A stretch of 64,000 bases of DNA from Chloroflexia bacterium (GTDB taxonomy: Bacteria; Chloroflexota; Chloroflexia; Thermomicrobiales; CADCWN01). Below are positions 1-64,000 of the stretch, piece by piece. The number at the start of each line of letters is the position of its first letter. Position 1 is the first letter of the stretch. The notes beneath the pieces were generated by a model. It was not told the DNA's origin and did not search any database. It saw only the letters and a program-made list of their open reading frames with translations. Both the position numbers and the translations under genes were made by a program. The DNA is taken from positions 1,834 through 65,833 of the forward strand of contig JBDHWF010000003.1 in assembly GCA_039810045.1 (NCBI GenBank), given 5' to 3'.

Positions 1-1
1 A

Positions 2-766
2 ACCGCTGATAATATCGTTGACCTCCCTGGTGCCGGGCAGCCAGAGGAAGCCCTGGAGCAATGGCGAATCCGTTCACGCCGCAGCCCTAGTGAACAGGAT
101 GATCCTATCCTGCTAGCCTGGGCTGATACGCGCGCTCGTTTTGGAATTCCCCAAGGGTTAGCCGAAACCCTGATCGATGGGATCGCGATGGATCTCACCA
201 TCCAGCGCTATCCCACCTTTGCCGCACTTGAACGGTATTGTTACTGCGTGGCTTCGACAGTCGGCCTGATGAGTATGCAAATCATTGGTAGCGCGTGCGC
301 TGATCCACAGCAACTGGAACAGGCCGCACCTTATGCGATCAAGCTGGGGCTGGCGATGCAACTCACGAATATCTTGCGTGATATTGGTGAAGACGCCCGC
401 GCTGGCCGAATCTATCTCCCACAAGCGGAACTGGCAGAAGCAGGGTACAGTGAGGAGGAACTACTCGCCAAGGTGATTAATCCTGCCTGGCGGCGGCTAC
501 TCGACCGCCAGATTGCTCGCGCCAATGCCCTCTATGATGAGAGCCTGCCAGGGATCATGCTCCTCCGTTCGGAGAGTCAATTTAGCGTTGCTACTGCCGC
601 CACAACGTATCGCGGAATTCTGGGCAAGATCATCAACAACAACTATGATGTCTTCAATCACCGGGCGCGACTCTCAACCAGAGAAAAGCTCTGGCTCCTT
701 CCAGGGATCTGGCATAAATTACAGCGGCAACGCACCTACCTCGCAAGGAGTACCAATGCGTGGTGA
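2..766 (+). CDS. crtB: Phytoene synthase, 5' end cut by window edge
   Basis: Frame 2 is open from nt 2 (TADNIVDLPG...). 'YCYCVASTVGLM' and 'QLTNILRDIGEDARAGRIYLP' match squalene/phytoene-synthase family signatures. The TGA stop at 764-766 overlaps the next start (ATG 756). Confidence 0.85.
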   Translation, partial: TADNIVDLPGAGQPEEALEQWRIRSRRSPSEQDDPILLAWADTRARFGIPQGLAETLIDGIAMDLTIQRYPTFAALERYCYCVASTVGLMSMQIIGSACADPQQLEQAAPYAIKLGLAMQLTNILRDIGEDARAGRIYLPQAELAEAGYSEEELLAKVINPAWRRLLDRQIARANALYDESLPGIMLLRSESQFSVATAATTYRGILGKIINNNYDVFNHRARLSTREKLWLLPGIWHKLQRQRTYLARSTNAW

Positions 767-1094
767 GTACTTTCTTCTGCTCAGCGGCTCACTGCTCGCT
801 GTCCTGGTAGTAAATTGGCGTTATCGCTTGCGCGTCCTCCAACAATGGCCTCGGCTACTACTAACCCTCGTTCCAATCACCTGCCTGGTGTTGCTCTGGG
901 ATCTTGTGGGCGTCGAACGCTGGCACTGGCGCTCGAATCAGCGACTACTACTTGGACCGTACAGTTTCGGTGGCAGAATCCCCCTCGAAGAGATCCTCTT
1001 TCCCATCATAGTCGTCATCTGTACGCTCGTAGTCTGGGAACTGGTCAATCTCAGGCAGAGCCGCAGCAAGGCAACTGGTCGGAAAACACGATGA
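756..1094 (+). CDS. Lycopene-cyclase-domain small subunit 1 (CrtYc/CrtYe-like)
   Basis: 112-aa hydrophobic protein starting at an internal ATG of ORF-track entry 513..1094. 'IPLEEILFP' is the PxEE motif typical of lycopene cyclase domains. It overlaps crtB by 11 nt and has an ATGA overlap with the next gene. Confidence 0.7.
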   Translation: MRGEYFLLLSGSLLAVLVVNWRYRLRVLQQWPRLLLTLVPITCLVLLWDLVGVERWHWRSNQRLLLGPYSFGGRIPLEEILFPIIVVICTLVVWELVNLRQSRSKATGRKTR

Positions 1095-1435
1095 TGCGCT
1101 GGGAATACCTGATTGCTGGTATCGTCAGTTGCTTGCTAGCCCTGCTGCTGGATCGCGTGGTACAAACCTCACTCGTTCGACAACGGCGATTCTGGATCTT
1201 TCTTGGCCTGATTCTTTGCTGTCAACTGGTTTTTGATGGTTATCTGACTGCACGACCCGTTACCTTCTATGACCCATGTTGCCACCTGGGGCCACGCCTA
1301 CCAATCCTAGAAATGCCGATTGAGGAGCTTCCCTTTGGGATCATGCTTGCCAGCTTCACCATTATCCTTTGGGAGTGGAGTGGCCGTCTGATCAGCCGGA
1401 AACAGGAGCGGGACAATGGCATTAACCCTACGTGA
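1091..1435 (+). CDS. Lycopene-cyclase-domain small subunit 2 (CrtYd/CrtYf-like)
   Basis: 114-aa hydrophobic protein starting at an internal ATG (MMRWEYLIAG...) of ORF 815..1435. It carries a second PxEE motif, 'MPIEELPFG'. Paired small subunits are the hallmark of heterodimeric carotenoid cyclases. Confidence 0.7.
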   Translation: MMRWEYLIAGIVSCLLALLLDRVVQTSLVRQRRFWIFLGLILCCQLVFDGYLTARPVTFYDPCCHLGPRLPILEMPIEELPFGIMLASFTIILWEWSGRLISRKQERDNGINPT

Positions 1436-2309
1436 GATTGTTCAGGTTTCACGACCAATCTCCTGGTTCAATACTGCTTTTCCTTTTGCTGGTGGGGCCT
1501 TCTACACTGGAGTGCCCTTGTCTACACCGCGTAATCTGCTCGGCATCGCCTACTTTACCCTCCCGTACAACCTCGCGCTCTACGGGATCAACGATATCTG
1601 TGACTACCCGTCGGATCGCCTAAACCCACGCAAGAATTCCATTGAAGGAGGCTTACTACCGCCTGACACCCATCAGCGCATGATCAGCCTGATTACTGGT
1701 CTCAATCTGCCTTTCCTCGCCCTACTCATTGCGCAGGGGAATCGCCGAGCCAACACCGTCTTAGGGGTTCTCCTCTTTACGACGTTCGCCTACAGCGCAC
1801 CACCACTGCGCTATAAAGAGATCCCCTTCCTTGATGCGTTTACCTCAGCAACCCATTTCGTCACGCCCTACCTCTATGGCTTAGTCTTCAATCAGACCAA
1901 GCGTTATCCCAAGAGAGAATTGCTTGGCTACACTGCCTGGTGTATGGCCTCGCAAGCATTTGGCGCAATACAGGATATTCCGTTTGACCAAAGCGTTGGC
2001 TCCCAATCAATCGCCACTGTCCTTGGGCCACGCAAGACGGCGCAATTCTCCACGGTTCTTTACTTGCTTACGAGCGTCCTAGCTCTACTTGGGCAGGGCA
2101 ATCGTGGAGCGCGACGACTGGCGGCCCTGGCGATTCTGCCTTACGCGCTCAATACGGCCCTGTATTTACGCGACCCCCAACCTGCCCTGGCTAATCGCTA
2201 CTGGCGACGCTTTATTTGGCTCAATCTGATCACCGGGGCTATCTATACCAATCTGTTGCTCTGGCAAAAACTTCAGACGAAACGATCAACAAAGAAGGAT
2301 AGAGCTTGA
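1416..2309 (+). CDS. UbiA-family prenyltransferase, lycopene-elongase-like (CrtEb/LyeJ-like)
   Basis: 297-aa polytopic protein. UbiA motif 1 is 'NDICDYPSD' (NDxxDxxxD) and motif 2 is 'QDIPFD' (DxxxD). It sits between the cyclase subunits and crtI, overlapping both neighbours. Confidence 0.7.
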   Translation: MALTLREIVQVSRPISWFNTAFPFAGGAFYTGVPLSTPRNLLGIAYFTLPYNLALYGINDICDYPSDRLNPRKNSIEGGLLPPDTHQRMISLITGLNLPFLALLIAQGNRRANTVLGVLLFTTFAYSAPPLRYKEIPFLDAFTSATHFVTPYLYGLVFNQTKRYPKRELLGYTAWCMASQAFGAIQDIPFDQSVGSQSIATVLGPRKTAQFSTVLYLLTSVLALLGQGNRGARRLAALAILPYALNTALYLRDPQPALANRYWRRFIWLNLITGAIYTNLLLWQKLQTKRSTKKDRA

Positions 2310-3814
2310 TGAGTATGGTCATTGTCATCGGTTCAGGCTTTGCAGGGCTGGCTACCGCAATTCGACTCCAGGCCGCAGGGCATCAGGTCACCATTATTGA
2401 ACAACGGGCAGCCGTTGGCGGGCGGGCGTATCAACTCCGCGATGCAGGCTATATCTTCGATATGGGCCCATCGTTAATCACTGCGCCTGACCTGATTGAT
2501 GATGTCTTTGCCGCAGCGGGGAAGCAGACCGCCGATTACCTCAGTCTGGTACCACTTGATCCATTCTATCGAATCTACTTTGAGGATGGCCGCTATTTTG
2601 ACTATACCGGCGATCAGCAACGAATGGAAGCCGAGATCCGGCGCTTCAACCCCGAAGATGTTCTTGGATACCGCCGCTTCATGGCGGGGATCCAAACGAT
2701 CTATGAACGAGCCTTTGCTGACCTCGCGCATCAGCCATTCCTTAAACGCGCTGACTTTCTCAGTATCTTGCCAGAACTCGTCCGGCTCAAAGCAATTCGC
2801 TCAGTCTATGATTACGTTGCGGCATTCATCACCGATCCACAGCTACGGAAGGTATTTTCGTTCCACCCACTCTTTCTTGGCGGTAATCCGTTTCGCGCCT
2901 CCTCGATCTACGCGATCATCCCCTATCTGGAACGGATCGGCGGCGTCCACTTCGCCCGTGGGGGGATGTACTCAGTTGTGACTGGTTTTGCCAGGGTGTT
3001 TCAGGAGATCGGTGGGACGATCATTACCGATGCCCAAGTAGCGACCATCACCGTGAATGGTGGTCGTGCCACCGGGGTTCAGACCACTGACAATCGTTTC
3101 TTTCAGGCCGATATTGTCGTCTCCAACGCGGATGTCGCCACGACCTACCAACAAATGATCGATCCCATCTGGCGCAGACGTTGGACCGATCAGCGGCTTG
3201 GACGGCTACGCTATTCGATGAGTAGCTTCTTGCTCTATTTTGGACTCAATCGGCGTTATGACAAGCTACGACACCATACCATCATTATTGGCGATCGGTA
3301 TCGTGGGATGATTAACGATATTTTCGCTGGACGCCGCGCCGATGATTTTTCGATCTACCTCCATGCCCCTACCCTGACCGATCCCAGTATGGCCCCGCCC
3401 GGACACGAGAGTATCTATCTGCTGGTGCCAGTCCCACATTTAGGGAACAGCGCCTTTGATTGGGCCACCGAAAGTGACCAATTCCGCGATCGCATTGTCA
3501 ATTATCTCGAGCATGACTTTGGGCTGGCTGGCTTTGCTGAGGCGATCACGGTTGAGCATCGCTTCACGCCACTTGATTTTGCCCAACAGCTTGGCGCACA
3601 CCTTGGTACTGGCTGGCAAATCGAACCAACGCTCTTTCAATCGGCGTATTTCCGCCCGCACAATCGTTCAGAAGACTTGCGCGGCCTCTACATCACTGGG
3701 GCCGGAACACACCCAGGGGCTGGGCTACCGGGTGTACTCCTTTCCGCAGAAATTACGGCAAACCTGGTAATTCGCGATGCACCAAAACTCGCCCGCATCG
3801 CTACAGCGGATTAG
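2306..3814 (+). CDS. crtI: Phytoene desaturase (FAD-dependent, CrtI family)
   Basis: N-terminal dinucleotide fold 'VIVIGSGFAGLATAIRL' and C-terminal 'GAGTHPGAGLPGV' typical of CrtI. The start could be TTG 2306 or ATG 2309; AAGAAGGA lies upstream. Confidence 0.9.
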   Translation: MMSMVIVIGSGFAGLATAIRLQAAGHQVTIIEQRAAVGGRAYQLRDAGYIFDMGPSLITAPDLIDDVFAAAGKQTADYLSLVPLDPFYRIYFEDGRYFDYTGDQQRMEAEIRRFNPEDVLGYRRFMAGIQTIYERAFADLAHQPFLKRADFLSILPELVRLKAIRSVYDYVAAFITDPQLRKVFSFHPLFLGGNPFRASSIYAIIPYLERIGGVHFARGGMYSVVTGFARVFQEIGGTIITDAQVATITVNGGRATGVQTTDNRFFQADIVVSNADVATTYQQMIDPIWRRRWTDQRLGRLRYSMSSFLLYFGLNRRYDKLRHHTIIIGDRYRGMINDIFAGRRADDFSIYLHAPTLTDPSMAPPGHESIYLLVPVPHLGNSAFDWATESDQFRDRIVNYLEHDFGLAGFAEAITVEHRFTPLDFAQQLGAHLGTGWQIEPTLFQSAYFRPHNRSEDLRGLYITGAGTHPGAGLPGVLLSAEITANLVIRDAPKLARIATAD

Positions 3815-3960
3815 CAATACGTTCAGAAAAATCTGGAGAGCCACCAGCGATCAGGTCGTAGACGAAAGCCTGGTTTCTATGCGATAGTTATGGCACTTGC
3901 GCGCTGCCACTACGACAGCGCAACACTCGCCGAGAAGCAAAGCGCAACGAAGGGGGAACA

Positions 3961-4260
3961 ATGCCACTGAACTGGGTGCCACTGCAGCAGACGGTTGTGT
4001 ATTCCGTGGATGGTCACCTGATCGGCAGAGTGGCCGAAGGATGGCCCAGCGAATATGCCAGCAGTCGCGCGGTCGCCAGGGCGGTCGACGAAACGGGGAT
4101 GGGATATTTTCGGATGACTGGCTTCAAGGGTGGCGATCTCTATGTACCGTTCAATGCCATGAGTGATTACACTGACGAGCGGATCAAACTCCGATTCACC
4201 AAAAATCAGATCGCGAAAAAGGGCTGGGGGGAGCGCCCAGCCGAGTTGCCCCCCAGCTAA
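3961..4260 (+). CDS. Small PRC-barrel/DUF2171-like protein
   Basis: 99-aa ORF with the SD-like AAGGGGGA just upstream of the ATG. The pattern 'VYSVDGHLIGRV...YFRM...LYVPFNAM...ERIKL' resembles DUF2171 proteins. The longer antisense ORF 3910..4371 has no motifs. Confidence 0.55.
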   Translation: MPLNWVPLQQTVVYSVDGHLIGRVAEGWPSEYASSRAVARAVDETGMGYFRMTGFKGGDLYVPFNAMSDYTDERIKLRFTKNQIAKKGWGERPAELPPS

Positions 4261-4264
4261 TATT

Positions 4265-5308
4265 TCACCAGCCCTGGTGCACCACTGCGCAGAGCCATTC
4301 GACCAGGGCCTCAATATCCCCCAGGTGGCCCGTTTCAAACGGGCTATGGGTGTACCGGGCAGGGAAGGCAACCAGGGCGGTCGGCAAATCGGCCTTCATC
4401 AACGCAGCGCCATCGCTACCAAACGAGCCAAAGACGGCGTGCTGAATGGGGATCTTCACCCCTGCCGCAATCTGTTCTAACGCTGCGGTCAGCGCATAAT
4501 CGTAATGCACCATCGCATCTTTATGGATCAAGATTGGGCCTGCCCCCAACTTGACTGGCATCGCGCGCGTCGATAGGCTGGGAATATCCCCAGCCATGCC
4601 AATCTCAACGGCAATCGCCGCATCGAACCCACCATCATAGGCAGCCAGGGCTGAGGCCCCAATCAGGCCAACTTCTTCCTGCACCGTGCAGGCCAGCGTC
4701 AGGTCACAGCGCCGCTCGGCGACTGGCACCCGCCGCAGCACCTCCGTAATGACCGCCAGCGGCACGCGATCATCAAGGGCTTTGCCCACGATATGCTGTC
4801 CGAACTGCGCTGTCTCGCTCTGCCAGATAATCCGCGTACCCGCAGTGACACCACGCTCGCTCAGTTCCTGCTGCGATAAGCCCGTATCGACCCAAAAGTC
4901 ATCCCAGGTCAGTTCTTCAGGGTTTTCCTCAAGATTCTGGCTGGCAAGATGCCCAGTAGCCGACGCGATCACGCCAGAAATTGGCCCAGAACGCGCCAGC
5001 ACCAGCACCCGCTGGCCCACAGTGTACCAGTTGCGAATGTCGGTAGTGCGTGTCCACGACTGCCCATTCGCCAGCCAGAGAAATCCGCCATCATCAACAC
5101 TACGCACGAGGTAGCAAAGTTCATCGGCGTGCGCCACCAGCAGCAACCGTTTGCCATTGCCGCCAGCATGGGCGATCAGGTTGCCGATTTTGGTACGTTC
5201 GACTGTTGCGCCTGCGGCAGACCAGAGGGCAGCCATCCGATCAATGACAGCCCCTTCCTGGCCGACTGGCCCCGATAACGCGCAGAGTTCTTTGATGAGT
5301 TCAAACAT
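4265..5308 (-). CDS. M42 family metallopeptidase (FrvX/endoglucanase-like aminopeptidase)
   Basis: The start is moved to the internal ATG at 5308 (MFELIKELCALSGPVGQE...), the typical M42 N-terminus. It carries the conserved 'VAHADE' and 'VQEEVGLIGA' metal-site motifs. The upstream part of ORF 4265..5617 overlaps the GNAT gene. Confidence 0.85.
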   Translation of the reverse strand: MFELIKELCALSGPVGQEGAVIDRMAALWSAAGATVERTKIGNLIAHAGGNGKRLLLVAHADELCYLVRSVDDGGFLWLANGQSWTRTTDIRNWYTVGQRVLVLARSGPISGVIASATGHLASQNLEENPEELTWDDFWVDTGLSQQELSERGVTAGTRIIWQSETAQFGQHIVGKALDDRVPLAVITEVLRRVPVAERRCDLTLACTVQEEVGLIGASALAAYDGGFDAAIAVEIGMAGDIPSLSTRAMPVKLGAGPILIHKDAMVHYDYALTAALEQIAAGVKIPIQHAVFGSFGSDGAALMKADLPTALVAFPARYTHSPFETGHLGDIEALVEWLCAVVHQGW

Positions 5309-5894
5309 TGCCCGTTCCTGCTGTTGGCGAAAGTCCAGCGGTGTCAAAAACCAATTGTTGCTGCTCCTCCGTCTTATACGCCACAAAGCCACGCGCCTGA
5401 TAGTTTGGGATTGCGTGCGGCCCATCCAGCGAGCAAGTGTGCAGCCAAACCCGCGTTGCCCCATCATCGAACGCCCGAGTGACCGCCTGCGCCAGCAGGT
5501 ATTTCCCCAGTCCGCGCCCGTGGTACGCGGGAAAAATCCCAAAGTAGGCGAGTTCTGTGCCCGTTTCCCCTGGTTCATCAGCAACCTGATCCAGCTCGAA
5601 ATAGCCAGCAGGAACACCGCGTAGATAAAGGACCACCAGCGTTACCTCAGGGCGGGCTAAATGTGCCGCCAGCCGTTCGTCAGACCATTGCAGCCGATCT
5701 GTCCACGTAAATTCTCGCCCAACAGCATCGTACAAGTAACGATAAAACTCGACCGTTGGCTCGTGCGCCTCCAGCAACAACAGATCGCGATCATCAAATG
5801 CCACGGGGCGCAACTGCTCCCGCGAGGTCAATTCCAGGTAGGTGACCGTTATCGGAACATAGTGCCCACGCGGCAGCGAAACTGGTTTATCCAT
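5301..5894 (-). CDS. GNAT family N-acetyltransferase
   Basis: The acetyl-CoA motif A 'YHGRGLGKYLL' and the 'ARGF' C-terminal region are present. It overlaps the downstream M42 gene by 8 nt. Confidence 0.8.
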   Translation of the reverse strand: MDKPVSLPRGHYVPITVTYLELTSREQLRPVAFDDRDLLLLEAHEPTVEFYRYLYDAVGREFTWTDRLQWSDERLAAHLARPEVTLVVLYLRGVPAGYFELDQVADEPGETGTELAYFGIFPAYHGRGLGKYLLAQAVTRAFDDGATRVWLHTCSLDGPHAIPNYQARGFVAYKTEEQQQLVFDTAGLSPTAGTGNV

Positions 5895-5992
5895 CCCTAA
5901 CCTTTGTCATCACAGCACAATAGCTGGCAATATCTGTGGCGGCTGACAACAAGCTCAAGAGATCTTCGCCAACCGCCACAGATAACGTTGTC

Positions 5993-7090
5993 TTACTGTT
6001 GATCGAAGATAATCACCGAGCGCAGTGTTTCGCCCCGCTCCATCGCGGCAAACGCTTCCTCAGTCTCTTCCAGTTTGATCGTGCGTGTCACCACCTTATC
6101 CAGGTTCAACTGGCCCTGCTGATACCACGCCGCCAACAGCGGAAAGTCGCGGGTCGGCAAACAGTTGCCATACCAGGAGACGCCAAGATAACCACCAGTG
6201 TCGAAGAACCGTTGCAGATCAAGGTTCAGATTCTTCCCTGGCCCTGGCACCCCAATGAAGATACAGGTACCAGCGAGGTCACGACAGAAGATCGCCTGTT
6301 CCAGCGTCTCGGGTCGCCCTACCGCCTCAAACGAGAAATTGACCCCATTACCGCCGGTCAGTTCTTTGATTTTCGCCACAGGCTCGTGTTCGCGGGAGTT
6401 GACTGTGTGGGTTGCCCCAAACTCTTTCGCCCATTCGAGCTTGCGGGGATCAATATCAACCGCGATAATTGTGGTGGCCCCAGCGAGTTTGGCCCCCGCA
6501 ATGACACTATCACCAACACCACCACAGCCGAAGACCGCGACACTCGACCCAGGCGTCACTTTCCCCTGGTAGAGCGCGGCCCCAACACCAGTCATCACCC
6601 CACAGCCAATCAACGACATCTGCGCCGAAGGGAGATCGTGAGCGATCGGAATCGCCTGCTTTGCGTGAACAAGAGTATGCGTGCAGAACGTACCGATCCC
6701 CAGCACAGGATTGAGCAGAGTGCCATCTTTGTCGCGCATCCGCTTTTCCGCATTCAGGCTATTGGCACAGTAATTTGGTTGCCCAGCCTGACAGAATCGG
6801 CAGTTACCGCAGGGTGCTCGCCAAGCCAAAATCACATGATCGCCAACCTGCGGACTTTCAACCCCTGCCCCAACGGCTTCAACAATTCCCGCTCCTTCGT
6901 GGCCGAGCAGGAACGGAAAACCTTCCGTACCATAGACACCCATCTTCACACCGAGATCGGTATGGCAAACCCCTGACGCCAAAATGCGCACCAACACTTC
7001 ATTCGGGCCGGGATCATCAATCGTGAAATCCTCCACCAATGCTGGGGCACCGGGGGTGCGAGCAATCACGCCACGCGCTTTGGTCACCAT
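5993..7090 (-). CDS. Zn-dependent alcohol dehydrogenase (class III / S-(hydroxymethyl)thiol dehydrogenase-like)
   Basis: 'GVCHTDL', 'GHEGAGIVEAVG' and the structural-Zn Cys cluster 'CGNCRFCQAGQPNYC' are present. The start ATG at 7090 has AGGAGG 7 nt upstream. Confidence 0.85.
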   Translation of the reverse strand: MVTKARGVIARTPGAPALVEDFTIDDPGPNEVLVRILASGVCHTDLGVKMGVYGTEGFPFLLGHEGAGIVEAVGAGVESPQVGDHVILAWRAPCGNCRFCQAGQPNYCANSLNAEKRMRDKDGTLLNPVLGIGTFCTHTLVHAKQAIPIAHDLPSAQMSLIGCGVMTGVGAALYQGKVTPGSSVAVFGCGGVGDSVIAGAKLAGATTIIAVDIDPRKLEWAKEFGATHTVNSREHEPVAKIKELTGGNGVNFSFEAVGRPETLEQAIFCRDLAGTCIFIGVPGPGKNLNLDLQRFFDTGGYLGVSWYGNCLPTRDFPLLAAWYQQGQLNLDKVVTRTIKLEETEEAFAAMERGETLRSVIIFDQQ

Positions 7091-7267
7091 CTGTCTACCT
7101 CCTGCGAAAATACCAAACCTCAGTGCTGCATCACTGCTACCTGATCGGCTCACTGGTATCGTGAACGATCACAGAAGCTTCGTCAAACTTCAATGCCCAG
7201 GCGAACTCTGCTATAAGAAGGCTGACACGAAAATGAACCGCACGAACAATTAGGAAAGGAAGAAACG

Positions 7268-8389
7268 ATGGCAGCGCACTGGCAGGTTGACCAGGAGAAG
7301 GAAGCGATCTTCACCCTCACCGCAGAACTGGCCGCAATCGATGGGCCAGCGGGCTTTGAAGGCCCGGTCGTGCGGCGGTTACTCGAACTCTTTACACCCC
7401 TAGCCGATACCGTGACCGTTGATCGATTTGGCAACGTGATCGCCACCCGCCACGGGCGCGGCGGCCCCGGGAGCGGCCCAAGCCTGATGATCGCCGCCCA
7501 CTCTGACGAAATCGGGGGGATTGTACGCGCCTTTGAACCAGATGGGATGATTCGCTTTGAGCGTCTCGGTGGGGTAGTCGAAACAACGCTTATCGGACGG
7601 CGAGTGCGGATCAATGGCCTGCGCGGCGTCGTTGGTGTCCGCGCCGGTCATGTCCAAACTCCAGATGAACGCCTGAAATCACCCCCCCTGCGTGATCTCT
7701 ACATTGACCTTGGCTTCGATTCCGCTGCAGCAACGCAGGCGGCGGGGATCAAGGTGGGTGACCCGATTGCCTACGAAAGTGAAGTCGTGCGTCTTGCGAA
7801 CCCCGACCGCATTGCGGGAAAAGCGATTGATAATCGGATCGCCTGCGCGATCCTGGTACGGCTGTTTGAGCGATTGCGCGATGTTGAACTGGAGGGCACG
7901 GTATACGGCGTGGTAACGGTCCAAGAGGAAGTCGGCTTACGCGGTGCGCAGGTCGTCACCTACCGGCTGAATCCTGATTATGCCGTTGTCGTTGACACTC
8001 TCCCTGCGGCGGGCACCCCAGACGTGCATTACACCAAAGAACTGGCGATTAACCTGGGGGCGGGGCCAGTCATTCCGCTGCTCAGTGGTGGCGGGGCTGG
8101 GCGCGGCAACATCATGCATCCGGCACTGAAGCGTTTGCTACTGGAAACGGCTGAACAGGTTGGCGTGCCAGTGCAGCCCGCAATCTTTACTCAGGGGAAT
8201 TCCGATGTGGCCGCAGTCCATCTCGTGCGCGAGGGCATCCCCGCTGGCGTAGTCAACATCCCCCGTCGCTACTCGCATACCCCGGTCGAAACTGCTGATC
8301 TCAATGACGCCGCAAACGCCCTGCGCCTGCTTGAAGCAATTGCCCAGAATCATGGAGCAGCTGTCAATCTGGACTTTTTACAGGAGTAA
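7268..8389 (+). CDS. M42 family metallopeptidase (second copy)
   Basis: 'IAAHSDEIG' and 'VQEEVGLRGA' are present, and the full-length architecture matches the 4265..5308 product. Confidence 0.85.
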   Translation: MAAHWQVDQEKEAIFTLTAELAAIDGPAGFEGPVVRRLLELFTPLADTVTVDRFGNVIATRHGRGGPGSGPSLMIAAHSDEIGGIVRAFEPDGMIRFERLGGVVETTLIGRRVRINGLRGVVGVRAGHVQTPDERLKSPPLRDLYIDLGFDSAAATQAAGIKVGDPIAYESEVVRLANPDRIAGKAIDNRIACAILVRLFERLRDVELEGTVYGVVTVQEEVGLRGAQVVTYRLNPDYAVVVDTLPAAGTPDVHYTKELAINLGAGPVIPLLSGGGAGRGNIMHPALKRLLLETAEQVGVPVQPAIFTQGNSDVAAVHLVREGIPAGVVNIPRRYSHTPVETADLNDAANALRLLEAIAQNHGAAVNLDFLQE

Positions 8390-8420
8390 TGATCATCGCC
8401 TATTTTGAATAATCACTCCC

Positions 8421-8460
8421 AGAACCAGTGCAAGATAATCTTGTGCTGGTTCTATTTAGT
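8421..8460 (+). terminator. Intrinsic terminator-like hairpin after the M42 gene
   Basis: A 14-bp stem (agaaccagtgcaag / cttgtgctggttct, with two G:U pairs) and a 5-nt loop, followed by atttagtt. Confidence 0.5.
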
Positions 8461-8609
8461 TAAATGTAACCTTTTTGGTATCAATATTGCGATAAAGAAA
8501 ATGACTTTGGGCACCCCAAAGGTGCAGTTCAAGGGCAGATTTAACAGAATTAAACGCCTGTGTCATCAGCGCTTCAAACTTTTGACACAATCTTTCTTCA
8601 CACTAAGGG

Positions 8610-8637
8610 TGAAACCTGGGTGATATTCTTGCGTATA
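8610..8637 (+). promoter_or_regulatory. ECF-type promoter (TGAAAC-N16-CGTATA) in front of the ECF sigma gene
   Basis: TGAAAC at 8610-8615, a 16-nt spacer, and CGTATA at 8632-8637, lying 19 nt upstream of the ATG at 8656 with AAGGAG between. This matches the AAC-N16-CGT architecture of autoregulated ECF sigma promoters. Confidence 0.5.
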
Positions 8638-8655
8638 TAGGAACAAGGAGCGGCG

Positions 8656-9240
8656 ATGGTCGCATACGGGAGCAACACAGCAGAATCAATCCTGATCGAA
8701 GCCGCGAAAACTGGCGACCAGGAAGCATTTCGCCAGATCGTTGAACGGTATCAAGGGGCTGTCTATAATCTGGCCTATCGTATGCTAGGCACACCTGAGG
8801 AAGCGGAAGACGCTGCACAGGAGATATTCGTGCGGATCTACCGTCAACTTGGTCGCTACGACATGGAGCGCAAGTTTTCAACCTGGACCCTCGCAGTCGC
8901 TACGAACTACTGTATTGACCAATTGCGGCGTCGGCGACTCCAACTTGTGCCTTTGGAAAATATCATTCCCTGGGCCAAAGCACGCGATAGTGGTCCAGAA
9001 GGCGAAGCCCTCAGTCGTGAATCGCGCGATGAGATGCAAAAAGTGCTGATTCGCTTGCCGGAGAAATATCGCGCTCCGCTGGTGTTACGGTATTGGGAAG
9101 ATCTCTCATGTGCCGAGATTGCAGACGTACTCGGTATTCCTGAGGGAACAGTAAAAACACAGATCCACCGAGCACGGAAGCAACTCGGGAAGATGCTGGA
9201 AGGGGCGGAGGAAAGGCAGGATGCGCTGTCGAGAGTGTGA
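8656..9240 (+). CDS. RNA polymerase sigma-70 factor, ECF subfamily
   Basis: Region 2 ('FRQIVERYQGAVYNLAYRML...EDAAQEIFVRIY') and region 4 ('LSCAEIADVLGIPEGTVKTQIHRARKQL') are present. Confidence 0.9.
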   Translation: MVAYGSNTAESILIEAAKTGDQEAFRQIVERYQGAVYNLAYRMLGTPEEAEDAAQEIFVRIYRQLGRYDMERKFSTWTLAVATNYCIDQLRRRRLQLVPLENIIPWAKARDSGPEGEALSRESRDEMQKVLIRLPEKYRAPLVLRYWEDLSCAEIADVLGIPEGTVKTQIHRARKQLGKMLEGAEERQDALSRV

Positions 9241-9754
9241 GTTATTATTATGGGCCTACGTTGATGATGAGCTCCCAGATGATCAGCGCCTGACCGTTGA
9301 GCGCCATCTCGATAGCTGCTCACGTTGCTCTCGCAGCCTCGACCAATTACGTGCATTTCCCATCCAGAAAAATCGGCTACAAGTAATCACCCCTCCACCT
9401 GATTTTACCGTCCGGCTGATGCAGCGGATCACCCCCCTCCCAACACCACAGGAGATCGCCAACCAACGCCAGATTCCCGCAATCTGGCATGGGCCATTAG
9501 GGATGGCTGTGGCCTTGACGACTGCCGCCGCCGCAATCTTCCTGGGCTTGCTAAGCACTGCAGCGATGACGATCAGCAATAATCACCTGGGATTCCGCTC
9601 TGGCGATTCAGCCGAGCGAATCGCCAATGCTATCGGCGAAGGAGTCGTCTTTGCCTTCTGGAATCATCTCACCTGGTCGGTCGCGATCGTCTTCCTTGGC
9701 CTGTTAGCAACGCTCACGCTGCTCTGGGTACGTATCATCGCCACCCGCCACTAA
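9221..9754 (+). CDS. Anti-sigma factor (zf-HC2 type), membrane anchored
   Basis: N-terminal 'CRECELLLWAYVDDEL...HLDSCSRCSRSL' is the H-x3-C-x2-C zinc motif. It has TM helices in the C-terminal half and overlaps the sigma gene by 20 nt. Confidence 0.8.
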   Translation: MRCRECELLLWAYVDDELPDDQRLTVERHLDSCSRCSRSLDQLRAFPIQKNRLQVITPPPDFTVRLMQRITPLPTPQEIANQRQIPAIWHGPLGMAVALTTAAAAIFLGLLSTAAMTISNNHLGFRSGDSAERIANAIGEGVVFAFWNHLTWSVAIVFLGLLATLTLLWVRIIATRH

Positions 9755-9764
9755 GCCTGACCCC

Positions 9765-10571
9765 ATGCCATTCTTGTCGCGGCATCACACCAGCACCGTC
9801 AATCCTGCGCCAACGACGGCTTTGATCACCCTACAGGATGTTGCCCGAGCCTACGAGACAGGGCGCGGCCCTTTACTGGCGCTACAGGCAACGACCCTCA
9901 CGATTGCCGCTGGTGAGACTGTCGCGATCATTGGCCCATCAGGCAGTGGCAAATCAACGTTACTGAACCTGATCGCGGGGATTGATCGCCCCACCAGTGG
10001 GCAACTGCTGATTGGTGGGGTTGATCTCACTGCACTTTCCGAAGAACGGCTGACGCGCTGGCGTGGTGATCACGTGGGTATCGTCTTCCAGTTCTTCCAA
10101 CTGATGCCCACCCTCTCGGCACTCGAAAATATCCTCTTGGCTGGTGAGTTTGGTAGTCGCCGTTTTCGCGCCAGCGAACGTCGGCAACGCGCCCTAACGC
10201 TGCTTGATCAGGTAGGTCTGGCCGACCTTGCCGATCATTTGCCAGCCGAGCTTTCAGGCGGGGAGCAACAGCGGGTGGCCCTGGCACGAGCGCTGATCAA
10301 TGATCCGCCCCTGTTATTAGCTGATGAGCCAACGGGCAATCTTGATTCAACCACCGGGGAGCGGATTATGGCGTTATTAGCCGAGTTTGCCAGCACCAGT
10401 CGCACGCTGATCTATGTCACACATGACCCACTGCTGGCGGCCCAGGCCAGGAGAACGATCCACGTCCGCGATGGGGCAATCGTTGACGATCAGCAGTCGA
10501 CTACGGCAATACCTGCACCCGCTGCCACTGGAGAATCGACTACAGCAAACGCGATTGCCGCTGAAGGTTAA
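9765..10571 (+). CDS. ABC transporter ATP-binding protein (MacB/LolD/FtsE-like)
   Basis: Walker A 'GPSGSGKST', signature '[15 protein letters not shown]' and Walker B '[12 protein letters not shown]' are present. No permease gene is adjacent. Confidence 0.85.
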
Positions 10572-11059
10572 TCACGGATCCGTGCCATGGTGTAGGCATC
10601 AACGTAGGCACCAGCGCGAAAAGCGTATTGCCGCAACGTTCCCTCACACACAAACCCAAATTTTTCATAGAGATGAATCGCCGCCGTATTATCGGTATAC
10701 ACCGTCAGTTCAATCCGGCGTAAATCGAGCCAGTGATCGGCAAGTTCCAGTGCTGCGCCAAGCAACGCCGCGCCAACCCCCTGGCCTTGCAAATCATCGT
10801 GAACTGCCATACCGATACTGCCAACGTGGCGGCGGCGGGGGCGTTGCTCCACCCGCAACCCAAGTTGCCCCACCACCCTGCCGTCAAGGTCGGCCACAAG
10901 AGTGTGGTCACCTACGTTGCGGTGGGCAGCCCGCTCGCGGTGGTCGTCGATGGCGGGATAGGGGATTTGCATCGTCCCATAGACTACGCCAGGGCAGCCC
11001 ATTATTTCAGCAATCGCTGCAAAATCAGTCGCCATACGCGCACGGATAGTGAGCATCAA
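10568..11059 (-). CDS. GNAT family N-acetyltransferase
   Basis: Motif A 'LQGQGVGAALL' and 'LYEKFGF' are present. The gene is convergent with the ABC gene and overlaps it by 4 nt. Confidence 0.8.
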   Translation of the reverse strand: MMLTIRARMATDFAAIAEIMGCPGVVYGTMQIPYPAIDDHRERAAHRNVGDHTLVADLDGRVVGQLGLRVEQRPRRRHVGSIGMAVHDDLQGQGVGAALLGAALELADHWLDLRRIELTVYTDNTAAIHLYEKFGFVCEGTLRQYAFRAGAYVDAYTMARIRD

Positions 11060-11078
11060 TGCACCTTCCCGCTAGACC

Positions 11079-12269
11079 CTACGCCAGATTGGGATGATCT
11101 TTCGTTGCAATCCGCCGCCGCAGCCGCCAACCTACCGCAACAATAACGAACAGGCTCAAGATGAACAGCCCGCCACTGAGCAACCCCTTAGCAGGGCCAT
11201 CAGGCTCAAAAGACAGGTCGCTCTTTGGGGTGGTTACTCCTGCACCAGCCTTGTCTCCACTATAGTTCAGGCTGGCCTTCCACTCGCGATCCAGGCCATC
11301 AGTATCAAAGCCGTAGACCTGCTGCAATGCCTCGTCGTACGATCGCTCCGCCTTGAACGCGCTGAACAGTTCGCCAAGTTTGGCGTCGCCATATTTCGTG
11401 ATCAGATAGTTGACTAAGCTCTCACTCTCGGCGTATGACAACCGCGCCTGATTGGGGTCAAGCGGGAAATTCGAGTTGAGCGCCCGGGTGGGCAACAATG
11501 TACCAGTGGTGATCGCCCGATCAAGCAGCGGCTTCATACTACTATCTGGCGTCTCCTGGTTATAAACAGCTAACCCCTCATCGAGCCAATGTGCCGGACC
11601 ACCATAGGGGTTCTCCGTGGCCTGATAGAGGAGCAAATGACTGACCTCGTGCGGCAGTACTCGCCGGATTTCCGCTGCCGCCCCACTCCCTGGCTGAATC
11701 CCGGTGACAATTAGCCCCAGATCGGGATGCGCCTGCCCGCCGATCCACTCGGCACTATTCGGCGGTAGCGACGAAGCAAAGTCACGATTATTCCCATACA
11801 CAACGATATGGATCGGCTTCGCCCCTTGCACCCCGAAGCGCTGCGCCAACCGCGTGATCGTACGCTGCGTAGTCGCCAGCAGATCCTGCCCAAAATCGTC
11901 ATTGCCCGAATAATAGTAAATCGTGACCTGTCCGCCCTGTACCGTGCGCCAGGAAAACCGTTGATCTTGATAGAGGAACTGCTGCGGTGGTGTAGTGGTG
12001 CGCGTTCCAGCTTCATCGACCAGCACCCAGTAATACTCAATATCAAGACCAGGTGGTAGATAGCGCGCCGCTGTCATATCCAGATTATAGGTAAGCTCTA
12101 CCCGCTGCCCGCGCTTGACTGGCACAATTGCCTGATTCGAGAGATCTGACGCCAGCGGGCGATAAAAAATCTGCGCTTCAACGATTGCTGATCCAGTGCT
12201 TTCAGCAGTGAGCGTGAAGGTAATCTGCTTCGGGAAGTCGGGTTTCACCGCCTGGGCAACGACCTGCAC
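11079..12269 (-). CDS. Peptidase MA-like zinc metalloprotease with C-terminal TM anchor
   Basis: It has the 'HEVSHLL' HExxH motif and the C-terminal TM 'LFILSLFVIVAVGW' followed by RRRR. The annotated start is a GTG; the true N-terminus is uncertain (see finding). Confidence 0.65.
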   Translation of the reverse strand: MQVVAQAVKPDFPKQITFTLTAESTGSAIVEAQIFYRPLASDLSNQAIVPVKRGQRVELTYNLDMTAARYLPPGLDIEYYWVLVDEAGTRTTTPPQQFLYQDQRFSWRTVQGGQVTIYYYSGNDDFGQDLLATTQRTITRLAQRFGVQGAKPIHIVVYGNNRDFASSLPPNSAEWIGGQAHPDLGLIVTGIQPGSGAAAEIRRVLPHEVSHLLLYQATENPYGGPAHWLDEGLAVYNQETPDSSMKPLLDRAITTGTLLPTRALNSNFPLDPNQARLSYAESESLVNYLITKYGDAKLGELFSAFKAERSYDEALQQVYGFDTDGLDREWKASLNYSGDKAGAGVTTPKSDLSFEPDGPAKGLLSGGLFILSLFVIVAVGWRLRRRIATKDHPNLA

Positions 12270-12419
12270 GGTAGACGCCTGCGTTGCTGCGCTGCCCCTG
12301 ACAGGCGCAGTACCTGCTGTTCCCAGCAGCGCGAAACAGAGCAGCCAGGGCCAGAGCTGTGGTCGCCACTACCTACGCTGCTGCCTTCGATCGCCCCGCC
12401 TCATCGCTACCTCTGCGCG

Positions 12420-13542
12420 CTAATTGGCCCCAATAGTCTCGTCAGCCCCGATCTGCGATCGGAGATAGGCTTCGATAAATGGGTCAAGCTCCCCATCAAG
12501 TACCGCCTGAATATTCCCAGTTTGTTCCTCAGTCCGGGCGTCTTTCACCAGCGTATAGGGATGCAGGACATAGGAGCGAATCTGGCTGCCAAACTCAGCG
12601 GCTAACCGCTCGCCTTTCAGTTTTGCCCGCTCCTCGTCGCGCTCCCGCTCGCGCAGTTCAAGCAACTTGGCCCGCAAGATTTTCATTGCTGATTCGCGAT
12701 TTTGCAGTTGCGACCGCTCGTTCTGGCACGTAACGACGATATTCGTTGGGATGTGGGTAATCCGAATCGCCGACGATGTTTTATTCACGTGTTGCCCACC
12801 CGCCCCCGAAGCACGGTAGGTGTCGACGCGCAATTCGTCGTCGTTGATCTCCAGTTCACCCGCTTCCTCTACTTCGGGCATCACTTCGACCTGAGCGAAG
12901 GCAGTGTGGCGCCGATGGGCCTGATCAAATGGCGAGAGCCTGACCAGGCGATGCACGCCTTTTTCACCTTTCATCAACCCATAGGCCGCCGGGCCGCGAA
13001 TCTCAATACTCGCACTCTTAATGCCTGCCTCTTCGCCCTCAGTATAGTCAAGGATCTCGGTCTTAAAGTTGCGGCGTTCAGCCCAGCGCAAATACATTCG
13101 CAAGAGCATTTCGGCCCAATCCTGGGCATCAATACCGCCCGCCCCAGCACTGAAGGTCAGAATGACATCGTGATCATCATAGGGGCCAGCAAGCATCAGG
13201 CGGGTTTCCAGCGCGGCGATTCGTTTGGTCAGGCTTGCCACCTCATCGCCCACTTCCTCAACCACGCTGGCATCGTCTTCTTCAACAGCGAGACTCAGCA
13301 ACTCTTCGGCGTCGGCAATGCCCTGCCCAAACGAACGCCACTCATCAACTTGTTCGCGCAGACCAGTTAGTTTCCGCATTGTGGCCTGCGCCGCTTGTGG
13401 GTTATTCCAAAAGTCTGGATCAGTACTCAGCGTTTCGAGTTCGGTGATCGCCGCTTCTTTCCCCGGTAAGTCAAAGACGCCTCCCGATTTGATCGATGCG
13501 CATCCCGAGTTCTTCTAACGTTGTCCGCAATTGCTCGCTCAT
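12420..13542 (-). CDS. prfB: Peptide chain release factor 2, with programmed +1 frameshift
   Basis: Frame 0 starts at ATG 13542 and encodes MSEQLRTTLEELGMRIDQIGRRL before an in-frame TGA at 13471-13473. The +1 frame continues DLPGKEAAITE... into ORF 12420..13379. The 'SPF' and 'GGQ' motifs are present. Joined length is 373 aa. Confidence 0.93.
13471..13485 (-). other. prfB +1 frameshift site (SD-like GGGAGG - cgu - CUU UGA C)
   Basis: The minus-strand mRNA reads GGGAGGCGUCUUUGAC. This is the same layout as the classical RF2 autoregulatory frameshift site (SD-like element 3 nt before CUU UGA C). Confidence 0.9.
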
Positions 13543-13789
13543 CCTTTGCCGTATCCTCCGCTGCCTGTCACGTTCTCTAGACCAGCAGAAAGTATAGCAT
13601 CGGGTACGCTAAACACCGCTCAAACGACCCTGCAATCATCTCGTATCGTACTGAAACATCCACGAAGCGCATTCGTTATAATCTTCACGAACTTTGTAGC
13701 GCGTGCTTTTGTGCCAATGCAGGACAGCGCATCAGCAGCAAACCAGCAGCAGGATACGATTGAACCGTCAACAGGGCGGGGGTGGCAGC

Positions 13790-14512
13790 GTGAGAGACGA
13801 CCAGACCAAGAACCAGCAGACCGCGCAAGTACAACTACCAGAGCAGGCAGCAGAGATCCCAGAGGTTGTCATTCGCCGCCTACCGATTTATGCCCGCATC
13901 CTCGAAGACTTGCTGACCGCAGGGATCGGCAGTATCGCTTCGAACGACCTCGCCGAACGGATCGGCGTGACTGCGGCGCAGATTCGCCGCGATCTCTCGT
14001 ATTTCGGTCGTTTTGGCAAACAAGGGAAAGGCTACGATATCGCCCTGTTGCTCAGGGCGATCTGGCAGATTCTTAATCTCACTCAAACCTGGCAAGTCGC
14101 CCTGGTTGGCTTTGGGCATCTGGGCCAGGCGATCGCCCACTATCGCGGCTTTCAGGAGAGCAACTTTCAGATTGCGGCGATCTTCGACAATAACCCAGAG
14201 AAGGTCGGTCAGCCAACGGGCATTGCCCAGATGACTGTCCTCCCAGAAGCACAGATCGCAGAGGTTGTCGCCGCCCAGCAGATCAAGATCGGCATCATCG
14301 CCGTGCCCGCCGCTGCGGCCCAACATACTGCTGAGATGCTAATTCAGGGCCAAGTGATCGCGCTGCTCAACTATGCGCCAATTGTCTTGCAGGTGCCAGA
14401 CTCAATCTGCGTGCGCGATATTGATCCAATTACAACCTTGCAGAGTATGGCGTACTATCTCGATAAGCCCTACCACCGCAGCGGCACCAGCGCTACGCTG
14501 GCCGACGACTAG
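13790..14512 (+). CDS. rex: Redox-sensing transcriptional repressor Rex
   Basis: 'VIRRLPIYARILEDL' (winged helix) and 'GFGHLGQAIA' (Rossmann NADH site) are present. The start is uncertain: GTG 13790 follows a G-rich SD-like tract, but the ORF is open back to 13703. Confidence 0.8.
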   Translation: MRDDQTKNQQTAQVQLPEQAAEIPEVVIRRLPIYARILEDLLTAGIGSIASNDLAERIGVTAAQIRRDLSYFGRFGKQGKGYDIALLLRAIWQILNLTQTWQVALVGFGHLGQAIAHYRGFQESNFQIAAIFDNNPEKVGQPTGIAQMTVLPEAQIAEVVAAQQIKIGIIAVPAAAAQHTAEMLIQGQVIALLNYAPIVLQVPDSICVRDIDPITTLQSMAYYLDKPYHRSGTSATLADD

Positions 14513-14537
14513 GTTTCTAGCGCCAGCATCGCGACAC

Positions 14538-14873
14538 TCAAAGAAGATATGGCAATAGCTCACGCAGCAACGTTGCCTTTGGCCGCGTACCAACCAGTTG
14601 CACTACCGGTTGTCCGCTCTTGAACAACAACAGCGTTGGAAAACTCAGCACCCCATAGCGCAGTGCGATCTGCTCATTTTGTTCGACATCAAGTGAGACA
14701 ATTGTCAATCGGTCAGCTTGTTCTACAGCTATCGCCTCCAGGATTGGCACCAACGCATGGCAGGGATGACACCACTCTGCCCAGAAATCGACCAGCACCG
14801 GTGTGGTGGCCTGCAAGACAACTTGCGGAAAGGTTGCGGTAGTTACTGTTGGTATTTGCGACACATGAATCAT
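14538..14873 (-). CDS. Thioredoxin-family protein with atypical WCHPC active site
   Basis: It has the thioredoxin fold pattern '[21 protein letters not shown]...SFPTLLLFKSG', with GGAAGGA upstream of the ATG. The active site is CHPC rather than CGPC. Confidence 0.8.
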   Translation of the reverse strand: MIHVSQIPTVTTATFPQVVLQATTPVLVDFWAEWCHPCHALVPILEAIAVEQADRLTIVSLDVEQNEQIALRYGVLSFPTLLLFKSGQPVVQLVGTRPKATLLRELLPYLL

Positions 14874-14935
14874 CGTTTCGTCCTTCCTGCTACTATTGAT
14901 GATGGGTATTCAGCTACTACCAATCAGTGTAATAG

Positions 14936-14951
14936 TTCAAGTGAACTTGAA
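14936..14951. promoter_or_regulatory. Inverted repeat TTCAAGT-ga-ACTTGAA, candidate MerR-type operator
   Basis: A perfect 7-bp inverted repeat lies in the 98-nt divergent intergenic region between the thioredoxin-like gene and the MerR gene. TACAAT lies 10 nt downstream, only 4 nt before the merR ATG. Confidence 0.35.
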
Positions 14952-14971
14952 GTCAAGAGGATACAATTACG

Positions 14972-15409
14972 ATGACATTGTTGACGATTGGTCAGGTTGC
15001 CCAGCGAGCTGGTATACGCCCTTCAGCGATTCGCTACTATGAGAGCCTGTCACTTCTCCCAAAGGTTCCTCGTCAAAACGGGCAACGGCGCTATCAGCCC
15101 GATGTACTCGACCGTCTGGCATTCATTCAGGTAGCGCAGCAGCTTGGCTTCAGCCTGAAGGAACTCCATCAATTACTGGGGAATGCAGCTGAAGAAAGCC
15201 AACTCGCCACACGCTGGCAGACGCTTGCCAGCCGCAAACTGGCCGAAGTTGAGTTACTCCTTACGCAGGCCCAGACGATGCAACAATTGCTGCACCAGGG
15301 CCTGCGCTGTGGCTGTGCCGACCTCAGCACTTGCCTTGATTGTGTAGTAGCCAACTGTCAACCAATAGGCGAAAAAGGTGCAGGCCGGAAGCGTGTTAGA
15401 ATGCATTAA
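14972..15409 (+). CDS. MerR family transcriptional regulator with C-terminal Cys cluster
   Basis: It has the N-terminal HTH 'LTIGQVAQRAGIRPSAIRYYE', a coiled-coil region, and the C-terminal 'CGCADLSTCLDCVVANC'. Confidence 0.8.
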   Translation: MTLLTIGQVAQRAGIRPSAIRYYESLSLLPKVPRQNGQRRYQPDVLDRLAFIQVAQQLGFSLKELHQLLGNAAEESQLATRWQTLASRKLAEVELLLTQAQTMQQLLHQGLRCGCADLSTCLDCVVANCQPIGEKGAGRKRVRMH

Positions 15410-15451
15410 CACTGGTCACACTGCGACCCAAAGCAATAGAGGAGGAAGATC

Positions 15452-17410
15452 ATGGCGCAGCAAACTGATGCGATCGAGGCCCTATACGGCGAGGATCGGA
15501 AATTCCCACCGCCAGCAGAGTTTCAAGCCAATGCCTTGATCAAGGACCCTGCGATCTACGAACAAGCAGAAGCCGATCCCGAAGCGTTCTGGGCCGAACA
15601 AGCCAAAATGCTCGACTGGTTCAAACCGTGGGACACCGTGCTGGAATGGGAACCGCCCTATGCCAAGTGGTTTATCGGCGGCAAACTCAATGCCTCCTAC
15701 AACTGTCTTGATCGCCACGTCGCGGCAGGGCGGGGCGACAAGGTGGCGTACCACTTTGAAGGGGAGCCAGGTGATCGGCGCAGTGTCACCTATAGTGAAC
15801 TGCTTGCAGAGGTCTGTCGCTGTGCGAATACGCTGAAATCGCTTGGGGTAAAACGGGGCGACCGCGTGGCAATCTATATGCCCATGATCCTTGAACTGCC
15901 AATCGCCATCCTCGCCTGTGCGCGGATCGGCGCGCCGCACACTGTGGTCTTTGGTGGCTTCTCTGCCGAAGCATTGAGAGATCGGATCATCGACGCCGAC
16001 GCCCAGTTTGTCATTACCGCTGATGGTGGTTTCCGCCGCGGCAAACCGTTTGGCTTGAAAGTACAGGCAGACCAGGCGTTGACCGAAACACCTAATGTCA
16101 GAAATGTGCTGGTGGTCAAGCGCACTGGCGAGGACGTACCAATGCAGGAAGGGCGCGATCTATGGTGGCATGATGTTGTCCCGCAACAGAGCAGTGAGTG
16201 TGCGCCAGAGCAGATGGACAGCGAGGATATGCTCTATCTGCTCTACACATCGGGGTCCACTGGTAAGCCAAAGGGGATCCTGCATACCACTGGCGGCTAC
16301 ATGCTTGGTACGGCCTACACCCACAAATATGTCTTCGACCTGCACGATAACGATATTTACTGGTGTGCTGCTGACATTGGCTGGGTGACAGGACACTCCT
16401 ACATCGTCTATGGCCCACTGGCGAACTGCACCACGGGCGTGATCTACGAAGGCACCCCTGATTATCCCGACTTCGACCGCTGGTGGGAAATTATCGAGCG
16501 CTATAAGGTCACGATCCTCTACTGCGCGCCAACGGCGATTCGCGCCCATATGAAGTGGGGGGCGGAACACGCTGCCAAGCACGACCTCACCTCGCTGCGC
16601 GTCCTTGGCTCAGTTGGTGAACCCATTAATCCCGAAGCCTGGATCTGGTATTACAAGAATATCGGCGGCGAACGCTGCCCCGTGGTTGACACCTGGTGGC
16701 AAACCGAAACCGGGGCGATCATGATCACCCCACTGCCAGGGGTGACGACAACCAAACCAGGCTCGGCGACCTTCCCGTTACCAGGAATCGGCGCTGATGT
16801 TGTTGACGAGGAAGGCAACTCTGTGCCGCTCGGTCGTGGTGGTTATCTGGTGCTTACCCGCCCCTGGCCGTCGATGTTGCGCGGTATTTATGGTGATCCC
16901 GACCGCTATCAGGAGACCTACTGGAGCCGCTATCCCGGCAAATACTTCGTTGGTGATGGCTGCAAACGGGACGACGAAGGCTACTACTGGCTCCTCGGGC
17001 GCGTTGACGACGTGATGAATGTCTCTGGTCATCGGATCAGTACGACCGAGATCGAAAGCTCGTTAGTCAGCGACCCAAGAGTGGCAGAAGCCGCAGTTGT
17101 GGGGCAACCTGATCCCGTCACTGGCGAAGCGATCTTCTGCTTTGTCATCTTGCGGGGTGGGGTTGAGGCATCGCCAGACCTCGGCCAGGAGTTGCGCCAA
17201 CACGTCGCCAAACAGATCGGCGCATTTGCTCGCCCGAAGACCGTGATGTTCACTCCTGATCTCCCGAAAACCCGTTCTGGCAAGATCATGCGGCGGTTAT
17301 TGCGCGATGTCGCCAGTGGGCGCAGTCTCGGCGACACCACGACCCTGGCGGATGCTGGTGTGGTTGAGCAGATCCGCGAAGCTTCAGCTTCGGCCAAAGG
17401 TGAAGAATAG
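15452..17410 (+). CDS. acs: Acetyl-CoA synthetase (AMP-forming)
   Basis: 652 aa with '[11 protein letters not shown]', 'WWQTETG' and '[12 protein letters not shown]'. GGAGGA lies upstream. Confidence 0.95.
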
Positions 17411-17439
17411 GAGATGCACGCGGAGCGTGAGAGGAAACG

Positions 17440-18642
17440 ATGAGTAATACAGAGCAACGCGAAGCAGTCATCGTGAGTGCGGTACGCACCCCCATTGGCT
17501 CGTTTGGGGGCGCCCTGACCGAAGTCCCTGCCACAGAGCTTGGTAGCCTCGTGATCAAAGAGGCGCTGCAACGCGCCAAGGTTGCCCCGGAACAGGTTGA
17601 TGAAGTCATCATGGGGATGATTCTTTCGGCAGGGGTGGGGCAAGGCCCAGCGCGGCAGGCGGCGATTAACGCTGGGCTGCCGGTGGAAGTACCAGCCACG
17701 ACGATCAATAAACTGTGTGGTTCTGGGCTAAAGGCGGTTGCCCTGGCGGCTGGCGCAGTGCTGCTGGGCGATGCCGAAGTCGTCGTAGCTGGGGGCATGG
17801 AGAATATGAGCCGCGCCCCCTACGTTCTAGAAAAAGCCCGCTACGGTTATCGCCTGGGCGATGGCACGCTGGTCGATACGATGATGCGCGATGGTCTGGT
17901 CGATGCCTTTCATGGCTACCCAATGGGGATCACCGCAGAGAATATTGCCGAGCAATTCTGCATCAGCCGCGCCAACCAGGATGAATTTGCCACACGCAGC
18001 CAGCAACGCGCGGCACAGGCGATTGCCACAGGCGCATTTGACAAAGAGATCGTCCCCGTCGAGGTGAAATCACGCGGCAAAACCACGACCTTTACCCGCG
18101 ATGAATATGTCAAGCCCGATACCACTGCCGAAGTGCTGGCGGGCCTACGACCAGCATTCAAGCGTGATGGTGGTACTGTCACGGCAGGCAATGCCTCGGG
18201 AATCAATGATGGTGCCGCCGCAGTCGTGGTGATGAGTGCGGCGAAGGCGAACGAACTGGGCCTGACCCCGCTGGCCCGAATTCTTTCGTATGCTTCGGCT
18301 GGCGTCGATCCCAGCATCATGGGAATGGGGCCGCTCCCGGCTAGTCAACGCGCCCTGCAACGCGCTGGATTAACCCTCAATGATATCGATCTGATCGAAC
18401 TAAATGAAGCATTCGCCGCGCAATCGTTGGCCGTCTGTAGCCAGCTTGGGGCAGACCCTGAGAAAACAAATGTCCACGGTGGCGCGATCGCTTTGGGGCA
18501 TCCGATTGGGGCCAGTGGGGCACGGATCCTGACGACCCTGCTCTATTTACTTGAAGCCCGTAAAGCCAAACGTGGTCTCGCCGCCCTCTGCATTGGTGGC
18601 GGTCAGGGAATCGCGATGATCGTTGAACGGACCGACGCCTAA
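17440..18642 (+). CDS. Acetyl-CoA C-acetyltransferase (thiolase II)
   Basis: '[11 protein letters not shown]' (active-site Cys), 'NEAFAAQ', '[14 protein letters not shown]' and 'CIGGGQG' are present. Confidence 0.93.
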
Positions 18643-18668
18643 TCATTCACAAAACACGTACGAGACCA

Positions 18669-18704
18669 GCAACGACGACAGGAAGACTTTCCTGTCGTCG
18701 TTGC
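18669..18704 (+). terminator. Terminator-like hairpin after the thiolase gene
   Basis: A perfect 16-bp stem (gcaacgacgacaggaa / ttcctgtcgtcgttgc) with a 4-nt loop. There is no strong U tract. Confidence 0.5.
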
Positions 18705-18863
18705 AAGCCCGCCTGTACCTGATAATCTGGACAGATTACGGTGCTGTTGTTAGCGGATCGCATGGTAAACTAGGCGGGCGATTCTCTCCCAGCCACCCTG
18801 GGGCATACTCGTTGGTCGCATCGAATGAGCAGCAAGGCGGATTCCACTTATAAGGAGTAGCAA

Positions 18864-19547
18864 TTGCACGGTTTCGAGACAGCAGTTATCAAGTTTGTTC
18901 AGGATCTTTATAACGCGATGGGCTGGGCTGGCGTCGTCGTCGCCATGGCGATTGAGAGCGCCTGTATTCCGCTACCAAGTGAAGTGGTCATGCCACTCGC
19001 TGGGTGGTTCCTGGTCGAGGCCAAAGGAAGCTCATCGATCTGGACCCTGTGGGCGGGCCTGATGGGGGCACTTGGCTGCACAATCGGGTCAGCGATTGCC
19101 TATTGGGTCGGAGCAATCGGGGGCCGCCCATTCATCCTCAAATATGGGCGGTATGTGCTGATCTCACCGCACCATGTTGATCTGGCAGACCGCTGGTTTG
19201 CCCAACGTGGCGAGATTATGGCATTTGTCTCGCGCCTGTTGCCGATCGTGCGGACCTTTATTTCCTTCCCCGCTGGCGTGGCCCGGATGAACTTTGGCAA
19301 ATTTTTGCTCTACTCCTTCCTTGGCTCACTCCCGTGGTGCTGGGCATTGGCCTATGGTGGCTACCACTTTGGGGCGCGTTGGGAGGAACTGCGCGAAAAA
19401 CTACGCCCGTTCGATTATCCGATTGCCGCTGTCATTGTCGCCTTTGGGATCTGGTTCCTCTGGCGTGGCTTTAAGAACCGCAATGCCCATACCCCTGTCC
19501 TCCGCGAGGATACGGCCATTGCCGAAGAACAGACAGAAGCACACTAG
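18864..19547 (+). CDS. DedA family membrane protein
   Basis: A polytopic protein with DedA-like 'IPLPSEVVMPLAG' and 'FISFPAGVARMNF'. It uses a TTG start with AAGGAG 6 nt upstream. Confidence 0.75.
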   Translation: MHGFETAVIKFVQDLYNAMGWAGVVVAMAIESACIPLPSEVVMPLAGWFLVEAKGSSSIWTLWAGLMGALGCTIGSAIAYWVGAIGGRPFILKYGRYVLISPHHVDLADRWFAQRGEIMAFVSRLLPIVRTFISFPAGVARMNFGKFLLYSFLGSLPWCWALAYGGYHFGARWEELREKLRPFDYPIAAVIVAFGIWFLWRGFKNRNAHTPVLREDTAIAEEQTEAH

Positions 19548-19607
19548 CTGCCGATCATTCTTTCCTGCACTATCGGACAAGCGAACGCTACTTATCAGGA
19601 GATCATC

Positions 19608-20831
19608 ATGTATAGCACGCTGACGCACCTTGAATGCACCTTCTGTGGGGCGACTTATGCTGCGAATGAATTACAGACAGTCTGCACTGCCTGCGGCAAA
19701 GTCCTCTATGCGCGGTACGATCTGGGCGCAGCGAAACAAACGCTGACGAAAGCCGCCCTGATCGAACGCCCATTCGATCTCTGGCGCTATCACGAGGTCT
19801 TGCCAGTACTCGATGCAGTCAATGTCGTTTCACTTGGCGAAGGCGGCACTCCCCTCTTACCGCTGCCCCAATTTGGCAAAACGATCGGCTTACCAAAGCT
19901 GCTCGCCAAGGACGAAGGCGGCAACCCGACTGGTTCATTCAAGTCACGCGGGATGGCCCTGGCAATTTCACGAGCCAAAGAGTTGGGAGCCAAAGCGGTC
20001 GCCGCACCGTCAGCGGGAAATGCCGCGTCAGCGATGGCTGCCTATGCCGCCCGCGCTGGCCTCCCGGCCTACGTCTTTATGCCCAAGGACACCCCCCTGA
20101 TTATGCAGGCAGAATGTACAGCGTACGGCGCACACGTCTACCTTGTCGATGGCTTGATCAACGACGCTGGAAAAATCGTGCGCGAGAACAGTGCTGCGCG
20201 GGGTTGGTTCGATGTCTCAACCCTCAAAGAGCCGTATCGGGCCGAGGGAAAGAAAACGATGGGCTACGAGCTAGCCGAGCAACTGCACTGGGAATTGCCT
20301 GATGCAATCATCTACCCCACTGGCGGCGGCACGGGGATTGTGGGGATGTGGAAAGCCTTTGCCGAGATGGAGGAAATGGGGTTAATTGGCGCCAAACGAC
20401 CCAAGATGATCTCCGTGCAATCAACAGGCTGTGCGCCAATCGTTGACGCATTTGAGCGCGGCGATCGGCATGCCCCACTCTTTCCCAACGCCCACACCCT
20501 GGCCCCAGGGATTCGCGTACCAATCGCCATTGGCGACTACCTGATCCTTGACGCTATCCGCGAGAGTGGCGGCACCGCGCTCACCGTTACGGACGAGGAA
20601 ATCCTGGCGGCAACCCGCAAAGTTGCGACGAGCGATGGCCTCTATGGTTCACCTGAATCTGGAGCCACGTTTATCGCCGCACAGAAACTTGCCGCCAATG
20701 GGTTCCTGAACCCTGCGGATCAGGTGGTCGTCTTCAGCACAGGTACGGGGTTAAAGCATAGCGAGTTAATCGATCTCAATCTCCCAATTCTCGATCCCAA
20801 CGATCCAGCAGTTGGGGAACAGATCAGTTAA
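19608..20831 (+). CDS. thrC: Threonine synthase
   Basis: It has the N-terminal zinc ribbon 'CTFCG...CTACG', the PLP-lysine region 'TGSFKSRGMA' and 'PTGGGTG'. Confidence 0.88.
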   Translation: MYSTLTHLECTFCGATYAANELQTVCTACGKVLYARYDLGAAKQTLTKAALIERPFDLWRYHEVLPVLDAVNVVSLGEGGTPLLPLPQFGKTIGLPKLLAKDEGGNPTGSFKSRGMALAISRAKELGAKAVAAPSAGNAASAMAAYAARAGLPAYVFMPKDTPLIMQAECTAYGAHVYLVDGLINDAGKIVRENSAARGWFDVSTLKEPYRAEGKKTMGYELAEQLHWELPDAIIYPTGGGTGIVGMWKAFAEMEEMGLIGAKRPKMISVQSTGCAPIVDAFERGDRHAPLFPNAHTLAPGIRVPIAIGDYLILDAIRESGGTALTVTDEEILAATRKVATSDGLYGSPESGATFIAAQKLAANGFLNPADQVVVFSTGTGLKHSELIDLNLPILDPNDPAVGEQIS

Positions 20832-20980
20832 TGGCCGATCCTCCCTGTTTGTCCCACTAGTAGGGCTCTGGTAGAATGTCGTCAATGTCCCGGGAATTCG
20901 GGGTTAGGGAGTAACGACAATAGTGATCTGCAACGCTCACGCTGGTGGCAGATCGATATGGGTACGAGGAGTCACCAGCG

Positions 20981-21955
20981 ATGCTCGATGCCGCAAACCG
21001 TAAGGGGACGAAGAACGGCGCAGTCGCAACCACATTAGATATTGCCACGCATACCACCCACGAAACACCTGATCTGATCGCTGTTGGCTGGCGACAAAGT
21101 GTTGCGGACTATATTGCGCTGACCAAGCCCAAGATTATCTCCTTGCTGCTGATTACCACGCTCGGCGCAATGATGATCGCAGGCGACGGCTTTCCATCTG
21201 TGTGGATCGTCTTGTGGACGTTACTGGGCGGCGCACTCGCCTCTGGTGGGGCTGGCGCAATCAACCACTTCATTGATCGTGACATTGACAAGAAAATGGG
21301 GCGCACCAAAGGTCGTCCGGTCGTCAATGGTCGCGTGCAACCGTGGCAGGCGCTCACCTTCGGGATCGCGCTAGAAGTCGCCTCGTTCACGCTCCTGACC
21401 CTGGCAGTCAATCTGCTCAGTGCCATTCTGGCGCTCGGTGGGTTCCTGTTCTATGTCGTGATCTACACCCTTTGGCTCAAGCGCACCACGCCGCACAATA
21501 TCGTGATTGGCGGGGCGGCTGGCGCATTTCCGCCCCTGGTTGGTTGGGCGGCCGCTACTGGTTCGCTCTCTCTCGGGGCATGGATTCTCTTTGCCATTAT
21601 CTTCTTCTGGACCCCACCCCATTTCTGGGCGCTGGCACTGCTGATTCGTGGCGACTATGAACGAGCGAACGTGCCAATGTTGCCAGTTGTGCGCGGGGTG
21701 GAGGAAACACGCAAGCAGATCCTGATTTACACCATCATCATGATCGCCACCACCCTACTCCTGGTAGCCGTTGGTACCAGTGGCTGGCTCTATCTGGTTC
21801 TCGCGCTTGGTTTGGGGGGCTGGTTCCTCTATGATGCCATTCTCCTCCTGCGTGAGCAGACCCAGCGCGCCGCCCGCCGCCTCTACCTGTACTCTTTACT
21901 CTACCTGGCACTGCTCTTTCTGGCGATGGTAATCGACCACGCCTTCATCGCCTAA
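20981..21955 (+). CDS. ctaB: Protoheme IX farnesyltransferase (heme O synthase)
   Basis: A UbiA-family protein with 'NHFIDRDIDKKMGRTKGRP' and 'FFWTPPHFWALA'. The ATG at 20981 has GAGGAG 9 nt upstream, and the ORF is open from GTG 20945. Confidence 0.88.
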   Translation: MLDAANRKGTKNGAVATTLDIATHTTHETPDLIAVGWRQSVADYIALTKPKIISLLLITTLGAMMIAGDGFPSVWIVLWTLLGGALASGGAGAINHFIDRDIDKKMGRTKGRPVVNGRVQPWQALTFGIALEVASFTLLTLAVNLLSAILALGGFLFYVVIYTLWLKRTTPHNIVIGGAAGAFPPLVGWAAATGSLSLGAWILFAIIFFWTPPHFWALALLIRGDYERANVPMLPVVRGVEETRKQILIYTIIMIATTLLLVAVGTSGWLYLVLALGLGGWFLYDAILLLREQTQRAARRLYLYSLLYLALLFLAMVIDHAFIA

Positions 21956-21974
21956 CGGTGTTTGCCTACACGAC

Positions 21975-22009
21975 AATAGGTGGGGGCACTAGTAGTGCCC
22001 CCACCTATT
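21975..22009. terminator. Bidirectional terminator-like hairpin between convergent ctaB and copCD
   Basis: A perfect 15-bp palindrome, aataggtgggggcac-tagta-gtgcccccacctatt. Confidence 0.55.
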
Positions 22010-22060
22010 TGTTCTGCCAACCTTGCCGATATCATCTGGCGGAGCTTTGGCCCTCTGCTG

Positions 22061-24349
22061 CTATGGTATCGGTGGTTCAATCGGTGGGATTGCATTGAAG
22101 TCGCTATAAGTACTCTCCATATAATGCCCCACGCTGAACATTCGCTGCCGCCGCACCAGATTATCATCGACCCCGATCCAGAACGTCATCCGGCTGCCAC
22201 TTGGCACATCAAGGAAACTAACCACCCAACACGGCGTACCAGCAATCGTTTCGCGCCCCAATAACGTCACTTCATTGGAGATACTGGCATTATCGAAGAT
22301 CGGCCAGCGATAGCCCGCAGGTTCCGGCCACACACTTTGCACCCAATTCCCACCCGCTGGGCGATCATACCGCTGCTTCCCGACCACGATTGTTTCGCTA
22401 CCAGCCTCTGAGCGCAGGTGCATGCGGTTTGGCGCGACCCACTGGTAATCCGTCGTAATGGGCGCACCGCTACCAGTGATCGTCTGATGTTCGCGCAAAC
22501 CAGTGAGTTGATTCATCGCCAGATCTGATTGTGCCAGTAACGAACGCGCACCACCCGTTGGAAGATCCAGGTTAAACACCGCGCGGTCAGTTCCTCCACC
22601 ACGCGGTGTAACCAACGCTTCGAGTTGCCAATGCCCCGGTTTACCAAGTTCCCCCAACCCCGTATAGCGACCATCCCGCGCTACCAATGGCACCTCTTGC
22701 GGAACCGCCCCATTTGTAGCGGTGAGCCGCAACGTCACAGCAGCATCAGTGAGGCTACCCCCAGCAGAATCTTGCAACGTCACATTCAGCACGGCTGGGC
22801 CAGTGGTCGTTGGTCCAATTGTCAGCGTTACCAGGGTTGGCCCCGCGTTCATTGCCAGCGTCACACTATCAGCAATAGTGGTGTTGGCAGGCGCACTGGC
22901 TGGCGCATCAGCGCTGACGACAGTACGAGCGGGTGGTAATGCCGTCAACAAGCCAACGACCAGCAATACCACCATCCCTATCGTCATTTCACCCCAGAGG
23001 GTCTGCCATAAACGCTGTATTGTCTGCGCCGTCGGCGCATTCGTCTCCCGCACTAGTCGTGGCAGAATCCAGAAGCGATTCATTGCGGCGAACCCCAGCA
23101 ACGGCACCAGGAGGAGGAGTTTCACCAGCAGCGTTCCACCATAGAGGCTTTGCCCCAACGCCAGTGGGCCATCAACGTGGACCCAGGTTTGGTAAAAGCC
23201 AGTCACGATAAGCAGTTGAATGGCAACAAGGGCCAGCGCCGAAAAACGCAAAATGATCCGCAGCAGCGTCTTGAACTGTGCTGTCACTGGTAATGCCCGA
23301 ATCATCCGCGGCAGAACCAGGGCGAGTATCAGCACCCCACCAAGCCAAGCTGACGAGGCCACAAGATGAACCCAATCGACCAGAATTGACAGCAGGATTG
23401 GGTCGGTCGTGGCCGCATGGCCGCTGATACTCGTTACGAGGGCATAGGCCAACCCCGCGATCAATAGCAATAACCAGGCGCGCTGCCCGCTGAGTGAGGC
23501 AATCGGCTCCTCGTCGGCAGCGCGTAGCTCCAACTCAGCACTGAGAATGGGCAAGGTCAGGGCTGGCGCAATCAGAAGGGCTAATCGACTCAGCCAGAGC
23601 GTGCCAAAGCGCCCGGTCAAGGCCCCAAGCAGATTCCCTGGCTGGAGAAACTCGCTGCCACCACCAAAGGCGCTGGCATAGGCGGCACTGATCAACAGGC
23701 AGAGCTGACCAAGGACAACAAGGCCAAATGCCAGCCAGATCCAGCGCACAATCGTTGGTTCAAAAAGGGTGAGGAAGTCATCATAACGCGACCGCTGCCG
23801 CGCTGGCGTGAACAGCAGCAGGCTGAGCCGGAAGGCCAGCGGCCCCAGCCAGAGACTCAGCCCCAGGAGAATTAATCCCCGGGCCAGCGCCTGGAGTAGC
23901 AGGGGTGGGGTCAAACCCGTTGGTTCAGTTTCGGCTGTGCCTAAGAGCAAATCTGCCGGAGCTACCCCCACCCCAAACCGAAACTCTCCAGTGACTGGAT
24001 GGGTATCTGCTGATACCAGCGCATAACGCACGGTATAGACTCCAGTTGAGAGTTCAGGCAGAGAAACCGCCACCGAGAGCGGATCATTGGGGGCAGCGTG
24101 GGCATCGCGCCGATCCACGCGCCGCCCGCCAGTGTCAGTTACGGCGATCTTATCGGCGCGAACCTCCACCCGCTCATTAAATGTCAGGCGCACCTCGCCA
24201 ACCGTTGCCGCCACCACAGTACCAGCCGCAGGTTGGGTCCGTTGCAAAAAGGCGTGGGCAGAAACAAGCGTTGGTGTCAACAGCACACCAGCGGCAAGCA
24301 CCAGGCCAAGCAGAAACCCCAGCACCCACTGTAAATGCCGAATATTCAA
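22061..24349 (-). CDS. CopC-CopD fusion copper transport/resistance protein with extra C-terminal extracytoplasmic domains (YcnJ-like)
   Basis: After a signal peptide comes 'HAFLQRTQPAAG...YALVSADTHPVTGEF' (CopC), then about 8 TM helices (CopD). A beta-rich 'GRYTGLGELGKPGHWQLEALV' module (YtkA/FixH-like) follows, plus about 170 further residues. Confidence 0.75.
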   Translation of the reverse strand: MNIRHLQWVLGFLLGLVLAAGVLLTPTLVSAHAFLQRTQPAAGTVVAATVGEVRLTFNERVEVRADKIAVTDTGGRRVDRRDAHAAPNDPLSVAVSLPELSTGVYTVRYALVSADTHPVTGEFRFGVGVAPADLLLGTAETEPTGLTPPLLLQALARGLILLGLSLWLGPLAFRLSLLLFTPARQRSRYDDFLTLFEPTIVRWIWLAFGLVVLGQLCLLISAAYASAFGGGSEFLQPGNLLGALTGRFGTLWLSRLALLIAPALTLPILSAELELRAADEEPIASLSGQRAWLLLLIAGLAYALVTSISGHAATTDPILLSILVDWVHLVASSAWLGGVLILALVLPRMIRALPVTAQFKTLLRIILRFSALALVAIQLLIVTGFYQTWVHVDGPLALGQSLYGGTLLVKLLLLVPLLGFAAMNRFWILPRLVRETNAPTAQTIQRLWQTLWGEMTIGMVVLLVVGLLTALPPARTVVSADAPASAPANTTIADSVTLAMNAGPTLVTLTIGPTTTGPAVLNVTLQDSAGGSLTDAAVTLRLTATNGAVPQEVPLVARDGRYTGLGELGKPGHWQLEALVTPRGGGTDRAVFNLDLPTGGARSLLAQSDLAMNQLTGLREHQTITGSGAPITTDYQWVAPNRMHLRSEAGSETIVVGKQRYDRPAGGNWVQSVWPEPAGYRWPIFDNASISNEVTLLGRETIAGTPCWVVSFLDVPSGSRMTFWIGVDDNLVRRQRMFSVGHYMESTYSDFNAIPPIEPPIP

Positions 24350-24506
24350 CCAGCCTCCAACCTCTGTAACCCCACATCATCAACGCACTTGCTGAAGTGT
24401 ACTGTGGTCAGGATAAGCCCACAATGGACACGTATGCTGCCAATCGTGGCGTGGCACGCTCCTGATAGTTGCCCTACCAGCCGCTAACCACTATCATTGC
24501 TCTCTT

Positions 24507-25019
24507 ATGACGACACGAACAACCGCGAATGCACAAGCAAAGAACACCATCCACTCGTCAGAGAATGGGGATCGCGTCATTACGACCAATCGTCAGGCGC
24601 GGTTTGAGTATACGATCCTGGAATCAATGGAAGCAGGGATCGCGCTGACTGGTACCGAGATTAAATCGGTGCGTGGTGGTCACGCCAATATCCGCGATAG
24701 TTATGCGCGCATCGAAGCTGGAGAACTCTGGCTGATCAATATGCACATTGCACCCTACGATCAGGCCGGTAGCTACTATCAACACGACCCGATTCGCCCC
24801 AGGAAACTGTTGGTACACCGCCGCGAAATCGCCCGCCTCAAAGCGGAACTCGGGCAAAAGGGACTGACCTTAGTCCCCCTGCGCCTCTATCTCAAACGTG
24901 GCCGTGCAAAAGTAGAAATTGGGCTGGCACGCGGGAAGAAGCTCTATGATAAGCGCGATGCGCTGGCCGAGCGTGACGCCAAACGTGATATTGAGCGCAG
25001 CCTCCGCAATCGCGAGTAG
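24507..25019 (+). CDS. smpB: SsrA-binding protein
   Basis: 'NRQARFEYTILESMEAGIALTGTEIKSVR' and 'LVPLRLYLKRGRAKVEIGLARGKK' are present. The gene lies directly upstream of the tmRNA gene. Confidence 0.93.
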   Translation: MTTRTTANAQAKNTIHSSENGDRVITTNRQARFEYTILESMEAGIALTGTEIKSVRGGHANIRDSYARIEAGELWLINMHIAPYDQAGSYYQHDPIRPRKLLVHRREIARLKAELGQKGLTLVPLRLYLKRGRAKVEIGLARGKKLYDKRDALAERDAKRDIERSLRNRE

Positions 25020-25030
25020 AACATTGGTGC

Positions 25031-25059
25031 TTGCAGTGACCGCAGAGATCATCTATCAT
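25031..25059 (+). promoter_or_regulatory. Candidate sigma-70 promoter for ssrA
   Basis: TTGCAG (25031-36), a 17-nt spacer, and TATCAT (25054-59), lying 22 nt before the mature tmRNA 5' end. A small leader hairpin ggtgac-ctc-gtcacc lies between them. Confidence 0.4.
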
Positions 25060-25081
25060 TAAGCGGTGACCTCGTCACCCT

Positions 25082-25431
25082 GGGGATGTCTGGTTTCGAC
25101 AGGGACGTAGGCGAGGGAATTGCAGGCCGAGGCGCCCGGGTTCCTCGTAAAAACGGGCAATGCCATAACTGGCAACACCGAATACGCTCTGGCTGCCTAG
25201 GTAGCCACGTCCGCGCAGTCCCCACCCCAACGGGATTGTAGTCGGGCGTCACAAAGTTGGGGTGCTGCATTGCCGACTGCGGGCTGAGCAATGCCTAAGA
25301 CCAGCCCACTAGCGCACTAGAGAGGCTGTCGAGAGTCGCTCGGTGAGCAAAAACTAAAATCTCGACTATGTCTGTAGGATATTCCCCGTTGAACTTTCTG
25401 GACGGGGGTTCGACTCCCCCCATCTCCACCA
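25082..25431 (+). ncRNA. ssrA: tmRNA (transfer-messenger RNA)
   Basis: The 5' GGGGAUG pairs with the 3' CAUCUCC, including the G3:U wobble, followed by A-CCA. The T-arm is GGGGGUUCGACUCCCCC. The internal tag ORF ends ...AAC ACC GAA UAC GCU CUG GCU GCC UAG (..NTEYALAA*, 25162/25171-25200); the resume codon is uncertain (GCC or GGC). Confidence 0.95.
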
Positions 25432-25456
25432 AGCAGCGACCCCAACCAGTATTGTG

Positions 25457-25493
25457 AGCAAAGCTGAAGGTAGCACCTGCCTTCAGCTTTGCT
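25457..25493 (+). terminator. Terminator-like hairpin after ssrA
   Basis: A perfect 14-bp stem (agcaaagctgaagg / ccttcagctttgct) with a 9-nt loop. Confidence 0.5.
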
Positions 25494-26014
25494 GATCGCT
25501 TGCCTGACCGCCGCCACTTTGCACTCTCCCCAGATAGTTTTGCAAAGAAAACGTCTCCTATTCTAGCCAAGAAACACCAAAAGTACTACAGACAATAGTC
25601 TTAATAATGGATACGATTGTCTAGAATGATCACGCCCTTTTGTATGACGCCCCTGGGTAACTAGAGGGGTACAGGGGTCGGCCCAAAGGTATTCAATATC
25701 TCGGCACAACCTGCTCAGCACTTCTGCATTGCGATTGCCTACCTCTGCTTGTTCCGTGAGAATTGTGCGCCGTAGCATGACACGGAACGCCGCTGCATCA
25801 ACTGATGCAGAACAGGAATATTCGCCTTGTCGATCACATCGCAGATCGACAAGAAAGGAGGGGGGAGCAGATAGATTCGATAGTCCTGAACCGAAATAGG
25901 AGTTTTGGGTCTTTGCATCATGGTCTGACGCCTTGTACAGTTCCTAGTAGGGTTAGCACAAAGCTGTGCATGAGTGACCAGCATCATGGTCGATCACAGA
26001 AGAAGGAGTATGCA

Positions 26015-26215
26015 ATGAACCTGACTGCGATTGAGATTGTTGTTCGGCGTATTTTCAGCGATGCTGAGTTCCGCGCACGAGCGCTGGCAAATCCAACAAC
26101 GGCGCTTGCTGAATATCAGCTTGCTGCTGCTGAACAGCAAGCATTGACGAAGCTGTGCCTACGCATGGCTGATGGGCAGAACGCGGTTGTCCCGAACTTT
26201 TACTGGTGGCTCTAG
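26015..26215 (+). CDS. 66-aa putative RiPP/pheromone precursor peptide (ComX-like: helical leader plus C-terminal ...NFYWWL)
   Basis: A strong SD, AAGGAG at 26003-26008, lies 6 nt before ATG 26015. The sequence is MNLTAIEIVVRRIFSDAEFRARALANPTTALAEYQLAAAEQQALTKLCLRMADGQNAVVPNFYWWL. The N-terminal 50 aa resemble helical leader peptides (DxxFRxxxxxxPxxALxEY). It lies immediately upstream of a prenyl-synthetase-fold gene. Confidence 0.6.
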   Translation: MNLTAIEIVVRRIFSDAEFRARALANPTTALAEYQLAAAEQQALTKLCLRMADGQNAVVPNFYWWL

Positions 26216-26290
26216 GTCGGGCGCGATCAACAGATACGGCGTGTAGCTACCTAGCAGGAAGCACCAGCGAACCTTGAGGAGTTAGGCGGC

Positions 26291-27190
26291 GTGCCCGATA
26301 CAGAACGGTTCGCTATTGTCAGGCAGCTACTCGAAGAGGCAGTGGAGCGCACGCCGCTCCCCGCCTCTTCTCAGCCGTTTCTCCGTATTCCCCTACAGCA
26401 GCCAGGAAAACTTCTCGGCGGTGCAGAACAACCACTTTGGCCAGCCACCGTCTTGGCCGTTTGTGCCGCAAGTGGTGCCGATCAGCGGCTCGGCAGTAAA
26501 GTTGCGGCGGCAGTCGAACTCTTTATGGCCAGTCTCGATATTCTCGATGAGCTTGAAGATGGTGATCGGTCACCGCTTGCGGAAACAGTTGGCCCCGCAC
26601 GTGCCCTCAATATTTCCACGATGCTTCTCTTTCTGGCCCAAAGCTTGCTTCAGAGTTTACACGAAGATGGTTTACCAGCAGAACGAGTTCTACAACTGAC
26701 CAAAACGCTTACTACGTTTGGCATCGAAGCAACTGTTGGACAAGATCGCGATTTACAAAGTGCCAATGCCGAAGCTCTTTCGTATGACGAAGCCCTGACG
26801 ATTGCCCAGATGAAAGCGGGCGCATTAGTCGCGTGTGCTTGTACGATCAGTGCCCTGCTTGCCACCGATGACCCATATCTGCTCAAACTCTATGGTGACT
26901 GGGGCAGACATTACGGCACCGCCGCGCAACTGGCGAATGATTTACATGACGCAACAAATGCCAACAAGAGTGATCTGGCCCAACAAAAAGGAACACTGCC
27001 ACTCCTCTACGAGCGCACGACGAATGACGGGGCTGTATCCCCGCCCGCCGTAGCAACAAGTGGCGCACTTCATTTTACCTGGGTAGTGCTAGAAATGGAA
27101 CGGCAACAGTGTGCCGAGCTTGCGACCATGCTGACAGCACACGGACAGGCGGCAAGGCATTTACAAACCTTACCTGGGGCAGTTGAGTGA
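26291..27190 (+). CDS. Polyprenyl-synthetase-fold protein with degenerate Asp-rich motifs (ComQ-like putative peptide prenyltransferase)
   Basis: 299 aa; GTG start with GAGGAG 9 nt upstream. The family landmarks 'GQDRDL', 'KAGAL' and 'KSDLAQQKGTLPLL' are present. However, the first Asp-rich motif is 'LDILDELEDGD' and the second is 'AQLANDLHD' (NDxxD) instead of DDxxD. Confidence 0.65.
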   Translation: MPDTERFAIVRQLLEEAVERTPLPASSQPFLRIPLQQPGKLLGGAEQPLWPATVLAVCAASGADQRLGSKVAAAVELFMASLDILDELEDGDRSPLAETVGPARALNISTMLLFLAQSLLQSLHEDGLPAERVLQLTKTLTTFGIEATVGQDRDLQSANAEALSYDEALTIAQMKAGALVACACTISALLATDDPYLLKLYGDWGRHYGTAAQLANDLHDATNANKSDLAQQKGTLPLLYERTTNDGAVSPPAVATSGALHFTWVVLEMERQQCAELATMLTAHGQAARHLQTLPGAVE

Positions 27191-30100
27191 TCACGACGAG
27201 CCAACCACCTCATCGATCAACACTCCACCCCGCCAGACCATTTCGGCTGGCATTATTCATCCTGATCCCAATCTTCATTGCCTGTCTCATTGTTGCCCAG
27301 CATGATGCAAAGCGTGCGCCTACTCTGGGGATAACGGTCACGCAAACCGAGCTAGGTGGCCCCTGGCTCGTCAGTAACGTGTCCTTTGGGAGCAGAGCCA
27401 ACTATCTGGGCATTGAGCCTGGGAATCAGATAGTACGCATTGACGGTAATGCGGTACAACGGGATCAGGCACCAGATCCTGTACTGATTCAGCAAGCGAC
27501 CCAACTGGTTATTACGAATGCCGATGGTTCAAAAACACGCACCTTCGATCTGGCTGGATTACAGTCAGGACCATTGAATCTAACCCCCTATCTGGTGATG
27601 AGCACCATCTTCTTCACTGTGGGGTTTATTACGCTATTGTTTGGTCAAGGGGCAGCACCGCGTGCGCTAGCCCTCCTCACCATGAGTGGGGCACTTGAAG
27701 CAGTCGCCATCCCCCTGAGCTTACGGGCAACAAACTGGGCGATTATTGCGAATGGGGTCTGTGTTCCCATCTTTATTGGTAGCTTCGCCTATCTCTTTCT
27801 TGTATTCCCGCGTCGCCGTCTGTTGCACGTCGGAAAGAAGCGCTTTCCACCAGAGTTAATCCTGCTGCCGATCATTCCCACCTTCATTACATATATGTTC
27901 TCTATCGCGACAAGTCATGCCGCAGTTATTATGGTTGGCCGAGTACTGGGCTACCCCTACTTCCTCGCTTGCTTTATCGGGGGGATTCTGGCCCTGATCC
28001 TCAGTTGGCGACAAGCACGCCCAGGGCGTGAAAAGACCCAACTCCGTACAGTAACGCTGGCAAGTATCGCCGCAATCACGCCATTTCTCTTGATCAACTT
28101 CTTCCCTCAGATCACCTTTGGCAATACCTTCCTCTCCGCCGACTACACGATCTTGCCTATGGCCTTAATTCCCCTCGCGTTCGGCTACGCCATCTTGCGT
28201 TATCAACTGATGAATATGCACCTCTATCTGCGGCGTGGGGTTGGCTATTCGATTCTTGGGGTTGGCATTACGGGAGTCTACACCTTAGGGCTGGCGATTG
28301 CCTCCATTACTATTCGTAACCAAACGGCCAGTAGTTTGCTCATCACGGCAATCATGATGACTATCGTCGTGCTGCTCGGCGACCATCTCCGTACAAAAAT
28401 CCAACACCATGTTGATCATCTCTTTGACCGTAAGGGGTATGACTATCGCCGCCAATTACTTGAGTTTAGTCAGCAGATGAATACGATCCTTGATCCTGAT
28501 GAACTTGCCGAATCAACCGTTGGCCTGATCGAACAGACCATGAGTTCATACTATGTGCGGCTGTATATCTACGACCGCGCAACCAGCACCTTCCACCTTT
28601 GGGCGCATGCAGGGACGCCCGTACCAAGCACCGAGCAAACACTGCCCCCTGAACACCCCACCAGTATGAAGATGCGCAACGCTGGCTGGGAAATTGTGCA
28701 ACATCTGGAAGTACAAGCTGATCAAGATGTTCTACTTGTACCACTGACCAATAAAGGCCAACCAGTCGCTATGCTTGTCCTGGGCGCAAAGCGATCAGAA
28801 CTGCCATATTCAAGCGAAGACCTTGTCTTGCTCAGTACTGTCGCCAGCCAACTGGCGATCTCGACGGAAAACGCCCAACTGTATGGGCGAATGCGCGATC
28901 TCTACCTCTCTGGGATTCGCACACTCGCAGCAACGGTTGATGCCAAAGATTCCTATACCCACGGTCATTCCGAGCGGGTCGCGGGGTATGCCCGCGCCCT
29001 GGCGATCGCGCTGAATTTGCCACAAATCGAAGTCGAAACCATTGAATTAGCGGGGTTATTGCACGATATTGGCAAAATTGGTATTCCTGATGCGGTACTC
29101 CAAAAACCTGGAAAGCTCGCCCCAGATGAACGGGCATTGATCGAACAGCACACCGAAATTGGGGCCCGGATCCTCGCTGATAATCCTGCGCTCCAGGCCC
29201 TTGTTCCGCTTGTACGGCATCATCACGAACGCTGGGACGGCAAAGGATATCCTGATCAGCTTCGTGGTGAAGCGATTCCCCTGGGGGCAGCAATTATCTG
29301 CGTGGCCGACACATTCGACACAATGACGACCAACCGCCCATATCGTCAGGCACCAGGATATGAACAAGCCTACCTGGAAATCCTGCGCCAGCGTGGGCAG
29401 CAATTTTCTCCTCGGGTGGTCGAGGCATTTATTCGGGTCGACTTTTCTCAGGGCAACTGCTCGACAGCAAACCAAAAAACCACTGCGCTACAGTCGCGGA
29501 TGGCCCTGGCGGAACAAGCTACTGCTACCAACAACCGCGCAATGCGCATTGTCTATCAAATTGCCCAACTGCTGAGTACCGCCAAAGAGTTAGATGTGTT
29601 CTTACAACGGGTGATCGAACTCTTACAAAATGAACTTGCGACCAATACTGTTGACTTCTTCATTATCGATGAAGAAACACAAACGCTCTACAATCGCCCC
29701 AGTACGCAAAGTAGCTTAGGCCAAATACAGCTTCCACTCGGCCAAGGTCTGGTAGGCTGGGTTGCTCAGCACCAGACGGCTGTCTGTATTGATGATATTC
29801 GCACTGATGATCGCGCAGTGATTGCGAACGGTTGGGATGGCCGAGCAGAACTCGCTGTGCCTCTGATTAGCAGTGGGAAGACGATTGGCGTACTGAATGT
29901 TGAGAGTACGCGCGTGGCCGCATTCACCGATGAGGACACCAAACTCCTGACCATCATTGCGGGACAACTGGCCCAGGTTATTGAAGTGACACAATTACAT
30001 CTGGACGCCCGTAAGGCCGCAGGCCTCGATAGCCTCACCAAGATTGCCAATCATCGGCAATTTTACAACCGTCTGGAAATGGCAATCGCGGCAACCCAAC

Positions 30101-30564
30101 AGCACCACAGTGCCCTGGCCCTCGCCATTATCGATGTTGATAACCTGAAATATATCAACGATACCTTTGGTCATTTAGCAGGTGATTCTGTTCTCTATAC
30201 GCTGGCTCAACACCTTGAAGCCCACGCCCAGGCTGAGGAATTTGTCGCGCGCTACGGTGGTGATGAGTTTGCAATCATCTTCCCCAACACCACTGATACC
30301 CAAGCAAAAGCACGAATCGAGGCACTCAGGGTCTACCTGCAAGAAGCGGCAACGCTCACAATCGACAATCAACAATTACCCCTCCCCGAACTCTCGGTAG
30401 GCGTTGCTGCTTTTGATCCAGAAACGATGACCCTGAGTGCGCTGATCAACGCTGCCGACAAAAAGATGTATGAACAGAAACGCGCCCACCGCAAGCACCG
30501 ACAACGCCCAACTCCGCCAGCAAGCCCCTTGGCAATTACTACGCCAATCGCCTATGATCGATAA
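27187..30564 (+). CDS. Polytopic membrane receptor: TM, PDZ-like loop, multi-TM, GAF, HD-GYP, GAF, GGDEF (c-di-GMP turnover)
   Basis: 1125 aa with a GTGA overlap with the upstream gene. aa 20-40 form a TM helix. aa ~60-125 'GIEPGNQIVRIDGNAV' are PDZ-like. aa ~130-400 carry about 9 TM helices ending in 'AILRYQLMNMHLYLRR'. The HD-GYP domain has 'HGHSERV', 'LLHDIGK' and 'HHERWDGKGYP' (aa ~575-750). The GGDEF domain has 'RYGGDEFAIIF' (aa ~945-1100). GAF-like modules flank the HD-GYP domain. Confidence 0.85.
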   Translation: MITTSQPPHRSTLHPARPFRLALFILIPIFIACLIVAQHDAKRAPTLGITVTQTELGGPWLVSNVSFGSRANYLGIEPGNQIVRIDGNAVQRDQAPDPVLIQQATQLVITNADGSKTRTFDLAGLQSGPLNLTPYLVMSTIFFTVGFITLLFGQGAAPRALALLTMSGALEAVAIPLSLRATNWAIIANGVCVPIFIGSFAYLFLVFPRRRLLHVGKKRFPPELILLPIIPTFITYMFSIATSHAAVIMVGRVLGYPYFLACFIGGILALILSWRQARPGREKTQLRTVTLASIAAITPFLLINFFPQITFGNTFLSADYTILPMALIPLAFGYAILRYQLMNMHLYLRRGVGYSILGVGITGVYTLGLAIASITIRNQTASSLLITAIMMTIVVLLGDHLRTKIQHHVDHLFDRKGYDYRRQLLEFSQQMNTILDPDELAESTVGLIEQTMSSYYVRLYIYDRATSTFHLWAHAGTPVPSTEQTLPPEHPTSMKMRNAGWEIVQHLEVQADQDVLLVPLTNKGQPVAMLVLGAKRSELPYSSEDLVLLSTVASQLAISTENAQLYGRMRDLYLSGIRTLAATVDAKDSYTHGHSERVAGYARALAIALNLPQIEVETIELAGLLHDIGKIGIPDAVLQKPGKLAPDERALIEQHTEIGARILADNPALQALVPLVRHHHERWDGKGYPDQLRGEAIPLGAAIICVADTFDTMTTNRPYRQAPGYEQAYLEILRQRGQQFSPRVVEAFIRVDFSQGNCSTANQKTTALQSRMALAEQATATNNRAMRIVYQIAQLLSTAKELDVFLQRVIELLQNELATNTVDFFIIDEETQTLYNRPSTQSSLGQIQLPLGQGLVGWVAQHQTAVCIDDIRTDDRAVIANGWDGRAELAVPLISSGKTIGVLNVESTRVAAFTDEDTKLLTIIAGQLAQVIEVTQLHLDARKAAGLDSLTKIANHRQFYNRLEMAIAATQQHHSALALAIIDVDNLKYINDTFGHLAGDSVLYTLAQHLEAHAQAEEFVARYGGDEFAIIFPNTTDTQAKARIEALRVYLQEAATLTIDNQQLPLPELSVGVAAFDPETMTLSALINAADKKMYEQKRAHRKHRQRPTPPASPLAITTPIAYDR

Positions 30565-30629
30565 GTGCGCGGTGGGGTCTACCCAGCGTTCATTCGATCG
30601 GATCAGCACACTGTATTGAGGAGTGAAGC

Positions 30630-31220
30630 GTGCCCCGTAAACCCAAAGCAGCCCAACCAGCCCAGGCCGCCCCACTGGCCGAACCGATCGTCGCCGAGCC
30701 AGCCCCAGAGCGCGGGATGTCGCACATTGACGAAACATTGGTCAACATGGTTGCAGCGCAAGCATCGGCAAGCGCCATGCAAGCCACTACCGAAGATACG
30801 ACTGAAGAACCGCTCGATCCGTTTGCCACATTTTGGACCGAGCTTGATCTCCACTGTCGCGACTGCCAGATTATTCACTATGTACCAATCTGCCTCTTTC
30901 TCAATGCTGAAGAATCGCCCGCCCTGGTACAGCGGATTATTTCTGGTCATTTCAACAACAAACGCTGCCCAGTCTGCCACAAAATCGAGTTTGTCGAACA
31001 CCCCTATAGCTTCTACGATCCCGCCCGAAAGCTCATCGTGCAAGTACGCCCAGAATGGGAATGGCACGCAGGCGGCGGGGACGAATGGTATGCCGCCCGC
31101 CTCGAAGATCTTTTCGATAAGTGGGCTGAATACGATGTCCAGATTGAAGTGGTCTTTGGTCAGCAACAACTGATTGATCGCTTCCTCCAGGCAGTCTCAC
31201 CACCACCTGCTCGTCGCTGA
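30630..31220 (+). CDS. CpXC-domain protein (uncharacterised zinc-ribbon-like)
   Basis: GTG start with GAGGAG 6 nt upstream. It has an acidic/Ala-rich N-terminus, then 'CRDCQ...' and 'CPVCH' Cys pairs about 50 aa apart, as in CpXC proteins. The nearly co-extensive antisense ORF 30603..31169 has no motifs. Confidence 0.55.
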   Translation: MPRKPKAAQPAQAAPLAEPIVAEPAPERGMSHIDETLVNMVAAQASASAMQATTEDTTEEPLDPFATFWTELDLHCRDCQIIHYVPICLFLNAEESPALVQRIISGHFNNKRCPVCHKIEFVEHPYSFYDPARKLIVQVRPEWEWHAGGGDEWYAARLEDLFDKWAEYDVQIEVVFGQQQLIDRFLQAVSPPPARR

Positions 31221-31248
31221 GATCAATGCACATTCCTGCAAATACCAG

Positions 31249-31280
31249 CAGGCCACCAACGTAGCGCGGTTGGTGGCCTG
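31249..31280 (+). terminator. Terminator-like hairpin after the CpXC gene
   Basis: A perfect 12-bp stem (caggccaccaac / gttggtggcctg) with an 8-nt loop, followed by cttag. Confidence 0.5.
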
Positions 31281-31569
31281 CTTAGACGCGGTCAGGCAAT
31301 TGGTATGGAGCTATCGTCAGGTCCCTTTGCAGAATGAATACACTTGCGCCAGCAAGATCGCCTCAGTACACTTGCGCCATCACGATACACCCCTTGGCAT
31401 ATATGCTGCAGCAGATCGCAAGGCCAGAGATTCCTGGCCTCCGAAACACTGAACCTGGCAATGACGTTTGATACTATGACTGTGTAGTGGCATCGTTCAA
31501 CGATCTGGACGTTCGACCAGGCGGCACTCATTCTCTATTAGGGGTAGTACATAGGGGATAACAAGCACT

Positions 31570-33318
31570 ATGAGTGTCCCATTTCGCCTTCGCGTCAGTA
31601 GCGGACCAAATGCCGGAGAGAGCTTCATCCTCACCGACAATGGGGCAACCATTGGGCGGCAAGATGGCAACACTATCGTTCTCGACGATAGTCGCTTATC
31701 GCGCCAACACGCCCGCATTGATCTCGGCCCTGGTGGGCTCACTTTAACCGATCTTGGCTCCGCTAATGGTACCCTGGTCAATGGGCAGCGAGTCAGTGGC
31801 ACCCGAATCTTGCAACGCGGCGACCAGATTCAGCTTGGGGAGACGACGCTGATCCTTGAAGGAGGGGCACCGGCGAACAATCGTCTCGCCACGGTGGTAC
31901 CAAAGCCCGAAAATATCGTTACCACCCCTATCTCGGCGAATGCTGCTCGCTTAGTACAGCAAGTGGGTGGGCAAATCTACCCATTGAACCAGCCCGAAAT
32001 CGTTATTGGGCGTGAGGTAGGCGCGGAAATCGCCCTTGATGATTCCCAGATATCGCGTCGCCACGCCCGCCTGACGATAACGGGGAATACCGTCACCATC
32101 GCTGATCTTGGCTCAGCAAACGGTACGTTCGTCAACGGCAGGAAGATCGCTGGCCCAACTTCATTACAAGAAGGCGATCGGATCCGTATTGGTACCCACG
32201 ATTTTCGGATCGAGGGTCTGGCGCCCCCTGCCACGGCACCGCAACTAGCAGATGCGAACGATGCCACAGTCGCAGGGATCGCGCCTTTCCCTGCCGCTAC
32301 ACCGCTCAGGCCACTCCCGCCAGCAGGCACTGCCCCCTTACCGCCGCTAGGCAACGCGCCGGGGCCACCAGCCTTTGGGGCTAACCAACCGTCATTAGCG
32401 CCTGGACAGCCCTGGAATCCTCCAGCATCGCCATACGGCTCGGTGGGGATGCCCCCACCATCACCCGCAAAACGCCGTTCAACCTCACCGATCCTGATCG
32501 GCGGTTGTGTAGTTCTCTTCCTGTTACTCTGTATCGGCGGCGGCATTGGCGGGGCAGTCGTCATCCGTAACCGTAACAACGACGCCACCCCAACCGTGGT
32601 GACGAATAGCACTGCTGTCCCAGGCGGCGGTGGCAGTAACCCCGCCCCATCACCACCAACCCCTGGCGGTGCGCTACCGCCCACCACTCAGCCAACGGCG
32701 ACGCTAGTTGCCCTCTTGCCGCCAACCACGCCCACAGCACCGGCAACGGCAACGTCAGCGCCGCTTCCCACATTGGCGGCACCGCCACCAACAACTGCGC
32801 CAACTCGCCGCCCGACCAATCAGGTCGCGCCAACGGTGGCGGCTACCCGTCCACCAGCGAACGGCAACACCACGATTACAGTTGATGCAGTGGGGTTGAC
32901 GTTCATCTTACCTACTGGTTGGACCCAGGAACGGGATGAGGCGGGCCAGGCCACCTTTCTGGCCCCAGACCAACGCGCGCAAATTACCGTACGGTGGAGC
33001 CAACAGGCCCCTGCGGGGCTGACCGCCCAACGGTTGATTCAGGATGAATTACAGCGAACTGCTAATGAAGATAGTAGCTTCGTCCCCAGCAACACCCAAA
33101 TCGGCGCGCTCACCTTTGGCGGGCACCCCGGCTATGGTTCGGAACCATATACCTACAATCTGCAAAGCGGTACGCGCCTGACTGAAGCTGACCGTGCTGT
33201 CGTACTCAGCGGGCGCGCCCAATACTTCTTTGGATTTACTGCCATTGCCACAGATTTTGATCGTTATCGATCGATCTTCGATAGTATCATCAATACTGTC
33301 GTCATTACTGGCCCTTAA
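31570..33318 (+). CDS. Double-FHA-domain membrane protein with extracytoplasmic C-terminal domain
   Basis: It has two FHA modules ('IGRQDGNTIVLDDSRLSRQHARI...GSANGTLVNG' and 'IGREVGAEIALDDSQISRRHARL...GSANGTFVNG'). A Pro-rich linker, the TM 'ILIGGCVVLFLLLCIGGGIGGAVVI', a PT-rich spacer and a ~150-aa globular C-terminus follow. Confidence 0.85.
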   Translation: MSVPFRLRVSSGPNAGESFILTDNGATIGRQDGNTIVLDDSRLSRQHARIDLGPGGLTLTDLGSANGTLVNGQRVSGTRILQRGDQIQLGETTLILEGGAPANNRLATVVPKPENIVTTPISANAARLVQQVGGQIYPLNQPEIVIGREVGAEIALDDSQISRRHARLTITGNTVTIADLGSANGTFVNGRKIAGPTSLQEGDRIRIGTHDFRIEGLAPPATAPQLADANDATVAGIAPFPAATPLRPLPPAGTAPLPPLGNAPGPPAFGANQPSLAPGQPWNPPASPYGSVGMPPPSPAKRRSTSPILIGGCVVLFLLLCIGGGIGGAVVIRNRNNDATPTVVTNSTAVPGGGGSNPAPSPPTPGGALPPTTQPTATLVALLPPTTPTAPATATSAPLPTLAAPPPTTAPTRRPTNQVAPTVAATRPPANGNTTITVDAVGLTFILPTGWTQERDEAGQATFLAPDQRAQITVRWSQQAPAGLTAQRLIQDELQRTANEDSSFVPSNTQIGALTFGGHPGYGSEPYTYNLQSGTRLTEADRAVVLSGRAQYFFGFTAIATDFDRYRSIFDSIINTVVITGP

Positions 33319-33335
33319 TAGATCAGGATTATTTT

Positions 33336-35255
33336 ATGAGTGATAGTACTACCACAGCAGATTCATTTGATAATCGTAACCAGATTGGCGCAGGGCAGGA
33401 AGAAACTGCGCACGCCCGCGGCGGCCTCACGGCAACAGCCTTTGGGCTCAGTGATATTGGCTGCCAGCGCTCGGTCAATCAGGATACCCTCGGTAATCGG
33501 CTCAGTCAGTTTCCCACCCAACTCCATGATCGGGGATTACTCTATGCCATTGCTGATGGAATGGGCGGCCATGCCCACGGCGAGATCGCCAGTGCCCTCG
33601 CGATCGACGAACTGTTCACCCGCTTCTATCAGATCGATCCCAGTCTCCCGCCACAAACAGCCCTGACCCAGGTGATGCAAGAACTGAATGCTGCGGTGCA
33701 TCAGGCGGGGCGGGATGCGGGCGGCGGATCGATGGGTACCACGCTGACGATAGTGCTCTTACGCGATAACATCCTCTATGTTGGCAACATTGGCGACAGT
33801 CGCACCTATCTAATTCGGGGCGGGAAGATCAAGCAACTGAGCCAGGATCATTCGCTGATCGGTGAGCAAATACGCAGCGGTACCCTGACCGAAGCCGACG
33901 CCCGTACCAGTGCAATTCGTAATGTGATTACCCGGGCGGTTGGCTATCGAGAAACTGTCGAACCAGAAACGTTTGCGTTTACCGTCCACCCCGGCGACAT
34001 CCTCTTACTCTGCTCGGATGGCTTGCATGGCCTGGTCGAAAATGAGGAACTGGCGCAAATCCTGAGTACACAAACGCTATCAGACGCCACAACCAACTTG
34101 ATCGCCCTGGCGCGTGAGCGTGGCGGGCCAGATAATATTACCGCACTCGTAGTGCGTGTCGATCAGCTTGGTGCAGCAGGCACGGCCAACGCCACACAGC
34201 AGATTACTGCCAGTGATAGTGACGCTGCTGATGACGCCACCAAGCCAATGCCAATGATCGCGCCAGATCGTACCGAAGAGATCCTCCTCCCAGCAACCGA
34301 AAATGAAGAGCAAGCAGCAACAACACTCCCAATGATCACCACACCAAAAGCTGCCCCCAATGCTCCAAGGCCAACAGTAGCCCCAGCGTCAATGCCCGCA
34401 CCAGCCCCAACCGTCGCCGATCTCGCCCGTCCAGCAGCCCGCCCGCCGCTCTGGCTGTTTATCGTGATCCCATTACTGTTAATCGGGCTGATTGCGGCGG
34501 GAGTGTTGCTCTTTACGCGAAACCTAAACACGACACCAACGCCTCCAGCAGTTGTTACGGTAGTGGCTACAGCAACGGTAGCACCAGCACCCTCGGCCAC
34601 GGCTGCTGTCGCCACTGCACCAGTTGTCGCTGCTGGCAGTATTGCGCCGACCGCACAACCAACTGCCACCTTACCCCCCAAAACACCACCAGCCAGCGCC
34701 CCAGCACAATCTAGCGGCGGCAGTAACCCCGCCGCCCCGATAGTACCGCGTCCCAATACTCCCTCAGCGATAGCAGCCGGGAATAGTGGGGCAACGCAAC
34801 GGATCAAGGTAAGCGGCACCGTGCGCTTTGCCGAAACACTAGCGATTCCCGCAGGATTCCCAAATGATTGGGCAGTATTGCTCTATGCACAACGTGACTT
34901 TCAGCAGCAACAGCAGGCGGCCCCAATCAAAGCACAATCCGCACTAACAGTCCTCCCCTTTCGCGAAGAGTACGGGTTTGTCCTTGATCTTGAGCTTGCC
35001 ACTGGGAATCAACAAGGAGAGCTATTCACCATTCAGCTACAGGATCTGGAAAATGACCAAATCGCCGTACTTGATCCCGGTGAGATTCGCATCGATCGCA
35101 CTGGTCGCCCAATTACTGTGCGCGTAACCAGTATTACTGAGCAACCAGAACCTCGGCCATCAGGCAACGTATCGCCGCGCACGCCAGCGATCTTCCTCAC
35201 AGACGACAAGATTCAGCGCGCTGTAGCAGTATTCCTACAGCAAGTCAGGCGCTAA
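33336..35255 (+). CDS. PP2C-family Ser/Thr phosphatase, membrane anchored
   Basis: 'YAIADGMGGHAHGEIAS', 'LLLCSDGLHG' and 'GGPDNITALVV' are present. The TM 'LWLFIVIPLLLIGLIAAGVLLF' and an extracytoplasmic A/P/T-rich region plus domain follow. Confidence 0.88.
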   Translation: MSDSTTTADSFDNRNQIGAGQEETAHARGGLTATAFGLSDIGCQRSVNQDTLGNRLSQFPTQLHDRGLLYAIADGMGGHAHGEIASALAIDELFTRFYQIDPSLPPQTALTQVMQELNAAVHQAGRDAGGGSMGTTLTIVLLRDNILYVGNIGDSRTYLIRGGKIKQLSQDHSLIGEQIRSGTLTEADARTSAIRNVITRAVGYRETVEPETFAFTVHPGDILLLCSDGLHGLVENEELAQILSTQTLSDATTNLIALARERGGPDNITALVVRVDQLGAAGTANATQQITASDSDAADDATKPMPMIAPDRTEEILLPATENEEQAATTLPMITTPKAAPNAPRPTVAPASMPAPAPTVADLARPAARPPLWLFIVIPLLLIGLIAAGVLLFTRNLNTTPTPPAVVTVVATATVAPAPSATAAVATAPVVAAGSIAPTAQPTATLPPKTPPASAPAQSSGGSNPAAPIVPRPNTPSAIAAGNSGATQRIKVSGTVRFAETLAIPAGFPNDWAVLLYAQRDFQQQQQAAPIKAQSALTVLPFREEYGFVLDLELATGNQQGELFTIQLQDLENDQIAVLDPGEIRIDRTGRPITVRVTSITEQPEPRPSGNVSPRTPAIFLTDDKIQRAVAVFLQQVRR

Positions 35256-35284
35256 ACGACAGCAACATTCTGCATATTGAGGTC

Positions 35285-37564
35285 GTGATGAGGAGCCAGA
35301 GGCGGTGGACACAGTATAGTTGCATACGGTGTGGAGTCCTGGCTATCGTCCTCTGTTTGGCCGCCTGCTCCCTCACCAACCCAACGCCTACTCCCATACC
35401 ACCCAGGGTAGCCACCCCTGGCAGCGCCCTGCCCAGCGACCCTAATCTCAAGATTGATTCGGCCTTACTGGAGATCGCTACAATCTACCAGCGCGAAGGA
35501 CAGCAGGCAGCCGAAGCCCAGGCCCGTGCTACGGGGCTATTGGATAAGCAGAATGAACTTCATCTCACCCTGATCCTGGCTGATACCAACACCCAACCGA
35601 TTGTTGATAAAGTCACCAAAAATGGTGGCAGAGTTGGTACTGTCTCCGACAATATGGTTGATATTATTATCCCGCTAAGCGTGCTCAGCACAGCTGTCAA
35701 TGAGCAGAACACTACCCTATTGCAAGAACTTGCTGCCTTGAACACAGTACGCGAGATTCAGATTACGCGGCGCGCCCAGGCAGAAGATTTGATCCTGCCA
35801 TCTACGCTATCGCCCACAGAGCGCCAGGCCCTGAGTGCCGCGCGCATTACCGAAGGGGTCGCGCTTACTGGTGCTGATAAGTGGCATGATGCGGGGATTA
35901 CCGGGCAAGGCGTCAAGGTGGGCATCATCGATATTGGCTTTGCCGGATATGAAACCTTACTCGGCACAACACTGCCACAAAAGGTGACGTTTCGCTCATT
36001 CGCTAGCGAGGAAGACGACGATGAACACGGCACAGCCGTAGCGGAGATCGTGCATGCAATGGCTCCCGACGCCGAGCTTTTTCTCTGCCCATTCGATAGT
36101 CAGGCTGGTTTTGCCCAGGCAGTGCGTTATCTGACTGATGAAGCCAAGGTACAAATCATTCAGATGTCATTTGGCTGGCATGATTCCCGTGGTGATGGCA
36201 CAGGATACACCCAAAAACAACTCGACTATGCCCGGTCGAAAGGAGTGCTACCAATTAAGTCAGCGGGCAATGAAGGGGATAGCCATTACACCGCCCTGTT
36301 CAATCCGAATAGTACGGGCCAGCACCAGTTTGCAGCGAACAAAACCCGCCTGAAAGTCTCCCAAGAGGATGGTGACATTCTGCTCTACCTGATCTGGGAT
36401 GCCTGGGACACCGAGAAAGTTGACTACAATCTTTACCTTGAAGATGAGCGTGGGACACGAGTAGCGAAATCAGAGAACGCGCAGTCAGCGAAAACGCCGT
36501 ATGAACGGATTGCCTACTCAGGCAAAGCAAAGACCAATTATTATGTTGTGATTGAGGCAAAAGGCACGCAACCAGCCAAACGTCTTGATCTTTTCGGCAA
36601 AGATACCACTGTCGAAACGATCGCGAATGGTAGTACGCCCGCGACGAGTATCTCCGCCCCAGGCGATGCCCGCAGTGCCTTCACCGTTGGCGCAACCAAT
36701 GTGAAGGATGACAAACTCGAAGTCTATAGTTCACAGGGGCCAACCCTTGATGGTCGCCAGAAGCCAGATATCAGCGCCCCCACCCGTGTCACAACTGCGA
36801 TCTATAAAGGGCGAGCATTCTTCGGCACTTCGGCGTCAACCCCGCATGTAAGCGGGGCAGCAGCGCTCGTCTTCAATGCTCAACCTGGCGCTACAGCAGA
36901 TCAGGTGCAGGCATTTCTGGTTAGTGCTGCCAAAGATGTCGATCTCCCTGGCCCAGAAAGCAGGACTGGCGCTGGGCGACTCGCCATGGGGGCCGTTGAT
37001 ACCGCCCGCACGACAGCCAACCCTGCCGCAGGCTCAGGGGGTGCCGCCTTCAACGACCCGCTTACGAGTGAACAAATGGGATTGCCCTCAACCAACGAAG
37101 GACGCTATACCAGTGCTGGTTATCTGCTCGCTCCCAATGCCAACAACCACGCTACCTGGGCGACGTATGGCACAAATTACACTGATCTTACGGTAGCGGT
37201 CACTGTCACCCTTGCTGGCGCGAGCGGAGCGGCGGGCATCATCTTCTGGCAGAGGAGTGCCGATGATTACTATCTCTTTGCCATCACCCCCAATGGCTAC
37301 TATCAAGTGACCCACTATCAGCAGGGGCAGTGGCTTACCTTGCACCCCTGGACCAAAAATACGGTGATCAGTCAGCAGCCGATCAATCGTCTACAATTGC
37401 ACATCATTGGCAGCCAGATCGATATTGGGGTCAATGACCTGGCGCTCGCCTCCGTCAAAGTCCCCACCAGCAACAATGGACGGATCGGCCTCCTGGCAGC
37501 AGCGTTCACACAACCAGGCTTTAGCGCAACATTCAGTGATCTCACGCTTGCCGCAACACCGTAG
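35285..37564 (+). CDS. S8 (subtilisin-like) serine peptidase lipoprotein with C-terminal LamG/DUF1080-like domain
   Basis: It has the lipobox 'VLCLAAC'. The catalytic triad contexts are 'VGIIDIGF' (Asp), 'HGTAVAEIV' (His) and 'GTSASTPHVSGAAAL' (Ser). The C-terminal ~190 aa ('AGIIFWQRSADDYYLFAITPNGYY...') are jelly-roll-like. Confidence 0.85.
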   Translation: MMRSQRRWTQYSCIRCGVLAIVLCLAACSLTNPTPTPIPPRVATPGSALPSDPNLKIDSALLEIATIYQREGQQAAEAQARATGLLDKQNELHLTLILADTNTQPIVDKVTKNGGRVGTVSDNMVDIIIPLSVLSTAVNEQNTTLLQELAALNTVREIQITRRAQAEDLILPSTLSPTERQALSAARITEGVALTGADKWHDAGITGQGVKVGIIDIGFAGYETLLGTTLPQKVTFRSFASEEDDDEHGTAVAEIVHAMAPDAELFLCPFDSQAGFAQAVRYLTDEAKVQIIQMSFGWHDSRGDGTGYTQKQLDYARSKGVLPIKSAGNEGDSHYTALFNPNSTGQHQFAANKTRLKVSQEDGDILLYLIWDAWDTEKVDYNLYLEDERGTRVAKSENAQSAKTPYERIAYSGKAKTNYYVVIEAKGTQPAKRLDLFGKDTTVETIANGSTPATSISAPGDARSAFTVGATNVKDDKLEVYSSQGPTLDGRQKPDISAPTRVTTAIYKGRAFFGTSASTPHVSGAAALVFNAQPGATADQVQAFLVSAAKDVDLPGPESRTGAGRLAMGAVDTARTTANPAAGSGGAAFNDPLTSEQMGLPSTNEGRYTSAGYLLAPNANNHATWATYGTNYTDLTVAVTVTLAGASGAAGIIFWQRSADDYYLFAITPNGYYQVTHYQQGQWLTLHPWTKNTVISQQPINRLQLHIIGSQIDIGVNDLALASVKVPTSNNGRIGLLAAAFTQPGFSATFSDLTLAATP

Positions 37565-37698
37565 TATTCCAATTGCCAGAAGATCAGTATACTGAGAAAC
37601 TGATGCTACGCTTTAGACGTTCAGGTAGGCAGAAGTAGACACGGCGCATATCGCAGACAGCTTTGGAATAGCGAACGAAGGAAGGGGAGCGACAGACG

Positions 37699-38508
37699 AT
37701 GGATGCATTCTTGATTGTGCAGCGTGGCGAGGACATTGGACGAAGGTTTGATCTCGACAACAATCAACTTACTATTGGTCGGGGATCAGATAACGATCTC
37801 GTCTTAAATGATCCAATGGTTTCGCGTTATCATGCCGTCCTCAAACAACAGGGGAATCGTTACTCGCTGATCGACCTTGGTAGCTCCAACCCTGTGGTCA
37901 TCAATGATCAGCCACTGGAGCCAGGGACACCCCAACAACTGACGCACCGGGATGTGGTCTTCATTGGCAAAACGGTCTTCTCATTCCAAAATCGTGCCGC
38001 TGGCATCAGCCACGCCGCATCCGCGCAGCCAGAGAAACACGAAGCAACCCAGGTTATCAGCAATCGCGATCATGACCCGTCGACACCACTGCCAGCGTCG
38101 CGCAGCAGTGCAACGTCCAGCAACACCCCTGCTGCCAGTAGGGCTACGGCACCAATGGGCCAACAGGAGGCCGGAAGCACGAAGCCCGCCGTAGTATCAC
38201 CACCAGAACGCCCAGCCCAGGAAGCAGCAACGCAGATTATTGAACCTGCCGACAAAGGGGCGAAGGAGGAGGATAACGACAAGACACTGATTGGGAGCGG
38301 GGCAACGTCCGCCCCACCGCCGCCAGTCTTCGCCCCGCCTCCACCACCAACGGCAGTGAAGTTCGACGACGAAGAAACGAATGCCTCGATCAAGATGCCG
38401 CCACCGCCACCATTCGGCACACCATCTACCCTCGGGGATAAGCAACCGAATACCGCCGACAATGATGAGGATGGCGACCTGCCAACCCAGATCATTCCCC
38501 GCCGCTAA
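37699..38508 (+). CDS. FHA-domain protein with Pro-rich disordered tail
   Basis: 'IGRGSDNDLVLNDPMVSRYHAVL...GSSNPVVIND' is an FHA domain. The C-terminal 170 aa are low-complexity (PPPP runs). Confidence 0.8.
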   Translation: MDAFLIVQRGEDIGRRFDLDNNQLTIGRGSDNDLVLNDPMVSRYHAVLKQQGNRYSLIDLGSSNPVVINDQPLEPGTPQQLTHRDVVFIGKTVFSFQNRAAGISHAASAQPEKHEATQVISNRDHDPSTPLPASRSSATSSNTPAASRATAPMGQQEAGSTKPAVVSPPERPAQEAATQIIEPADKGAKEEDNDKTLIGSGATSAPPPPVFAPPPPPTAVKFDDEETNASIKMPPPPPFGTPSTLGDKQPNTADNDEDGDLPTQIIPRR

Positions 38509-38523
38509 TCAGGGACTATTCCA

Positions 38524-38547
38524 GCGGGTCCGCAATTGCGGACCCGC
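38524..38547 (+). terminator. Hairpin after the FHA gene
   Basis: A perfect 10-bp GC-rich stem, gcgggtccgc-aatt-gcggacccgc. There is no clear U tract, so it could be an attenuator or processing element rather than a full terminator. Confidence 0.4.
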
Positions 38548-38623
38548 CAGATATTCGCTATTTCATCACCGCAGCGCGTAACTCATTTACTCAGGCGATT
38601 ACGGTTGTTGATGGGGAGTATTA

Positions 38624-41128
38624 TTGAGCATGCAAAACGCCAATCCAGCCTCGCCCTTCCCTGAAGAATCAGCGGCGATCACTGGACCACGCCTCTGTGT
38701 CGTTTCGAATGATCAAAAGGGCCGGATTTATCCCCTGGGGAATCACCTTTCCATTGGGCGCGGGGCCAATAATGATATTGTCACCGCGGATCAACGGGCC
38801 TCCAGACTCCATGCTGAAATTGATCAGATTGGGGCCAATGGTGGCTGGGTCTTGCGCGATCATGGCAGCACCAATGGCACCTATGTCAATGGTCAACCGA
38901 TCAGCCAGGTCGAGCTACGCGATGGCGATCTGATTCAGATTGGCGATTTCGCCGTGGTGGTCGAGTTTACCGCGATCAATCATCACGATGATCAGCACGC
39001 TGGCACGATGATCGGCGTCAGCATTCAGCCGCCACCAGTAGGGGCAATCCCTGATACGCTGGACCTTCGAGCGCAGACAACCGTCACCATTGGTCGTGAT
39101 CCTGGCAATACACTCGCGCTTGATCATCCCCAAATCTCTCGCTACCATGCCCGTTTAGAATTACTGCCCGATGGCAATTTGCGCGTAATTGACCTGAATA
39201 GCACCAATGGTACATTCATCAACGGGCAACAACTGCGTGGCGGCACCGCTATCCCGTCTGGTACGACGATCTCGTTTGGCCCCTTTCATCTGGTGTATCA
39301 GAACGGCCAACTACTCAAGAGTACTGATGAAGGGACAGTGCGGATCGACTGCCTTCACCTCTCGAAAACGGTAGCTGGGGGCAAAGTCCTGCTCAATGAC
39401 CTGACCTTCTCGATCTTACCGCGCGAGTTTGTTTGCCTGGTTGGTGGATCTGGGGCGGGGAAATCGACGCTGCTTGATGCCCTCAGCGGGGTGCGACCGG
39501 CAAATGGCGGCGAAGTGCGCTACAACGGGGCCGAATACTACAGCCGGATGGATGCCTACCGCAGTGCGATTGGCTATGTCCCACAAGACGATATTGTCCC
39601 GACTGAATTGCCCGTTGAAAGTGCGCTCTACTATGCAGCCAAGCTCCGGCTGCCACCCGACACAGCAGAGAGCGAGGTCAAAGCCCGCGTCGAAGAAGTG
39701 ATGGACGACCTGGGGCTCACTGCTCGCCGCGATGTACCAATCAAAAATCTGTCGGGCGGACAACGGAAACGGGTGTCGATTGGGGCCGAACTGATCTCAA
39801 AGCCAACCCTCTTTTTCCTGGACGAGCCAACCAGCGGCCTTGATCCAGGGTTGGAAGGGCGGATGATGCAGCTCCTGCGGAAGCTCGCTGATCAGGGCCG
39901 CACCGTGATTTTGATTACCCATGCCACCCAAAATGTTGACCTTTGCGACAACATCGCTTTCCTGGCACCTGGGGGCTACCTTGCCTACTATGGTCCACCC
40001 AAAGAAGCCCTGACGTATTTTGGGGCGGAGAAATTCGCTGATATCTATACCACGATTGAATCAGAAAGTGCGATGGATATCTGGCATCGTCGCTTTATGA
40101 ATACCCAACAGTTCCAGGATAATGTCGTCGCGCGCCTGACTTCGGCAGGGCTTGGCCTTAATCAAGGGAATGCCCAAAGTGCGCCAGTGGCGCTACCGAC
40201 CAGCACACAGTCGCGCCCGCCCGCCAGTCGGCGCGAATCAGGCTTCCGGCAGTTCAGAATTTTGACCAGTCGCTATTTTGAGACAGTCCGCCGCGACCGC
40301 AGCAACCTGCTGACCTTGTTGTTGGTGCAAGCACCATTGATCGCGTTACTGATCACCATCGCCTTTCGAGGCGATCTCTTTAGTACCGCGCCGTTCATTG
40401 GTGACTGGAGCAAAGGGCGCACACTGGCCTTTCTCCTGGCAATGGTGGCTGTCTGGTTTGGCACCTCCAATGCCGCCCGCGAAATCGTCAAAGAGATGGC
40501 AATGTATGCCCGCGAACGCCGGATCAACTTACGGATCGCTCCGTATATTGCTTCCAAGTTCGTTGTGCTCTTAGGAATCAGTATTTTCCAGAATATCATC
40601 CTTCTGGTGCCTTTCCTCTTTACTGGGGCGGGGCTTGGCCGCCTGCCAATGCTCTATACCTCGCTGGTCTTCGGATCAATCGCGGGGATCGCGATGGGGC
40701 TCCTAATCTCAGCGTTGGCCCCAAACCCCGACCGCGCCAGTATCCTGGTGCCCATGGTTTTGATCCCGCAGATTATCTTTGGTGGCCCCCTGATCAGTAC
40801 TGGTGGGAATATCATTGTTCGCGGGATCGCGCAGTTGATGGTGACAAAGTGGACCTGGCGTTCGCTTGGCTCTACCTTACGGGTTGATGACGTACCGACA
40901 CAACCAGTACATCTGGAGGGGTTTACCGCCGATCAGATTGCCCAACTGACTCAGCAAAATACCAACCCCAATGTGGTCAATCGTGACGGAGAGTTATATT
41001 ACATCGCGCAGGTAGGACGCGATTTCAATCTCATTCCCCCAGTCTACCTGGCAATTCTCGTAATCTTTATCATTATCTTTCTGATCATGGTCGCAGTATT
41101 TCTGAGGCGGAAGGATATCGTGCGCTAA
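38624..41128 (+). CDS. ABC transporter (NBD plus ABC-2 permease) with two N-terminal FHA domains (Rv1747-like)
   Basis: It has two FHA modules ('IGRGANNDIVTADQRASRLHAEI' and 'IGRDPGNTLALDHPQISRYHARL'). Walker A 'GGSGAGKSTLL', signature 'LSGGQRKRVSIG' and Walker B 'LFFLDEPTSGLD' are present. Six TM helices lie in the C-terminal third. Confidence 0.88.
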   Translation: MSMQNANPASPFPEESAAITGPRLCVVSNDQKGRIYPLGNHLSIGRGANNDIVTADQRASRLHAEIDQIGANGGWVLRDHGSTNGTYVNGQPISQVELRDGDLIQIGDFAVVVEFTAINHHDDQHAGTMIGVSIQPPPVGAIPDTLDLRAQTTVTIGRDPGNTLALDHPQISRYHARLELLPDGNLRVIDLNSTNGTFINGQQLRGGTAIPSGTTISFGPFHLVYQNGQLLKSTDEGTVRIDCLHLSKTVAGGKVLLNDLTFSILPREFVCLVGGSGAGKSTLLDALSGVRPANGGEVRYNGAEYYSRMDAYRSAIGYVPQDDIVPTELPVESALYYAAKLRLPPDTAESEVKARVEEVMDDLGLTARRDVPIKNLSGGQRKRVSIGAELISKPTLFFLDEPTSGLDPGLEGRMMQLLRKLADQGRTVILITHATQNVDLCDNIAFLAPGGYLAYYGPPKEALTYFGAEKFADIYTTIESESAMDIWHRRFMNTQQFQDNVVARLTSAGLGLNQGNAQSAPVALPTSTQSRPPASRRESGFRQFRILTSRYFETVRRDRSNLLTLLLVQAPLIALLITIAFRGDLFSTAPFIGDWSKGRTLAFLLAMVAVWFGTSNAAREIVKEMAMYARERRINLRIAPYIASKFVVLLGISIFQNIILLVPFLFTGAGLGRLPMLYTSLVFGSIAGIAMGLLISALAPNPDRASILVPMVLIPQIIFGGPLISTGGNIIVRGIAQLMVTKWTWRSLGSTLRVDDVPTQPVHLEGFTADQIAQLTQQNTNPNVVNRDGELYYIAQVGRDFNLIPPVYLAILVIFIIIFLIMVAVFLRRKDIVR

Positions 41129-41203
41129 CACGCTATACCACAAGCGTATCCCCCAGATACTGCGTGGCACAAGCCCAACCAGGCAGCAGTAGCTTGAGGA
41201 ATC

Positions 41204-43966
41204 ATGAGCATTGGCGAAGCTGGCCGAATCGGCCCATACGAAGTACGAAGCATTTTAGGGCGCGGTGGCTCAGCAATTGTCTATCGTGCTTATGACCCTG
41301 CGCTGAACCGTGAAGTGGCGATTAAAGCCCTGACCCTCAGGCCGAACGAAGAAGAACTCCTGCGAAAACGCTTTCAACGAGAATCGCTGGCGATCGCCCG
41401 TCTGCGCCACCCGAATATCCTCACGATCTACTCTACGGGCGAAGAATATGGCGTACCGTATATCGTCATGGAGTATTACACCGCAGGCTCCCTGACGCGC
41501 CGATTAGGCCAACCACTCGCACTCACTGACGCCGCTAGGGTAGTACAGCATATTGGATCAGCTCTTGATTATGCCCACGACCAGGGCTTGCTGCATCGTG
41601 ATGTGAAACCAGCCAATATCTTCATTGAAGGAGATCGGGCGATTCTGGCTGACTTTGGGATCGTCAAGGCGATCACTGGCGATGTGCAAACCAACCTCAC
41701 CCAAACGGGCCTCACCGTTGGCACTCCCGAATATATTGCCCCAGAACAGGCACTTGGTGAACGGCTTGATGGGCGGGCTGATCTCTACGCCCTGGCAGTC
41801 GTGCTATATGAGATGGTGACTGGCACTCCACCATTCACCGGCAGACCATTTGATGTGTTGAATGCTCACGTCGAAGGCAAAATCCCTGACCCCCGACTCC
41901 ATAACCCCCGGCTCACTGCGGCAGTGAGCCGCGTACTGTTGAAGGCCCTGGGCCGTTACCCCGAAGGGCGCTATCCCACTGGAGCGGCGCTCGCCAAAGC
42001 CCTCGATCAAGCGATCACGCAAGGGGATCTACCAGGGAGTCAGCCATTACCACTGGCCGCTGATCGTGAGGCGCGCACAAGGATTATCGATCTGCCCCCC
42101 GAGCGACTCACCGATACGCACCCAGAGGTCGTCCAGCCACGCTTGCAGGGTGCCGATACACAAAGCCCAGCAGCCATCCGCCCACTGACAGGAAATACTG
42201 ATTCTACCCTACCACCGTTGCCAGACCTGACGCCGGCATCGGGGACACCCACTATAGCGGCTCCAGAAAATCTTTCCGCTACTCCTGGTGCTACTGAATC
42301 TGTTCAGGAGTGGCAGCCGCCAACCGAAATTGCCACGCCAGCCCCAGGGATCGCCACGTCGGCTCCACCCAGCACCAATAATCCAGTGGAGCCAATCAGG
42401 GCCGTGCCATATATCGGCGCAACACCGCCTGCACCGCCCAGGCCCCCCTGGTGGCTTTTTGGGATCATTGGGGTAGTGGTCCTGCTCCTGCTAGGGGGGG
42501 GCGGTTGGTTAGCCCTACGGCAATTCAGCGCAACGACCACGCCAACCGCCACCACGGTGGCGAACGCTGGCACAGCCGTACCTACTAGCCCTGTCGTTGG
42601 TATTGCCGCCACGCCAACGAGCAAAGCTGTAGGCACACCCGCGATCAGCACCCCCGCTGATCCCGCCGCCGCCCAGATCGCCGCTGGGGATCAGGCATTA
42701 CAAGACGGCAAGTTCACCGAGGCAGTTGCCAGTTACCGCGCAGCCCTGGAAACCAACCCCAATAGCGCGGCAGCCAATCGCCAACTTGGGCTAACCCTCT
42801 GGATCTGGAATCACGAAGCAGGGGAAATCGACTATCTTGACCGGGCAACCAAACTCGATCCCAATGATGCTCTGGCCTGGGCCTATCTTTCCTTCTCGGC
42901 GGTCGATACGCATCAGGTAGAACGTGCCTATGCCGCAGCTCAACAGGCGGTACGGGTCAACCCAGAGGCGGCGGAGGGCTTTGCTGCCGTCGCAAATACG
43001 TATTTGCGTTATCCCCCAGATACCAGTGACCCTACCGCCAGCTTACACTCAGCCGAAGAAGCGATTAATCGGGCGCGAGCCCTTGACCCCAAGAACCTCT
43101 GGACCCTCTGGTTCTATTGCCAGTTCTTGCAGGAAAAAGACCAGAACCAAGAAGCCCTTGGCCCCATCGACGAAATGATTGTCCAGCGGCCCAATTGGGC
43201 AACACTCTACTATGCCAAAGGAGGGATCTATCGCAGCCTCGACCAAGATCCCGAAGCTCGCTTGTGGCAGGAGCGTGCATTAGCGCTCGATCCTGAATAC
43301 CCTTACGCGCTCACTGAAATGGGCTGGCTGGAATATGATGCAAAGAATTATCAGCGAGCAATTGAACTGTTCCAACAGGCATTGAACAATACAGACGATA
43401 CCAACAACTATGCCCACGTTGGTTTAGGGTGGACCCTGGCGGCTCTGGGTGATTATGCACACGCCATCCCCCATTGTGAACGGGCCATCCAAATCGATAG
43501 CCGCTCTCCCATCGGCTATGAATGCCTCGGCTCGGCCTATCTGGAAGGGATGAACAACTATGCGTCAGCCAACACCAACTATCGCAAGGTGATCGAACTG
43601 CGACCACAGTGGGAATCGGGCTATATCGGGATCGCCCGCGTGTATAACGCACAGAAAAACTATGCGGAGTCCGAAGCAATCTTGCGCCAGGGCCTACAAA
43701 AAATCACCACCCCACGCTATATTAACTACTGGCTGGGATTAGCACTCTATCGGCAGCAACACTATGACCGCGCCCAACCAGAATTTGAACGAGCAGTACA
43801 GCTAAAACCTGAGAATGCTGTGCTACAATATTGGCTCGGCGCAAACCTGGAACAGTTGGGGCGGTACGCCGAAGCTCGCACAGCCTATGAGCGTGCGCTG
43901 GCCCTCGACCCCAACTATCAGGATCCTAAAGACGCTTTAGAACGGCTCCGTACCCAAGGACATTGA
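41204..43966 (+). CDS. Ser/Thr protein kinase with TM and extracytoplasmic TPR array
   Basis: 'VAIKAL', 'HRDVKPANIF', 'DFGIVK' and 'GTPEYIAPE' are present. The TM is 'WWLFGIIGVVVLLLLGGGGWLAL'. The C-terminal ~430 aa are TPR repeats. Confidence 0.9.
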   Translation: MSIGEAGRIGPYEVRSILGRGGSAIVYRAYDPALNREVAIKALTLRPNEEELLRKRFQRESLAIARLRHPNILTIYSTGEEYGVPYIVMEYYTAGSLTRRLGQPLALTDAARVVQHIGSALDYAHDQGLLHRDVKPANIFIEGDRAILADFGIVKAITGDVQTNLTQTGLTVGTPEYIAPEQALGERLDGRADLYALAVVLYEMVTGTPPFTGRPFDVLNAHVEGKIPDPRLHNPRLTAAVSRVLLKALGRYPEGRYPTGAALAKALDQAITQGDLPGSQPLPLAADREARTRIIDLPPERLTDTHPEVVQPRLQGADTQSPAAIRPLTGNTDSTLPPLPDLTPASGTPTIAAPENLSATPGATESVQEWQPPTEIATPAPGIATSAPPSTNNPVEPIRAVPYIGATPPAPPRPPWWLFGIIGVVVLLLLGGGGWLALRQFSATTTPTATTVANAGTAVPTSPVVGIAATPTSKAVGTPAISTPADPAAAQIAAGDQALQDGKFTEAVASYRAALETNPNSAAANRQLGLTLWIWNHEAGEIDYLDRATKLDPNDALAWAYLSFSAVDTHQVERAYAAAQQAVRVNPEAAEGFAAVANTYLRYPPDTSDPTASLHSAEEAINRARALDPKNLWTLWFYCQFLQEKDQNQEALGPIDEMIVQRPNWATLYYAKGGIYRSLDQDPEARLWQERALALDPEYPYALTEMGWLEYDAKNYQRAIELFQQALNNTDDTNNYAHVGLGWTLAALGDYAHAIPHCERAIQIDSRSPIGYECLGSAYLEGMNNYASANTNYRKVIELRPQWESGYIGIARVYNAQKNYAESEAILRQGLQKITTPRYINYWLGLALYRQQHYDRAQPEFERAVQLKPENAVLQYWLGANLEQLGRYAEARTAYERALALDPNYQDPKDALERLRTQGH

Positions 43967-44108
43967 GCCCAGATGTAACCAATCACAGGGCTGAGGCGTT
44001 ATTGATTCCGGTGATAAAGAACGGGTGGTTGTACGGATTAAGCCTGCTATCTCCAACAAGCTTACCTTATAGAAGGCGAAGCCTACTGCACAATACAAGA
44101 AGGAATGG

Positions 44109-45431
44109 ATGACAACCGCAACACAGCCCGCCAAACCCGGCTTGAGTCGTCGCGCAAAGATCGCGCTATCAACACTCGCAATTCTCCTGATCATTGGCGT
44201 CACTGGCGGACTCTATCTGAACTATCGAGTCAATCGTTTTGTCAATACCACCTTCCGCCCCGATAATACCACCCCGCTCACCCAAAGCGGCACCACTCAG
44301 CCCACCTTGCCGATTGCCCAGGCGACAACCAGCGCAACAGCCCTATCGGGCGTTACCCCTAATCCCTCAGTGCCAGGCGCAGCCGCACCAATAACAACGC
44401 CAACCGCCGCAGTACCACCAACGGCAACCCCAATCCCGTATGGCAATTCGCCGATTATTCGTCGGCTACAAGAGGGGCAGCGCGTCAACGTACTCCTGAT
44501 CGGCTTTGGTGGCCCAGGACACGATGGTGGTTATCTGACTGACACCCTACAGGTGATGAGCTTCGAGCCGAAAACAGGCGCAGTCACCCTGATCAGTGTG
44601 CCACGCGATCTCTGGGTACTGCTGCCGCAATATCAAGGACGAGGCGGCTATTGGGGGCGAATCAATGAGGCCTATGTAATCGGCATGGGCCAGGTTGACC
44701 GCAACGATATGAATGTACCCTATAGCAAACACGACGCTGGCGGCCAAATGGCGATGAAGGCCGTTTCCGAAGTTCTGGGGATTCAACTGGACTATTGGGT
44801 TAGTCTCGACTTTGTGGGTTTTCGGCAATTCGTCGATGCGATCGGTGGCGTCGATGTGAATGTCGAAAAAACCTTTACCGACACCCAATACCCCAATAAC
44901 GACGATGCTAATGAGGATCCCAGCTATCGGACGATTCACTTTGATGCTGGTATGCAGCATATGGATGGCGCAACGGCGATTGCTTTTGTTCGCTCACGCT
45001 ATTCACCACAAGATGGCAGCGACTTTGGTCGAGCACGTCGCCAGCAATTGTTCATGAGTGCTGTCAAAGAGAAGGTCGTATCAGTTGAAGTCATCCCCAA
45101 ACTCTTCGGGATTCTCGATGCGCTCGAAGGGCATATTCGGATGAGTTTTTCCTTCACCGAGGCCAAAGATCTGCTGGGGTGGGGACAGGAACAAGCGGCG
45201 GCGAAGCGCAAATTTGCCGTCAATACTGGCGTGATCGATTCAGATCGCCTGCTCTATGGCGCAACCTCAAGTGGCGGGGCCTCAATCCTGCTGCCCCGTG
45301 CTGGCCAGGGCAACTATCGGGAGATTCAAAGCTGGGTGCGTGATCTCCTGGCAGCAAGTACGGCAACGCCGACCAGCGGTACGCCCACCCTCACGACAAC
45401 ACCAACCGTTCCTGGCACTCCCACGCGCTAA
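44109..45431 (+). CDS. LytR-CpsA-Psr (LCP) family cell-envelope glycopolymer transferase
   Basis: It has an N-terminal TM and a PT-rich linker. 'VNVLLIGFGG...DTLQVMSF...ISVPRDLWV' and 'AFVRSRY...DFGRARRQQ' are typical LCP motifs. Confidence 0.85.
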   Translation: MTTATQPAKPGLSRRAKIALSTLAILLIIGVTGGLYLNYRVNRFVNTTFRPDNTTPLTQSGTTQPTLPIAQATTSATALSGVTPNPSVPGAAAPITTPTAAVPPTATPIPYGNSPIIRRLQEGQRVNVLLIGFGGPGHDGGYLTDTLQVMSFEPKTGAVTLISVPRDLWVLLPQYQGRGGYWGRINEAYVIGMGQVDRNDMNVPYSKHDAGGQMAMKAVSEVLGIQLDYWVSLDFVGFRQFVDAIGGVDVNVEKTFTDTQYPNNDDANEDPSYRTIHFDAGMQHMDGATAIAFVRSRYSPQDGSDFGRARRQQLFMSAVKEKVVSVEVIPKLFGILDALEGHIRMSFSFTEAKDLLGWGQEQAAAKRKFAVNTGVIDSDRLLYGATSSGGASILLPRAGQGNYREIQSWVRDLLAASTATPTSGTPTLTTTPTVPGTPTR

Positions 45432-46264
45432 TGAGTACCCAGGAAACGCCAGCACTGCTGCTTGACGATCACCCCGCACTGGCCCCACTCGCGCTGGCGA
45501 TCGAGCAAGGCTGGGGCACTCTGCCAATCTCCGTGCGCGTAGTAGCCAACCTCAACGCGCACACCGTACAGGAGTATCCTGCGGCCTTGGCATGCCTGCC
45601 CCTGGCGGAATACGCCGACCTCCAAACAACTCATACGATTGTGCCAGACCTTGCGGCTGGGGATCAGCACGATGCAGGAACATTACTGGTTGCTGACCGC
45701 CGCCTGGATGAAGTCGATCAGGTCATCGTTGATCTGGGCGCAACCTCACGAACCAGCGAATTACTCACGCGGGCGACTCTGCTAAAGTTTTATGGCATCA
45801 CGGCGGTTGCCTGGACACGCGACGAACCACTACCAGAGGAAACCCAGCAAGTGATCGCGATTCGTGATGGCGGTGAAGCGCTCTACCTGCGCGATACGGC
45901 TGCCAACCGCATCCTCTCTGACTTAGGGCGGGCGTGGTTCATCTTGAGTGGATTACCCCCAGTTTCGCACCTGTTACTTGCGCCGAATAATGCGCTCACC
46001 GCTCCCTGGCTGACGGAAACGCGGGCGGCAATCCCTGATCTTCTCGCGGTAGTTGCCTCCCGCCGCCGCGAATTAAGGCGCACCCTGGCTGAACGCTATG
46101 GTGTGTCACGAGAGCTTTTACACCAATACTATAGCGGTCAATTTCTCACGCTCACTGGCGACGCCCAGAAAAGTATTCTCGCCCTTTTTCCTGAGGGGGC
46201 GTGGGAGATGAACCTCCCAACCGTATCACGCCTGAATCTTGCACCCTGGGCGAAACGCGCCTGA
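45431..46264 (+). CDS. MqnA/MqnD-family (DUF178, periplasmic-binding-fold) protein, putative
   Basis: It has a TAATG overlap with the LCP gene. 'LPLAEYADLQTTHTIVPDLAAG' and 'DLGRAWFILSGLPPVSHLLLA' resemble the chorismate dehydratase MqnA pattern. The assignment is by eye only. Confidence 0.4.
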   Translation: MSTQETPALLLDDHPALAPLALAIEQGWGTLPISVRVVANLNAHTVQEYPAALACLPLAEYADLQTTHTIVPDLAAGDQHDAGTLLVADRRLDEVDQVIVDLGATSRTSELLTRATLLKFYGITAVAWTRDEPLPEETQQVIAIRDGGEALYLRDTAANRILSDLGRAWFILSGLPPVSHLLLAPNNALTAPWLTETRAAIPDLLAVVASRRRELRRTLAERYGVSRELLHQYYSGQFLTLTGDAQKSILALFPEGAWEMNLPTVSRLNLAPWAKRA

Positions 46265-46268
46265 GCGC

Positions 46269-46835
46269 CTATTCTTCGGCGGCCCCACGCACGCGATAAC
46301 TCTTGGCTAACGCTGCATAGCGGTCTGCGCCCAGATGATGCAAAAGCTGACCATGTTCTTCCTCAGTCTGCCAGAAGCCGTCGAACGCCTGATCATCAAC
46401 CGTCATTGCCAATGGCTGACCGATAAAAAGGTCGTGGTCGCCAAGGCGAATCCGCTCGACCACCCCGCATTCAATATGGGCGAGGCATTCGGCGATCAGC
46501 GGTGGATCAACTTCGGTCGCCAGTTCCAGCGTCAGGCCCGTAATCGCAAACTTATCTTCCTCACGCCCAGAGATCATGCCGCACTGATGCGTGGCGGTGA
46601 TCAGCTCCAGGTGTGGGATATTGAGCACAAATTGCTCGGTCTTCTGGACAAACTCGTGCGTCAGCCGTCCTGGATAAATCGCCACACTCACCAGCGGGGG
46701 ATCAAGCGATACGGGCGCAACCCACGCCGCCGCCATCACATTTGGTTGGCCCCGATATTGTGATGTGAGCAACGACACTGGGCCAGGACTCAACACACGA
46801 TGCATCTGCCGCAAATCAAGAGGTTGCTTCGGCAT
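46269..46835 (-). CDS. Flavin reductase-like FMN-binding domain protein
   Basis: 'VSLLTSQYRGQPNVMAAAWVAPVS' is present and the layout is flavin-reductase-like. The ATG at 46835 has AAGGAG 6 nt upstream. Confidence 0.75.
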   Translation of the reverse strand: MPKQPLDLRQMHRVLSPGPVSLLTSQYRGQPNVMAAAWVAPVSLDPPLVSVAIYPGRLTHEFVQKTEQFVLNIPHLELITATHQCGMISGREEDKFAITGLTLELATEVDPPLIAECLAHIECGVVERIRLGDHDLFIGQPLAMTVDDQAFDGFWQTEEEHGQLLHHLGADRYAALAKSYRVRGAAEE

Positions 46836-46880
46836 GGGTACTCCTTCCCCCCACCTATCACCCAACAGGCATCGCCCAGC

Positions 46881-48029
46881 TTAGCGCGGTGCCTGTCCCA
46901 GCATGGTGCGATAAAGCTGCGCGTACTGGGCTGCAACACCAGCCCAGGTATAGTGGGTAAGGGCGCGTTTACGCCCGGCGCTGGCAAACGCCCGCCGCCG
47001 TGGCTCATCGTCAATGAGCAACTGGAGCGCAGCGGCCAACGCCACTGGATTGTTCTCTGGCACAATCAACCCGCTCTCGCCAATCACCTGTGGAATCTCC
47101 CCAGAGTCTGAGCCAACTACTGGCACCTGCGCCGCCATCGCCTCAATAATCACCCGCCCAAATTGCTCCTTCCAAGTGGATGTGGTCAGTGAAGGCACCG
47201 CCAGCGCATCAAACCCCGCCAGCAATGCTGGCACCTCGCTTGATGGCACCAATGGGACAAACTCTACCCGTTCGGTCAACCCTAATTGTGCTGCCTGACT
47301 GCGCAGATTCGCTTCTTCGACGCCCCCGCCAACGATCTGCACGCGCCAATCGCCATGCAATTGCGCTGCCGCATCGATCAGGATGTGCGCGCCTTTTTCC
47401 CGCACCAATCGCCCCAGAAAGCCAATCGTGAACGGTTGTGGCGATTGCGCTGGCGCAGTGAACTCGCGTGGTTGATAGAGATCTGGATCAATGGCCAGTG
47501 GCACGATCTCTGTGACACCATGATAGCCACGCCGCTGCAAGATTGCCTGGGCATCAGTGTTCCCTACAATCGCCGCCGCCGCATGGCGATGTGTATACCG
47601 TTCAAAGAGGCTGAATGGCGGGGGATAGTTCCGATAGACTGTTGCCCAGGTGACAAACAGGGCGCGGGCGCCCACCCGCTGCGCGTGCCAGAAAGCCTGG
47701 GCCGTAGCCAGATTGAACGGCTCTTCATCGACATGAAAAATATCTGGGCGTATGCGGCGCACAATTGACCCCAGGGTGGGGTAGAAATGCGTGTGATGAT
47801 GCCCGTTGAAGACAATGGGCGCGACAACCAAGGCATAGCCGTTGGTGTGGGCGCGTTCGAGTGGCTGACGCCCAGAACGCGCCTCGTTCCACGATGGCGG
47901 AACAACAACGGTGAGATCGATATCTGGAAGGGCGGCAAGCGCTTCGGCCTTCTTCTGATAAGCACCATTGACCAGGGCCTTATGAAGCATCAGCACTTTC
48001 ACCGAACGACACCCCACCAACGATCGCAA
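46881..48029 (-). CDS. Glycosyltransferase family 4 (GT-B)
   Basis: The C-terminal 'PSLTTSTWKEQFGRVIIEAMAAQVPVVGS' (E-x7-E) is present. The start is uncertain: GTG 48002 ('VKVLMLHKA') or upstream. Confidence 0.8.
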   Translation of the reverse strand: MRSLVGCRSVKVLMLHKALVNGAYQKKAEALAALPDIDLTVVVPPSWNEARSGRQPLERAHTNGYALVVAPIVFNGHHHTHFYPTLGSIVRRIRPDIFHVDEEPFNLATAQAFWHAQRVGARALFVTWATVYRNYPPPFSLFERYTHRHAAAAIVGNTDAQAILQRRGYHGVTEIVPLAIDPDLYQPREFTAPAQSPQPFTIGFLGRLVREKGAHILIDAAAQLHGDWRVQIVGGGVEEANLRSQAAQLGLTERVEFVPLVPSSEVPALLAGFDALAVPSLTTSTWKEQFGRVIIEAMAAQVPVVGSDSGEIPQVIGESGLIVPENNPVALAAALQLLIDDEPRRRAFASAGRKRALTHYTWAGVAAQYAQLYRTMLGQAPR

Positions 48030-48042
48030 CCAGGTCGTTCAC

Positions 48043-49230
48043 TCATGAAGAACCCTGCGGCGAGCGCGATGCTTGGGACTGGACATCACGTTGATAGACC
48101 TCCGTATAGGCCGCCAGCGTCAGGCGGGCGGTCTCCTCCCAGGAGAAGCGCGCGGCCTGCATTCGCCCCCGCTCACGAAGTGCGGCAGCCAGCGCAGGCG
48201 ATCCCAGAACATCGACCATTGCTTCACCAATCGCTGCAGGTGTTGGTTCCACCAGCAGGCCACCATCGCCAACGACTTCGGACAGGCTGGAACAATTCGC
48301 GGCAATCGTGGGCGTACCACACTGCATCGCCTCCAATGGCGAAAGTCCGAACCCTTCGTAGAGGGAAGGATCAACGTAGAGCGCAGCAGCATTCAACAGC
48401 GCCACTTTCTCTTCATCGCTGACGCGGCCAGTAAAGACGGTATGCTCCCCTACCCCCGCCTCGGCGACCACCGCCGCCAGATCAGGGTAGCGATCGGGAT
48501 GCTTGCTGTGGGCAGCCCCGCCAATCACCAGGCGGGTATCGGGGGGCAATTGCGCACGTACCTGCCCAAAAGCACGAATCAGCGTGGTCTGGTTCTTCCG
48601 CACATCCAGCCCCGAAATATTGAAGATAAACGGCCCAGTCAACCCAAAACGCGCCCGGACAGCAACAACCTGCGGATCATCAGGCGGGAGCGGCTGATAA
48701 CGACTGGCTGCCGCCAGGGGAATCGGGCGAATCCGCTCGCGCGGTACGCGCAAATATCGTTCAATGTCGCGGGCCGAGTGCTGCGAATCGGTCAGAATCA
48801 GATTAGCGCGAGCAGCAGTAAAGCACGCTAACCGATAATAGAGTTTCATCGGCAACGAATTCATATAGACGGGATAGGCGAGTGGCACCAGGTCGTGAAT
48901 CGTTACCAGATACGGACGATCGCGCCGCAGCGGGGCAGAATGATACGACACATGTACCAGATCAACGCTGGCGCGGCGCACAGCCTGTGGCAAGCCAACT
49001 TGCTCCCACCAGAGTTTTCGGGCCTTCCCCGTAGCAAAGCGGCGTGGTGGCTCGGTCACCAGCACCTCACCCGCAGGCAATTCGGGCAAGGTTGCCTGTG
49101 GCCCTGGCAATAAGAGTACTGGAGTAACTGCCGAGGGGGCCAGGGTGAACTGCTGCCAGAGGGCATGCACATACTGGCCGACACCAGTCGCCGGCTCCAG
49201 ATAAGCAGTTCCATCATAACCAACGCGCAT
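48043..49230 (-). CDS. Glycosyltransferase family 4 (GT-B)
   Basis: 'PSLYEGFGLSPLEAMQCGTPTIA' (E-x7-E) is present. The ATG at 49230 (MRVGYDG...) has GGAG 6 nt upstream. Confidence 0.8.
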   Translation of the reverse strand: MRVGYDGTAYLEPATGVGQYVHALWQQFTLAPSAVTPVLLLPGPQATLPELPAGEVLVTEPPRRFATGKARKLWWEQVGLPQAVRRASVDLVHVSYHSAPLRRDRPYLVTIHDLVPLAYPVYMNSLPMKLYYRLACFTAARANLILTDSQHSARDIERYLRVPRERIRPIPLAAASRYQPLPPDDPQVVAVRARFGLTGPFIFNISGLDVRKNQTTLIRAFGQVRAQLPPDTRLVIGGAAHSKHPDRYPDLAAVVAEAGVGEHTVFTGRVSDEEKVALLNAAALYVDPSLYEGFGLSPLEAMQCGTPTIAANCSSLSEVVGDGGLLVEPTPAAIGEAMVDVLGSPALAAALRERGRMQAARFSWEETARLTLAAYTEVYQRDVQSQASRSPQGSS

Positions 49231-49461
49231 CACGTACTCCACACCAGCAACAGCACCGTTCCATTATCGCGATCAGCCCCTACCAGTTCAAGGCACAACC
49301 TGAAAATACGCTGATCTACGGGCAAACAAAGCAGGCGGTATAGTTTGTGCGATAATGGGAATAGAGAGGGTTGGCCCTCCGTTATCACCGATGTAGCATT
49401 CGCCTTCAGGGTGAATGTCCAATAATCAGAGCTGGCAACAGCGTAGAAGGGAGTAACAATA

Positions 49462-49788
49462 ATGGCCAAACCACAGCCAGTAACCGATGCCACATTTACC
49501 GAAAAGGTTTCCCAGGCCAAGGGACACGTTCTAGTCGACTTCTGGGCCGAATGGTGTGGTCCTTGCCGCGCCGTCGCCCCAGTGTTGGATGAGATTGCCA
49601 ACGAGCAGGCCGACAAGCTGACCATCCTGAAGCTCGATATTGACGAGAATCAGCAGGTAGCGGGCCAGTTCGGGGTGATGAGCATCCCCACCATGATCCT
49701 GTTCAAGGACGGTCAGCCCGTGAAGCAGATCGTTGGGGCCAAGCCCAAGGCAGCGCTGATGCGCGACCTCGCCCCATTCCTTGGCTAA
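49462..49788 (+). CDS. trxA: Thioredoxin
   Basis: 108 aa with '[18 protein letters not shown]' and '[13 protein letters not shown]'. Confidence 0.93.
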
Positions 49789-49806
49789 ACCTGTTATTAC
49801 GCACAA

Positions 49807-49845
49807 AAAATGCGCCTGCGGAGTTTTTCTCCGCAGGCGCATTTT
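49807..49845. terminator. Bidirectional intrinsic terminator
   Basis: A 17-bp stem aaaatgcgcctgcggag / ctccgcaggcgcatttt with a ttttt loop and A/T runs on both sides. It lies between the convergent trxA and gene 49863..51107. Confidence 0.8.
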
Positions 49846-49862
49846 GCTGGATAGCGTAGCGC

Positions 49863-51107
49863 TCAGGCAGCGAGACGCCGCCGCAGCGATCGGACAATCA
49901 ATAAGCCCACTGCCCCAGCAATTGCGGCCACCGCACTCCGCCGCACTGCCACCACCCGAACCAGTTCAGTCAAACCTGCTTGGGGATTGGTAAACAGACT
50001 GACTGTCGAGGCGATAAAGGCGGTGCCTGGTTCGGCAAATGGTCGTTGCGTCACCGCCAGCACCGTCGTAGGATCATCGCGATCCAGTGCGCCAAAGCCC
50101 CGATATTGATAGCGGTTCTGCGCCAGATCAAAATGCACAATATTCTCAGCGGCTTCTTCTGGCGAGGGATGGCTGGGATCATAGACCTGTACCTGCGCCG
50201 TGGTGTCATTAATCTGCGCGAAGGCATAGGGCACAATCGTATGCCCCTGCGTTACCAGTCGCTGAAATAGCGCTGGCCATTCGCGGGGGTTCCACGACCA
50301 GCGCGCGATCCCCACATCAAATGCCACCGTTCCTTCACCACTTGTCAGCACCTGATTACGAAAGTGGCGAAAAGAGCGTGCAGCATCAGGCTTCAGGAAT
50401 TGCTGTGCCGCAGCCAACAACGCCGCATCAGTCAGTTGGCGACCGTGCCAGATTTCGACGACATCGCGCACCTGAGAGGCAAATGGGCGAATTCCCGTCA
50501 GACTCGTGCCAAGCGCATAGCGGGCCATCCCAGTACAAAGCCCACCACCACCACGGGCATCTGGCCCAGCAGCCAGAAAGACAATATCGCGGTAAAGGCC
50601 CTGAAAAAATGCACCTGGAAGAATCATACCCCACGGCTTATAGGTACGGGCAAAGAGATCGCGTTGTGGTTCAACTGCACCAATGTCAGCAGCAGAGTTG
50701 CGGAACGGCGCAATATCGCGCACAGGGTTAAATGTTGTCTCACCCTGGAGAGTGACTGGCAGGAGATGATCCCAGGCGGCAATACCCGTATCTCCGGCCA
50801 GGATCTCACAGGAGATCTGCTCCTGGCACGCAGCGGGAATCCCACCTGGCACAATCGTCCAGGTCAGCGTTGCGGTCTCTGCCGTAATCGGCTGCTCATT
50901 GGCACCTTGCACTGACCAATGCTCAGGTAGGTGGAGCCGCGCGCCACCAAGGATCGGATAGCGCGCCCGTAGGGGTGCCAGTGATGCCGTGATGGTCAGG
51001 CTGGTCGGATGATAATGAAAGACGCTGCCATGGCTATTACTGTAAATCAGTGGTTGCCCATTCAGCGAATCAGCAAGGAATCCTTCCAGCTGCTGTGGAA
51101 CACTCAT
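49863..51107 (-). CDS. Hypothetical tail-anchored protein (no family recognised)
   Basis: 414 aa with a strong SD (AGGAGGGG) 6 nt before ATG 51107. A single C-terminal TM 'AVAAIAGAVGLLIV' is followed by RSLRRRL. It carries an internal 'GGGGLCTGMA' (GxCxG) motif. Confidence 0.6.
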   Translation of the reverse strand: MSVPQQLEGFLADSLNGQPLIYSNSHGSVFHYHPTSLTITASLAPLRARYPILGGARLHLPEHWSVQGANEQPITAETATLTWTIVPGGIPAACQEQISCEILAGDTGIAAWDHLLPVTLQGETTFNPVRDIAPFRNSAADIGAVEPQRDLFARTYKPWGMILPGAFFQGLYRDIVFLAAGPDARGGGGLCTGMARYALGTSLTGIRPFASQVRDVVEIWHGRQLTDAALLAAAQQFLKPDAARSFRHFRNQVLTSGEGTVAFDVGIARWSWNPREWPALFQRLVTQGHTIVPYAFAQINDTTAQVQVYDPSHPSPEEAAENIVHFDLAQNRYQYRGFGALDRDDPTTVLAVTQRPFAEPGTAFIASTVSLFTNPQAGLTELVRVVAVRRSAVAAIAGAVGLLIVRSLRRRLAA

Positions 51108-51318
51108 CCCAAACCCCTCCTACATGGGTAAAGCTACTTCAGCCAGATCTCTGGGCCACACTACGACTGACAACGGCCCAGATCAGCCAGTCAATCAGGC
51201 AAACACCCTGTGCAGTATCTCATACCACCCAACAGGAATGACAATTACTACAGCTGCTATGTCAGCAAGTTGCCTTTGCGGCAACCATCATGCCTGGGGA
51301 AATCTGCCAACCAACAAA

Positions 51319-51349
51319 GCAGTGGCGGGCTCAATGAGCCCGCCACTGC
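51319..51349 (-). terminator. Intrinsic terminator after gene 51370..52734
   Basis: A perfect 14-bp stem (gcagtggcgggctc / gagcccgccactgc) with a 3-nt loop, followed on the minus strand by tttgttggttgg. Confidence 0.65.
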
Positions 51350-51369
51350 ACGCTACTTGTTGTTGCTGA

Positions 51370-52734
51370 CTATCCTTCGGAGACCTGAGCGGCAACGATC
51401 TTCCAGCTACCATTCTCAGGGGCGAGCGTGTAGCTGCCCTTATACGTCTTGGTAGAGCCATCGGTTTGGGAAGCAGCAAGTACCAGTGTTACCGTATACC
51501 CTGGTCGTTGCTGATTCACCGAAGCGATCACGATCGTATGGGGAATCACCTTCTCGGTCGTCGCATAGCCAGCAGCAAAATCATCATAGCTTTGCTGAGC
51601 CTGCAAATCAGCACCCAGAGCAGCATAGGCAGCATGGTAGTCCTTAGCACCAATTGAACCAAAGTAGCCCATTAGCACATTGGCTACCGCTTCACCTTGC
51701 GGCCCGCTTGTAAATCCCGTGTAACGGAACGTAGAGGGCTGCGTTTCACCCAGACAAGGTGGCACACTCACGCCGGTTGTCGCCTTCACTTCCCCACCAC
51801 CTGGCAGCGTGACACGCAGCGACGCAGGGCCGGGATCGGCACCACAATAGTTGCTCCACCACACAGGAACCGTGATCATCTGACCACGCCCAGCCGCGGC
51901 AATCCCCACGGTTTCCGTGCCGGTTGGACCTTCGACCTTCACCTCAAGGACGTTGCCCTGCTGGTCAAGGATTTCGATCTCTGGCGCACCACGCAGTGAG
52001 CAGGACGTTGTCCCGGTGTTGATCAGGTGTAGATTACCCTCACGCGCCCCAGCCGCGCCCATCATCATCAGGTCAGCACGGAGGACGCCAGCATCACACG
52101 GCGCAACAACCTGATTGCTGGCCGAGCCATAAATCTGGCGCCCAAATTGCCCCAACAAGACATTGTACGGTGCCGCATTTTCGGGATGAGCCTCAAACCT
52201 GGCCCGCTCAAAGTACTGCACCTGATAGGTATTTCCGTCCTCTAGTTGCTCGGAGATTACCTCGCTCAGCGGGTAGCCAAACTGCGCGAGATCACCATTC
52301 GCCTGCCAATAGGTCAGAAAGTCTCCCGAGACATTATGGCCCGTTTCGGGGAAAAATCGCGCCCCAGCTTGCTCGGTTACTGGCGGATCGGCAGGGTGAA
52401 TCTGCCGCCCAAATTGCCCAAGTAGCACGCGACTCCCCTTGTCATTCTCTGGATGATACTCAAACCGCGACCGCTCGAAATATTGCACGGTATATGGCTG
52501 ACCAATCGCGAGATCCTGCACGATCTCATCACTGATCGGATAGCCATTGATCGCTAACCCACCATGCTCTTGCCAGTAGGCCAGAAATAGGGGATTCACA
52601 CATTTGCCCGTTTCGGGGAAACAATACGCTTCTGCAGCACGTGTCGCCCCAGGTTGCCACAACAGGCACGTGCCTGCGAGCAATACGCCCAGTAGGGCTG
52701 TAGTCAAGCCCCGCTGCATCACACTACGAAACAT
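51370..52734 (-). CDS. Secreted protein with two tandem ~80-aa repeat modules and C-terminal beta-rich domains
   Basis: A signal peptide (MFRSVMQRGLTTALLGVLLAGTCLLW...AAEA) and the SD AAGGAGGG are present. The repeated module is 'FPETG..V...FL.YWQ..G.LA..GYP.S......L..G..Y.VQYFER.RFE.HPEN......VLLGQFGRQI'. Confidence 0.7.
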   Translation of the reverse strand: MFRSVMQRGLTTALLGVLLAGTCLLWQPGATRAAEAYCFPETGKCVNPLFLAYWQEHGGLAINGYPISDEIVQDLAIGQPYTVQYFERSRFEYHPENDKGSRVLLGQFGRQIHPADPPVTEQAGARFFPETGHNVSGDFLTYWQANGDLAQFGYPLSEVISEQLEDGNTYQVQYFERARFEAHPENAAPYNVLLGQFGRQIYGSASNQVVAPCDAGVLRADLMMMGAAGAREGNLHLINTGTTSCSLRGAPEIEILDQQGNVLEVKVEGPTGTETVGIAAAGRGQMITVPVWWSNYCGADPGPASLRVTLPGGGEVKATTGVSVPPCLGETQPSTFRYTGFTSGPQGEAVANVLMGYFGSIGAKDYHAAYAALGADLQAQQSYDDFAAGYATTEKVIPHTIVIASVNQQRPGYTVTLVLAASQTDGSTKTYKGSYTLAPENGSWKIVAAQVSEG

Positions 52735-52815
52735 TTACCCTCCTTACTATACCCTTTATAGTGGAAATTGTTACAACTACTGATTACCCAATTTCCACAT
52801 TTTATCAATAATACC

Positions 52816-52851
52816 ATAGAGGGCGTGACTGGATCCAGTCACGCCCTCTAT
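52816..52851 (-). terminator. Terminator-like hairpin after ftsZ
   Basis: A perfect 36-nt palindrome, atagagggcgtgactgga|tccagtcacgccctctat, lying 35 nt past the ftsZ stop. Confidence 0.6.
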
Positions 52852-52886
52852 CGGGTTGCTCTTTGTTTGATCAGGATCAGCTGAAT

Positions 52887-54122
52887 CTAGCGATCCCGCA
52901 TCCGGCGAATAAACGGTGGAAAATCATACTCTTCACCGCGCTGCGCTGGGCCTTGCGGGCGATCCATCCCCTGACCTTGTTGATCCCCAGTCTGTGGCTG
53001 CTGCCGCTCTGGTTGCGTCTCCTGTCGCTCTTGTGGGGCCATTTGTGGCCGTACGGGAGGCAGGTTGCCCCCAAAGCTCGTGGAGAATGGCTGATTGAAC
53101 CCGGTGCCAGTGCGGCCTCCACCGCTCCCGGCGCTGCCAATCGAACGCACCTTCCCACGCGCTTCATCAAAACCAGTGGCGATCAACGTAATCTGAACAT
53201 CCTGGCCCATCGACTCATCAATCGTCGCGCCAAAGATGATATTGGCATCAGGATCAGCAGCCTCGGCAATGATCCGTGCTGCTTCGTCCAGTTCAACCAT
53301 GCCCAGATCAAGACCGCCCGTCACGTTGTAGAGGACGCCCGTAGCGCCATCGATGGAGATTTCCAGCAGTGGGCTCTCAATCGCCATCCGGGCAGCATCG
53401 ACCATCCGCGAATCGCCAGACCCACGCCCAATCGCCATCAGAGCCGAGCCAGCCTCTTCCATGATACTCTTCACATCAGCAAAGTCGAGGTTGATAATCC
53501 CCGTCTTGGTGATCAAGTCAGAGATCCCTTGAATACCTTGCCGCAGAACATCATCCGCATGGCCGAATGCCTGGAGGAACGGGGTATTCTTATCGACCAG
53601 TTGCAGCAACCGTTGATTGGGGATCGTGATCAGGGTATCAACGTGCTCTTTCAGCATCGAGATCCCCTGTTCGGCAATGGCCTTACGGCGGTTCCCCTCA
53701 AACTCAAATGGCTTGGTGACAACACCTACGGTTAGCGCCCCAACCTCGCGGGCGATCTGCGCGATGATTGGTGAAGCGCCAGTACCAGTGCCACCGCCCA
53801 TCCCAGCAGTCACGAAGATCATATCGGCCCCACGCAACGAATCGTAGAGCGACTCGCTACTTTCCTCGGCGGCCTTCGAACCAACCTGCGGATTTCCACC
53901 CGCCCCAAGGCCCTTGGTCAGCTTATCGCCAATCCGCAACGAGACTGGCGCGCGGGAATGGACTAACGCCTGAGCGTCAGTGTTCACCGTAATGAACTCA
54001 ACGCCCTGTACGCCAGCCTCGATCATGCGGTTGACCGCGTTGCTGCCGCCGCCCCCGACGCCGATTACTTTAATGTGGGCGAAATTTTCGATGTCGCCGA
54101 ACGCGAATGACGATCCGTACAT
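52887..54122 (-). CDS. ftsZ: Cell division protein FtsZ
   Basis: '[13 protein letters not shown]', '[10 protein letters not shown]' and the C-terminal 'DFPPFIRR' peptide are present. The ATG at 54122 has GGAGGG 7 nt upstream, and the ORF is open to GTG 54167. Confidence 0.95.
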
Positions 54123-54234
54123 ACGCGGCCCTCCTGACACTTTCTTACTCCCTGTTCTCTTGCTCACGCAATGCCCCAGTCCTGCTACAGATGCTTACAG
54201 CCGACCGGTAAGCATCTCTGGCAATGCTTGTGCA

Positions 54235-55518
54235 TCATGGTAACAACTCCCGCAGCCAACCAGTCAGGCCGCCTGTACCACGCCGTTGCTTTCGTGATGC
54301 TCGTTGGCTACGCCGGGCTGTTTCGGCTGAACGCTGCTGGATCAACCCCCACTGCGCCAACCCAACAGTCGCCGCAAACGCTGGCCCACTCAGTGATTCC
54401 CCTAGGCCAGCAAGACGCCGTGGCGTACCAATTCGCGCACGAACGCCCACCACCTGACGCGTCAACTCGGCGATCTCTGGTAATAACGCTGTCCCACCAG
54501 TCAGGACAATGCCTCCTGGTAGGGCTCCATCGTAGCCCGATTCGCGTAACTCCTTTCGCACCAGCGTGAGTAGCTGTTCCAGCCGCGCCTCAATCACTTC
54601 GTGGGCCACACGGCGAGAAACCTGCTGCATTGCCCCATCAAACCCTTCGACTTCCAACCGTTGATCGTCGCCTTCACCAGCTTTATCAGCAACACCAGGG
54701 AGCGGCATTGCTCGCCCAGCGGTAATTTTCAATTGCTCCGCCGCCTCAAACGGAATCTGCAAAACAATGGAGAGGTCATTTGAGAGGTGATTGCCGCCAA
54801 TGGGCAAAGCCGCCGTATGCCAGACGGCATTCTCGACAAAAACGGCGATGTCAGTAGTGCCAGCGCCAATATCCACCAGTGCCACGCCCATCGCTCGTTC
54901 AGCTGGAGTTAGGGCGGCCTCAGCGGCGCACAATGGCTCTGGCACAAGTTCGTCAATCGCAATGCCCGCCCGTTCCAGCACGGTGCTGACATTGCGAATA
55001 GCGGTTGACGAGCCACTAACAACGTGGGCCTCTACCTCCAGGCGAGAGCCAACCATGCCCAGTGGATCAACCACGCCCTCCTGCCCATCTAAGGTATAGG
55101 TACGCGGTAACACGTGGAGCAGTTCATCATTCACGGCAGCGGGCATGACGCTCGCAGCGGCCAACACGCGCGAAACTTCGGCATCGCTAATCTCAACGTG
55201 GGGGCGGGGCAAGGCGACCATCCCATGCCCATTGGCTGATTTCAGGTGGGCCCCGGAAATGCTGACATAGGCCGAAAGAATCCGATAGCCCGAGTTGCGC
55301 TCGGCCCGCTCAATCGCCCGGGCTACGGTAGCGGTGGCGTCATCAAGGTCCGTCACCACCCCTTTCGCCATCCCCTGCGCTGGGCAGAGGCCAACCCCAA
55401 CAATCGCCGTGCGTCCATCTGCCAGCAGCTCTGCTACCAGCGCACAGGCTTTGCTCGTTCCCAGATCAACGGCTACGACCGCGTGACCGCTTGGCATCCG
55501 GTCGCTCTCGCTTTCCAC
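54235..55518 (-). CDS. ftsA: Cell division protein FtsA
   Basis: It has the actin-like ATPase motifs 'VAVDLGTSK' and 'VDIGAGTTDIAV' and a C-terminal amphipathic tail. The alternative start is ATG 55497. Confidence 0.9.
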   Translation of the reverse strand: MESESDRMPSGHAVVAVDLGTSKACALVAELLADGRTAIVGVGLCPAQGMAKGVVTDLDDATATVARAIERAERNSGYRILSAYVSISGAHLKSANGHGMVALPRPHVEISDAEVSRVLAAASVMPAAVNDELLHVLPRTYTLDGQEGVVDPLGMVGSRLEVEAHVVSGSSTAIRNVSTVLERAGIAIDELVPEPLCAAEAALTPAERAMGVALVDIGAGTTDIAVFVENAVWHTAALPIGGNHLSNDLSIVLQIPFEAAEQLKITAGRAMPLPGVADKAGEGDDQRLEVEGFDGAMQQVSRRVAHEVIEARLEQLLTLVRKELRESGYDGALPGGIVLTGGTALLPEIAELTRQVVGVRARIGTPRRLAGLGESLSGPAFAATVGLAQWGLIQQRSAETARRSQRASRKQRRGTGGLTGWLRELLP

Positions 55519-55764
55519 CTAGGCTGAAGGGCGGCAAAGCACCACTGCCACCATCCAGCGCCTACGCCCAATTGCAGTATAGCATAGATATGTCTAGTCA
55601 CCATGCACGTCCATAGTGTTCGTACGCATTGTAACGTACACTTTCGTGGGAATCAACTGTTTTGATGGAATTTGGCGGGATTACGCTGATAGCAACCTTC
55701 TATAGCCCAACGTTTTACACGTCAGCCTCGATCAGTCACTGGAGAGTGAACGTACACTACAGAA

Positions 55765-56682
55765 TCATGGGCGGGCTGATGGTTGGGGGGTTGGCGTGGG
55801 AGCAGGTGGGAAAAAGGGACGGTCGGGATCATGGACATTCAACGTTGTCCATTGCTGATCTGTACGTACAATCTCCGCAGCAACGGCCAGTTTCTCCTCT
55901 AACCGCTCGGTTGAACCGAGCAGGATTCGGCGCGGTGGGGCTGATGTTGGGCCTGCTAATACCAGCACCAACCCTTCTTTCGGCACCACCTCAAGCGTTT
56001 GGAACGCGAGGCCCAAGGCGGCTGCCCGGGTGTTGATCGTCAGTCCAGCCTGCAAAATTGTTTGCTCAACCTTCCCCCCAACGACGGGGGTATCCCCTTC
56101 CCGAACAATGATGACCGGCAGTTGGGGCATCGTGGCCTGGGGTGGGCTTTGCTGAACCACAGTGCCGTTGGCATCCAGTAGATACCGTTCTTCGCCAAAT
56201 TGCCAGACCAACACTGGCTGGCGCTCCACAATACGCACGATCAGGCGGTTGGGTAATTCACTCCAGACCTGGGCCTCGCGGATGGTGGGCAACAGCAATA
56301 AACGCTCGGCTGTCATCTGCGGATCAACAGTGAAGATATTATGTCCACTTACACCGCTTTGCGCGACAACTTCCTCTGGCTTCGTCAGGGTCGTACCCGC
56401 GAGATCCACCTGCTGCACCTGCCATTGCGCGGTCGTTAGCAAATAGGCGATCGCCCCACCACAGAGCAACGCCAGCACTAACGCCAGCAGTTGCCCGCTG
56501 GCCCACACCGCGTGGAAGCGATCAGACAGCGGGGCGCTGGAGGACGTTGGGCGTGCGCCTCGCCCAACCGTGTGTGGTCGGGCAGCGGTTGGGGGTGGGG
56601 CTTGTTTACGCGTGGCAGGGGCCTTCGCCTTGCCAGCAGTACGCACGGCACCACGGCGGCGGGTGGTCTCAGAGTTCGCCAT
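55765..56682 (-). CDS. ftsQ: Cell division protein FtsQ/DivIB (POTRA domain)
   Basis: It has a basic N-terminal tail, the single TM 'LLALVLALLCGGAIAYLL', then POTRA-like 'VQQVDLAGTTLTKPEEV'. It sits between ddl and ftsA. Confidence 0.8.
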   Translation of the reverse strand: MANSETTRRRGAVRTAGKAKAPATRKQAPPPTAARPHTVGRGARPTSSSAPLSDRFHAVWASGQLLALVLALLCGGAIAYLLTTAQWQVQQVDLAGTTLTKPEEVVAQSGVSGHNIFTVDPQMTAERLLLLPTIREAQVWSELPNRLIVRIVERQPVLVWQFGEERYLLDANGTVVQQSPPQATMPQLPVIIVREGDTPVVGGKVEQTILQAGLTINTRAAALGLAFQTLEVVPKEGLVLVLAGPTSAPPRRILLGSTERLEEKLAVAAEIVRTDQQWTTLNVHDPDRPFFPPAPTPTPQPSARP

Positions 56683-56718
56683 TGGTCAGTCCACCTGCAC
56701 CATAATCGCCATCGTGCA

Positions 56719-57840
56719 TCATAAGCGATCCTGCTTTTCCTGGTGTCGATCAACTGCCAGTTCAATCAACCGCTCAACCAACTGCTTGAATGGTAAGCCG
56801 CTTGCCTCCCACATCTTGGGATATTGGCTGATCGACGTGAAGCCTGGAATTGTGTTGATCTCATTGAGCAGCAGCCGATCCGTGCCACGTTCAAGGAAGA
56901 AATCAACGCGGGCCATCCCCGCGCAATCGATCGCCCGATAAGCAGCCAGCGCCAGGGCGCGTAACGCGGCGGCCTGCTCAGCGGTAATTTTGGCGGGCAG
57001 AGTGAACGTCGCCCCATCCTCATCAACATATTTAGCGGTGTAATCGTAGAACTCACCTTTCGGCTCAATCTCACTAATCGCCGAAGCAATTGGCTCGTCA
57101 TTGCCAAGAACACTGATCTCTAGCTCCCGCGCATCGATCCCCGCTTCAATCACCAACTTACGGTCGTAGCTCGCCGCCAGGGCGATCGCCGCCGCTAACT
57201 CCGTTGGATCTTTGACCTTAGTAATCCCCACACTTGAGCCCATATTGGCTGGTTTGACAAAACACGGGAAGCCCAGGTCACGTTCAACTCGTTCAGTGAC
57301 CGCCACAGGGTCGCGCTCCCACTCCCGCTTGAGGAGCGTCAGCCACGGCGCTTGCGGAATCCCCGCCTGGGCCAGCACCACTTTCGTCAGCGCCTTATCC
57401 ATCGCCACTGCCGAAGCCAACACCCCAGCCCCAACGTAGGGAATATCGGCCAGTTCAAGCAGCCCCTGCATCGTGCCATCTTCGCCGCGTGGGCCGTGCA
57501 GCACTGGGAAGATAACATCAATCGCCCCAGCGCCACCCGTCTCACTATTCGTCAGCAGGGGCGGCTGCGCTGTTGTTTGCGTCACCAAGGCTGTGTCAGG
57601 TTCGTCGTCAGTGGAAGTGGCCCGTCCTTCGAGTCGCGCCAATTCCGAGCCGGATTCCAACTGCTGAAGTGGGTCGCCCCCGGTGAGCCAGCGGCCTTCC
57701 CGCGTGATCCCCAACGGCACCACCTCATAGCGGGTGGGGTCGAGCGCGTCCATCACCGCTCGCGCCGAGCGCAACGACACATCATGTTCGCCTGATTTCC
57801 CACCGAAGATCACGCCAACGCGGATTTTCCGACCACCCAT
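56719..57840 (-). CDS. ddl: D-alanine--D-alanine ligase
   Basis: 'VGVIFGGKSGEHDVSL', 'FPVLHGPRGEDGTMQGLLE' and the ATP-grasp C-terminal 'EINTIPGFT' are present. The ATG at 57840 has GGAG 6 nt upstream. Confidence 0.92.
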   Translation of the reverse strand: MGGRKIRVGVIFGGKSGEHDVSLRSARAVMDALDPTRYEVVPLGITREGRWLTGGDPLQQLESGSELARLEGRATSTDDEPDTALVTQTTAQPPLLTNSETGGAGAIDVIFPVLHGPRGEDGTMQGLLELADIPYVGAGVLASAVAMDKALTKVVLAQAGIPQAPWLTLLKREWERDPVAVTERVERDLGFPCFVKPANMGSSVGITKVKDPTELAAAIALAASYDRKLVIEAGIDARELEISVLGNDEPIASAISEIEPKGEFYDYTAKYVDEDGATFTLPAKITAEQAAALRALALAAYRAIDCAGMARVDFFLERGTDRLLLNEINTIPGFTSISQYPKMWEASGLPFKQLVERLIELAVDRHQEKQDRL

Positions 57841-57880
57841 CAACAACTCCATCGCCGCATGAAACCGCGGCAGCAATACC

Positions 57881-58897
57881 TTACTTGTGCACCTCAGGCC
57901 ACTCGCCGATAAATTCGACCTCAGTCTCCAACAGGATACCAGTCTGGGCGCGCACCGTCTGCTGAATATGCCGAATCACGGCCTGGACATCAGCCCCAGT
58001 GGCCTGCCCCACCTTGACATTGACCAGAAAGTTGGCATGAAGCGGCGAAACCTGCACGCCGCCAACTTGATAACCCTTCAGGCCCGCCTGCTCGATCAAG
58101 AGGCCAGCATAGGTGCCAGGTGGGTTCTTGAAGATTGAGCCGGCACAGGGCTGGCGCGGCTGATGTTTTTTGCGCCATTCGGCATGATCATCCGCCAGCG
58201 CCAGAAGTTGGTCACGATCCCCACGCGCCAAACGCAATTGCACCGCGACAATAATGGTTCCTGCTGGTCGTTCAGCAAGGTCGGGGGAGCGCAGAATCGT
58301 GTGCCGATAACGGGCGTGTAGCCACTCGCGTGGATGGGTCTGCACAGTGCCATCTGGCCCCATCACCGTTACTGCTTCCAGGATATCGATCATCTCTGTG
58401 CCATGTGCGCCAGCATTATTTGCCGTCGCCCCGCCAACGGTACCGGGCAACCCAACCGCCCAATCAAGGCCCGCCCAACCCTGTTCGCAGCACCAGCGCG
58501 CCACGCCCGAAAGCATCCGCTGGGCAGGTACCCGCAGCAGCACAGTCTCCCCTTCCTCAAGAATCTCGACTGGCACCCGCATCGCCCGAAACGCAATCGC
58601 CAATCCGCGCACACCACGATCAGCGCAGATCAGGTTGCTGCCACCACCAATGACCGTGACAGGCAGGTGGGCTTCGTTGGCCCAGGCCAGCGCCCGCGCT
58701 AACGCCGCCTCATCAGCGGGACGCGCAAGGTAATCAGCAGGGCCACCAATCCGAAAACTGGTATAGCGAGCGATCGGCTCGTCGCGCAAAATCTCCAGTT
58801 CATCAGGCGGATTGGCGTCGCTGATCGGCTCCCACGCCGGATCGAGGGTCGCCTCACTGCCAATCTGTCGATCCTGGTGATTAGCTCTGGAGGTCAT
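57881..58897 (-). CDS. murB: UDP-N-acetylenolpyruvoylglucosamine reductase
   Basis: The FAD-binding 'FRIGGPADY' and 'GGGSNL' motifs and the C-terminal 'AGSIFKNP' are present. The start ATG at 58897 overlaps the murC end by 17 nt. Confidence 0.9.
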   Translation of the reverse strand: MTSRANHQDRQIGSEATLDPAWEPISDANPPDELEILRDEPIARYTSFRIGGPADYLARPADEAALARALAWANEAHLPVTVIGGGSNLICADRGVRGLAIAFRAMRVPVEILEEGETVLLRVPAQRMLSGVARWCCEQGWAGLDWAVGLPGTVGGATANNAGAHGTEMIDILEAVTVMGPDGTVQTHPREWLHARYRHTILRSPDLAERPAGTIIVAVQLRLARGDRDQLLALADDHAEWRKKHQPRQPCAGSIFKNPPGTYAGLLIEQAGLKGYQVGGVQVSPLHANFLVNVKVGQATGADVQAVIRHIQQTVRAQTGILLETEVEFIGEWPEVHK

Positions 58898-60305
58898 CAA
58901 GCACCATCGCTCCCACTTCGGTGACATCGCCTGCCCCAAGGGTCAGCACGACGGTGCCTGCGAATAACTGTCCGGCACGGTGTTGCTCAATTAAGCGGGC
59001 AGCAGCCTCCGCCGGTCGAGCCGCCCGCAATACCGTCGCTGGCTCAGGCAATAAGGCCACCAGATCATCGGCACCGACGCCCAGCGTATCAGTTTCGCGG
59101 GCAGCGTAAATATCAAGCACCAGCACACGATCTGCCTCCGCCAGGGCCGCCGCAAACTCAGCCAGTAATAGCTTGGTACGCGAATAGGTGTGTGGCTGAA
59201 AGACCACCCAGATTGGCTGATTAGGAAATCGCTCGCGAGCTGCCCGAATATTGACCGCGACCTCGGTGGGGTGGTGGGCATAATCATCGATCACGGTGAT
59301 CCCCTGCACCTCACCTTTCCACTCAAACCGTCGCCCAATACCCGTGAATCCAGCCAGGGCCGCTGCCGCCGTTGTCGGCGCAATCCCCACTGCAGCAGCA
59401 ACGACCAACGCCCCCAGCGCATTCGTGCGGTTATGCTCACCAGCTACTTGCAGCTGCAGTGTCGCGACGATCTGGTCTTTCGTCACCACCGCATCACCAG
59501 CATTGGTTGGCACAATCCGCCAGGTGGCCCCCGCAGTGCGACCATACGTTTCCACCCGTACACCTGCGGCAAGCGTCAGCGCACGTGCTAACGCCACACA
59601 GCCCGGATCATCAGCAGATAACACAATCACGCCACCAGGGCGTACCTGTGCCAAAAACTCCTGATAGGCTGCAAACATCTCCTCGTAGGTTGGATAAATA
59701 TCTGGGTGGTCATGCTCCAGCGTAGTGACAATCGCCACCTGTGGAAAAAGTTGGAGGAACGAACGGTCGTATTCATCGGCCTCGACCACCACCAGATCGC
59801 CGCTGCCAGGGCGGGCATTCGTCCCGTATTCATGCAAGATCGCGCCAACAAAAAAGCTGGGGTCGCGTCCGGCCTCCATACAGATTTTCGCCAGCATTGC
59901 GCTCGTCGTCGACTTACCGTGGGTGCCAGCAACTGCCAACGCAGCGCGCGCATTGGCGATTAGCCCTAGTAATGCTGCACGCTTCACCGTTGGGATCCCC
60001 GCAGCATGGGCGGCGGCAAGTTCAGGATTCTCCTCGCGCACAGCGGCGGTATATACCACCAGATCTGCGCCCTGCACCGCCTCAGCCCGATGACCAACCG
60101 TCACGCCGATCCCTTCTGCGGCCAGCGTAGCCGTCAGCGGCGAAGCGTTGGCGTCGCTCCCTGTCACCCGATAGCCCCAATGCGCCAGCACGCGGGCCAG
60201 CGCACTCGTACCGATCCCGCCAATGCCAATAAAGTGGATGGCACTGCCACGCGGCGGCAAAGCCAGTGCTTCGCTTACATTATGCGGGTCACGCCCGACA
60301 GCCAT
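58881..60305 (-). CDS. murC: UDP-N-acetylmuramate--L-alanine ligase
   Basis: 'IHFIGIGGIGTSALA', 'AGTHGKSTT' and 'DDYAHHPTE' are present. Confidence 0.93.
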   Translation of the reverse strand: MAVGRDPHNVSEALALPPRGSAIHFIGIGGIGTSALARVLAHWGYRVTGSDANASPLTATLAAEGIGVTVGHRAEAVQGADLVVYTAAVREENPELAAAHAAGIPTVKRAALLGLIANARAALAVAGTHGKSTTSAMLAKICMEAGRDPSFFVGAILHEYGTNARPGSGDLVVVEADEYDRSFLQLFPQVAIVTTLEHDHPDIYPTYEEMFAAYQEFLAQVRPGGVIVLSADDPGCVALARALTLAAGVRVETYGRTAGATWRIVPTNAGDAVVTKDQIVATLQLQVAGEHNRTNALGALVVAAAVGIAPTTAAAALAGFTGIGRRFEWKGEVQGITVIDDYAHHPTEVAVNIRAARERFPNQPIWVVFQPHTYSRTKLLLAEFAAALAEADRVLVLDIYAARETDTLGVGADDLVALLPEPATVLRAARPAEAAARLIEQHRAGQLFAGTVVLTLGAGDVTEVGAMVLDDLQS

Positions 60306-60377
60306 TGGCTAGCTCCATCATGTATCAGATCACTGTAGTACGTTCCTGGTATTGGGCAGCGCCAAATATCAGCCGGA

Positions 60378-60995
60378 CTAGGTACTCTTTGATTTACCAC
60401 GCGCTCGCGAGATCAGGAAGAAGAACAGGATCACGACCATGATAATACTCAACCACCCCTGCCAGGAGTTGAGTAGCGCTGTCGAAGCAGACGTGCCTAG
60501 TACCACCTGCGCGCCATCAAACGAGGGGATCGTCAGGCGAATGCTGCCATCAGCAGTGCGATCAAAGAGAAAGTTATTGGCAAGCCAGCCAAGCGTCAAC
60601 AGGAGATTGAATGCACCAAGCAGCGCAGCCAGCATCGACCACAACCCTTTACTTTTCTCCCCTTTACCAAGCAATTGCCCGACAGAATAGGCCAGCGCAA
60701 CGAAGAGTAAGAAGGCAAAGAACTGCGCCACTGGCCTGGTATTATCCTCAAACTGAAAAGCGGGGCCGCTTGAATCCTGCCCTAATAGGGCCTGCCCAGC
60801 CCGCTGGAAAGCACTGATCAGTCGTTCCAGGGTCGGCAAGAGCATTGATTCAGGCTGAGAAATCACCAACAACATCAGCATCAGGATCGCCGCAGTCCAG
60901 GCTTCATTTTTCCACCCACGCTGCAACCCAATCCAGGCACCCAGAATCAGTAACGGAATCAACACAATCAGGGGGGGAACAGTCAATGTCGACAT
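60378..60995 (-). CDS. Hypothetical polytopic membrane protein in the dcw cluster
   Basis: 205 aa with about 5 TM helices. Its ATG lies 2 nt after the ftsW stop. No family is recognised with confidence (possibly CvpA-like). Confidence 0.6.
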   Translation of the reverse strand: MSTLTVPPLIVLIPLLILGAWIGLQRGWKNEAWTAAILMLMLLVISQPESMLLPTLERLISAFQRAGQALLGQDSSGPAFQFEDNTRPVAQFFAFLLFVALAYSVGQLLGKGEKSKGLWSMLAALLGAFNLLLTLGWLANNFLFDRTADGSIRLTIPSFDGAQVVLGTSASTALLNSWQGWLSIIMVVILFFFLISRARGKSKST

Positions 60996-60997
60996 GA

Positions 60998-62338
60998 TTA
61001 CCTCTCAGAATGAACAACAGGCGATCGTGGAGATACTGCGGACCGATGACGCGGTTTTGCTGTTGCCTGCTGCGGCGCATTTGATCTGCCCCGGCCCTTT
61101 GGCGGGGTGAGCGGGCGCTCATCAGTCTGGCGCGAGATATTAATCAGCACCCCGGTAATCCCCAGCACAACCATTAACGACGTACCACCGTATGAGATGA
61201 AGGGCAGTGGTACACCAGTAAACGGAATGGTCGTCGTAATCCCGCCAATATTGATCAAGGCCTGGAAGACAATCCAGGAGACAATGCCCGTTGCCAGCAA
61301 CGCGCCAAAGGGATCGGGAGCGCGAAAGGCCACCCGATAGCCGCGAATCGCCAGCATCAGAAAGAGAGCCAGCAGACAGGCACAGCCCAGCAAGCCGAGT
61401 TCTTCGCCAACGACAGCAAAGATCGCATCAGTGTGCGCGGCAGGCAGCCACCCATATTTCAGCCGACTTGCGCCCAGCCCTACGCCAAATAAACCGCCAG
61501 AACCGAACGAAAGTCGCGCCTGAATCAACTGCCAGCCACCAGCCACTGTCCAGAGATCTTCTTCTGGCTTCAGAAAAAGCATCAGGCGATCACGGCGATA
61601 GGACGCCGAAAATGCCAGCACGATAAAGGCGAGCGCACCACTCCCCAGAAAAAGTGCAAACTGTTTCAGGTTTGCGCCAGCAACCAGGAGCATCGTGATC
61701 CCGATAATCGCCAGCACCGACGACGTACCCAGATCTGGCTCCAACATCACCAGAAAGATCATTCCGCCCAGGATGACGGCGAACGGGAATAATCCCGTGC
61801 GCCAGTTCTGCAAACGTGGGCCACGCTTCGTCAACCAATCAGCGATATAGAGGATCAGGGCAGCCTTCGCCACCTCGCTTGGCTGGAATTGGGGCAATGG
61901 TCCCAGATTCAGCCAGCGACTGGCTCCGCCGCCTTCCACCCCAACGTGTGGCAGCAAGACCAAAATCAGCGTCAGAATCGAGCCAACCAGCACGGGAATC
62001 GACCACTGTCGCCAGAAGTGGTAATCGATCCGCGAAACGAAAAAGCAGGCGATACCCCCAACTGCCACCCAAGCCGCCTGACGCATCAAGTAGCTAAATG
62101 CGCCACCGCCATCGGGCAGATTGATCGCAAAGGTAGCGCTGAAAATGATCACCGTACCAAAAACGACCAGTGCCACCAGCGTCGTAATCAGCCAGTAATC
62201 AGGCGCATGATACTTGACCGCCCTGGCCCGCGCCTTACCAGCCTGTGCCAACTGCACCACTCGTGATTGCTGGGGAGACCGCGTAGCCACGGCACTTGGT
62301 TTGGGCTGTCGCCCCGTTTCCCGTACCCCGATAGCCAT
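60998..62338 (-). CDS. ftsW: SEDS-family peptidoglycan polymerase FtsW
   Basis: It has 10-TM SEDS features ('QPSEVAKAALILY', 'HTDAIFAVVGEELG', 'PFISYGGTS'). Its ATG overlaps the murD stop (ATGA-type coupling). Confidence 0.9.
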   Translation of the reverse strand: MAIGVRETGRQPKPSAVATRSPQQSRVVQLAQAGKARARAVKYHAPDYWLITTLVALVVFGTVIIFSATFAINLPDGGGAFSYLMRQAAWVAVGGIACFFVSRIDYHFWRQWSIPVLVGSILTLILVLLPHVGVEGGGASRWLNLGPLPQFQPSEVAKAALILYIADWLTKRGPRLQNWRTGLFPFAVILGGMIFLVMLEPDLGTSSVLAIIGITMLLVAGANLKQFALFLGSGALAFIVLAFSASYRRDRLMLFLKPEEDLWTVAGGWQLIQARLSFGSGGLFGVGLGASRLKYGWLPAAHTDAIFAVVGEELGLLGCACLLALFLMLAIRGYRVAFRAPDPFGALLATGIVSWIVFQALINIGGITTTIPFTGVPLPFISYGGTSLMVVLGITGVLINISRQTDERPLTPPKGRGRSNAPQQATAKPRHRSAVSPRSPVVHSER

Positions 62339-63753
62339 CAGCGATCCTTTTCTGCTGCCGCCAGTGTGGCGAATGCCGCGCGAAAGGCGTCGCCCCGATG
62401 AAACTCATTGCGGAACATACCGAAAGAGGCACAGGCAGGCGAGAGCAAGATCACATCCCCAGGCACCGCCAATTGCTGGGCCTGCGCTACCCCCTCATCC
62501 ATACTGTTGTACGGGCCAAAGAGGGCCGACGATGCCAGCCCGGCCTGTAGCAGGTTGTCGGTCAGGCGGGGGGTCGAATCACCGCGTAAGGTGACGACAG
62601 CCTTCACGCGTGGGGCAACCGTAGCGGCGAAATCGGCGAAATCGGTCTGTTTCTCCGAACCCCCAGCGATCAGGATCGTGGGACGGTTCATCGCGCTCAC
62701 GGCAGCAGCAGCAGCGGCAGGCGCGGTTGCGGTCGTGTCATTGATATAGGTGACACCACCGATCTTACCGAGTGGTTCCATGCGGTCTTTGACCCCCTGA
62801 AACCCAGCCAGACCAGCCTCGACAGCCGCAAATGACGCACCCAGCGCCAGCGCGGCCATTCCCGCTGCCAGGGCGTTGAGCGCATTGTGTACCCCCAAGA
62901 GGCGCAAGGTAGTGCGCGGGGTGCGATACTCCTGCCCGGCGAAAGACCAGCAGAGCGTATCGCCAGCCAGCCAGGCACTATCGCCACCCTGCGCGGTCGA
63001 GGCAAATGGCAAGATCTGCGCGGGCGTGGCGTTTCGAAAAGCCCACACGAGCGGATCATCGGCATTGAGGATCGCATAATCCTGCCCACCCTGCTCCTCA
63101 ACAATTCCACGCTTTGCCGCTGCGTAGGTCTCCATCGTGCTATAGCGATTAAGGTGGTCTGGGGAGAGGTTCGTCACTACTGCGATATGTGGACTGCGCC
63201 CGTAGGCAGCCAAGCCCTCGAGTTGCCAACTTGACAACTCGATCACCACTGGCGTTGTTGGCGTGATCTGTGGCAACTGTTCCAACGCCGAGACCCCCAT
63301 ATTGCCCGCAATGACGGTATCCGCCCGCCACGATGAGAGGATCGCCCCACAAAGACTGGCCGTGGTCGTCTTCCCTTTGGTGCCAGTAATCCCGATAATC
63401 GGGGCGGGGCAAAGCCGAAAGAACAGGCTCATCTCCATTTCGACTGGCACCCCGGCTGCCTGCGCCGCCGCCAACAATGGTGATTCACGCGGGACAGCGG
63501 GATTCCGCACCACCAGATCCGCAGTGGTAAAATCGCTTTCGCGGTGTTCACCCAGCACATACTGAATCGGCAGATCAGCGAGTTGCCGCATTGGTTCAGC
63601 CAGTTGCGCGGCGTCGCGCAGGTCAGTGACCGTCACCAACGCCCCTTGCTGCGCCAGAAAACGCGCCACACCCAAGCCGCCACCATGGACCCCCAGGCCC
63701 ATCACTAACGCTCGTTTGCCCGCAAATGCCGCTGTTTGACGCTGATCAGTCAT
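62338..63753 (-). CDS. murD: UDP-N-acetylmuramoylalanine--D-glutamate ligase
   Basis: 'ALVMGLGVHGGG' and 'GITGTKGKTTT' are present. The ATG at 63753 is preferred over the ORF-track start at 63837. Confidence 0.9.
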   Translation of the reverse strand: MTDQRQTAAFAGKRALVMGLGVHGGGLGVARFLAQQGALVTVTDLRDAAQLAEPMRQLADLPIQYVLGEHRESDFTTADLVVRNPAVPRESPLLAAAQAAGVPVEMEMSLFFRLCPAPIIGITGTKGKTTTASLCGAILSSWRADTVIAGNMGVSALEQLPQITPTTPVVIELSSWQLEGLAAYGRSPHIAVVTNLSPDHLNRYSTMETYAAAKRGIVEEQGGQDYAILNADDPLVWAFRNATPAQILPFASTAQGGDSAWLAGDTLCWSFAGQEYRTPRTTLRLLGVHNALNALAAGMAALALGASFAAVEAGLAGFQGVKDRMEPLGKIGGVTYINDTTATAPAAAAAAVSAMNRPTILIAGGSEKQTDFADFAATVAPRVKAVVTLRGDSTPRLTDNLLQAGLASSALFGPYNSMDEGVAQAQQLAVPGDVILLSPACASFGMFRNEFHRGDAFRAAFATLAAAEKDR

Positions 63754-63882
63754 TTCTTGCCTTCTTGTCACAGCACCAACAGTGATCATGGCCGCAATGT
63801 ACGTACAGATTGTAGCCCGATAACCCAGGCTGTGCAACCTGGAATAGCTGAGCGCAGTGCTGTCAGGAAAGAGGATGAGTAC

Positions 63883-64000
63883 TTAGAGCAGGGCGAGGGC
63901 AACCCCAAACAGGCCGGCCATCATGCCAACCAACCAGAAGCGCATCGTCACCTGCGTTTCTGACCAGCCAATGATCTCGAAGTGGTGGTGGAGTGGAGTC
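63883..64000 (-). CDS. mraY: Phospho-N-acetylmuramoyl-pentapeptide transferase, 3' end only (continues beyond window)
   Basis: The minus-strand translation ...[38 protein letters not shown] is the conserved MraY C-terminus (PxHHHFE..GW.E). Confidence 0.85.

Follow-up and report, generated by a model that had tools for sequence, protein, structure and literature searches.

A candidate ComQX-type prenylated-peptide signalling cassette with a c-di-GMP-type receptor in a Chloroflexia bacterium

The window, that is, the whole stretch of 64,000 nucleotides analysed here (Chloroflexia bacterium, assembly GCA_039810045.1, contig JBDHWF010000003.1), contains three packed genes on the + strand, which we call X (precursor peptide), Q (enzyme) and R (receptor). 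Their coordinates and motifs, the GTGA overlap and the receptor domains were re-found as given in a preliminary description of this DNA. The features, in positions of the window, are:

26003..26008, + strand: Shine-Dalgarno sequence AAGGAG of the X gene, as read in the sequence, with 6 nt between it and the ATG (26015)
26015..26215, + strand: X, 66-aa precursor peptide, MNLTAIE...VVPNFYWWL, its first ~50 residues a putative NHLP-type leader, the rest a hypervariable core with the C-terminus YWWL
26207..26209, + strand: codon of Trp65, second-last residue of X and predicted site of prenylation (Trp invariant in homologues, StheX precedent)
26291..27190, + strand: Q, 299 aa, predicted ComQ/StheQ-type (trans-IDS-like) tryptophan prenyltransferase (PF00348, model, residue fingerprint)
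26537..26566, + strand: FARM-like motif D83-ILDELEDG-D92 of Q, conserved, corresponding to StheQ D82/D85/E86/D89/D91
26927..26950, + strand: Q213 and pseudo-SARM N216-D217-L-H-D220 of Q, conserved, corresponding to StheQ Q212/N215/D216/D219
27187..30564, + strand: R, 1125-aa receptor, whose GTG start overlaps the Q stop codon TGA (GTGA)
27319..27564, + strand: PDZ domain of R on the extracytoplasmic side, residues 45-126 (AlphaFold model; CtpA PDZ domain matched by Foldseek)
27583..28428, + strand: TM2-TM10 helical bundle of R, residues 133-414 (hydropathy and model)
28492..28872, + strand: GAF domain 1 of R, residues 436-562 (GAF_3, PF13492, E 9e-17)
28927..29418, + strand: HD-GYP phosphodiesterase domain of R, residues 581-744 (HD_5/HD, PF13487, E 7e-38; LLHDIGK, HHERWDGKGYP)
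29584..29985, + strand: GAF domain 2 of R, residues 800-933 (GAF_2, PF13185, E 1e-26)
30025..30495, + strand: GGDEF diguanylate cyclase domain of R, residues 947-1103 (PF00990, E 4e-40; DVDNLKYIND, RYGGDEF)

A program-made list of open reading frames extended the X frame upstream to 25805; we set the start at 26015 because all 27 homologous peptides begin at this M[NE]L position, and the Shine-Dalgarno sequence and the C-terminus VVPNFYWWL described earlier were re-read, the former at 26003-26008 and the latter at the end of 26015-26215. X matches Pfam Frankia_peptide (E 2e-6) and NCBIfam NF038399 of the Os1348 NHLP clan (E 5.8e-9), in both cases below the curated cut-off. Judged from its sequence, the leader is of the NHLP-clan RiPP type, as in PalX (PMC10853753); of the earlier likening of X to ComX, the type of system stood and the resemblance in sequence did not. 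Pairwise comparison of 27 distinct X homologues gives a mean identity of 62% for the leader and 25% for the core, and the penultimate Trp is invariant (27/27), which bears out the expectation of hypervariable C-termini that retain their Trp. As the residue preceding it varies and this Trp does not, W65 is probably the prenylation site, and not W64, the third residue from the C-terminus that had been proposed before. In the 69-aa peptide StheX, it is likewise the penultimate Trp, W68, that has been shown experimentally to be farnesylated (bioRxiv 10.64898/2026.08.29.745113).

The description of Q as a 299-aa polyprenyl-synthetase-fold protein with non-canonical motifs holds, as it matches Pfam PF00348 polyprenyl_synt (E 1.6e-15) and contains both LDILDELEDGD and AQLANDLHD. 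According to its AlphaFold model (pLDDT 93.3), Q has the IPPS fold, and Foldseek matches it to GGPPS and Ord1 structures with TM 0.77-0.84, GGPP synthases being the top matches. Across 32-45 homologues, full conservation is seen at D83, D86, D90, D92, Q213, N216 and D217, and near-full conservation at E87 and D220. In both the 45- and the 32-homologue set, an invariant Asn replaces the first SARM Asp, by which the SARM is changed to NDxxD while the FARM is retained. In StheQ, the exchange N215D abolishes 98% of the activity (bioRxiv 10.64898/2026.08.29.745113). The published functional residues of StheQ match Q at 12 of 13 positions, gap-free at a fixed offset of +1 over 185 residues, and by this fingerprint of published positions, which is not a full alignment, StheQ would belong to the clade of Q. 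The Pfam and NCBIfam matches of Q are to generic polyprenyl synthases only, with at most 67 bits against cut-offs of 275-600 for the NCBIfam equivalogs; several sources annotate Q homologues as GGPP synthase, and three are named ComQ by JGI. Most likely, Q attaches a lipid to the penultimate Trp of X, a Trp prenylation that is demonstrated for its relative StheQ and predicted for Q by analogy.

The architecture given earlier for R, namely the GTGA overlap, one transmembrane helix, a PDZ-like loop, about nine further helices and GAF, HD-GYP, GAF and GGDEF domains, was recovered with Pfam, hydropathy and AlphaFold. Hydropathy places TM1 at residues 19-37 and nine further helices at 135-398; the loops rich in positive charge lie on the side of the cytoplasm, and the PDZ faces outward. 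The loop 45-126 adopts a PDZ fold in the AlphaFold model (pLDDT 87.5), is matched by Foldseek to the CtpA PDZ domain and keeps an LG[ILV] loop of the carboxylate-binding type. The PDZ is the most variable and fastest-evolving region of the sensor; PDZ_6 matches 10 of 12 homologous sensor modules, and the PDZ of R itself scores weakly against Pfam. For the TM2-TM10 bundle, Foldseek returned no significant match in the PDB. On the output side, all 16 loci of the window clade match HHE..G.GYP and 14 of them LLHD[IL]GK; where the match extends to the GGDEF domain (15 loci), RYGGDEF is always kept, and the DxD..ND metal-site pattern is matched in 13. The GGDEF domain of R has no RxxD I-site.

The order X-Q-R occurs in all 13 related loci with flanks sufficient for three genes (L001-L009, L018, L024, L027, L029), down to 39% Q identity, and loci with shorter flanks contain whatever part of the cassette fits. 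Nearly all of these loci are from Chloroflexota. As the same three genes recur in the same order in all sufficiently long related loci, their co-occurrence, which the preliminary description had put forward as a check, is beyond chance; next to the nearest polyprenyl synthase outside the Q family (E 1e-15), X and R are absent. No linked protease or exporter gene and no linked immunity, transporter or further tailoring gene was found in the flanks of the cassette loci, and the cassette is a minimal comQXP-like unit of peptide, enzyme and sensor.

The outputs attached to the sensor differ between clades. In a sister clade (L011-L017, L038), a homologous PDZ and TM sensor forms one protein with a NarL-type histidine kinase, followed by a LuxR/NarL-type response regulator, and this clade is a true ComQXPA analogue in the Chloroflexota. 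R and the kinase clade share the TM-bundle motifs LF.VFP, PF, LxPLxFGYAILRYQ and RRG. In a third group (L032), the homologous sensor is fused to GGDEF and then HD-GYP, an order swapped relative to R. The X-Q-sensor order spans all three output architectures, down to about 30% Q identity.

In Bacillus pherotypes, the enzyme, the peptide and the N-terminal half of the receptor co-diverge. A similar pattern is seen between the close relatives L024 and L027, whose DNA is 86-88% identical in the flanks, 49% in the X core, 63% in Q and 67% over R residues 1-275, but 85% over residues 276-430 and 87% in the cytoplasmic part of R. The divergent island (49-67%) hence runs from the X core through Q to about residue 275 of R, stopping inside R and not at a gene boundary, which by analogy would mirror the pherotype pattern. 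Fast evolution, as is general for extracellular and membrane domains, explains part of the contrast between sensor and output, but leaves the low identity seen in Q unaccounted for. The co-divergence of sensor and peptide fits a receptor-ligand pair.

From what was observed, namely the anatomy of the genes, their motifs and synteny, the domain swap and the co-divergence, we think it likely that the cassette signals by a prenylated peptide of the ComQX type and that its receptor acts directly on c-di-GMP. The central idea of the preliminary description, a ComX/ComQ/ComP-like cassette with HD-GYP and GGDEF in place of a kinase, is supported by the synteny, the kinase sister clade and the pherotype-like island. 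On this model, the 66-aa precursor X would consist of an NHLP-like leader that folds and a C-terminal core that stays flexible. Q would bind this leader together with a prenyl diphosphate (probably farnesyl or geranyl), held via FARM-bound Mg2+, and alkylate C3 of W65, probably with closure of a pyrroloindoline ring. The leader would then be removed and the short lipopeptide would presumably leave the cell, by factors encoded outside the cassette. Outside, the N-terminal module of R would read the peptide: the PDZ may grip the free W*-hydrophobic-COOH end, and the prenyl chain could enter the TM1-TM6 region. A signal passing via TM7-TM10 and the GAF domains would shift the balance of HD-GYP phosphodiesterase and GGDEF cyclase and change cellular c-di-GMP without a phosphorelay; any direction assigned to this change would be our conjecture.

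Producer-side sensing of an antimicrobial peptide is familiar from nisin and NisK, and on this model prenylated X would mainly act as a bioactive lipopeptide, such as an antimicrobial or a surfactant, with R as a sensor for autoinduction or self-protection and not for cell counting. NHLP-type leaders are usually found on natural-product RiPPs, hypervariable cores are typical of bacteriocins too, and PalQ-type prenylation increases the antimicrobial activity of peptides (PMC13290415). The minimal comQXP-like unit, with no immunity, transporter or tailoring genes linked to it, speaks against this alternative, which we regard as unlikely; it overlaps with the signalling module, as the sensor-peptide co-divergence fits a receptor-ligand pair either way.

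The PDZ domains of DegS and RseP read the exposed C-termini of misfolded envelope proteins, and R could similarly sense something else, X and Q being separate neighbours or mere modulators. The PDZ+10TM sensor family has 4091 representatives, with kinase, SpoIIE and cyclase among its many outputs, and presumably mostly lacks X and Q; as most members may respond to other stimuli, carrying the module does not by itself identify a peptide sensor. However, the gene order kept across three output architectures, the translational overlap of Q and R and the end of the island within R make another ligand quite improbable. That Q is an ordinary FPP or GGPP synthase beside an irrelevant small ORF, as its generic profile matches, the annotations and the top Foldseek hits would allow, is very hard to reconcile with the invariant Asn, the low equivalog scores, the conserved small ORF with its Trp and the fit to an experimentally characterised peptide prenyltransferase.

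For the signalling module, a precedent on the output side is RpfR, the PAS-GGDEF-EAL receptor of BDSF, in which a quorum-sensing signal controls c-di-GMP turnover via the receptor itself, as proposed for R; in RpfC/RpfG (DSF), such control lies one step away, in the HD-GYP protein RpfG. Unlike X, the signals of both are fatty acids, and unlike R, RpfR is cytoplasmic; we know of no ribosomal peptide, prenyltransferase or PDZ and polytopic sensor in either. In ComQXPA of Bacillus subtilis, an IPPS-fold enzyme with FARM and pseudo-SARM prenylates a precursor of 55-73 aa on a Trp close to its C-terminus, and a polytopic receptor gene adjoins, which resembles Q, X and R (PMC5331326). The window cassette differs in lacking the kinase and ComA, in its gene order (X-Q-R instead of Q-X-P-A), in the NHLP-type leader and non-ComX-like sequence of X, in the outward-facing PDZ of R and in a Trp at -2 instead of -3 or -4. 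PalP/PalX/PalQ of Paenibacillus alvei likewise comprises three genes, for a sensor in the membrane, for a precursor of the NHLP type that conserves a Trp at its C-terminal end, and for a prenyltransferase of the isoprenoid-synthase fold that acts on C3 of Trp and produces a pyrroloindoline (PMC10853753, 2023). In contrast to the window, however, PalP is a histidine kinase, PalQ requires Trp as the very last residue and belongs to a remote lineage annotated as terpene synthase, whereas Q matches PF00348, and the host is a Firmicute. Also close to Q and X are StheQ and StheX of Sphaerobacter thermophilus, a member of the phylum to which the window belongs as well: StheQ is similar in length to Q, its FARM, Q212 and N215-D216-xx-D219 underlie the match described above, and StheX (~69 aa), like X, contains Cys and has Trp-Trp at -3 and -2, although the preprint places stheX downstream of stheQ and X lies upstream of Q. 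The reported identity of StheQ to ComQ is only 19%. The preprint covers enzyme and peptide only, states their biological role to be unknown and makes no mention of a receptor, c-di-GMP, PDZ or NHLP leader (bioRxiv 10.64898/2026.08.29.745113). Since this preprint of August 2026, a ComQ system outside the Firmicutes is no longer new, and the earlier remark that no such system was known to have been described no longer applies to the peptide and enzyme pairs, known from Paenibacillus and Sphaerobacter; it stands for the c-di-GMP receptor, which is apparently novel and, if our reading is true, replaces the usual kinase relay of a ComX-type pheromone system by direct second-messenger control.

The cassette consists of a precursor peptide gene (X), a gene for an enzyme of the ComQ/StheQ type (Q) and a gene for a putative receptor (R). 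The sequence confirmed all three genes at the positions that the preliminary description had assigned to them, including the GTGA overlap of the last two. The features that matter here are the following:

24507-25019, smpB, in the block directly upstream of the cassette
25082-25431, tmRNA gene, tag GNTEYALAA
26015-26215, forward strand, X, encoding the 66-residue peptide MNLTAIEIVVRRIFSDAEFRARALANPTTALAEYQLAAAEQQALTKLCLRMADGQNAVVPNFYWWL, with the Shine-Dalgarno sequence AAGGAG 6 nt ahead of the ATG
26207-26209, codon of Trp65, the predicted modified residue of X
26291-27190, Q, 299 residues, PF00348 match with E 1.6e-15
27187-30564, R, 1125 residues, GTG start within the GTGA that overlaps the Q stop codon

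X adjoins Q, lying 75 nt upstream of it. A mechanically called ORF lengthens X by 70 codons (25805-26014), up to an in-frame ATG, and as this extension is common to no X homologue, it is not part of the X gene. The N-terminal two thirds of the peptide match the leader of the NHLP-clan RiPP model NF038399 of NCBIfam with an E-value of 5.8e-9 (35.9 bits, under the curated cut-off of 40). The Pfam match, Frankia_peptide (PF14407; E 2e-6, 28.3 bits, cut-off 48), is likewise below threshold, and the X homologue of the related locus L018 carries a precomputed PF14407 match. In a set of 27 distinct X peptides, collected from 38 loci via tblastn plus database matches, the leader consensus M[NE]LQxxExVVRRLFSDxEFR...LxKLC is well kept. 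It had been suggested to check whether the C-termini are hypervariable and nevertheless retain Trp, and this is indeed what the set displays: on average, two peptides share 62% identity over the leader versus 25% over the last ~16 residues, and the penultimate Trp, present in 27/27 peptides, is the sole invariant feature of the core. The final residue can be W, F, Y, L, A or R. Because the position ahead of the penultimate Trp is freely variable while the penultimate Trp itself is fixed, the comparison points to W65 and not to W64, which had been put forward as the modified residue and which we reject; the StheX peptide discussed below concurs. We also considered a regulatory RNA in the spacer that separates X from Q and dropped this idea, since the fold was no better than shuffled (z = -1.08), and an Rfam scan of the window returned the tmRNA only and no c-di-GMP riboswitch.

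Hydropathy analysis of R indicates ten hydrophobic helices with positive-inside loops, which places residues 45-126 outside and everything past residue 400 inside. The AlphaFold model of residues 1-430 (pLDDT 87.5, pTM 0.83, 64-row alignment) shows TM1, then at 49-126 a domain of five strands and two helices, and finally nine long helices, and Pfam assigns GAF, HD-GYP (HD_5), GAF and GGDEF, in this order, to the cytoplasmic part. Hydropathy, model and Pfam thus agree with the architecture first read from the sequence, namely one TM helix, a PDZ-like loop, about nine more TM helices and the four cytoplasmic domains. The claim that c-di-GMP domains replace a histidine kinase also holds, as HD-GYP and GGDEF are present in R and HisKA and HATPase are absent. 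The catalytic signatures LLHDIGK, HHERWDGKGYP, DVDNLKYIND and RYGGDEF are intact, and an RxxD inhibitory site was looked for in the window R and is absent. Within the clade of loci to which the window belongs (the window clade), HHE..G.GYP is kept in 16/16 loci and the HD pattern is matched in 14/16, and GGDEF is kept in all 15 loci that reach this domain, 13 of which match the DxD pattern. Judged from these motifs, the output domains of R are likely to be catalytically competent. In L005, L008, L009, L019 and L020 the R frame is split or the gene is called short (819-1000 aa), which in these MAG loci could be due to assembly error or gene decay.

The loop domain of R was matched by Foldseek to the PDZ domain of the C-terminal processing protease CtpA with a probability of 1.0 over 85-90 columns, PDZ_6 matches 10/12 homologous sensor modules, and the hydrophobic-Gly-hydrophobic loop LG[ILV], which is of the carboxylate-binding type, is conserved in the sensor PDZ. 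A Foldseek search of the helical bundle against the PDB gave no significant match (best E 0.01, TM 0.25-0.37, GPCR-like noise). The PDZ is the most variable region of the sensor, with 24% identity between the window and the related locus L001; for the same pair, the TM helices are 53-63% and the cytoplasmic part is 66% identical. PDZ domains bind free C-termini, and as the peptide is constant only at its C-terminal Trp-hydrophobic end, we propose that the PDZ of R may grip this end of the X-derived peptide. A search of R 1-430 against 1.84 billion representatives (E 1e-3 or better) matched 4091 proteins, a large family without a name. Among 57 full-length representatives scanned for output domains, HATPase_c was found in 34, HD-GYP in 12, SpoIIE in 6, GGDEF in 5 and adenylate cyclase in 1, and only 2/57 match Pfam HisKA_7TM. 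The family size and the varied outputs mark the PDZ and ten TM helices as a general sensor chassis.

The preliminary description had suggested looking for peptide, enzyme and receptor together in relatives, and the order X-Q-R occurs in 13/13 window-clade loci with enough flank for three genes, persisting down to 39% Q identity. The carriers are Thermomicrobiales, Nitrolancea and 'Chloroflexia' MAGs. A sister clade (L011-L017 and L038), with Q proteins 28-38% identical to window Q, includes Nitrolancea hollandica and Ktedonobacterales, and here the order is X, Q, a ~790-aa protein and then a Response_reg-GerE regulator. The first 420 residues of the ~790-aa protein are homologous to R 1-430 (24% identity, E 1e-18), and the remainder is a NarL-type histidine kinase. 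With the same sensor fused to a kinase and accompanied by a NarL-type regulator, the sister clade is a genuine ComQXPA analogue. A third design is found in the high-GC locus L032 (1504-4998), where a homologue of the PDZ and TM sensor is followed by the swapped order GAF-GAF-GGDEF-HD-GYP; L034, also high-GC, has X, Q and the PDZ and TM sensor, within which the contig ends. The X peptides of these two loci end in ...HWWL or ...RIWF. The kinase-clade X peptides of L011, L013 and L015 have 77-82 aa and an internal conserved E-W-[WF], beyond which follows a Pro/acidic-rich tail of 9-17 residues, e.g. ...SAEWWVPPPQEPAS. This tail recalls ComXnatto, for which trimming of the C-terminus is required. 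L012 (JBDZVF010000530.1) is labelled a Pseudomonadota MAG, but in Q, kinase and regulator it hardly differs from Nitrolancea hollandica (L011, L013) and is therefore probably mis-binned.

As in the window, X-Q-R is closely preceded by smpB in L018 and L020, which suggests vertical inheritance of the cassette at this site. No leader-removal gene or peptidase-domain ABC exporter was found in the window or in L018-L020. A fourth conserved gene for a protease or exporter was considered and dropped, with SmpB/tmRNA upstream, CpXC/FHA downstream and neighbours that differ between lineages. Downstream in the window (31570-38508), co-directional genes encode a double-FHA protein, a PP2C phosphatase whose tail spans the membrane and is rich in Pro/Ala, a subtilase and a further FHA protein, a Ser/Thr-phosphorylation signalling set that likewise lies downstream of the cassette in L019. 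Further upstream are a gene for a UbiA-family prenyltransferase (20945-21955, forward strand) and one for a 762-aa CopC-CopD fusion with a FixH-like region (22061-24349, reverse strand); in other loci, neither shows linkage to the cassette.

The locus was compared segment by segment between L024 and L027, two relatives that stem from a single metagenome project.

DNA identity between L024 and L027
Flanks: 86-88%
X leader: 85%
X core: 49%
Q: 63%
R 1-275 (PDZ and TM1-6): 67%
R 276-430: 85%
R cytoplasmic part: 87%

At the protein level, Q is 57% and the output half of R 91% identical, and the divergent island ends within R. The pair L018 and L020 follows the same trend, co-divergence thus being seen in two locus pairs only. 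Such an island pattern is shown by the Bacillus comQ-comX-5'comP pherotypes. In the comparison of L024 with L027, indels are densest in the 580-nt spacer that separates tmRNA and X. On account of synteny, domain swap, co-divergence and PDZ variability, we regard it as rather probable that R is the receptor of the X signal. Alternatively, the lipopeptide could be a natural product whose sensor serves autoinduction; this alternative overlaps with the signalling reading and appears improbable to us. Slightly less probable still is that R senses something unrelated to X and Q. The PDZ and ten-TM module alone is indeed not diagnostic of peptide sensing, but the gene order is conserved across three output designs, Q and R overlap translationally, and the island breakpoint is intragenic, all of which speaks against an unrelated signal.

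The search of Q against the Pfam polyprenyl synthetase family, which had been recommended, gave the PF00348 match listed among the features. The AlphaFold model of Q (pLDDT 93.3, built on 45 homologues) has the all-alpha isoprenyl diphosphate synthase fold, with Foldseek TM-scores of 0.77-0.84 to GGPPS, FPPS and the indole prenyltransferase Ord1. The first Asp-rich motif (FARM) is retained as D86-E87-L-E-D90-G-D92, and the second (SARM) is replaced by a pseudo-SARM of the form NDxxx, N216-D217-L-H-D220. Conservation was scored in two sets of homologues (n=45 and n=32), in which D83, D86, D90, D92, D154, K175, Q213, N216 and D217 are invariant and E87 and D220 nearly so. Chain-elongating synthases need the first SARM aspartate, and the invariance of N216 means that this residue is always Asn in the Q family. 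That Q is an ordinary FPP/GGPP synthase is therefore very hard to believe given this Asn, the low scores of the named FPP/GGPP synthase models of NCBIfam (each at most 67 bits, with cut-offs of 275-600) and the adjoining peptide with its conserved Trp. The Q homologues P0054, P0060 and P0063 carry the JGI name 'ComQ'. The closest polyprenyl synthase that falls outside the family comes from cyanobacteria (E 1e-15), and no peptide or sensor adjoins it; the cyanobacterial proteins P0068-P0073 were dropped as family members, P0069 having neither X nor a sensor as neighbour. We think that X is very probably prenylated by Q.

The proposed mechanism would begin with binding of the X leader and a prenyl diphosphate by Q, the latter at the FARM-Mg2+ site, upon which Q would alkylate C3 of W65. 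The leader would then be removed and the lipopeptide exported by factors not linked to the cassette. The outward-facing PDZ and TM1-6 of R would recognize the cognate lipopeptide, and TM7-10 and the GAF domains would pass the change on to HD-GYP and GGDEF. This whole chain, from prenylation of X via recognition by R to a rise or a fall of c-di-GMP, is probable in our view. There is a wider reading, in which Chloroflexota possess a family of pherotype-diversifying lipopeptide pheromone systems whose sensor, an extracellular PDZ and a 10-TM bundle, reads the prenylated peptide C-terminus and is plugged either into a kinase relay or directly into a bifunctional c-di-GMP enzyme. The window R would then be the first receptor for peptide quorum sensing to act as c-di-GMP synthase and phosphodiesterase itself; for this wider reading the balance is even.

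Peptide quorum sensing and c-di-GMP signalling are usually linked by transcription or phosphorelays. Fatty-acid quorum signals are known to act directly on c-di-GMP, as with RpfR and RpfC/RpfG, and we know of no such direct coupling for a ribosomal peptide. If the proposed chain is true, synthesis and breakdown of c-di-GMP would be under the control of a lipopeptide signal through one receptor, a short circuit in a little-studied phylum among whose members are nitrifiers as well as formers of biofilms or granules. An outward PDZ that grips a free C-terminus offers a concrete hypothesis for the recognition of prenylated ComX-type peptides, the L024 and L027 types are natural specificity variants usable in swaps, and synthetic biology could use the cassette as a compact three-gene part that puts c-di-GMP under lipopeptide control. 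The preliminary description regarded the system as undescribed. This does not apply to the Q/X pair, which is already known in kind, but full-text literature searches found no paper in which a c-di-GMP receptor is connected with a peptide that is prenylated or of the ComX type. The novelty thus lies in the c-di-GMP receptor, the PDZ-10TM sensor and the pherotype-like island, which are new observations inside a known framework. A 2026 review on peptide prenyltransferases does not mention c-di-GMP or Chloroflexi, an HD-GYP census does not mention PDZ or a peptide, and a 2022 survey noted, about Chloroflexi, only KEGG ComP-ComA pairs.

The nearest published system is StheQ/StheX from Sphaerobacter thermophilus, a member of the Chloroflexi (bioRxiv 10.64898/2026.08.29.745113, Aug 2026). 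StheX has 69 aa with an ordered leader and Trp-Trp at -3/-2 and is farnesylated on the penultimate Trp; crystal structures of StheQ contain a single Mg2+, which is bound at the FARM (D85, D89), the pseudo-SARM (N215, D216, D219) being free of it, and the N215D variant loses 98% of the activity (bioRxiv 10.64898/2026.08.29.745113). Thirteen residues are named functional, namely D82, D85, E86, D89, D91, D153, A167, K174, Q212, N215, D216, D219 and T267 (bioRxiv 10.64898/2026.08.29.745113). Window Q has 12/13 of them at one offset of +1, gapless over 185 residues, which is a residue fingerprint and not an alignment. Window X, with 66 aa, the conserved KLC and the C-terminus WWL, fits the description of StheX (~69 aa, a Cys, Trp-Trp at -3/-2). 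Resting on this fingerprint, window Q/X may be likened to the StheQ/StheX clade, and the penultimate Trp is the predicted site in window X too (W65). The StheQ preprint does not mention GGDEF, histidine kinase or NHLP (bioRxiv 10.64898/2026.08.29.745113), and the window cassette supplies the receptor context absent from it. ComQ, ComP and PalQ are likened to the window proteins by their descriptions, not by sequence. In Paenibacillus alvei, PalP is a histidine kinase, PalX an NHLP-type precursor with Trp at its end and PalQ an enzyme of the isoprenoid-synthase fold that prenylates the indole C3 to give a pyrroloindoline (PMC10853753). In ComX, the modified Trp is mostly the third or fourth residue from the end, and ComQ(RO-E-2) takes the second to fourth (PMC5331326). 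Compared with ComQXPA, window R lacks HisKA and HATPase, no regulator adjoins it, and the gene order is X-Q-R instead of comQ-comX-comP-comA; a feature that the two systems share is a pherotype-type polymorphism that, in the two locus pairs, is limited to the enzyme, the peptide and the N-terminal half of the receptor.

What the first reader, a model, noticed from the sequence alone, without database searches (positions are those of the whole stretch)
26015..26215. Unannotatable-by-size 66-aa ORF looks like a RiPP precursor (helical leader plus Trp-Trp C-terminus)
The six-frame track shows only a 136-aa ORF (25805..26215). The AAGGAG at 26003-26008 points to ATG 26015 and a 66-aa product. Residues 1-50 (..RRIFSDAEFRARALANPTTALAEYQLAAAEQQALTKL) have the amphipathic 'DxxFRxxLxxxPxxALxEYxL' look of leader peptides and LigA-like helical hairpins. 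The last ~12 residues (QNAVVPNFYWWL) are hydrophobic and aromatic, with no charged residues. ComX pheromones are C-terminal 5-10-mers with the modified Trp at position -3 or -4.
Basis: partly seen in the sequence, partly recalled or inferred. Interest (0 to 1): 0.7.

Follow-up and report, generated by a model that had tools for sequence, protein, structure and literature searches.

The report
Prenylated-peptide signal gene with c-di-GMP sensor
The 66-codon ORF is a real precursor gene for a ComX-like, tryptophan-lipidated peptide; it sits in a conserved three-gene unit with its prenyltransferase and a ComP-style membrane sensor that, unusually, carries c-di-GMP-making and c-di-GMP-breaking domains instead of a histidine kinase.

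Summary
ATG 26015 with AAGGAG at 26003-26008 gives a 66-aa product. 23 syntenic homologues start at the same Met and are about 66 aa, and the upstream in-frame extension to 25805 is not conserved.

The leader (residues 1-54) is conserved and belongs weakly to the NHLP clan. The core is variable. Trp at the second-to-last position is present in 23 of 23 syntenic loci.

The next gene (26291-27190) is a polyprenyl-synthase-fold enzyme. Its catalytic residues match, one for one, those of StheQ, the Sphaerobacter ComQ homologue shown in an August 2026 preprint to farnesylate the penultimate Trp of the 69-aa StheX.

The third gene (27187-30564) overlaps Q by 4 nt and follows Q wherever contigs continue. 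It encodes TM1, an extracytoplasmic PDZ domain, about nine further TM helices, then GAF, HD-GYP, GAF and GGDEF. The N-terminal half has the layout published for ComP.

In distant relatives the same sensor module carries a HisKA_3-type kinase, and in one locus a NarL-type regulator follows it.

Best reading: a ComQXP-type peptide-signalling module whose output is rewired to c-di-GMP. The X/Q part is a new member of a known kind; the c-di-GMP output is a new variant. Prenylation, export and sensing are inferred, not shown.

The parts
26003..26008 (+). Shine-Dalgarno AAGGAG, 6 nt before the ATG of X
   Evidence: Read directly from the sequence. Homologues carry GGAGG/GGGGG-type sites at the same distance.
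26015..26215 (+). X: 66-aa precursor peptide gene (stop codon included)
   Evidence: There are 23 syntenic homologues with the same start and length, and an exact 66-aa match in the NCBI-derived collection.
26015..26176 (+). Leader, residues 1-54 (NHLP-like helical region ending ...LTKLCLRMADG)
   Evidence: Single-sequence hits are below the curated cut-offs: PF14407 E = 2.1e-6, NF038399 E = 5.8e-9, TIGR04509 E = 4.3e-5. The family profile hits nitrile hydratase alpha at 2.7e-4 and an NHLP leader structure, 8tb1, at 1.3e-3. Major-residue frequency is 0.71.
26177..26212 (+). Putative core, residues 55-66 (QNAVVPNFYWWL). W64 is at 26204-26206. W65, at 26207-26209, is the predicted prenylation site.
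   Evidence: The core is variable (frequency 0.28), but Trp at position -2 is invariant in 23 of 23 syntenic loci. StheQ prenylates the equivalent W68 of the 69-aa StheX. The leader/core boundary is inferred, not shown.
26276..26281 (+). GAGGAG ribosome-binding site, 9 nt before the GTG start of Q
   Evidence: Read from the sequence.
26291..27190 (+). Q: 299-aa ComQ/StheQ-type peptide Trp prenyltransferase (IPPS fold)
   Evidence: PF00348 E = 1.6e-15. About 66 close homologues (E <= 1e-42), mostly Thermomicrobiales/Chloroflexota; JGI names some of them ComQ. The indole prenyltransferase Ord1 (9v4g) is the second-best PDB hit.
26537..26566 (+). First Asp-rich motif of Q: D83, D86-E87-L-E89-D90-G-D92
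   Evidence: D83, D86, E89, D90 and D92 are invariant and E87 is nearly invariant (at least 90%) in 24 homologues. The residues correspond to StheQ D82/D85/E86/D89/D91 at a constant +1 offset.
26927..26950 (+). Pseudo-second Asp-rich motif of Q: Q213-L-A-N216-D217-L-H-D220 (NDxxD instead of DDxxD)
   Evidence: Q213, N216 and D217 are invariant and D220 is nearly invariant. They correspond to StheQ Q212/N215/D216/D219. In StheQ, N215D loses 98% of activity.
27187..30564 (+). S: 1125-aa membrane sensor. Its GTG start overlaps the Q stop codon by 4 nt.
   Evidence: S follows Q in every locus whose contig continues past Q.
27241..27297 (+). TM1 of S (residues 19-37), N-terminus inside
   Evidence: Hydropathy and the positive-inside rule.
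27298..27576 (+). Extracytoplasmic PDZ domain of S (residues 38-130), with a conserved xLG(I/V/L) loop
   Evidence: The window copy gives sub-threshold hits to 5 PDZ models. PDZ_6 is above its cut-off in the orthologous position of L015, L016, L030 and L034. A profile of 11 orthologous loops hits only PDZ domains in the PDB, with DegP PDZ1 at 4e-10. AF2 pLDDT is 74-85 here, with a beta/alpha pattern.
27577..28386 (+). TM2-TM10 bundle of S (residues 131-400), including the conserved GYAILRYQLM motif
   Evidence: The topology has 10 TM helices with N-in and C-in, and K/R-rich loops inside.
28492..28872 (+). GAF domain 1 (residues 436-562)
   Evidence: PF13492, residues 436-562.
28927..29418 (+). 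HD-GYP domain (residues 581-744): LHDIGK ... HHERWDGKGYP intact
   Evidence: PF13487 E = 6.8e-38. Motifs checked.
29584..29985 (+). GAF domain 2 (residues 800-933)
   Evidence: PF13185.
30025..30495 (+). GGDEF domain (residues 947-1103): RYGGDEF intact, no RxxD I-site
   Evidence: PF00990 E = 4.2e-40. The motif is present in every S homologue whose GGDEF region lies on the contig.

Best explanation
Window 26015-30564 is a three-gene operon, X-Q-S, that encodes a ComQXP-type peptide-signalling module with a second-messenger output.

Proposed mechanism:
1. X is translated as a 66-aa precursor with a helical NHLP-like leader and a short variable core ending in Trp-Trp-Leu.
2. Q is an all-alpha, IPPS-fold prenyltransferase with one Asp-rich motif and an NDxxD pseudo-motif. 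It binds X and transfers a prenyl group (probably farnesyl or geranyl) to C3 of the penultimate Trp (W65). This would give a pyrroloindoline lipopeptide, as shown for StheQ/StheX, ComQ/ComX and PalQ/PalX.
3. The leader is removed and the lipopeptide is released by factors not encoded in the module.
4. S senses the peptide outside the cell. Its N-terminal half (TM1, PDZ in the first outside loop, nine more TM helices) has the layout modelled for the ComX receptor ComP. PDZ domains typically bind free C-termini, which is where X is conserved.
5. S has no kinase. It carries GAF, HD-GYP, GAF and GGDEF domains, so the signal would shift c-di-GMP turnover directly.

Shown here: the gene is real, the leader/core pattern holds, Q carries the StheQ catalytic residues, the X-Q-S linkage is conserved, the PDZ identity and topology hold, and the catalytic motifs are intact.

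Inferred: prenylation at W65, the cleavage site, export, binding to S, and the direction of the c-di-GMP change.
For: X is real and family-typical:
- same start, about 66 aa, leader 0.71 against core 0.28, Trp at -2 in 23 of 23 syntenic loci and in 35 of 54 unselected profile hits.
- The NHLP-type leader is supported.

Q is a StheQ-type enzyme:
- PF00348 hit.
- Invariant or nearly invariant (at least 90%) D83, D86, E87, E89, D90, D92, D154, K175, Q213, N216, D217 and D220 in 24 homologues. These match the StheQ residues D82/D85/E86/D89/D91/D153/K174/Q212/N215/D216/D219 at a constant +1 offset, and window A168 corresponds to StheQ A167.
- StheQ farnesylates W68 of the 69-aa StheX in vitro.
- Ord1 is the second-best PDB hit.

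Operon structure:
- Q and S overlap by 4 nt.
- X-Q-S order holds in L001, L003, L004, L006-L013, L021, L022, L024 and L026-L029, at Q identity down to 39%.

S as receptor:
- 10-TM topology with an outside PDZ. This is the same layout as the published ComP model: 10 TM, with the first extracellular loop (residues 27-111) folding as a PDZ (PMC9620489).
- In distant Q relatives (27-33% identity) the gene after Q has the same TM1-PDZ-multiTM module fused to a HisKA_3/NarX-class kinase (L016, L030/L031, L034). In L016 a REC+GerE regulator follows it. This is the comQXPA arrangement.
- The HD-GYP and GGDEF motifs are intact.

Precedent: PalP-PalX-PalQ links an NHLP-type precursor, a Q enzyme and a sensor kinase.
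Against: - There is no expression, mass-spectrometry or binding data for this locus.
- No protease or exporter is conserved next to the module. Maturation and release are therefore assumed; the same gap exists for Bacillus ComX.
- The single-sequence hits of X to NHLP-clan models are below the curated cut-offs (28.3 against 48 bits; 35.9 against 40 bits).
- The window's own PDZ hits are sub-threshold. The AF2 model of the sensor half is poor (mean pLDDT 57.6), and the PDZ-only model failed (pLDDT 48).
The comparison rests on architecture taken from a modelling paper.
- The PDZ loop diverges fast even between loci with nearly identical cores (L006, L008, L009). Its variability is therefore not proof of peptide/receptor co-diversification.
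- The preprint says stheX lies downstream of stheQ, whereas here X is upstream of Q.
Confidence: 0.68

Rival explanations
1. X is prenylated by Q but is not a diffusible signal. The full-length or lightly trimmed lipidated X stays cell-associated. It would be a prenyl-anchored small protein that modulates S or Q from the membrane, analogous to CaaX lipid anchoring.
For: No protease or exporter is conserved in the module. StheQ forms a stable complex with full-length StheX, and residues 1-59 of StheX are predicted to be well ordered. The leader is strongly conserved, more than a disposable recognition tag might need to be.
Against: The sensor's peptide-binding-type domain (PDZ) is predicted to lie outside the membrane. 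The same sensor module sits on ComP-like kinases in relatives, and ComX and PalX are processed to short peptides. A variable core with a conserved leader is the classic RiPP pattern.
Confidence: 0.15
2. X/Q make an antimicrobial or surfactant-like lipopeptide (a bacteriocin-type RiPP). S is a neighbouring c-di-GMP enzyme that senses something else.
For: Many NHLP-led RiPPs are not signals. The core is hydrophobic and aromatic. The ligand of S is unknown.
Against: No immunity, transporter or further tailoring genes are conserved nearby. Q and S are translationally coupled. The Q-to-PDZ-sensor linkage survives down to 27% Q identity and across a change of output domain, which is hard to explain by chance synteny.
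Confidence: 0.08
3. Q is an ordinary chain-elongating polyprenyl diphosphate synthase, and the small ORF is an unrelated or spurious call.
For: The Pfam and NCBIfam hits are to polyprenyl synthases, and JGI names most homologues GGPP synthase.
Against: The second Asp-rich motif DDxxD is replaced by an invariant NDLHD, as in ComQ and StheQ. The scores lie far below every equivalog cut-off. True synthase relatives, such as the Blastococcus hopanoid-cluster enzyme P0078, score only 1e-8 and lack X and S. X is conserved at the protein level next to Q in 23 loci.
Confidence: 0.03
4. The ORF is the 3' part of the 136-aa reading frame that starts at 25805.
For: The frame is open from 25805.
Against: The upstream open stretch is 4-78 codons long in homologues and is not conserved. 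Every homologue has Met at the short start, with a ribosome-binding site. The Pfam hit covers only the last 66 residues.
Confidence: 0.02

Closest known systems
StheQ/StheX of Sphaerobacter thermophilus (Matsui et al., bioRxiv 10.64898/2026.08.29.745113, Aug 2026)
   Same: Same phylum-level lineage (Chloroflexota/Thermomicrobia relatives). The precursor is about 66-69 aa with WW at positions -3 and -2. The Q catalytic residues are identical at a constant +1 numbering offset. The Trp at -2 is the site StheQ farnesylates in vitro.
   Different: The preprint states that the biological role is unknown, and the sections read here name no receptor. Here a conserved third gene, the PDZ-10TM-GAF-HD-GYP-GAF-GGDEF sensor, is linked to X and Q. 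The preprint describes stheX as downstream of stheQ; here X is upstream.
ComQXPA quorum sensing of Bacillus subtilis and relatives
   Same: Both have an IPPS-fold Trp prenyltransferase, a small precursor with Trp near the C-terminus, and a polytopic sensor with 10 TM helices and a PDZ in the first outside loop (ComP model, PMC9620489).
   Different: The gene order is X-Q-S rather than Q-X-P-A. Trp is at -2 rather than -3 or -4. The leader is NHLP-like. S has no HisKA or HATPase_c domain, and there is no ComA-type regulator; the output domains are HD-GYP and GGDEF. StheQ is only 19% identical to ComQ.
PalP-PalX-PalQ of Paenibacillus alvei (PMC10853753)
   Same: An NHLP-type precursor with a conserved C-terminal Trp, an isoprenoid-synthase-superfamily prenyltransferase, and an adjacent sensor gene. 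The leader enhances modification but is not strictly required.
   Different: PalX is modified on the very last residue with dimethylallyl. PalP is a histidine kinase. PalQ forms its own distant cluster. The lineage is Firmicutes.
Quorum-signal receptors that act directly on c-di-GMP (for example RpfR for BDSF, and dCache-GGDEF receptors for AI-2; cited from my own knowledge)
   Same: The concept is the same: an extracellular autoinducer is read by a protein that itself makes or breaks c-di-GMP, with no phosphorelay.
   Different: Those ligands are a fatty acid or a furanosyl compound, and the sensor domains are PAS or dCache. Here the presumed ligand is a prenylated ribosomal peptide and the sensor is a ComP-type PDZ/10-TM module.

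Membership tests
ComQ-family (StheQ-type) peptide Trp prenyltransferase | trans-IPPS (polyprenyl_synt) fold | tested here: met
   PF00348 E = 1.6e-15, above its cut-off. The PDB hits are IPPS enzymes and Ord1.
ComQ-family (StheQ-type) peptide Trp prenyltransferase | First Asp-rich motif retained; second motif replaced by the pseudo-SARM NDxxD | tested here: met
   D86-E87-x-E89-D90-x-D92 and Q213...N216-D217-x-x-D220. These residues are invariant or nearly invariant (at least 90%) in 24 homologues and match the StheQ residue list.
ComQ-family (StheQ-type) peptide Trp prenyltransferase | Catalyses C3 prenylation of a Trp in the adjacent peptide | not testable with these tools
   This needs an enzyme assay or MS. 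It is shown only for StheQ, ComQ and PalQ in the literature.
ComX/StheX-type precursor | Small ORF adjacent to Q with Trp within the last 2-4 residues; conserved N-terminal region and variable C-terminal core | tested here: met
   23 of 23 loci have Trp at -2; leader 0.71 against core 0.28.
NHLP-clan leader peptides (PF14407 / NF038399 / TIGR04509) | Score above the curated cut-off of a clan model | tested here: not met
   28.3 against 48 bits, 35.9 against 40 bits, and 23.5 against 34 bits. Homology is still likely: the family profile hits nitrile hydratase alpha at 2.7e-4 and the NHLP leader 8tb1 at 1.3e-3, and homologues carry a precomputed PF14407 hit.
ComQXPA quorum-sensing locus | ComP: polytopic sensor (8-10 TM, large first outside loop) next to Q and X | tested here: met
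   S has 10 predicted TM helices with a PDZ in loop 1. This matches the published ComP model. It is an architecture match only; sequence homology to ComP was not tested.
ComQXPA quorum-sensing locus | ComP histidine-kinase core (HisKA_3 + HATPase_c) | tested here: not met
   S has GAF, HD-GYP, GAF and GGDEF domains and no kinase domain. The kinase version exists in L016, L030 and L034.
ComQXPA quorum-sensing locus | ComA: adjacent NarL/FixJ-type response regulator | tested here: not met
   The gene after S is a CpXC protein, followed by FHA/PP2C genes. A REC+GerE regulator is present only in the L016 variant.
c-di-GMP turnover enzymes | Intact GGDEF and HD...HHExxDGxGYP motifs | tested here: met
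   RYGGDEF, LHDIGK and HHERWDGKGYP are present. Enzyme activity was not tested.

The most novel reading that the evidence does not exclude
This would be the first peptide-pheromone system in which a ribosomal, Trp-prenylated peptide is read by a ComP-type PDZ/10-TM receptor that itself synthesises and degrades c-di-GMP, with no phosphorelay and no transcription factor in the module. A whole Thermomicrobiales/Chloroflexia clade would have swapped the kinase output of an ancestral ComQXPA-like system for a second-messenger output. The PDZ domain would recognise the free (prenyl-Trp)-X-COOH end of the peptide.
Probability: 0.4. Interest if true: 0.8.

Novelty: new variant of a known kind. Interest (0 to 1): 0.62.

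Why it matters
The finding matters in three ways.

1. It confirms that ComX-like Trp-prenylated peptides occur outside the Firmicutes. I recovered 23 syntenic loci and 55 profile relatives.

2. It supplies the piece missing from the StheQ/StheX preprint, namely a candidate receptor and a biological read-out. The conserved X-Q-S unit predicts that a lipidated peptide directly controls c-di-GMP, and hence probably the switch between biofilm and motility, in poorly studied soil Chloroflexota.

3. The pairing of one sensor module with two outputs is a natural experiment on how signalling outputs are exchanged. The module carries a kinase plus NarL-type regulator in Nitrolancea-like loci and HD-GYP/GGDEF here. 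This makes the ComP PDZ-binds-ComX hypothesis testable in a second, simpler system whose enzymatic output can be measured directly.

Tried and rejected
- **Longer 136-aa ORF:** rejected, because the upstream extension is not conserved.
- **AF2 of S residues 1-440:** low confidence (57.6). The Foldseek hits against the PDB were generic GPCR-like helix bundles (TM-score 0.25-0.34) and are meaningless.
- **AF2 of the PDZ loop alone, without an alignment:** failed, with pLDDT 48. A profile-against-PDB sequence search replaced it.
- **StheQ structure or sequence in the PDB copy:** absent, so no direct identity to StheQ could be measured.
- **Rfam scan of 24000-31600:** found only the tmRNA.
- **Promoter and terminator scans:** no more sites than in shuffled sequence. 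The X-Q spacer fold is not unusual, z = -1.08.
- **Genomic island at the tmRNA gene:** no att-like repeat and only a marginal GC dip. The idea was dropped.
- **Conserved protease or exporter near the module:** none. The neighbours in the MFD clade (ATP-grasp, formyltransferase, epimerase, SAM synthetase) and in the window (CpXC, FHA, PP2C, S8, ABC) are lineage-specific.
- **More distant Q-like hits:** the cyanobacterial P0073 and the Blastococcus P0078 lack X and S and are outgroups.
- **Plasmid tblastn with Q:** no match.
- **Word-indexed search with the S sensor half:** only 5 hits.
- **Organism name:** could not be retrieved.
- **PDZ/core co-diversification:** the PDZ loop is the fastest-evolving part of S, but it also diverges where cores are nearly identical. 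This was not counted as evidence.

Full report
**Observation**

AAGGAG lies at 26003-26008 and ATG at 26015. The reading frame runs to TAG at 26213-26215 and encodes MNLTAIEIVVRRIFSDAEFRARALANPTTALAEYQLAAAEQQALTKLCLRMADGQNAVVPNFYWWL. The mechanical ORF list shows only the 136-aa frame from 25805.

This exact 66-aa protein is already in the NCBI-derived protein collection, on a 66,573-bp contig. It is small but not unannotatable.

**Is it a gene, and where does it start?**

A word-indexed search found three close relatives, 66, 66 and 51 aa long. I then scanned genome and metagenome collections with the neighbouring enzyme and ran tblastn. This gave 23 loci with a homologous small ORF immediately upstream of the enzyme gene.

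- All of these ORFs begin at the homologous M(N/E/D)L, and all are 65-71 aa long.
- The in-frame open stretch upstream varies from 4 to 78 codons. This removes the 136-aa reading.
- The major-residue frequency is 0.71 over residues 1-54 and 0.28 over the rest. Trp at the second-to-last position is the exception: it is present in 23 of 23 loci.
- A profile of four sequences, searched against 1.84 billion representative proteins, gave 55 hits with E <= 1e-3. Most are 60-80 aa long, and 35 of the 54 sequences retrieved carry Trp at -2.

**Leader type**

Single-sequence hits are to NHLP-clan models: PF14407 at 2.1e-6, NF038399 at 5.8e-9 and TIGR04509 at 4.3e-5. All are below the curated cut-offs. 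The LigA hit is weaker (E = 0.053).

A 35-sequence family profile has nitrile hydratase alpha subunits (2.7e-4) and a solved NHLP leader, 8tb1 (1.3e-3), as its top PDB hits. I regard the leader as NHLP-like, but formal membership at the gathering threshold is not met.

**The neighbour Q (26291-27190)**

Q is a polyprenyl_synt protein (PF00348, 1.6e-15). It scores far below every NCBIfam synthase equivalog cut-off. About 66 close homologues (E <= 1e-42) form a tight family, largely from Thermomicrobiales and Chloroflexota metagenome-assembled genomes. JGI labels a few of them ComQ. True synthases, such as the Blastococcus hopanoid-cluster enzyme, are remote and lack the small ORF.

In a 24-sequence alignment the invariant or nearly invariant (at least 90%) residues include D83, D86, E87, E89, D90, D92, D154, K175, Q213, N216, D217 and D220.

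A bioRxiv preprint of August 2026 (10.64898/2026.08.29.745113) describes StheQ and StheX from Sphaerobacter thermophilus:
- StheX is a 69-aa peptide with Trp at positions -3 and -2.
- W68, at position -2, is farnesylated in vitro.
- The functional residues listed are D82, D85, E86, D89, D91, D153, A167, K174, Q212, N215, D216 and D219.

Every one of these corresponds to the window protein at a constant +1 offset, including A168. I could not obtain the StheQ sequence, because it is not in the PDB copy. The correspondence is therefore by residue numbers and motifs, not by a measured identity. The indole prenyltransferase Ord1, which the preprint uses as its structural reference, is the second-best PDB hit of Q.

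**The third gene S (27187-30564)**

The GTG start of S overlaps the Q stop codon by 4 nt. Pfam finds GAF, HD-GYP (HD_5, 6.8e-38), GAF and GGDEF (4.2e-40). The motifs LHDIGK, HHERWDGKGYP and RYGGDEF are intact.

The first 400 residues have ten hydrophobic segments. The pattern of positively charged loops places the N-terminus and the C-terminal domains inside the cell, and the 92-residue loop between TM1 and TM2 outside.

That loop is a PDZ domain:
- It gives sub-threshold hits to five PDZ models in the window copy. PDZ_6 scores above its cut-off at the same position in homologues: 41.9, 34, 31.9 and 35.6 bits in L015, L016, L030 and L034.
- A profile of eleven orthologous loops hits only PDZ domains in the PDB: DegP PDZ1 at 4e-10, then RseP-type, DegQ, CtpA and DegS.
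- The loop begins with a conserved xLG(I/V/L) that resembles a carboxylate-binding loop. It also carries the classic A..AG(I/L).xGD.(I/V)..(I/V)(D/N)G stretch.

The sensor half of S therefore looks like the ComX receptor, while the output half is different.

**Linkage**

S follows Q in every locus where the contig continues: L001, L003, L004, L006-L013, L021, L022, L024 and L026-L029. This holds at Q identities down to 39%. No other neighbour is conserved across the clades.

In the most distant Q relatives (27-33% identity) the next gene again starts with TM1-PDZ-multiTM, but it ends in a NarX/UhpB/LiaS-class (HisKA_3) histidine kinase. These loci are L016/L033 (Nitrolancea-like), L030/L031 and L034. 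In L016 a REC+GerE response regulator follows the kinase. L031 also has a candidate precursor ending ...PLAWV.

So the wider family has the comQXPA logic, and the window's clade has replaced the kinase and regulator with HD-GYP/GGDEF. PalP-PalX-PalQ of Paenibacillus is a further precedent for the combination of an NHLP precursor, a Q enzyme and a sensor kinase.

**Mechanism proposed**

Steps 1-3 rest on homology to experimentally studied systems. Steps 4 and 5 are inference from architecture and conserved linkage.

1. X is made.
2. Q binds it through the leader and the C-terminal region.
3. Q prenylates W65.
4. Unlinked factors trim and release the peptide.
5. The lipopeptide's free (prenyl-Trp)-X-COOH end engages the outside PDZ/TM module of S. 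This changes the balance of c-di-GMP synthesis (GGDEF) and hydrolysis (HD-GYP) through the GAF linkers.

**Caveats**

- There are no expression or chemical data for this locus.
- No processing or export genes are linked, as is also true for comQX.
- The structure models were poor.
- Homology of S to ComP at the sequence level is untested.
- The PDZ loop is the fastest-evolving part of S: 24% identity against 54-77% for the other domains between the window and L003, and 62% against 92-97% between L006 and L008. It also diverges where the cores are almost identical, so I do not count this as co-diversification.
- In the MFD clade the HD-GYP motif reads HHEW(Y/F)NGxGYP.
- The preprint describes stheX as downstream of stheQ, the opposite order to the one seen here.

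**Comparison and novelty**

The X/Q pair is a new member of the StheQ/StheX kind, which is itself a branch of the ComQ/ComX and PalQ/PalX kind. The conserved c-di-GMP sensor is not mentioned in the sections of the preprint that I read. It also did not appear in the literature I could search.

Direct coupling of an autoinducer to c-di-GMP enzymes is known for non-peptide signals (from my own knowledge: RpfR with BDSF, and dCache-GGDEF receptors with AI-2). I found no such case for a ribosomal peptide. Hence my rating of 'new variant of a known kind'.

**Verdict**

My confidence by claim:

| Claim | Confidence |
|---|---|
| X is a genuine Q-modified precursor | about 0.85-0.9 |
| S is its receptor | about 0.5 |
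| The whole best explanation | 0.68 |

Noticed in passing
window 24507-25019 (+) and 25082-25431 (+): smpB (PF01668, 1.5e-60) is followed directly by a full-length tmRNA gene (RF00023, 174 bits). About 580 bp with no recognisable gene lie between the tmRNA end and X. I found no att-like repeat of the tmRNA 3' end up to position 32000.
   Followed up: partly
window 30630-31220 (+): A CpXC-domain protein (PF14353, 1e-10) lies just downstream of S. It is conserved at this position only in the closest relatives (L003, L021, L024) and not in the MFD clade. Its role, if any, in the module is unknown.
   Followed up: partly
window 31570-41128 (+): A run of signalling genes: a double-FHA membrane protein, a PP2C phosphatase, an S8 subtilase (35285-37564), an FHA protein, and an ABC-2 transporter with two N-terminal FHA domains. 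The subtilase and the transporter are conceivable processing and export factors for X, but they are not conserved next to the module elsewhere.
   Followed up: partly
L016 574-3553, L015 906-4359, L033: Nitrolancea-type variant: Q, then a PDZ-TM-GAF-HisKA_3-class kinase (781 aa), then a REC+GerE regulator. This is a full comQXPA-like layout in Chloroflexota. The candidate X (L015 906-1139, 77 aa) has an internal ...AEWWVPPPQEPAS rather than Trp at -2, and it overlaps the called Q start. L016 is labelled as a Pseudomonadota MAG although it closely resembles the Nitrolancea locus.
   Followed up: partly
L031 3368-3646 and L030/L031 Q + 810-aa kinase; L034 2424-4820: Very distant Q relatives (27-30% identity) still sit next to a TM1-PDZ-multiTM histidine kinase. 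L031 has a helical small ORF ending ...PLAWV (Trp at -2) about 400 nt upstream of Q, and its leader is not NHLP-like.
   Followed up: partly
L006-L013, downstream of S (e.g. L006 12408-15039): In the 'MFD' Chloroflexia clade an ATP-grasp ligase (ATP-grasp_4 + LAL_C2), a small ORF with no family hit, and a formyltransferase-domain protein follow S. This may be lineage synteny or extra tailoring. The HD-GYP motif in this clade has Asn in place of the Asp of HHExxDGxGYP.
   Followed up: no
window 31339-31386: Two 20-nt direct repeats (TACACTTGCGCCAGCAAGAT and TACACTTGCGCCATCACGAT), 28 nt apart start to start, lie in the gap upstream of the FHA gene at 31570. They may form an operator-like site.
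   Followed up: no
window 22061-24349 (-): A 762-aa CopC-CopD fusion protein (copper resistance domains). It is conserved upstream of the module in L003.
   Followed up: no

Follow-up and report, generated by a model that had tools for sequence, protein, structure and literature searches.

In the ComQXPA system of Bacillus and its relatives, the genes of which follow the order Q-X-P in Bacillota, the enzyme ComQ (InterPro IPR033965) combines an acidic first motif with a Q-x-x-N-D pseudo-second motif, ComX is a short peptide whose leader is conserved, whose tail varies and in which a single Trp is essential, and the ComX receptor ComP joins a membrane input module (TM1 followed by a PDZ-like loop) to a HisKA_3/HATPase kinase output, with a ComA-type response regulator as a further component. 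The PalQ/PalX/PalP system of Paenibacillus alvei (PMC10853753) likewise consists of a Trp prenyltransferase with isoprenoid-synthase fold, an NHLP-type Trp precursor and a sensor; PalX carries a conserved Trp at or near its terminus, and P. alvei PalQ needs this Trp to be strictly C-terminal. In the Chloroflexota, the ComQ homologue StheQ of Sphaerobacter thermophilus prenylates the penultimate Trp of an adjacently encoded peptide (bioRxiv 10.64898/2026.08.29.745113, August 2026). According to the same preprint, StheQ forms a stable complex with the full-length peptide and modifies it, residues D85 and D89 are Mg2+ ligands, and 98% of the activity is lost upon the exchange N215D; the biological role of the peptide, StheX, is stated to be unknown, and no mention is made of c-di-GMP domains, of a receptor or of a leader of NHLP type.

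The window analysed here, a stretch of 64,000 nucleotides from a Chloroflexia bacterium (contig JBDHWF010000003.1), contains a conserved three-gene cassette on its plus strand, encoding a 66-aa precursor, a prenyltransferase and a 1125-aa membrane sensor. The order is X-Q-P rather than Q-X-P, and where ComQXPA has a ComA-type response regulator, this cassette has neither a kinase domain nor an adjacent response regulator; protease or exporter genes are not encoded within it. The enzyme at 26291-27190 very probably attaches a lipid tail to a Trp near the end of the peptide encoded upstream. Taken alone, it is another member of the class formed by ComQ, PalQ and StheQ, while a pheromone system of ComQXP type with c-di-GMP as its output, which the cassette may represent, appears not to have been described so far.

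The enzyme gene (26291..27190, plus strand) starts with GTG, has a GAGGAG Shine-Dalgarno sequence 9 nt 5' of the start, and encodes 299 residues, which, on the basis of Pfam, the family alignment and an AlphaFold2 model, were assigned to a predicted peptide tryptophan prenyltransferase of ComQ/StheQ type with trans-isoprenyl-diphosphate-synthase fold. The sequence-only reading had proposed a polyprenyl-synthetase fold, which was borne out by a Pfam polyprenyl_synt score of 57.5 bits (cut-off 27) and by the model itself (all-alpha, pLDDT 91.4), whose closest PDB structures were those of GGPP synthases and of Ord1, which prenylates indole (TM-scores 0.73-0.80); the strings it had quoted (AAAVELF, LDILDELEDGDRSPL, GQDRDL, KAGAL, AQLANDLHD and KSDLAQQKGTLPLL) are all present in the translation. 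The protein is a genuine member of this fold and no chance match.

Membership in this fold raises the question of an ordinary short-chain isoprenyl diphosphate synthase with unusual motifs, making GGPP or FPP for carotenoid or quinone biosynthesis. Such an enzyme would agree with the public annotation of the homologues as geranylgeranyl pyrophosphate synthase, with the best PDB and NCBIfam matches being ordinary synthases, and with the UbiA-family and phytoene-desaturase-like genes at 1.4-3.8 kb of the window. The scores speak against it, as all NCBIfam synthase models remained far under their cut-offs (e.g. 67 against 450), and so does the genomic context, where the constant companions of the gene are those for a Trp-peptide and a sensor, and not isoprenoid genes. 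The window contains no other IDS-like ORF, which would favour this alternative; as a second, ordinary synthase was not found within the window, the argument from housekeeping duty can be used in neither direction. Considering also the active-site differences given below and the demonstrated peptide prenyltransferase activity of the homologue StheQ, we regard an ordinary synthase as very improbable.

The first Asp-rich region of the putative peptide prenyltransferase reads D83-I-L-D86-E-L-E-D90-G-D92 (26537..26566, plus strand) and is not followed by RRG; it was delineated from conserved residues, the alignment with the canonical synthase 3nf2 and the ComQ motifs. In this alignment, the canonical DDxxD corresponds to D86-E87-x-x-D90 and is essentially kept, the RRG has disappeared with a deletion of five residues, and the N-terminal GKxxR of IPP binding is replaced by Q47...W50. 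The pseudo-second motif, Q213-L-A-N216-D217-L-H-D220 (26927..26950, plus strand; from conserved residues, ComQ motifs and the alignment with Ord1), departs from DDxxD solely at the first Asp, which is N216, an Asn that is invariant in the family. The proposal that both Asp-rich motifs are remodelled therefore holds for the second one, with N216 in place of the first Asp, and fails for the first one, whose DExxD is functionally retained although the RRG is lost. Across 17-20 homologues, D83, D86, D90, D92, G150, Q151, D154, K175, Q213, L214, N216 and D217 are invariant, as is a C-terminal GALHFTW; the unusual motifs are conserved and not sporadic. Canonical FPPS and GGPPS (IPR000092), in contrast, have DDxxD with RRG, FQxxDDxxD and GKxxR, of which the enzyme lacks the RRG, the GKxxR and the first SARM Asp.

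For comparison with ComQ, four sequences were taken from annotated comQXPA loci. Their first sites read DIIDDLEDEDNRD, DIIDDLQDKD, DLLDDLVDQD and DIIDDIQDED, next to DILDELEDGD in the enzyme, and pseudo-second sites QIKNDIQ, QIDNDFD and QLLNDAID, next to QLANDLHD, so that Q-x-x-N-D is common to the enzyme and three real ComQs. Both features that the sequence-only reading had ascribed to ComQ, an acidic first motif and the lack of a canonical second DDxxD, are thus found in real sequences. By comparison with the four ComQs and 3nf2, the enzyme shows the ComQ-type combination of a retained FARM, a degenerate SARM (Q-x-x-N/G-D) and an absent RRG.

Whether the enzyme aligns more closely to ComQ than to GGPP synthases, as had been suggested, depended on the method. 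An HMM of the enzyme family scored the four ComQs at 110, 99.5, 99 and 61 bits, the last being B. velezensis ComQ, while the best ordinary synthases among 5.8 billion proteins reached 64-94 bits; three of the four ComQs (99-110 bits) hence score higher than any of these. Profile-profile alignment with hhalign related the family to ComQ with a probability of 99.7% and a score of 180, well above the score of ComQ against ordinary synthases (110), but the family aligned to ordinary synthases with a score of 207, about as near as to ComQ. Single-sequence searches with the enzyme favoured ordinary synthases over ComQ, and when 7.3 Gb of plasmids were searched by tblastn, a ComQ was joint first among the matches. 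ComQ and the enzyme are homologous with an identity of only ~24%. Overall, these comparisons did not refute the ComQ-like reading of the enzyme, which is supported by the motifs and the HMM scores. Weak relatives in cyanobacteria were considered as instances of the same system and rejected, as they have no peptide or sensor neighbour.

The closest functional reference is StheQ, which shares the phylum, the fold and the catalytic residues with the enzyme. Its residues D85, D89, D153, K174, Q212, N215, D216, D219 and A167 correspond to D86, D90, D154, K175, Q213, N216, D217, D220 and A168, with identical spacing and a constant offset of +1; the presumed orthology is based on these matching residue numbers and on substrate features, not on a direct alignment. 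StheX resembles the precursor encoded here in size (~66-69 aa) and in having a Trp second from the C-terminus, with WWx in both. Two differences were noted: the first motif of StheQ is reported as DDxxD and is DExxD here, and stheX is described in the preprint as 'immediately downstream' of stheQ, whereas the precursor gene here lies upstream of the enzyme gene. The chemistry has been demonstrated, by others, solely for the homologue StheQ; we hold prenylation of a peptide Trp to be highly likely as the reaction of the enzyme.

The relation to PalQ is one of organisation, with sensor, NHLP-type Trp precursor and isoprenoid-synthase-fold Trp prenyltransferase in both cassettes. For the enzymes themselves, comparison with a PalQ homologue from a Paenibacillus cellulosilyticus replicon detected no similarity (hhalign probability 0.6%, HMM 4.6 bits), and PalQ keeps a DDxxD-like second motif, unlike the enzyme described here. 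Ord1 and XiaM (PDB 9V4G-J; PMC12510300) are nearer: they share the fold, are top matches in sequence and structure, bind the donor by the first motif, and possess a conserved Gln one turn ahead of the pseudo-second motif, with Q213 of the enzyme pairing with the catalytic Q216 of Ord1 in the alignment. Their pseudo-motif, however, reads DDxxA, and they belong to small-molecule pathways, where free indole is the substrate, with neither a peptide partner nor a sensor. The resemblance to Ord1 could be read to mean that the enzyme, like Ord1 and XiaM, prenylates a small molecule (free indole or tryptophan), or that it is a terpene synthase, with the small ORF being irrelevant. Further biosynthetic genes are absent nearby, the small ORF is conserved with a penultimate Trp in 23/24 peptides, and StheQ stably complexes and modifies its full-length peptide. 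We regard this reading as extremely improbable.

The 66-aa peptide ORF to which the sequence-only reading had referred was located at 26015..26215 (plus strand), with an AAGGAG Shine-Dalgarno sequence 7 nt ahead of the ATG. From sub-threshold leader matches and synteny, it was assigned as a StheX-like precursor, comprising an NHLP-like leader (~1-54, ending in ...MADG) and a 12-residue core, QNAVVPNFYWWL, with the C-terminus YWWL. The precursor gene was found directly 5' of the enzyme gene in 26 loci, here 75 bp upstream. Trp65, the penultimate residue (codon 26207..26209, plus strand), is the predicted prenylation site, given that Trp occupies position -2 in 23/24 distinct homologous precursors and in the substrate described in the StheQ preprint; besides the YWWL here, the termini at different loci include GFWL and SAWF. 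Among the homologues, identity is 0.62 in the conserved leader and 0.17 in the hypervariable core. The individual leader matches lie below the respective cut-offs, with 28.3 bits for Pfam Frankia_peptide (PF14407; cut-off 48), 35.9 bits for NCBIfam NF038399 (cut-off 40) and 23.5 bits for TIGR04509 (cut-off 34); homologous precursors are labelled Frankia_peptide by precomputed Pfam, and hhalign related the leader weakly to PalX-type NHLP leaders (E 5e-5, 68% probability). A ComX-like leader, as implied by the comparison with ComQ, had to be rejected, as the hhalign score of 7.3 equalled that of the reversed control and Pfam PF05952 gave no match; the leader probably belongs to the NHLP clan instead. 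In its general layout the precursor is like ComX, a small peptide with conserved leader, variable tail and one essential Trp, and several plasmid-borne ComX peptides also have the Trp at -2.

A regulatory RNA or attenuator at the cassette was likewise rejected: Rfam yielded no riboswitch, and the spacer between peptide and enzyme genes folded no better than shuffled sequences (z = -0.27). The sole Rfam match was a tmRNA at 25082-25431. Promoter and terminator scans gave counts at background level.

Directly downstream, the candidate receptor is encoded at 27187..30564 (plus strand; identified from the ORF, Pfam and its conserved position next to the enzyme). Its GTG start overlaps the TGA stop of the enzyme gene (GTGA). 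The N-terminal part (27187..28401, plus strand) is an input module of ComP type according to hhalign, consisting of TM1, an extracytoplasmic PDZ-like loop (~aa 40-130) and a polytopic region that ends in a conserved GYAILRYQLMNMHLYLRRG helix. It is followed, all on the plus strand, by a first GAF domain (28492..28872; Pfam GAF_3, aa 436-562), an HD-GYP domain (28927..29418; Pfam HD_5, 130.5 bits, aa 581-744) with intact HD and HHERWDGKGYP, predicted to be a c-di-GMP phosphodiesterase, a second GAF domain (29584..29985; Pfam GAF_2, aa 800-933) and a GGDEF domain (30025..30495; Pfam GGDEF, 137.6 bits, aa 947-1103) with intact RYGGDEF, predicted to be a diguanylate cyclase; an RxxD inhibitory site upstream of the GGDEF is absent. 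The GAF-HD-GYP-GAF-GGDEF output thus takes the place of the HisKA_3/HATPase kinase of ComP.

Against ComP N-termini, the input module aligned over 376-382 columns with hhalign probabilities of 96.3-97.5% and E-values of 2e-9 to 5e-12, while reversed, shuffled and unrelated membrane-protein controls scored 10-20, i.e. at background. PDZ matches were weak in both the sensor and ComP, and significant in the Nitrolancea homologue. A relation to PalP was tried and rejected, with an hhalign score of 16; the membrane domain of PalP, a histidine kinase, is of another kind. In a profile search of a representative library, with the sensor sequence of the window alone as the query, the input module was found to be widespread (5643 cluster representatives, mostly on kinases), so that homology to ComP is by itself no proof of peptide sensing.

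The sensor N-terminal module was found directly 3' of the enzyme in all 21 close-clade loci with downstream DNA (21/21), and this pairing is kept although the flanking genes differ. Fifteen of these 21 loci yielded HD-GYP together with GGDEF; in the remaining six, one of the two or neither was detected, in most cases because the sensor gene is cut off by the end of the contig. In a more distant clade, the same enzyme is again paired with this input module, which there is joined to ComP-like HisKA_3 kinases. Within the sensor, divergence is greatest in the extracytoplasmic loop (identity 0.30), and HD-GYP is the most conserved domain (0.79).

These observations bear on a further alternative, in which the peptide is prenylated, yet serves as a RiPP natural product (an antimicrobial or a surface-active lipopeptide, for example), and the c-di-GMP protein next to it, whether co-regulated or regulatory, responds to some other input. 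Leaders of NHLP type typically occur on RiPP natural products without a signalling function, and the leader of the precursor is NHLP-like; the input module of the sensor is generic and found on many sensors; the stated lack of a known role for StheX (bioRxiv 10.64898/2026.08.29.745113) and the enhancement of peptide membrane activity by prenylation (review PMC13290415) also fit. Against this alternative, the coupling of the sensor to the enzyme is without exception, with overlapping codons and across distant clades, while the output domain changes. Moreover, the cassette is made up of precisely the three components found in ComQXP and PalQXP, without immunity or export genes, the input module shares homology with that of the ComX receptor, and a hypervariable core in the peptide alongside a hypervariable loop in the sensor is what diversification into pheromone types looks like. 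We consider the natural-product reading unlikely on this balance. A signalling role of the peptide product through the downstream sensor is, in our judgement, slightly favoured, and a Trp-prenylating enzyme whose peptide product is sensed by the c-di-GMP protein is the best explanation overall and a probable one.

For the proposed mechanism, we assume that an allylic diphosphate, probably farnesyl or geranyl, would be bound via the first Asp-rich motif (D86, D90) and one Mg2+. The residues for binding of isopentenyl diphosphate are lost, and therefore chains would not be elongated. The 66-aa precursor would dock on the enzyme, where the pseudo-second motif (Q213/N216/D217/D220) may position the indole of W65 such that its C3 comes under electrophilic attack; a pyrroloindoline ring would probably close afterwards. 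The NHLP-like leader would then be removed, perhaps after ...ADG, and a short lipidated peptide released, presumably after export, to be sensed by the membrane protein encoded directly downstream in putative translational coupling with the enzyme. As a ComP-type input is fused to HD-GYP and GGDEF, such a signal would alter c-di-GMP turnover instead of feeding a phosphorelay. That the cassette is a pheromone quorum-sensing system in this strict sense, with the prenylated Trp-peptide directly switching the fused HD-GYP phosphodiesterase/GGDEF cyclase, is a proposition to which we assign an even chance.

The nearest conceptual parallel are receptors of the RpfR type (the BDSF receptor of Burkholderia, PAS-GGDEF-EAL), in which the signal receptor itself is a c-di-GMP-metabolising enzyme. 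RpfR is cytoplasmic and senses a fatty-acid signal via its PAS domain, involving neither a peptide nor prenylation; the shared concept contrasts with unrelated sequence and architecture.

Enzymes of the ComQ, PalQ and StheQ class are being developed for site-selective peptide lipidation, and the dozens of natural enzyme-substrate pairs in this family, with varied cores and a fixed Trp-X terminus, constitute a ready specificity panel. c-di-GMP usually decides whether bacteria stay motile or adopt an attached or biofilm lifestyle. If the proposed system is real, a peptide pheromone would be translated straight into a c-di-GMP signal. This would be the first direct link from a peptide to c-di-GMP and, for Chloroflexota, the first cell-cell signalling system to be defined; pheromone types among soil Chloroflexota would be set by the hypervariable core of the peptide and the hypervariable loop of the receptor. 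Because sister clades use kinases, the ComQXP module would then be able to exchange its output domains, making it an ancient, portable module with outputs swappable among HisKA_3 kinases, HisKA kinases and HD-GYP/GGDEF. The proposed system would also provide StheX with the biological role that its discoverers left open, and offer a testable entry to cell-cell communication in the Chloroflexota, a phylum that is abundant, poorly understood and hard to culture.

The enzyme is encoded at 26291-27190 on the forward strand (299 residues; GTG start preceded by GAGGAG), and all strings quoted in the sequence-only reading were found in its translation. It matched Pfam polyprenyl_synt with 57.5 bits (cut-off 27) and stayed far under the cut-offs of all curated NCBIfam synthase models, the best reaching 67 bits against 450. 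A confident AlphaFold2 model built from 17 homologues is all-alpha (pLDDT 91.4, pTM 0.90), and its closest solved structures were GGPP synthases of archaea and bacteria and the indole prenyltransferase Ord1, at TM-scores of 0.73-0.80. About 67 close homologues were found at E < 1e-42, from Chloroflexota in every case with a named source. D83, D86, D90, D92, G150, Q151, D154, K175, Q213, L214, N216 and D217 are invariant in this family, as is the C-terminal GALHFTW; the odd motifs are a conserved trait of the family. Both Asp-rich motifs had been described as remodelled, which the alignment to the canonical synthase 3nf2 supports for the second one, at its first residue only (N216 in DDxxD), and not for the first, which is kept as D86-E-x-x-D90. 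In the same alignment, the RRG following the first motif is deleted, and Q47...W50 takes the place of the N-terminal GKxxR.

For comparison with ComQ, a B. subtilis ComQ sequence was used solely as bait, and the sequences compared were four ComQs from annotated comQXPA loci of a plasmid collection. Their first motifs (DIIDDLEDEDNRD, DIIDDLQDKD, DLLDDLVDQD and DIIDDIQDED) all lack RRG, and their degenerate second motifs read QISGDYH, QIKNDIQ, QIDNDFD and QLLNDAID; DILDELEDGD and QLANDLHD of the enzyme follow the same pattern, in agreement with the ComQ-like motifs claimed earlier. BLASTP aligned the enzyme to B. velezensis ComQ with 24.5% identity over 233 residues (E 7e-7). The family HMM scored 110, 99.5, 99 and 61 bits against the four ComQs, versus 94, 81, 81, 80 and 64 bits against the best non-family proteins in a search of 5.8 billion proteins, and tblastn against 7.3 Gb of plasmids placed a ComQ (58 bits) level with an actinobacterial synthase as top match. 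With hhalign, ComQ scored 180 against the family and 110 against canonical synthases, so that by profile comparison ComQ is clearly nearer to the enzyme family than to ordinary synthases, whereas the family itself scored higher with the latter (207) than with ComQ. These scores together place the family between ordinary synthases and ComQ. A PalQ homologue had no detectable similarity to the family (hhalign probability 0.6%, 4.6 bits).

The searches also returned ComQ-like genes, with 31% identity to ComQ and a score of 55 bits to the enzyme, at about 70.7-71.5 kb on each of two plasmids, CP065518.1 and CP031730.1, labelled as Stenotrophomonas rhizophila; a proteobacterium is an unexpected host, and the records may be mislabelled. 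The linear, 23.7 kb Bacillus velezensis 'plasmid' pBV1413 (CP021891.1) carries degQ-comQ-comX-comP-comA with comP split into four ORFs, and resembles frameshifted chromosomal DNA more than a plasmid. The next-best relatives of the enzyme (E ~1e-15) are cyanobacterial, as in a Desmonostoc MAG (L082, 5001-5954), and were ruled out as the same system because they lack peptide or sensor neighbours.

ComQ, PalQ and the P-domain of ChrPC have been classed together as 'trans-IDS-like' prenyltransferases of Trp, Ord1 serving as the structural reference (2026 review, PMC13290415). StheQ and its peptide StheX stem from Sphaerobacter thermophilus, likewise of the Chloroflexota; in StheQ, a single Mg2+ sits at D85 and D89 and the pseudo-second motif holds none, the N215D exchange removes 98% of the activity, and the peptide is bound near A167 (10.64898/2026.08.29.745113). 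All residues named for StheQ are matched in the window's enzyme at a constant offset of +1 (D86, D90, D154, K175, Q213, N216, D217, D220, A168), and the neighbouring precursor ends in WWx, as StheX does; the peptide gene, however, lies downstream of the enzyme gene in the StheQ system and upstream here. Going by this correspondence of residue numbers and substrate features, the two enzymes are very probably orthologous. We consider it highly likely that the enzyme is a peptide Trp prenyltransferase of the ComQ/StheQ type, in which the prenyl diphosphate would be held by one Mg2+ and the first motif, which is retained, and the indole placed by the Q/N/D/D pseudo-motif for modification of W65 of the upstream precursor. 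The initial idea of a ComQ-like peptide prenyltransferase was right, although the StheQ preprint has overtaken it; taken alone, the enzyme is a new member of a kind only just described.

The 66-residue precursor (MNLTAIEIVVRRIFSDAEFRARALANPTTALAEYQLAAAEQQALTKLCLRMADGQNAVVPNFYWWL) is encoded at 26015-26215 on the forward strand, 75 bp upstream of the enzyme, with a good ribosome-binding site (AAGGAG). Its N-terminal part gave sub-threshold matches to leader models of the NHLP clan of RiPPs (Frankia_peptide, 28 bits; Os1348/NF038399, 35.9 bits at a cut-off of 40), weak similarity to PalX (hhalign E 5e-5) and none to ComX (hhalign 7.3). Directly upstream of the enzyme, the leader profile matched in 26 loci, yielding 24 distinct peptides, with Trp in penultimate position in 23 and as last residue in one. 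Within the close enzyme clade, mean pairwise identity is 0.62 for the leader and 0.17 for the 12-20-residue tail, in which the invariant Trp is the exception to hypervariability. Plasmid-borne ComX precursors of Lysinibacillus (L022, 4873-5031), Anoxybacillus (L023, 4883-5038) and Priestia (L024, 4897-5064) end in IWN, YWM and YWK, respectively, and share the penultimate Trp of the Chloroflexota precursors, unlike B. velezensis ComX, which ends in KWDNE, its Trp being the fourth-last residue.

PalQ of Paenibacillus alvei has an isoprenoid-synthase fold, and its three-gene cluster also encodes a histidine kinase and the NHLP-type precursor whose C-terminal Trp it prenylates; a strictly C-terminal Trp is reported as required (PMC10853753). 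In Paenibacillus cellulosilyticus (L021; NZ_CP054613.1, 2745-7168), five genes for PalX-like NHLP precursors lie in tandem after a PalQ-like gene, and a histidine kinase is encoded on the other strand. The precursors all end in Trp-X (TWV, VWI, NWL, VWF, IWT); these homologues may therefore follow a different positional rule.

The sensor gene (27187-30564, forward strand) overlaps the enzyme gene in GTGA, comprising its own GTG start and the TGA stop of the enzyme. In the 1125-residue product, the membrane N-terminus precedes, in this order, GAF, HD-GYP (HD_5, 130 bits), GAF and GGDEF (138 bits) domains, with the catalytic signatures HHERWDGKGYP and RYGGDEF intact. Its first 440 residues consist of TM1, an extracytoplasmic loop that PDZ models match weakly, and a polytopic membrane region; over its whole length, this stretch aligns with the half of ComP that senses the pheromone, the N-terminal one (hhalign probability 96.3%, E 1.8e-9, 376 columns; 97.5% and E 5e-12 with kinase-type Chloroflexota homologues in the profile). 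Scores for this comparison were 75-94, versus 10-20.5 for 20 column shuffles, and controls with reversed ComP (13.5-14.4), the PalP N-terminus (16) and an unrelated polytopic protein encoded in the window (15-19.5) were at background; a plain HMM scored three ComPs at 81, 31 and 29 bits and the controls at -3.5 and -11. In ComP, too, TM1 is followed by a PDZ-like loop, and PDZ_6 matched the Nitrolancea homologue significantly. The polytopic input module of this protein (27187-28506) matched no Pfam family at E <= 1; for two distant homologues, the precomputed annotation is PF16927 (N-terminal 7TM region of histidine kinase). In a representative library it matched 5643 cluster representatives with E <= 1e-3, of which 400 reached <= 1e-10, the top 150 including 56 kinases and 15 proteins with HD-GYP and/or GGDEF. 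Given this wide distribution, the ComP homology supports peptide sensing without proving it.

Related loci were gathered by exact-protein look-ups and scans of species-representative genomes and metagenomes, and surveyed with purpose-built profiles. In 21 of 21 close-clade loci with downstream DNA (~18 non-redundant), the sensor's N-terminal module lies directly 3' of the enzyme; both HD-GYP and GGDEF were found in 15, and one or neither in the other six, mostly where the contig ends inside the sensor gene. In a more distant clade (L018 from Nitrolancea hollandica, L019 and L032-L075), with enzymes of ~320-370 residues and 30-38% identity, the enzyme is again followed by the same input module, here joined to ComP-like HisKA_3 kinases, GAF-HisKA kinases or, in L041, GGDEF-HD-GYP in reversed order. 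Most of these loci have no leader-profile match; the N. hollandica precursor candidate ends in ...SAEWWVPPPQEPAS. Since flanking genes vary between lineages, conservation of the cassette does not merely reflect shared ancestry of a larger region. That the enzyme is an ordinary GGPP synthase is very improbable, as the IPP-binding residues are missing and both synteny and the StheQ result contradict it; a small-molecule prenyltransferase or terpene synthase is the least probable reading of all.

Just upstream of the cassette lie smpB (24507-25019; Pfam SmpB, 204 bits) and directly adjoining it the tmRNA gene (25082-25431; Rfam RF00023, 174 bits; joint span 24507-25431), and smpB is also upstream in L001, a related locus. 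A CpXC-domain protein (Pfam, 42 bits) is encoded just past the sensor (30630-31220), and in the related locus L004 a CpXC gene also lies 3' of the sensor, with a glyoxalase gene in between, probably as synteny between relatives. Further on (31570-37564, all forward strand), a gene cluster encodes a double-FHA protein whose long tail is rich in Pro, Ala and Thr, together with a PP2C-type phosphatase and a subtilase. The supposed carotenoid operon (1416-3814) consists of a UbiA-family prenyltransferase and a phytoene-desaturase-like amine oxidase; another gene of the UbiA family (238 bits) adjoins that of a CopC-CopD fusion protein (20945-24349). The 64 kb hold no further isoprenyl-diphosphate-synthase-like ORFs.

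Within the sensor, the extracytoplasmic loop is most divergent (identity 0.30) and HD-GYP most conserved (0.79), and the divergence of the loop parallels the hypervariable precursor tail. Judging from synteny, homology and this pattern of variation, we lean towards the processed lipopeptide being an extracellular signal, which the translationally coupled ComP-type sensor would read and its HD-GYP and GGDEF domains would turn into a change in c-di-GMP; a prenylated RiPP with a non-signalling role is an unlikely alternative explanation of the same cassette. A receptor, a kinase, GGDEF and an NHLP leader are all absent from the StheQ preprint, in which the biological role is given as unknown (10.64898/2026.08.29.745113). 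In the literature searched, we found no mention of the conserved three-gene cassette, its NHLP-like leader, the Trp-X terminus that stays invariant over dozens of loci or, as the main novelty, a ComP-type receptor with c-di-GMP output, the sister clades having kinase outputs. For the Chloroflexota, the cassette may represent a direct pathway from peptide pheromone to c-di-GMP with distinct pheromone types, a reading for which we hold the balance to be even.
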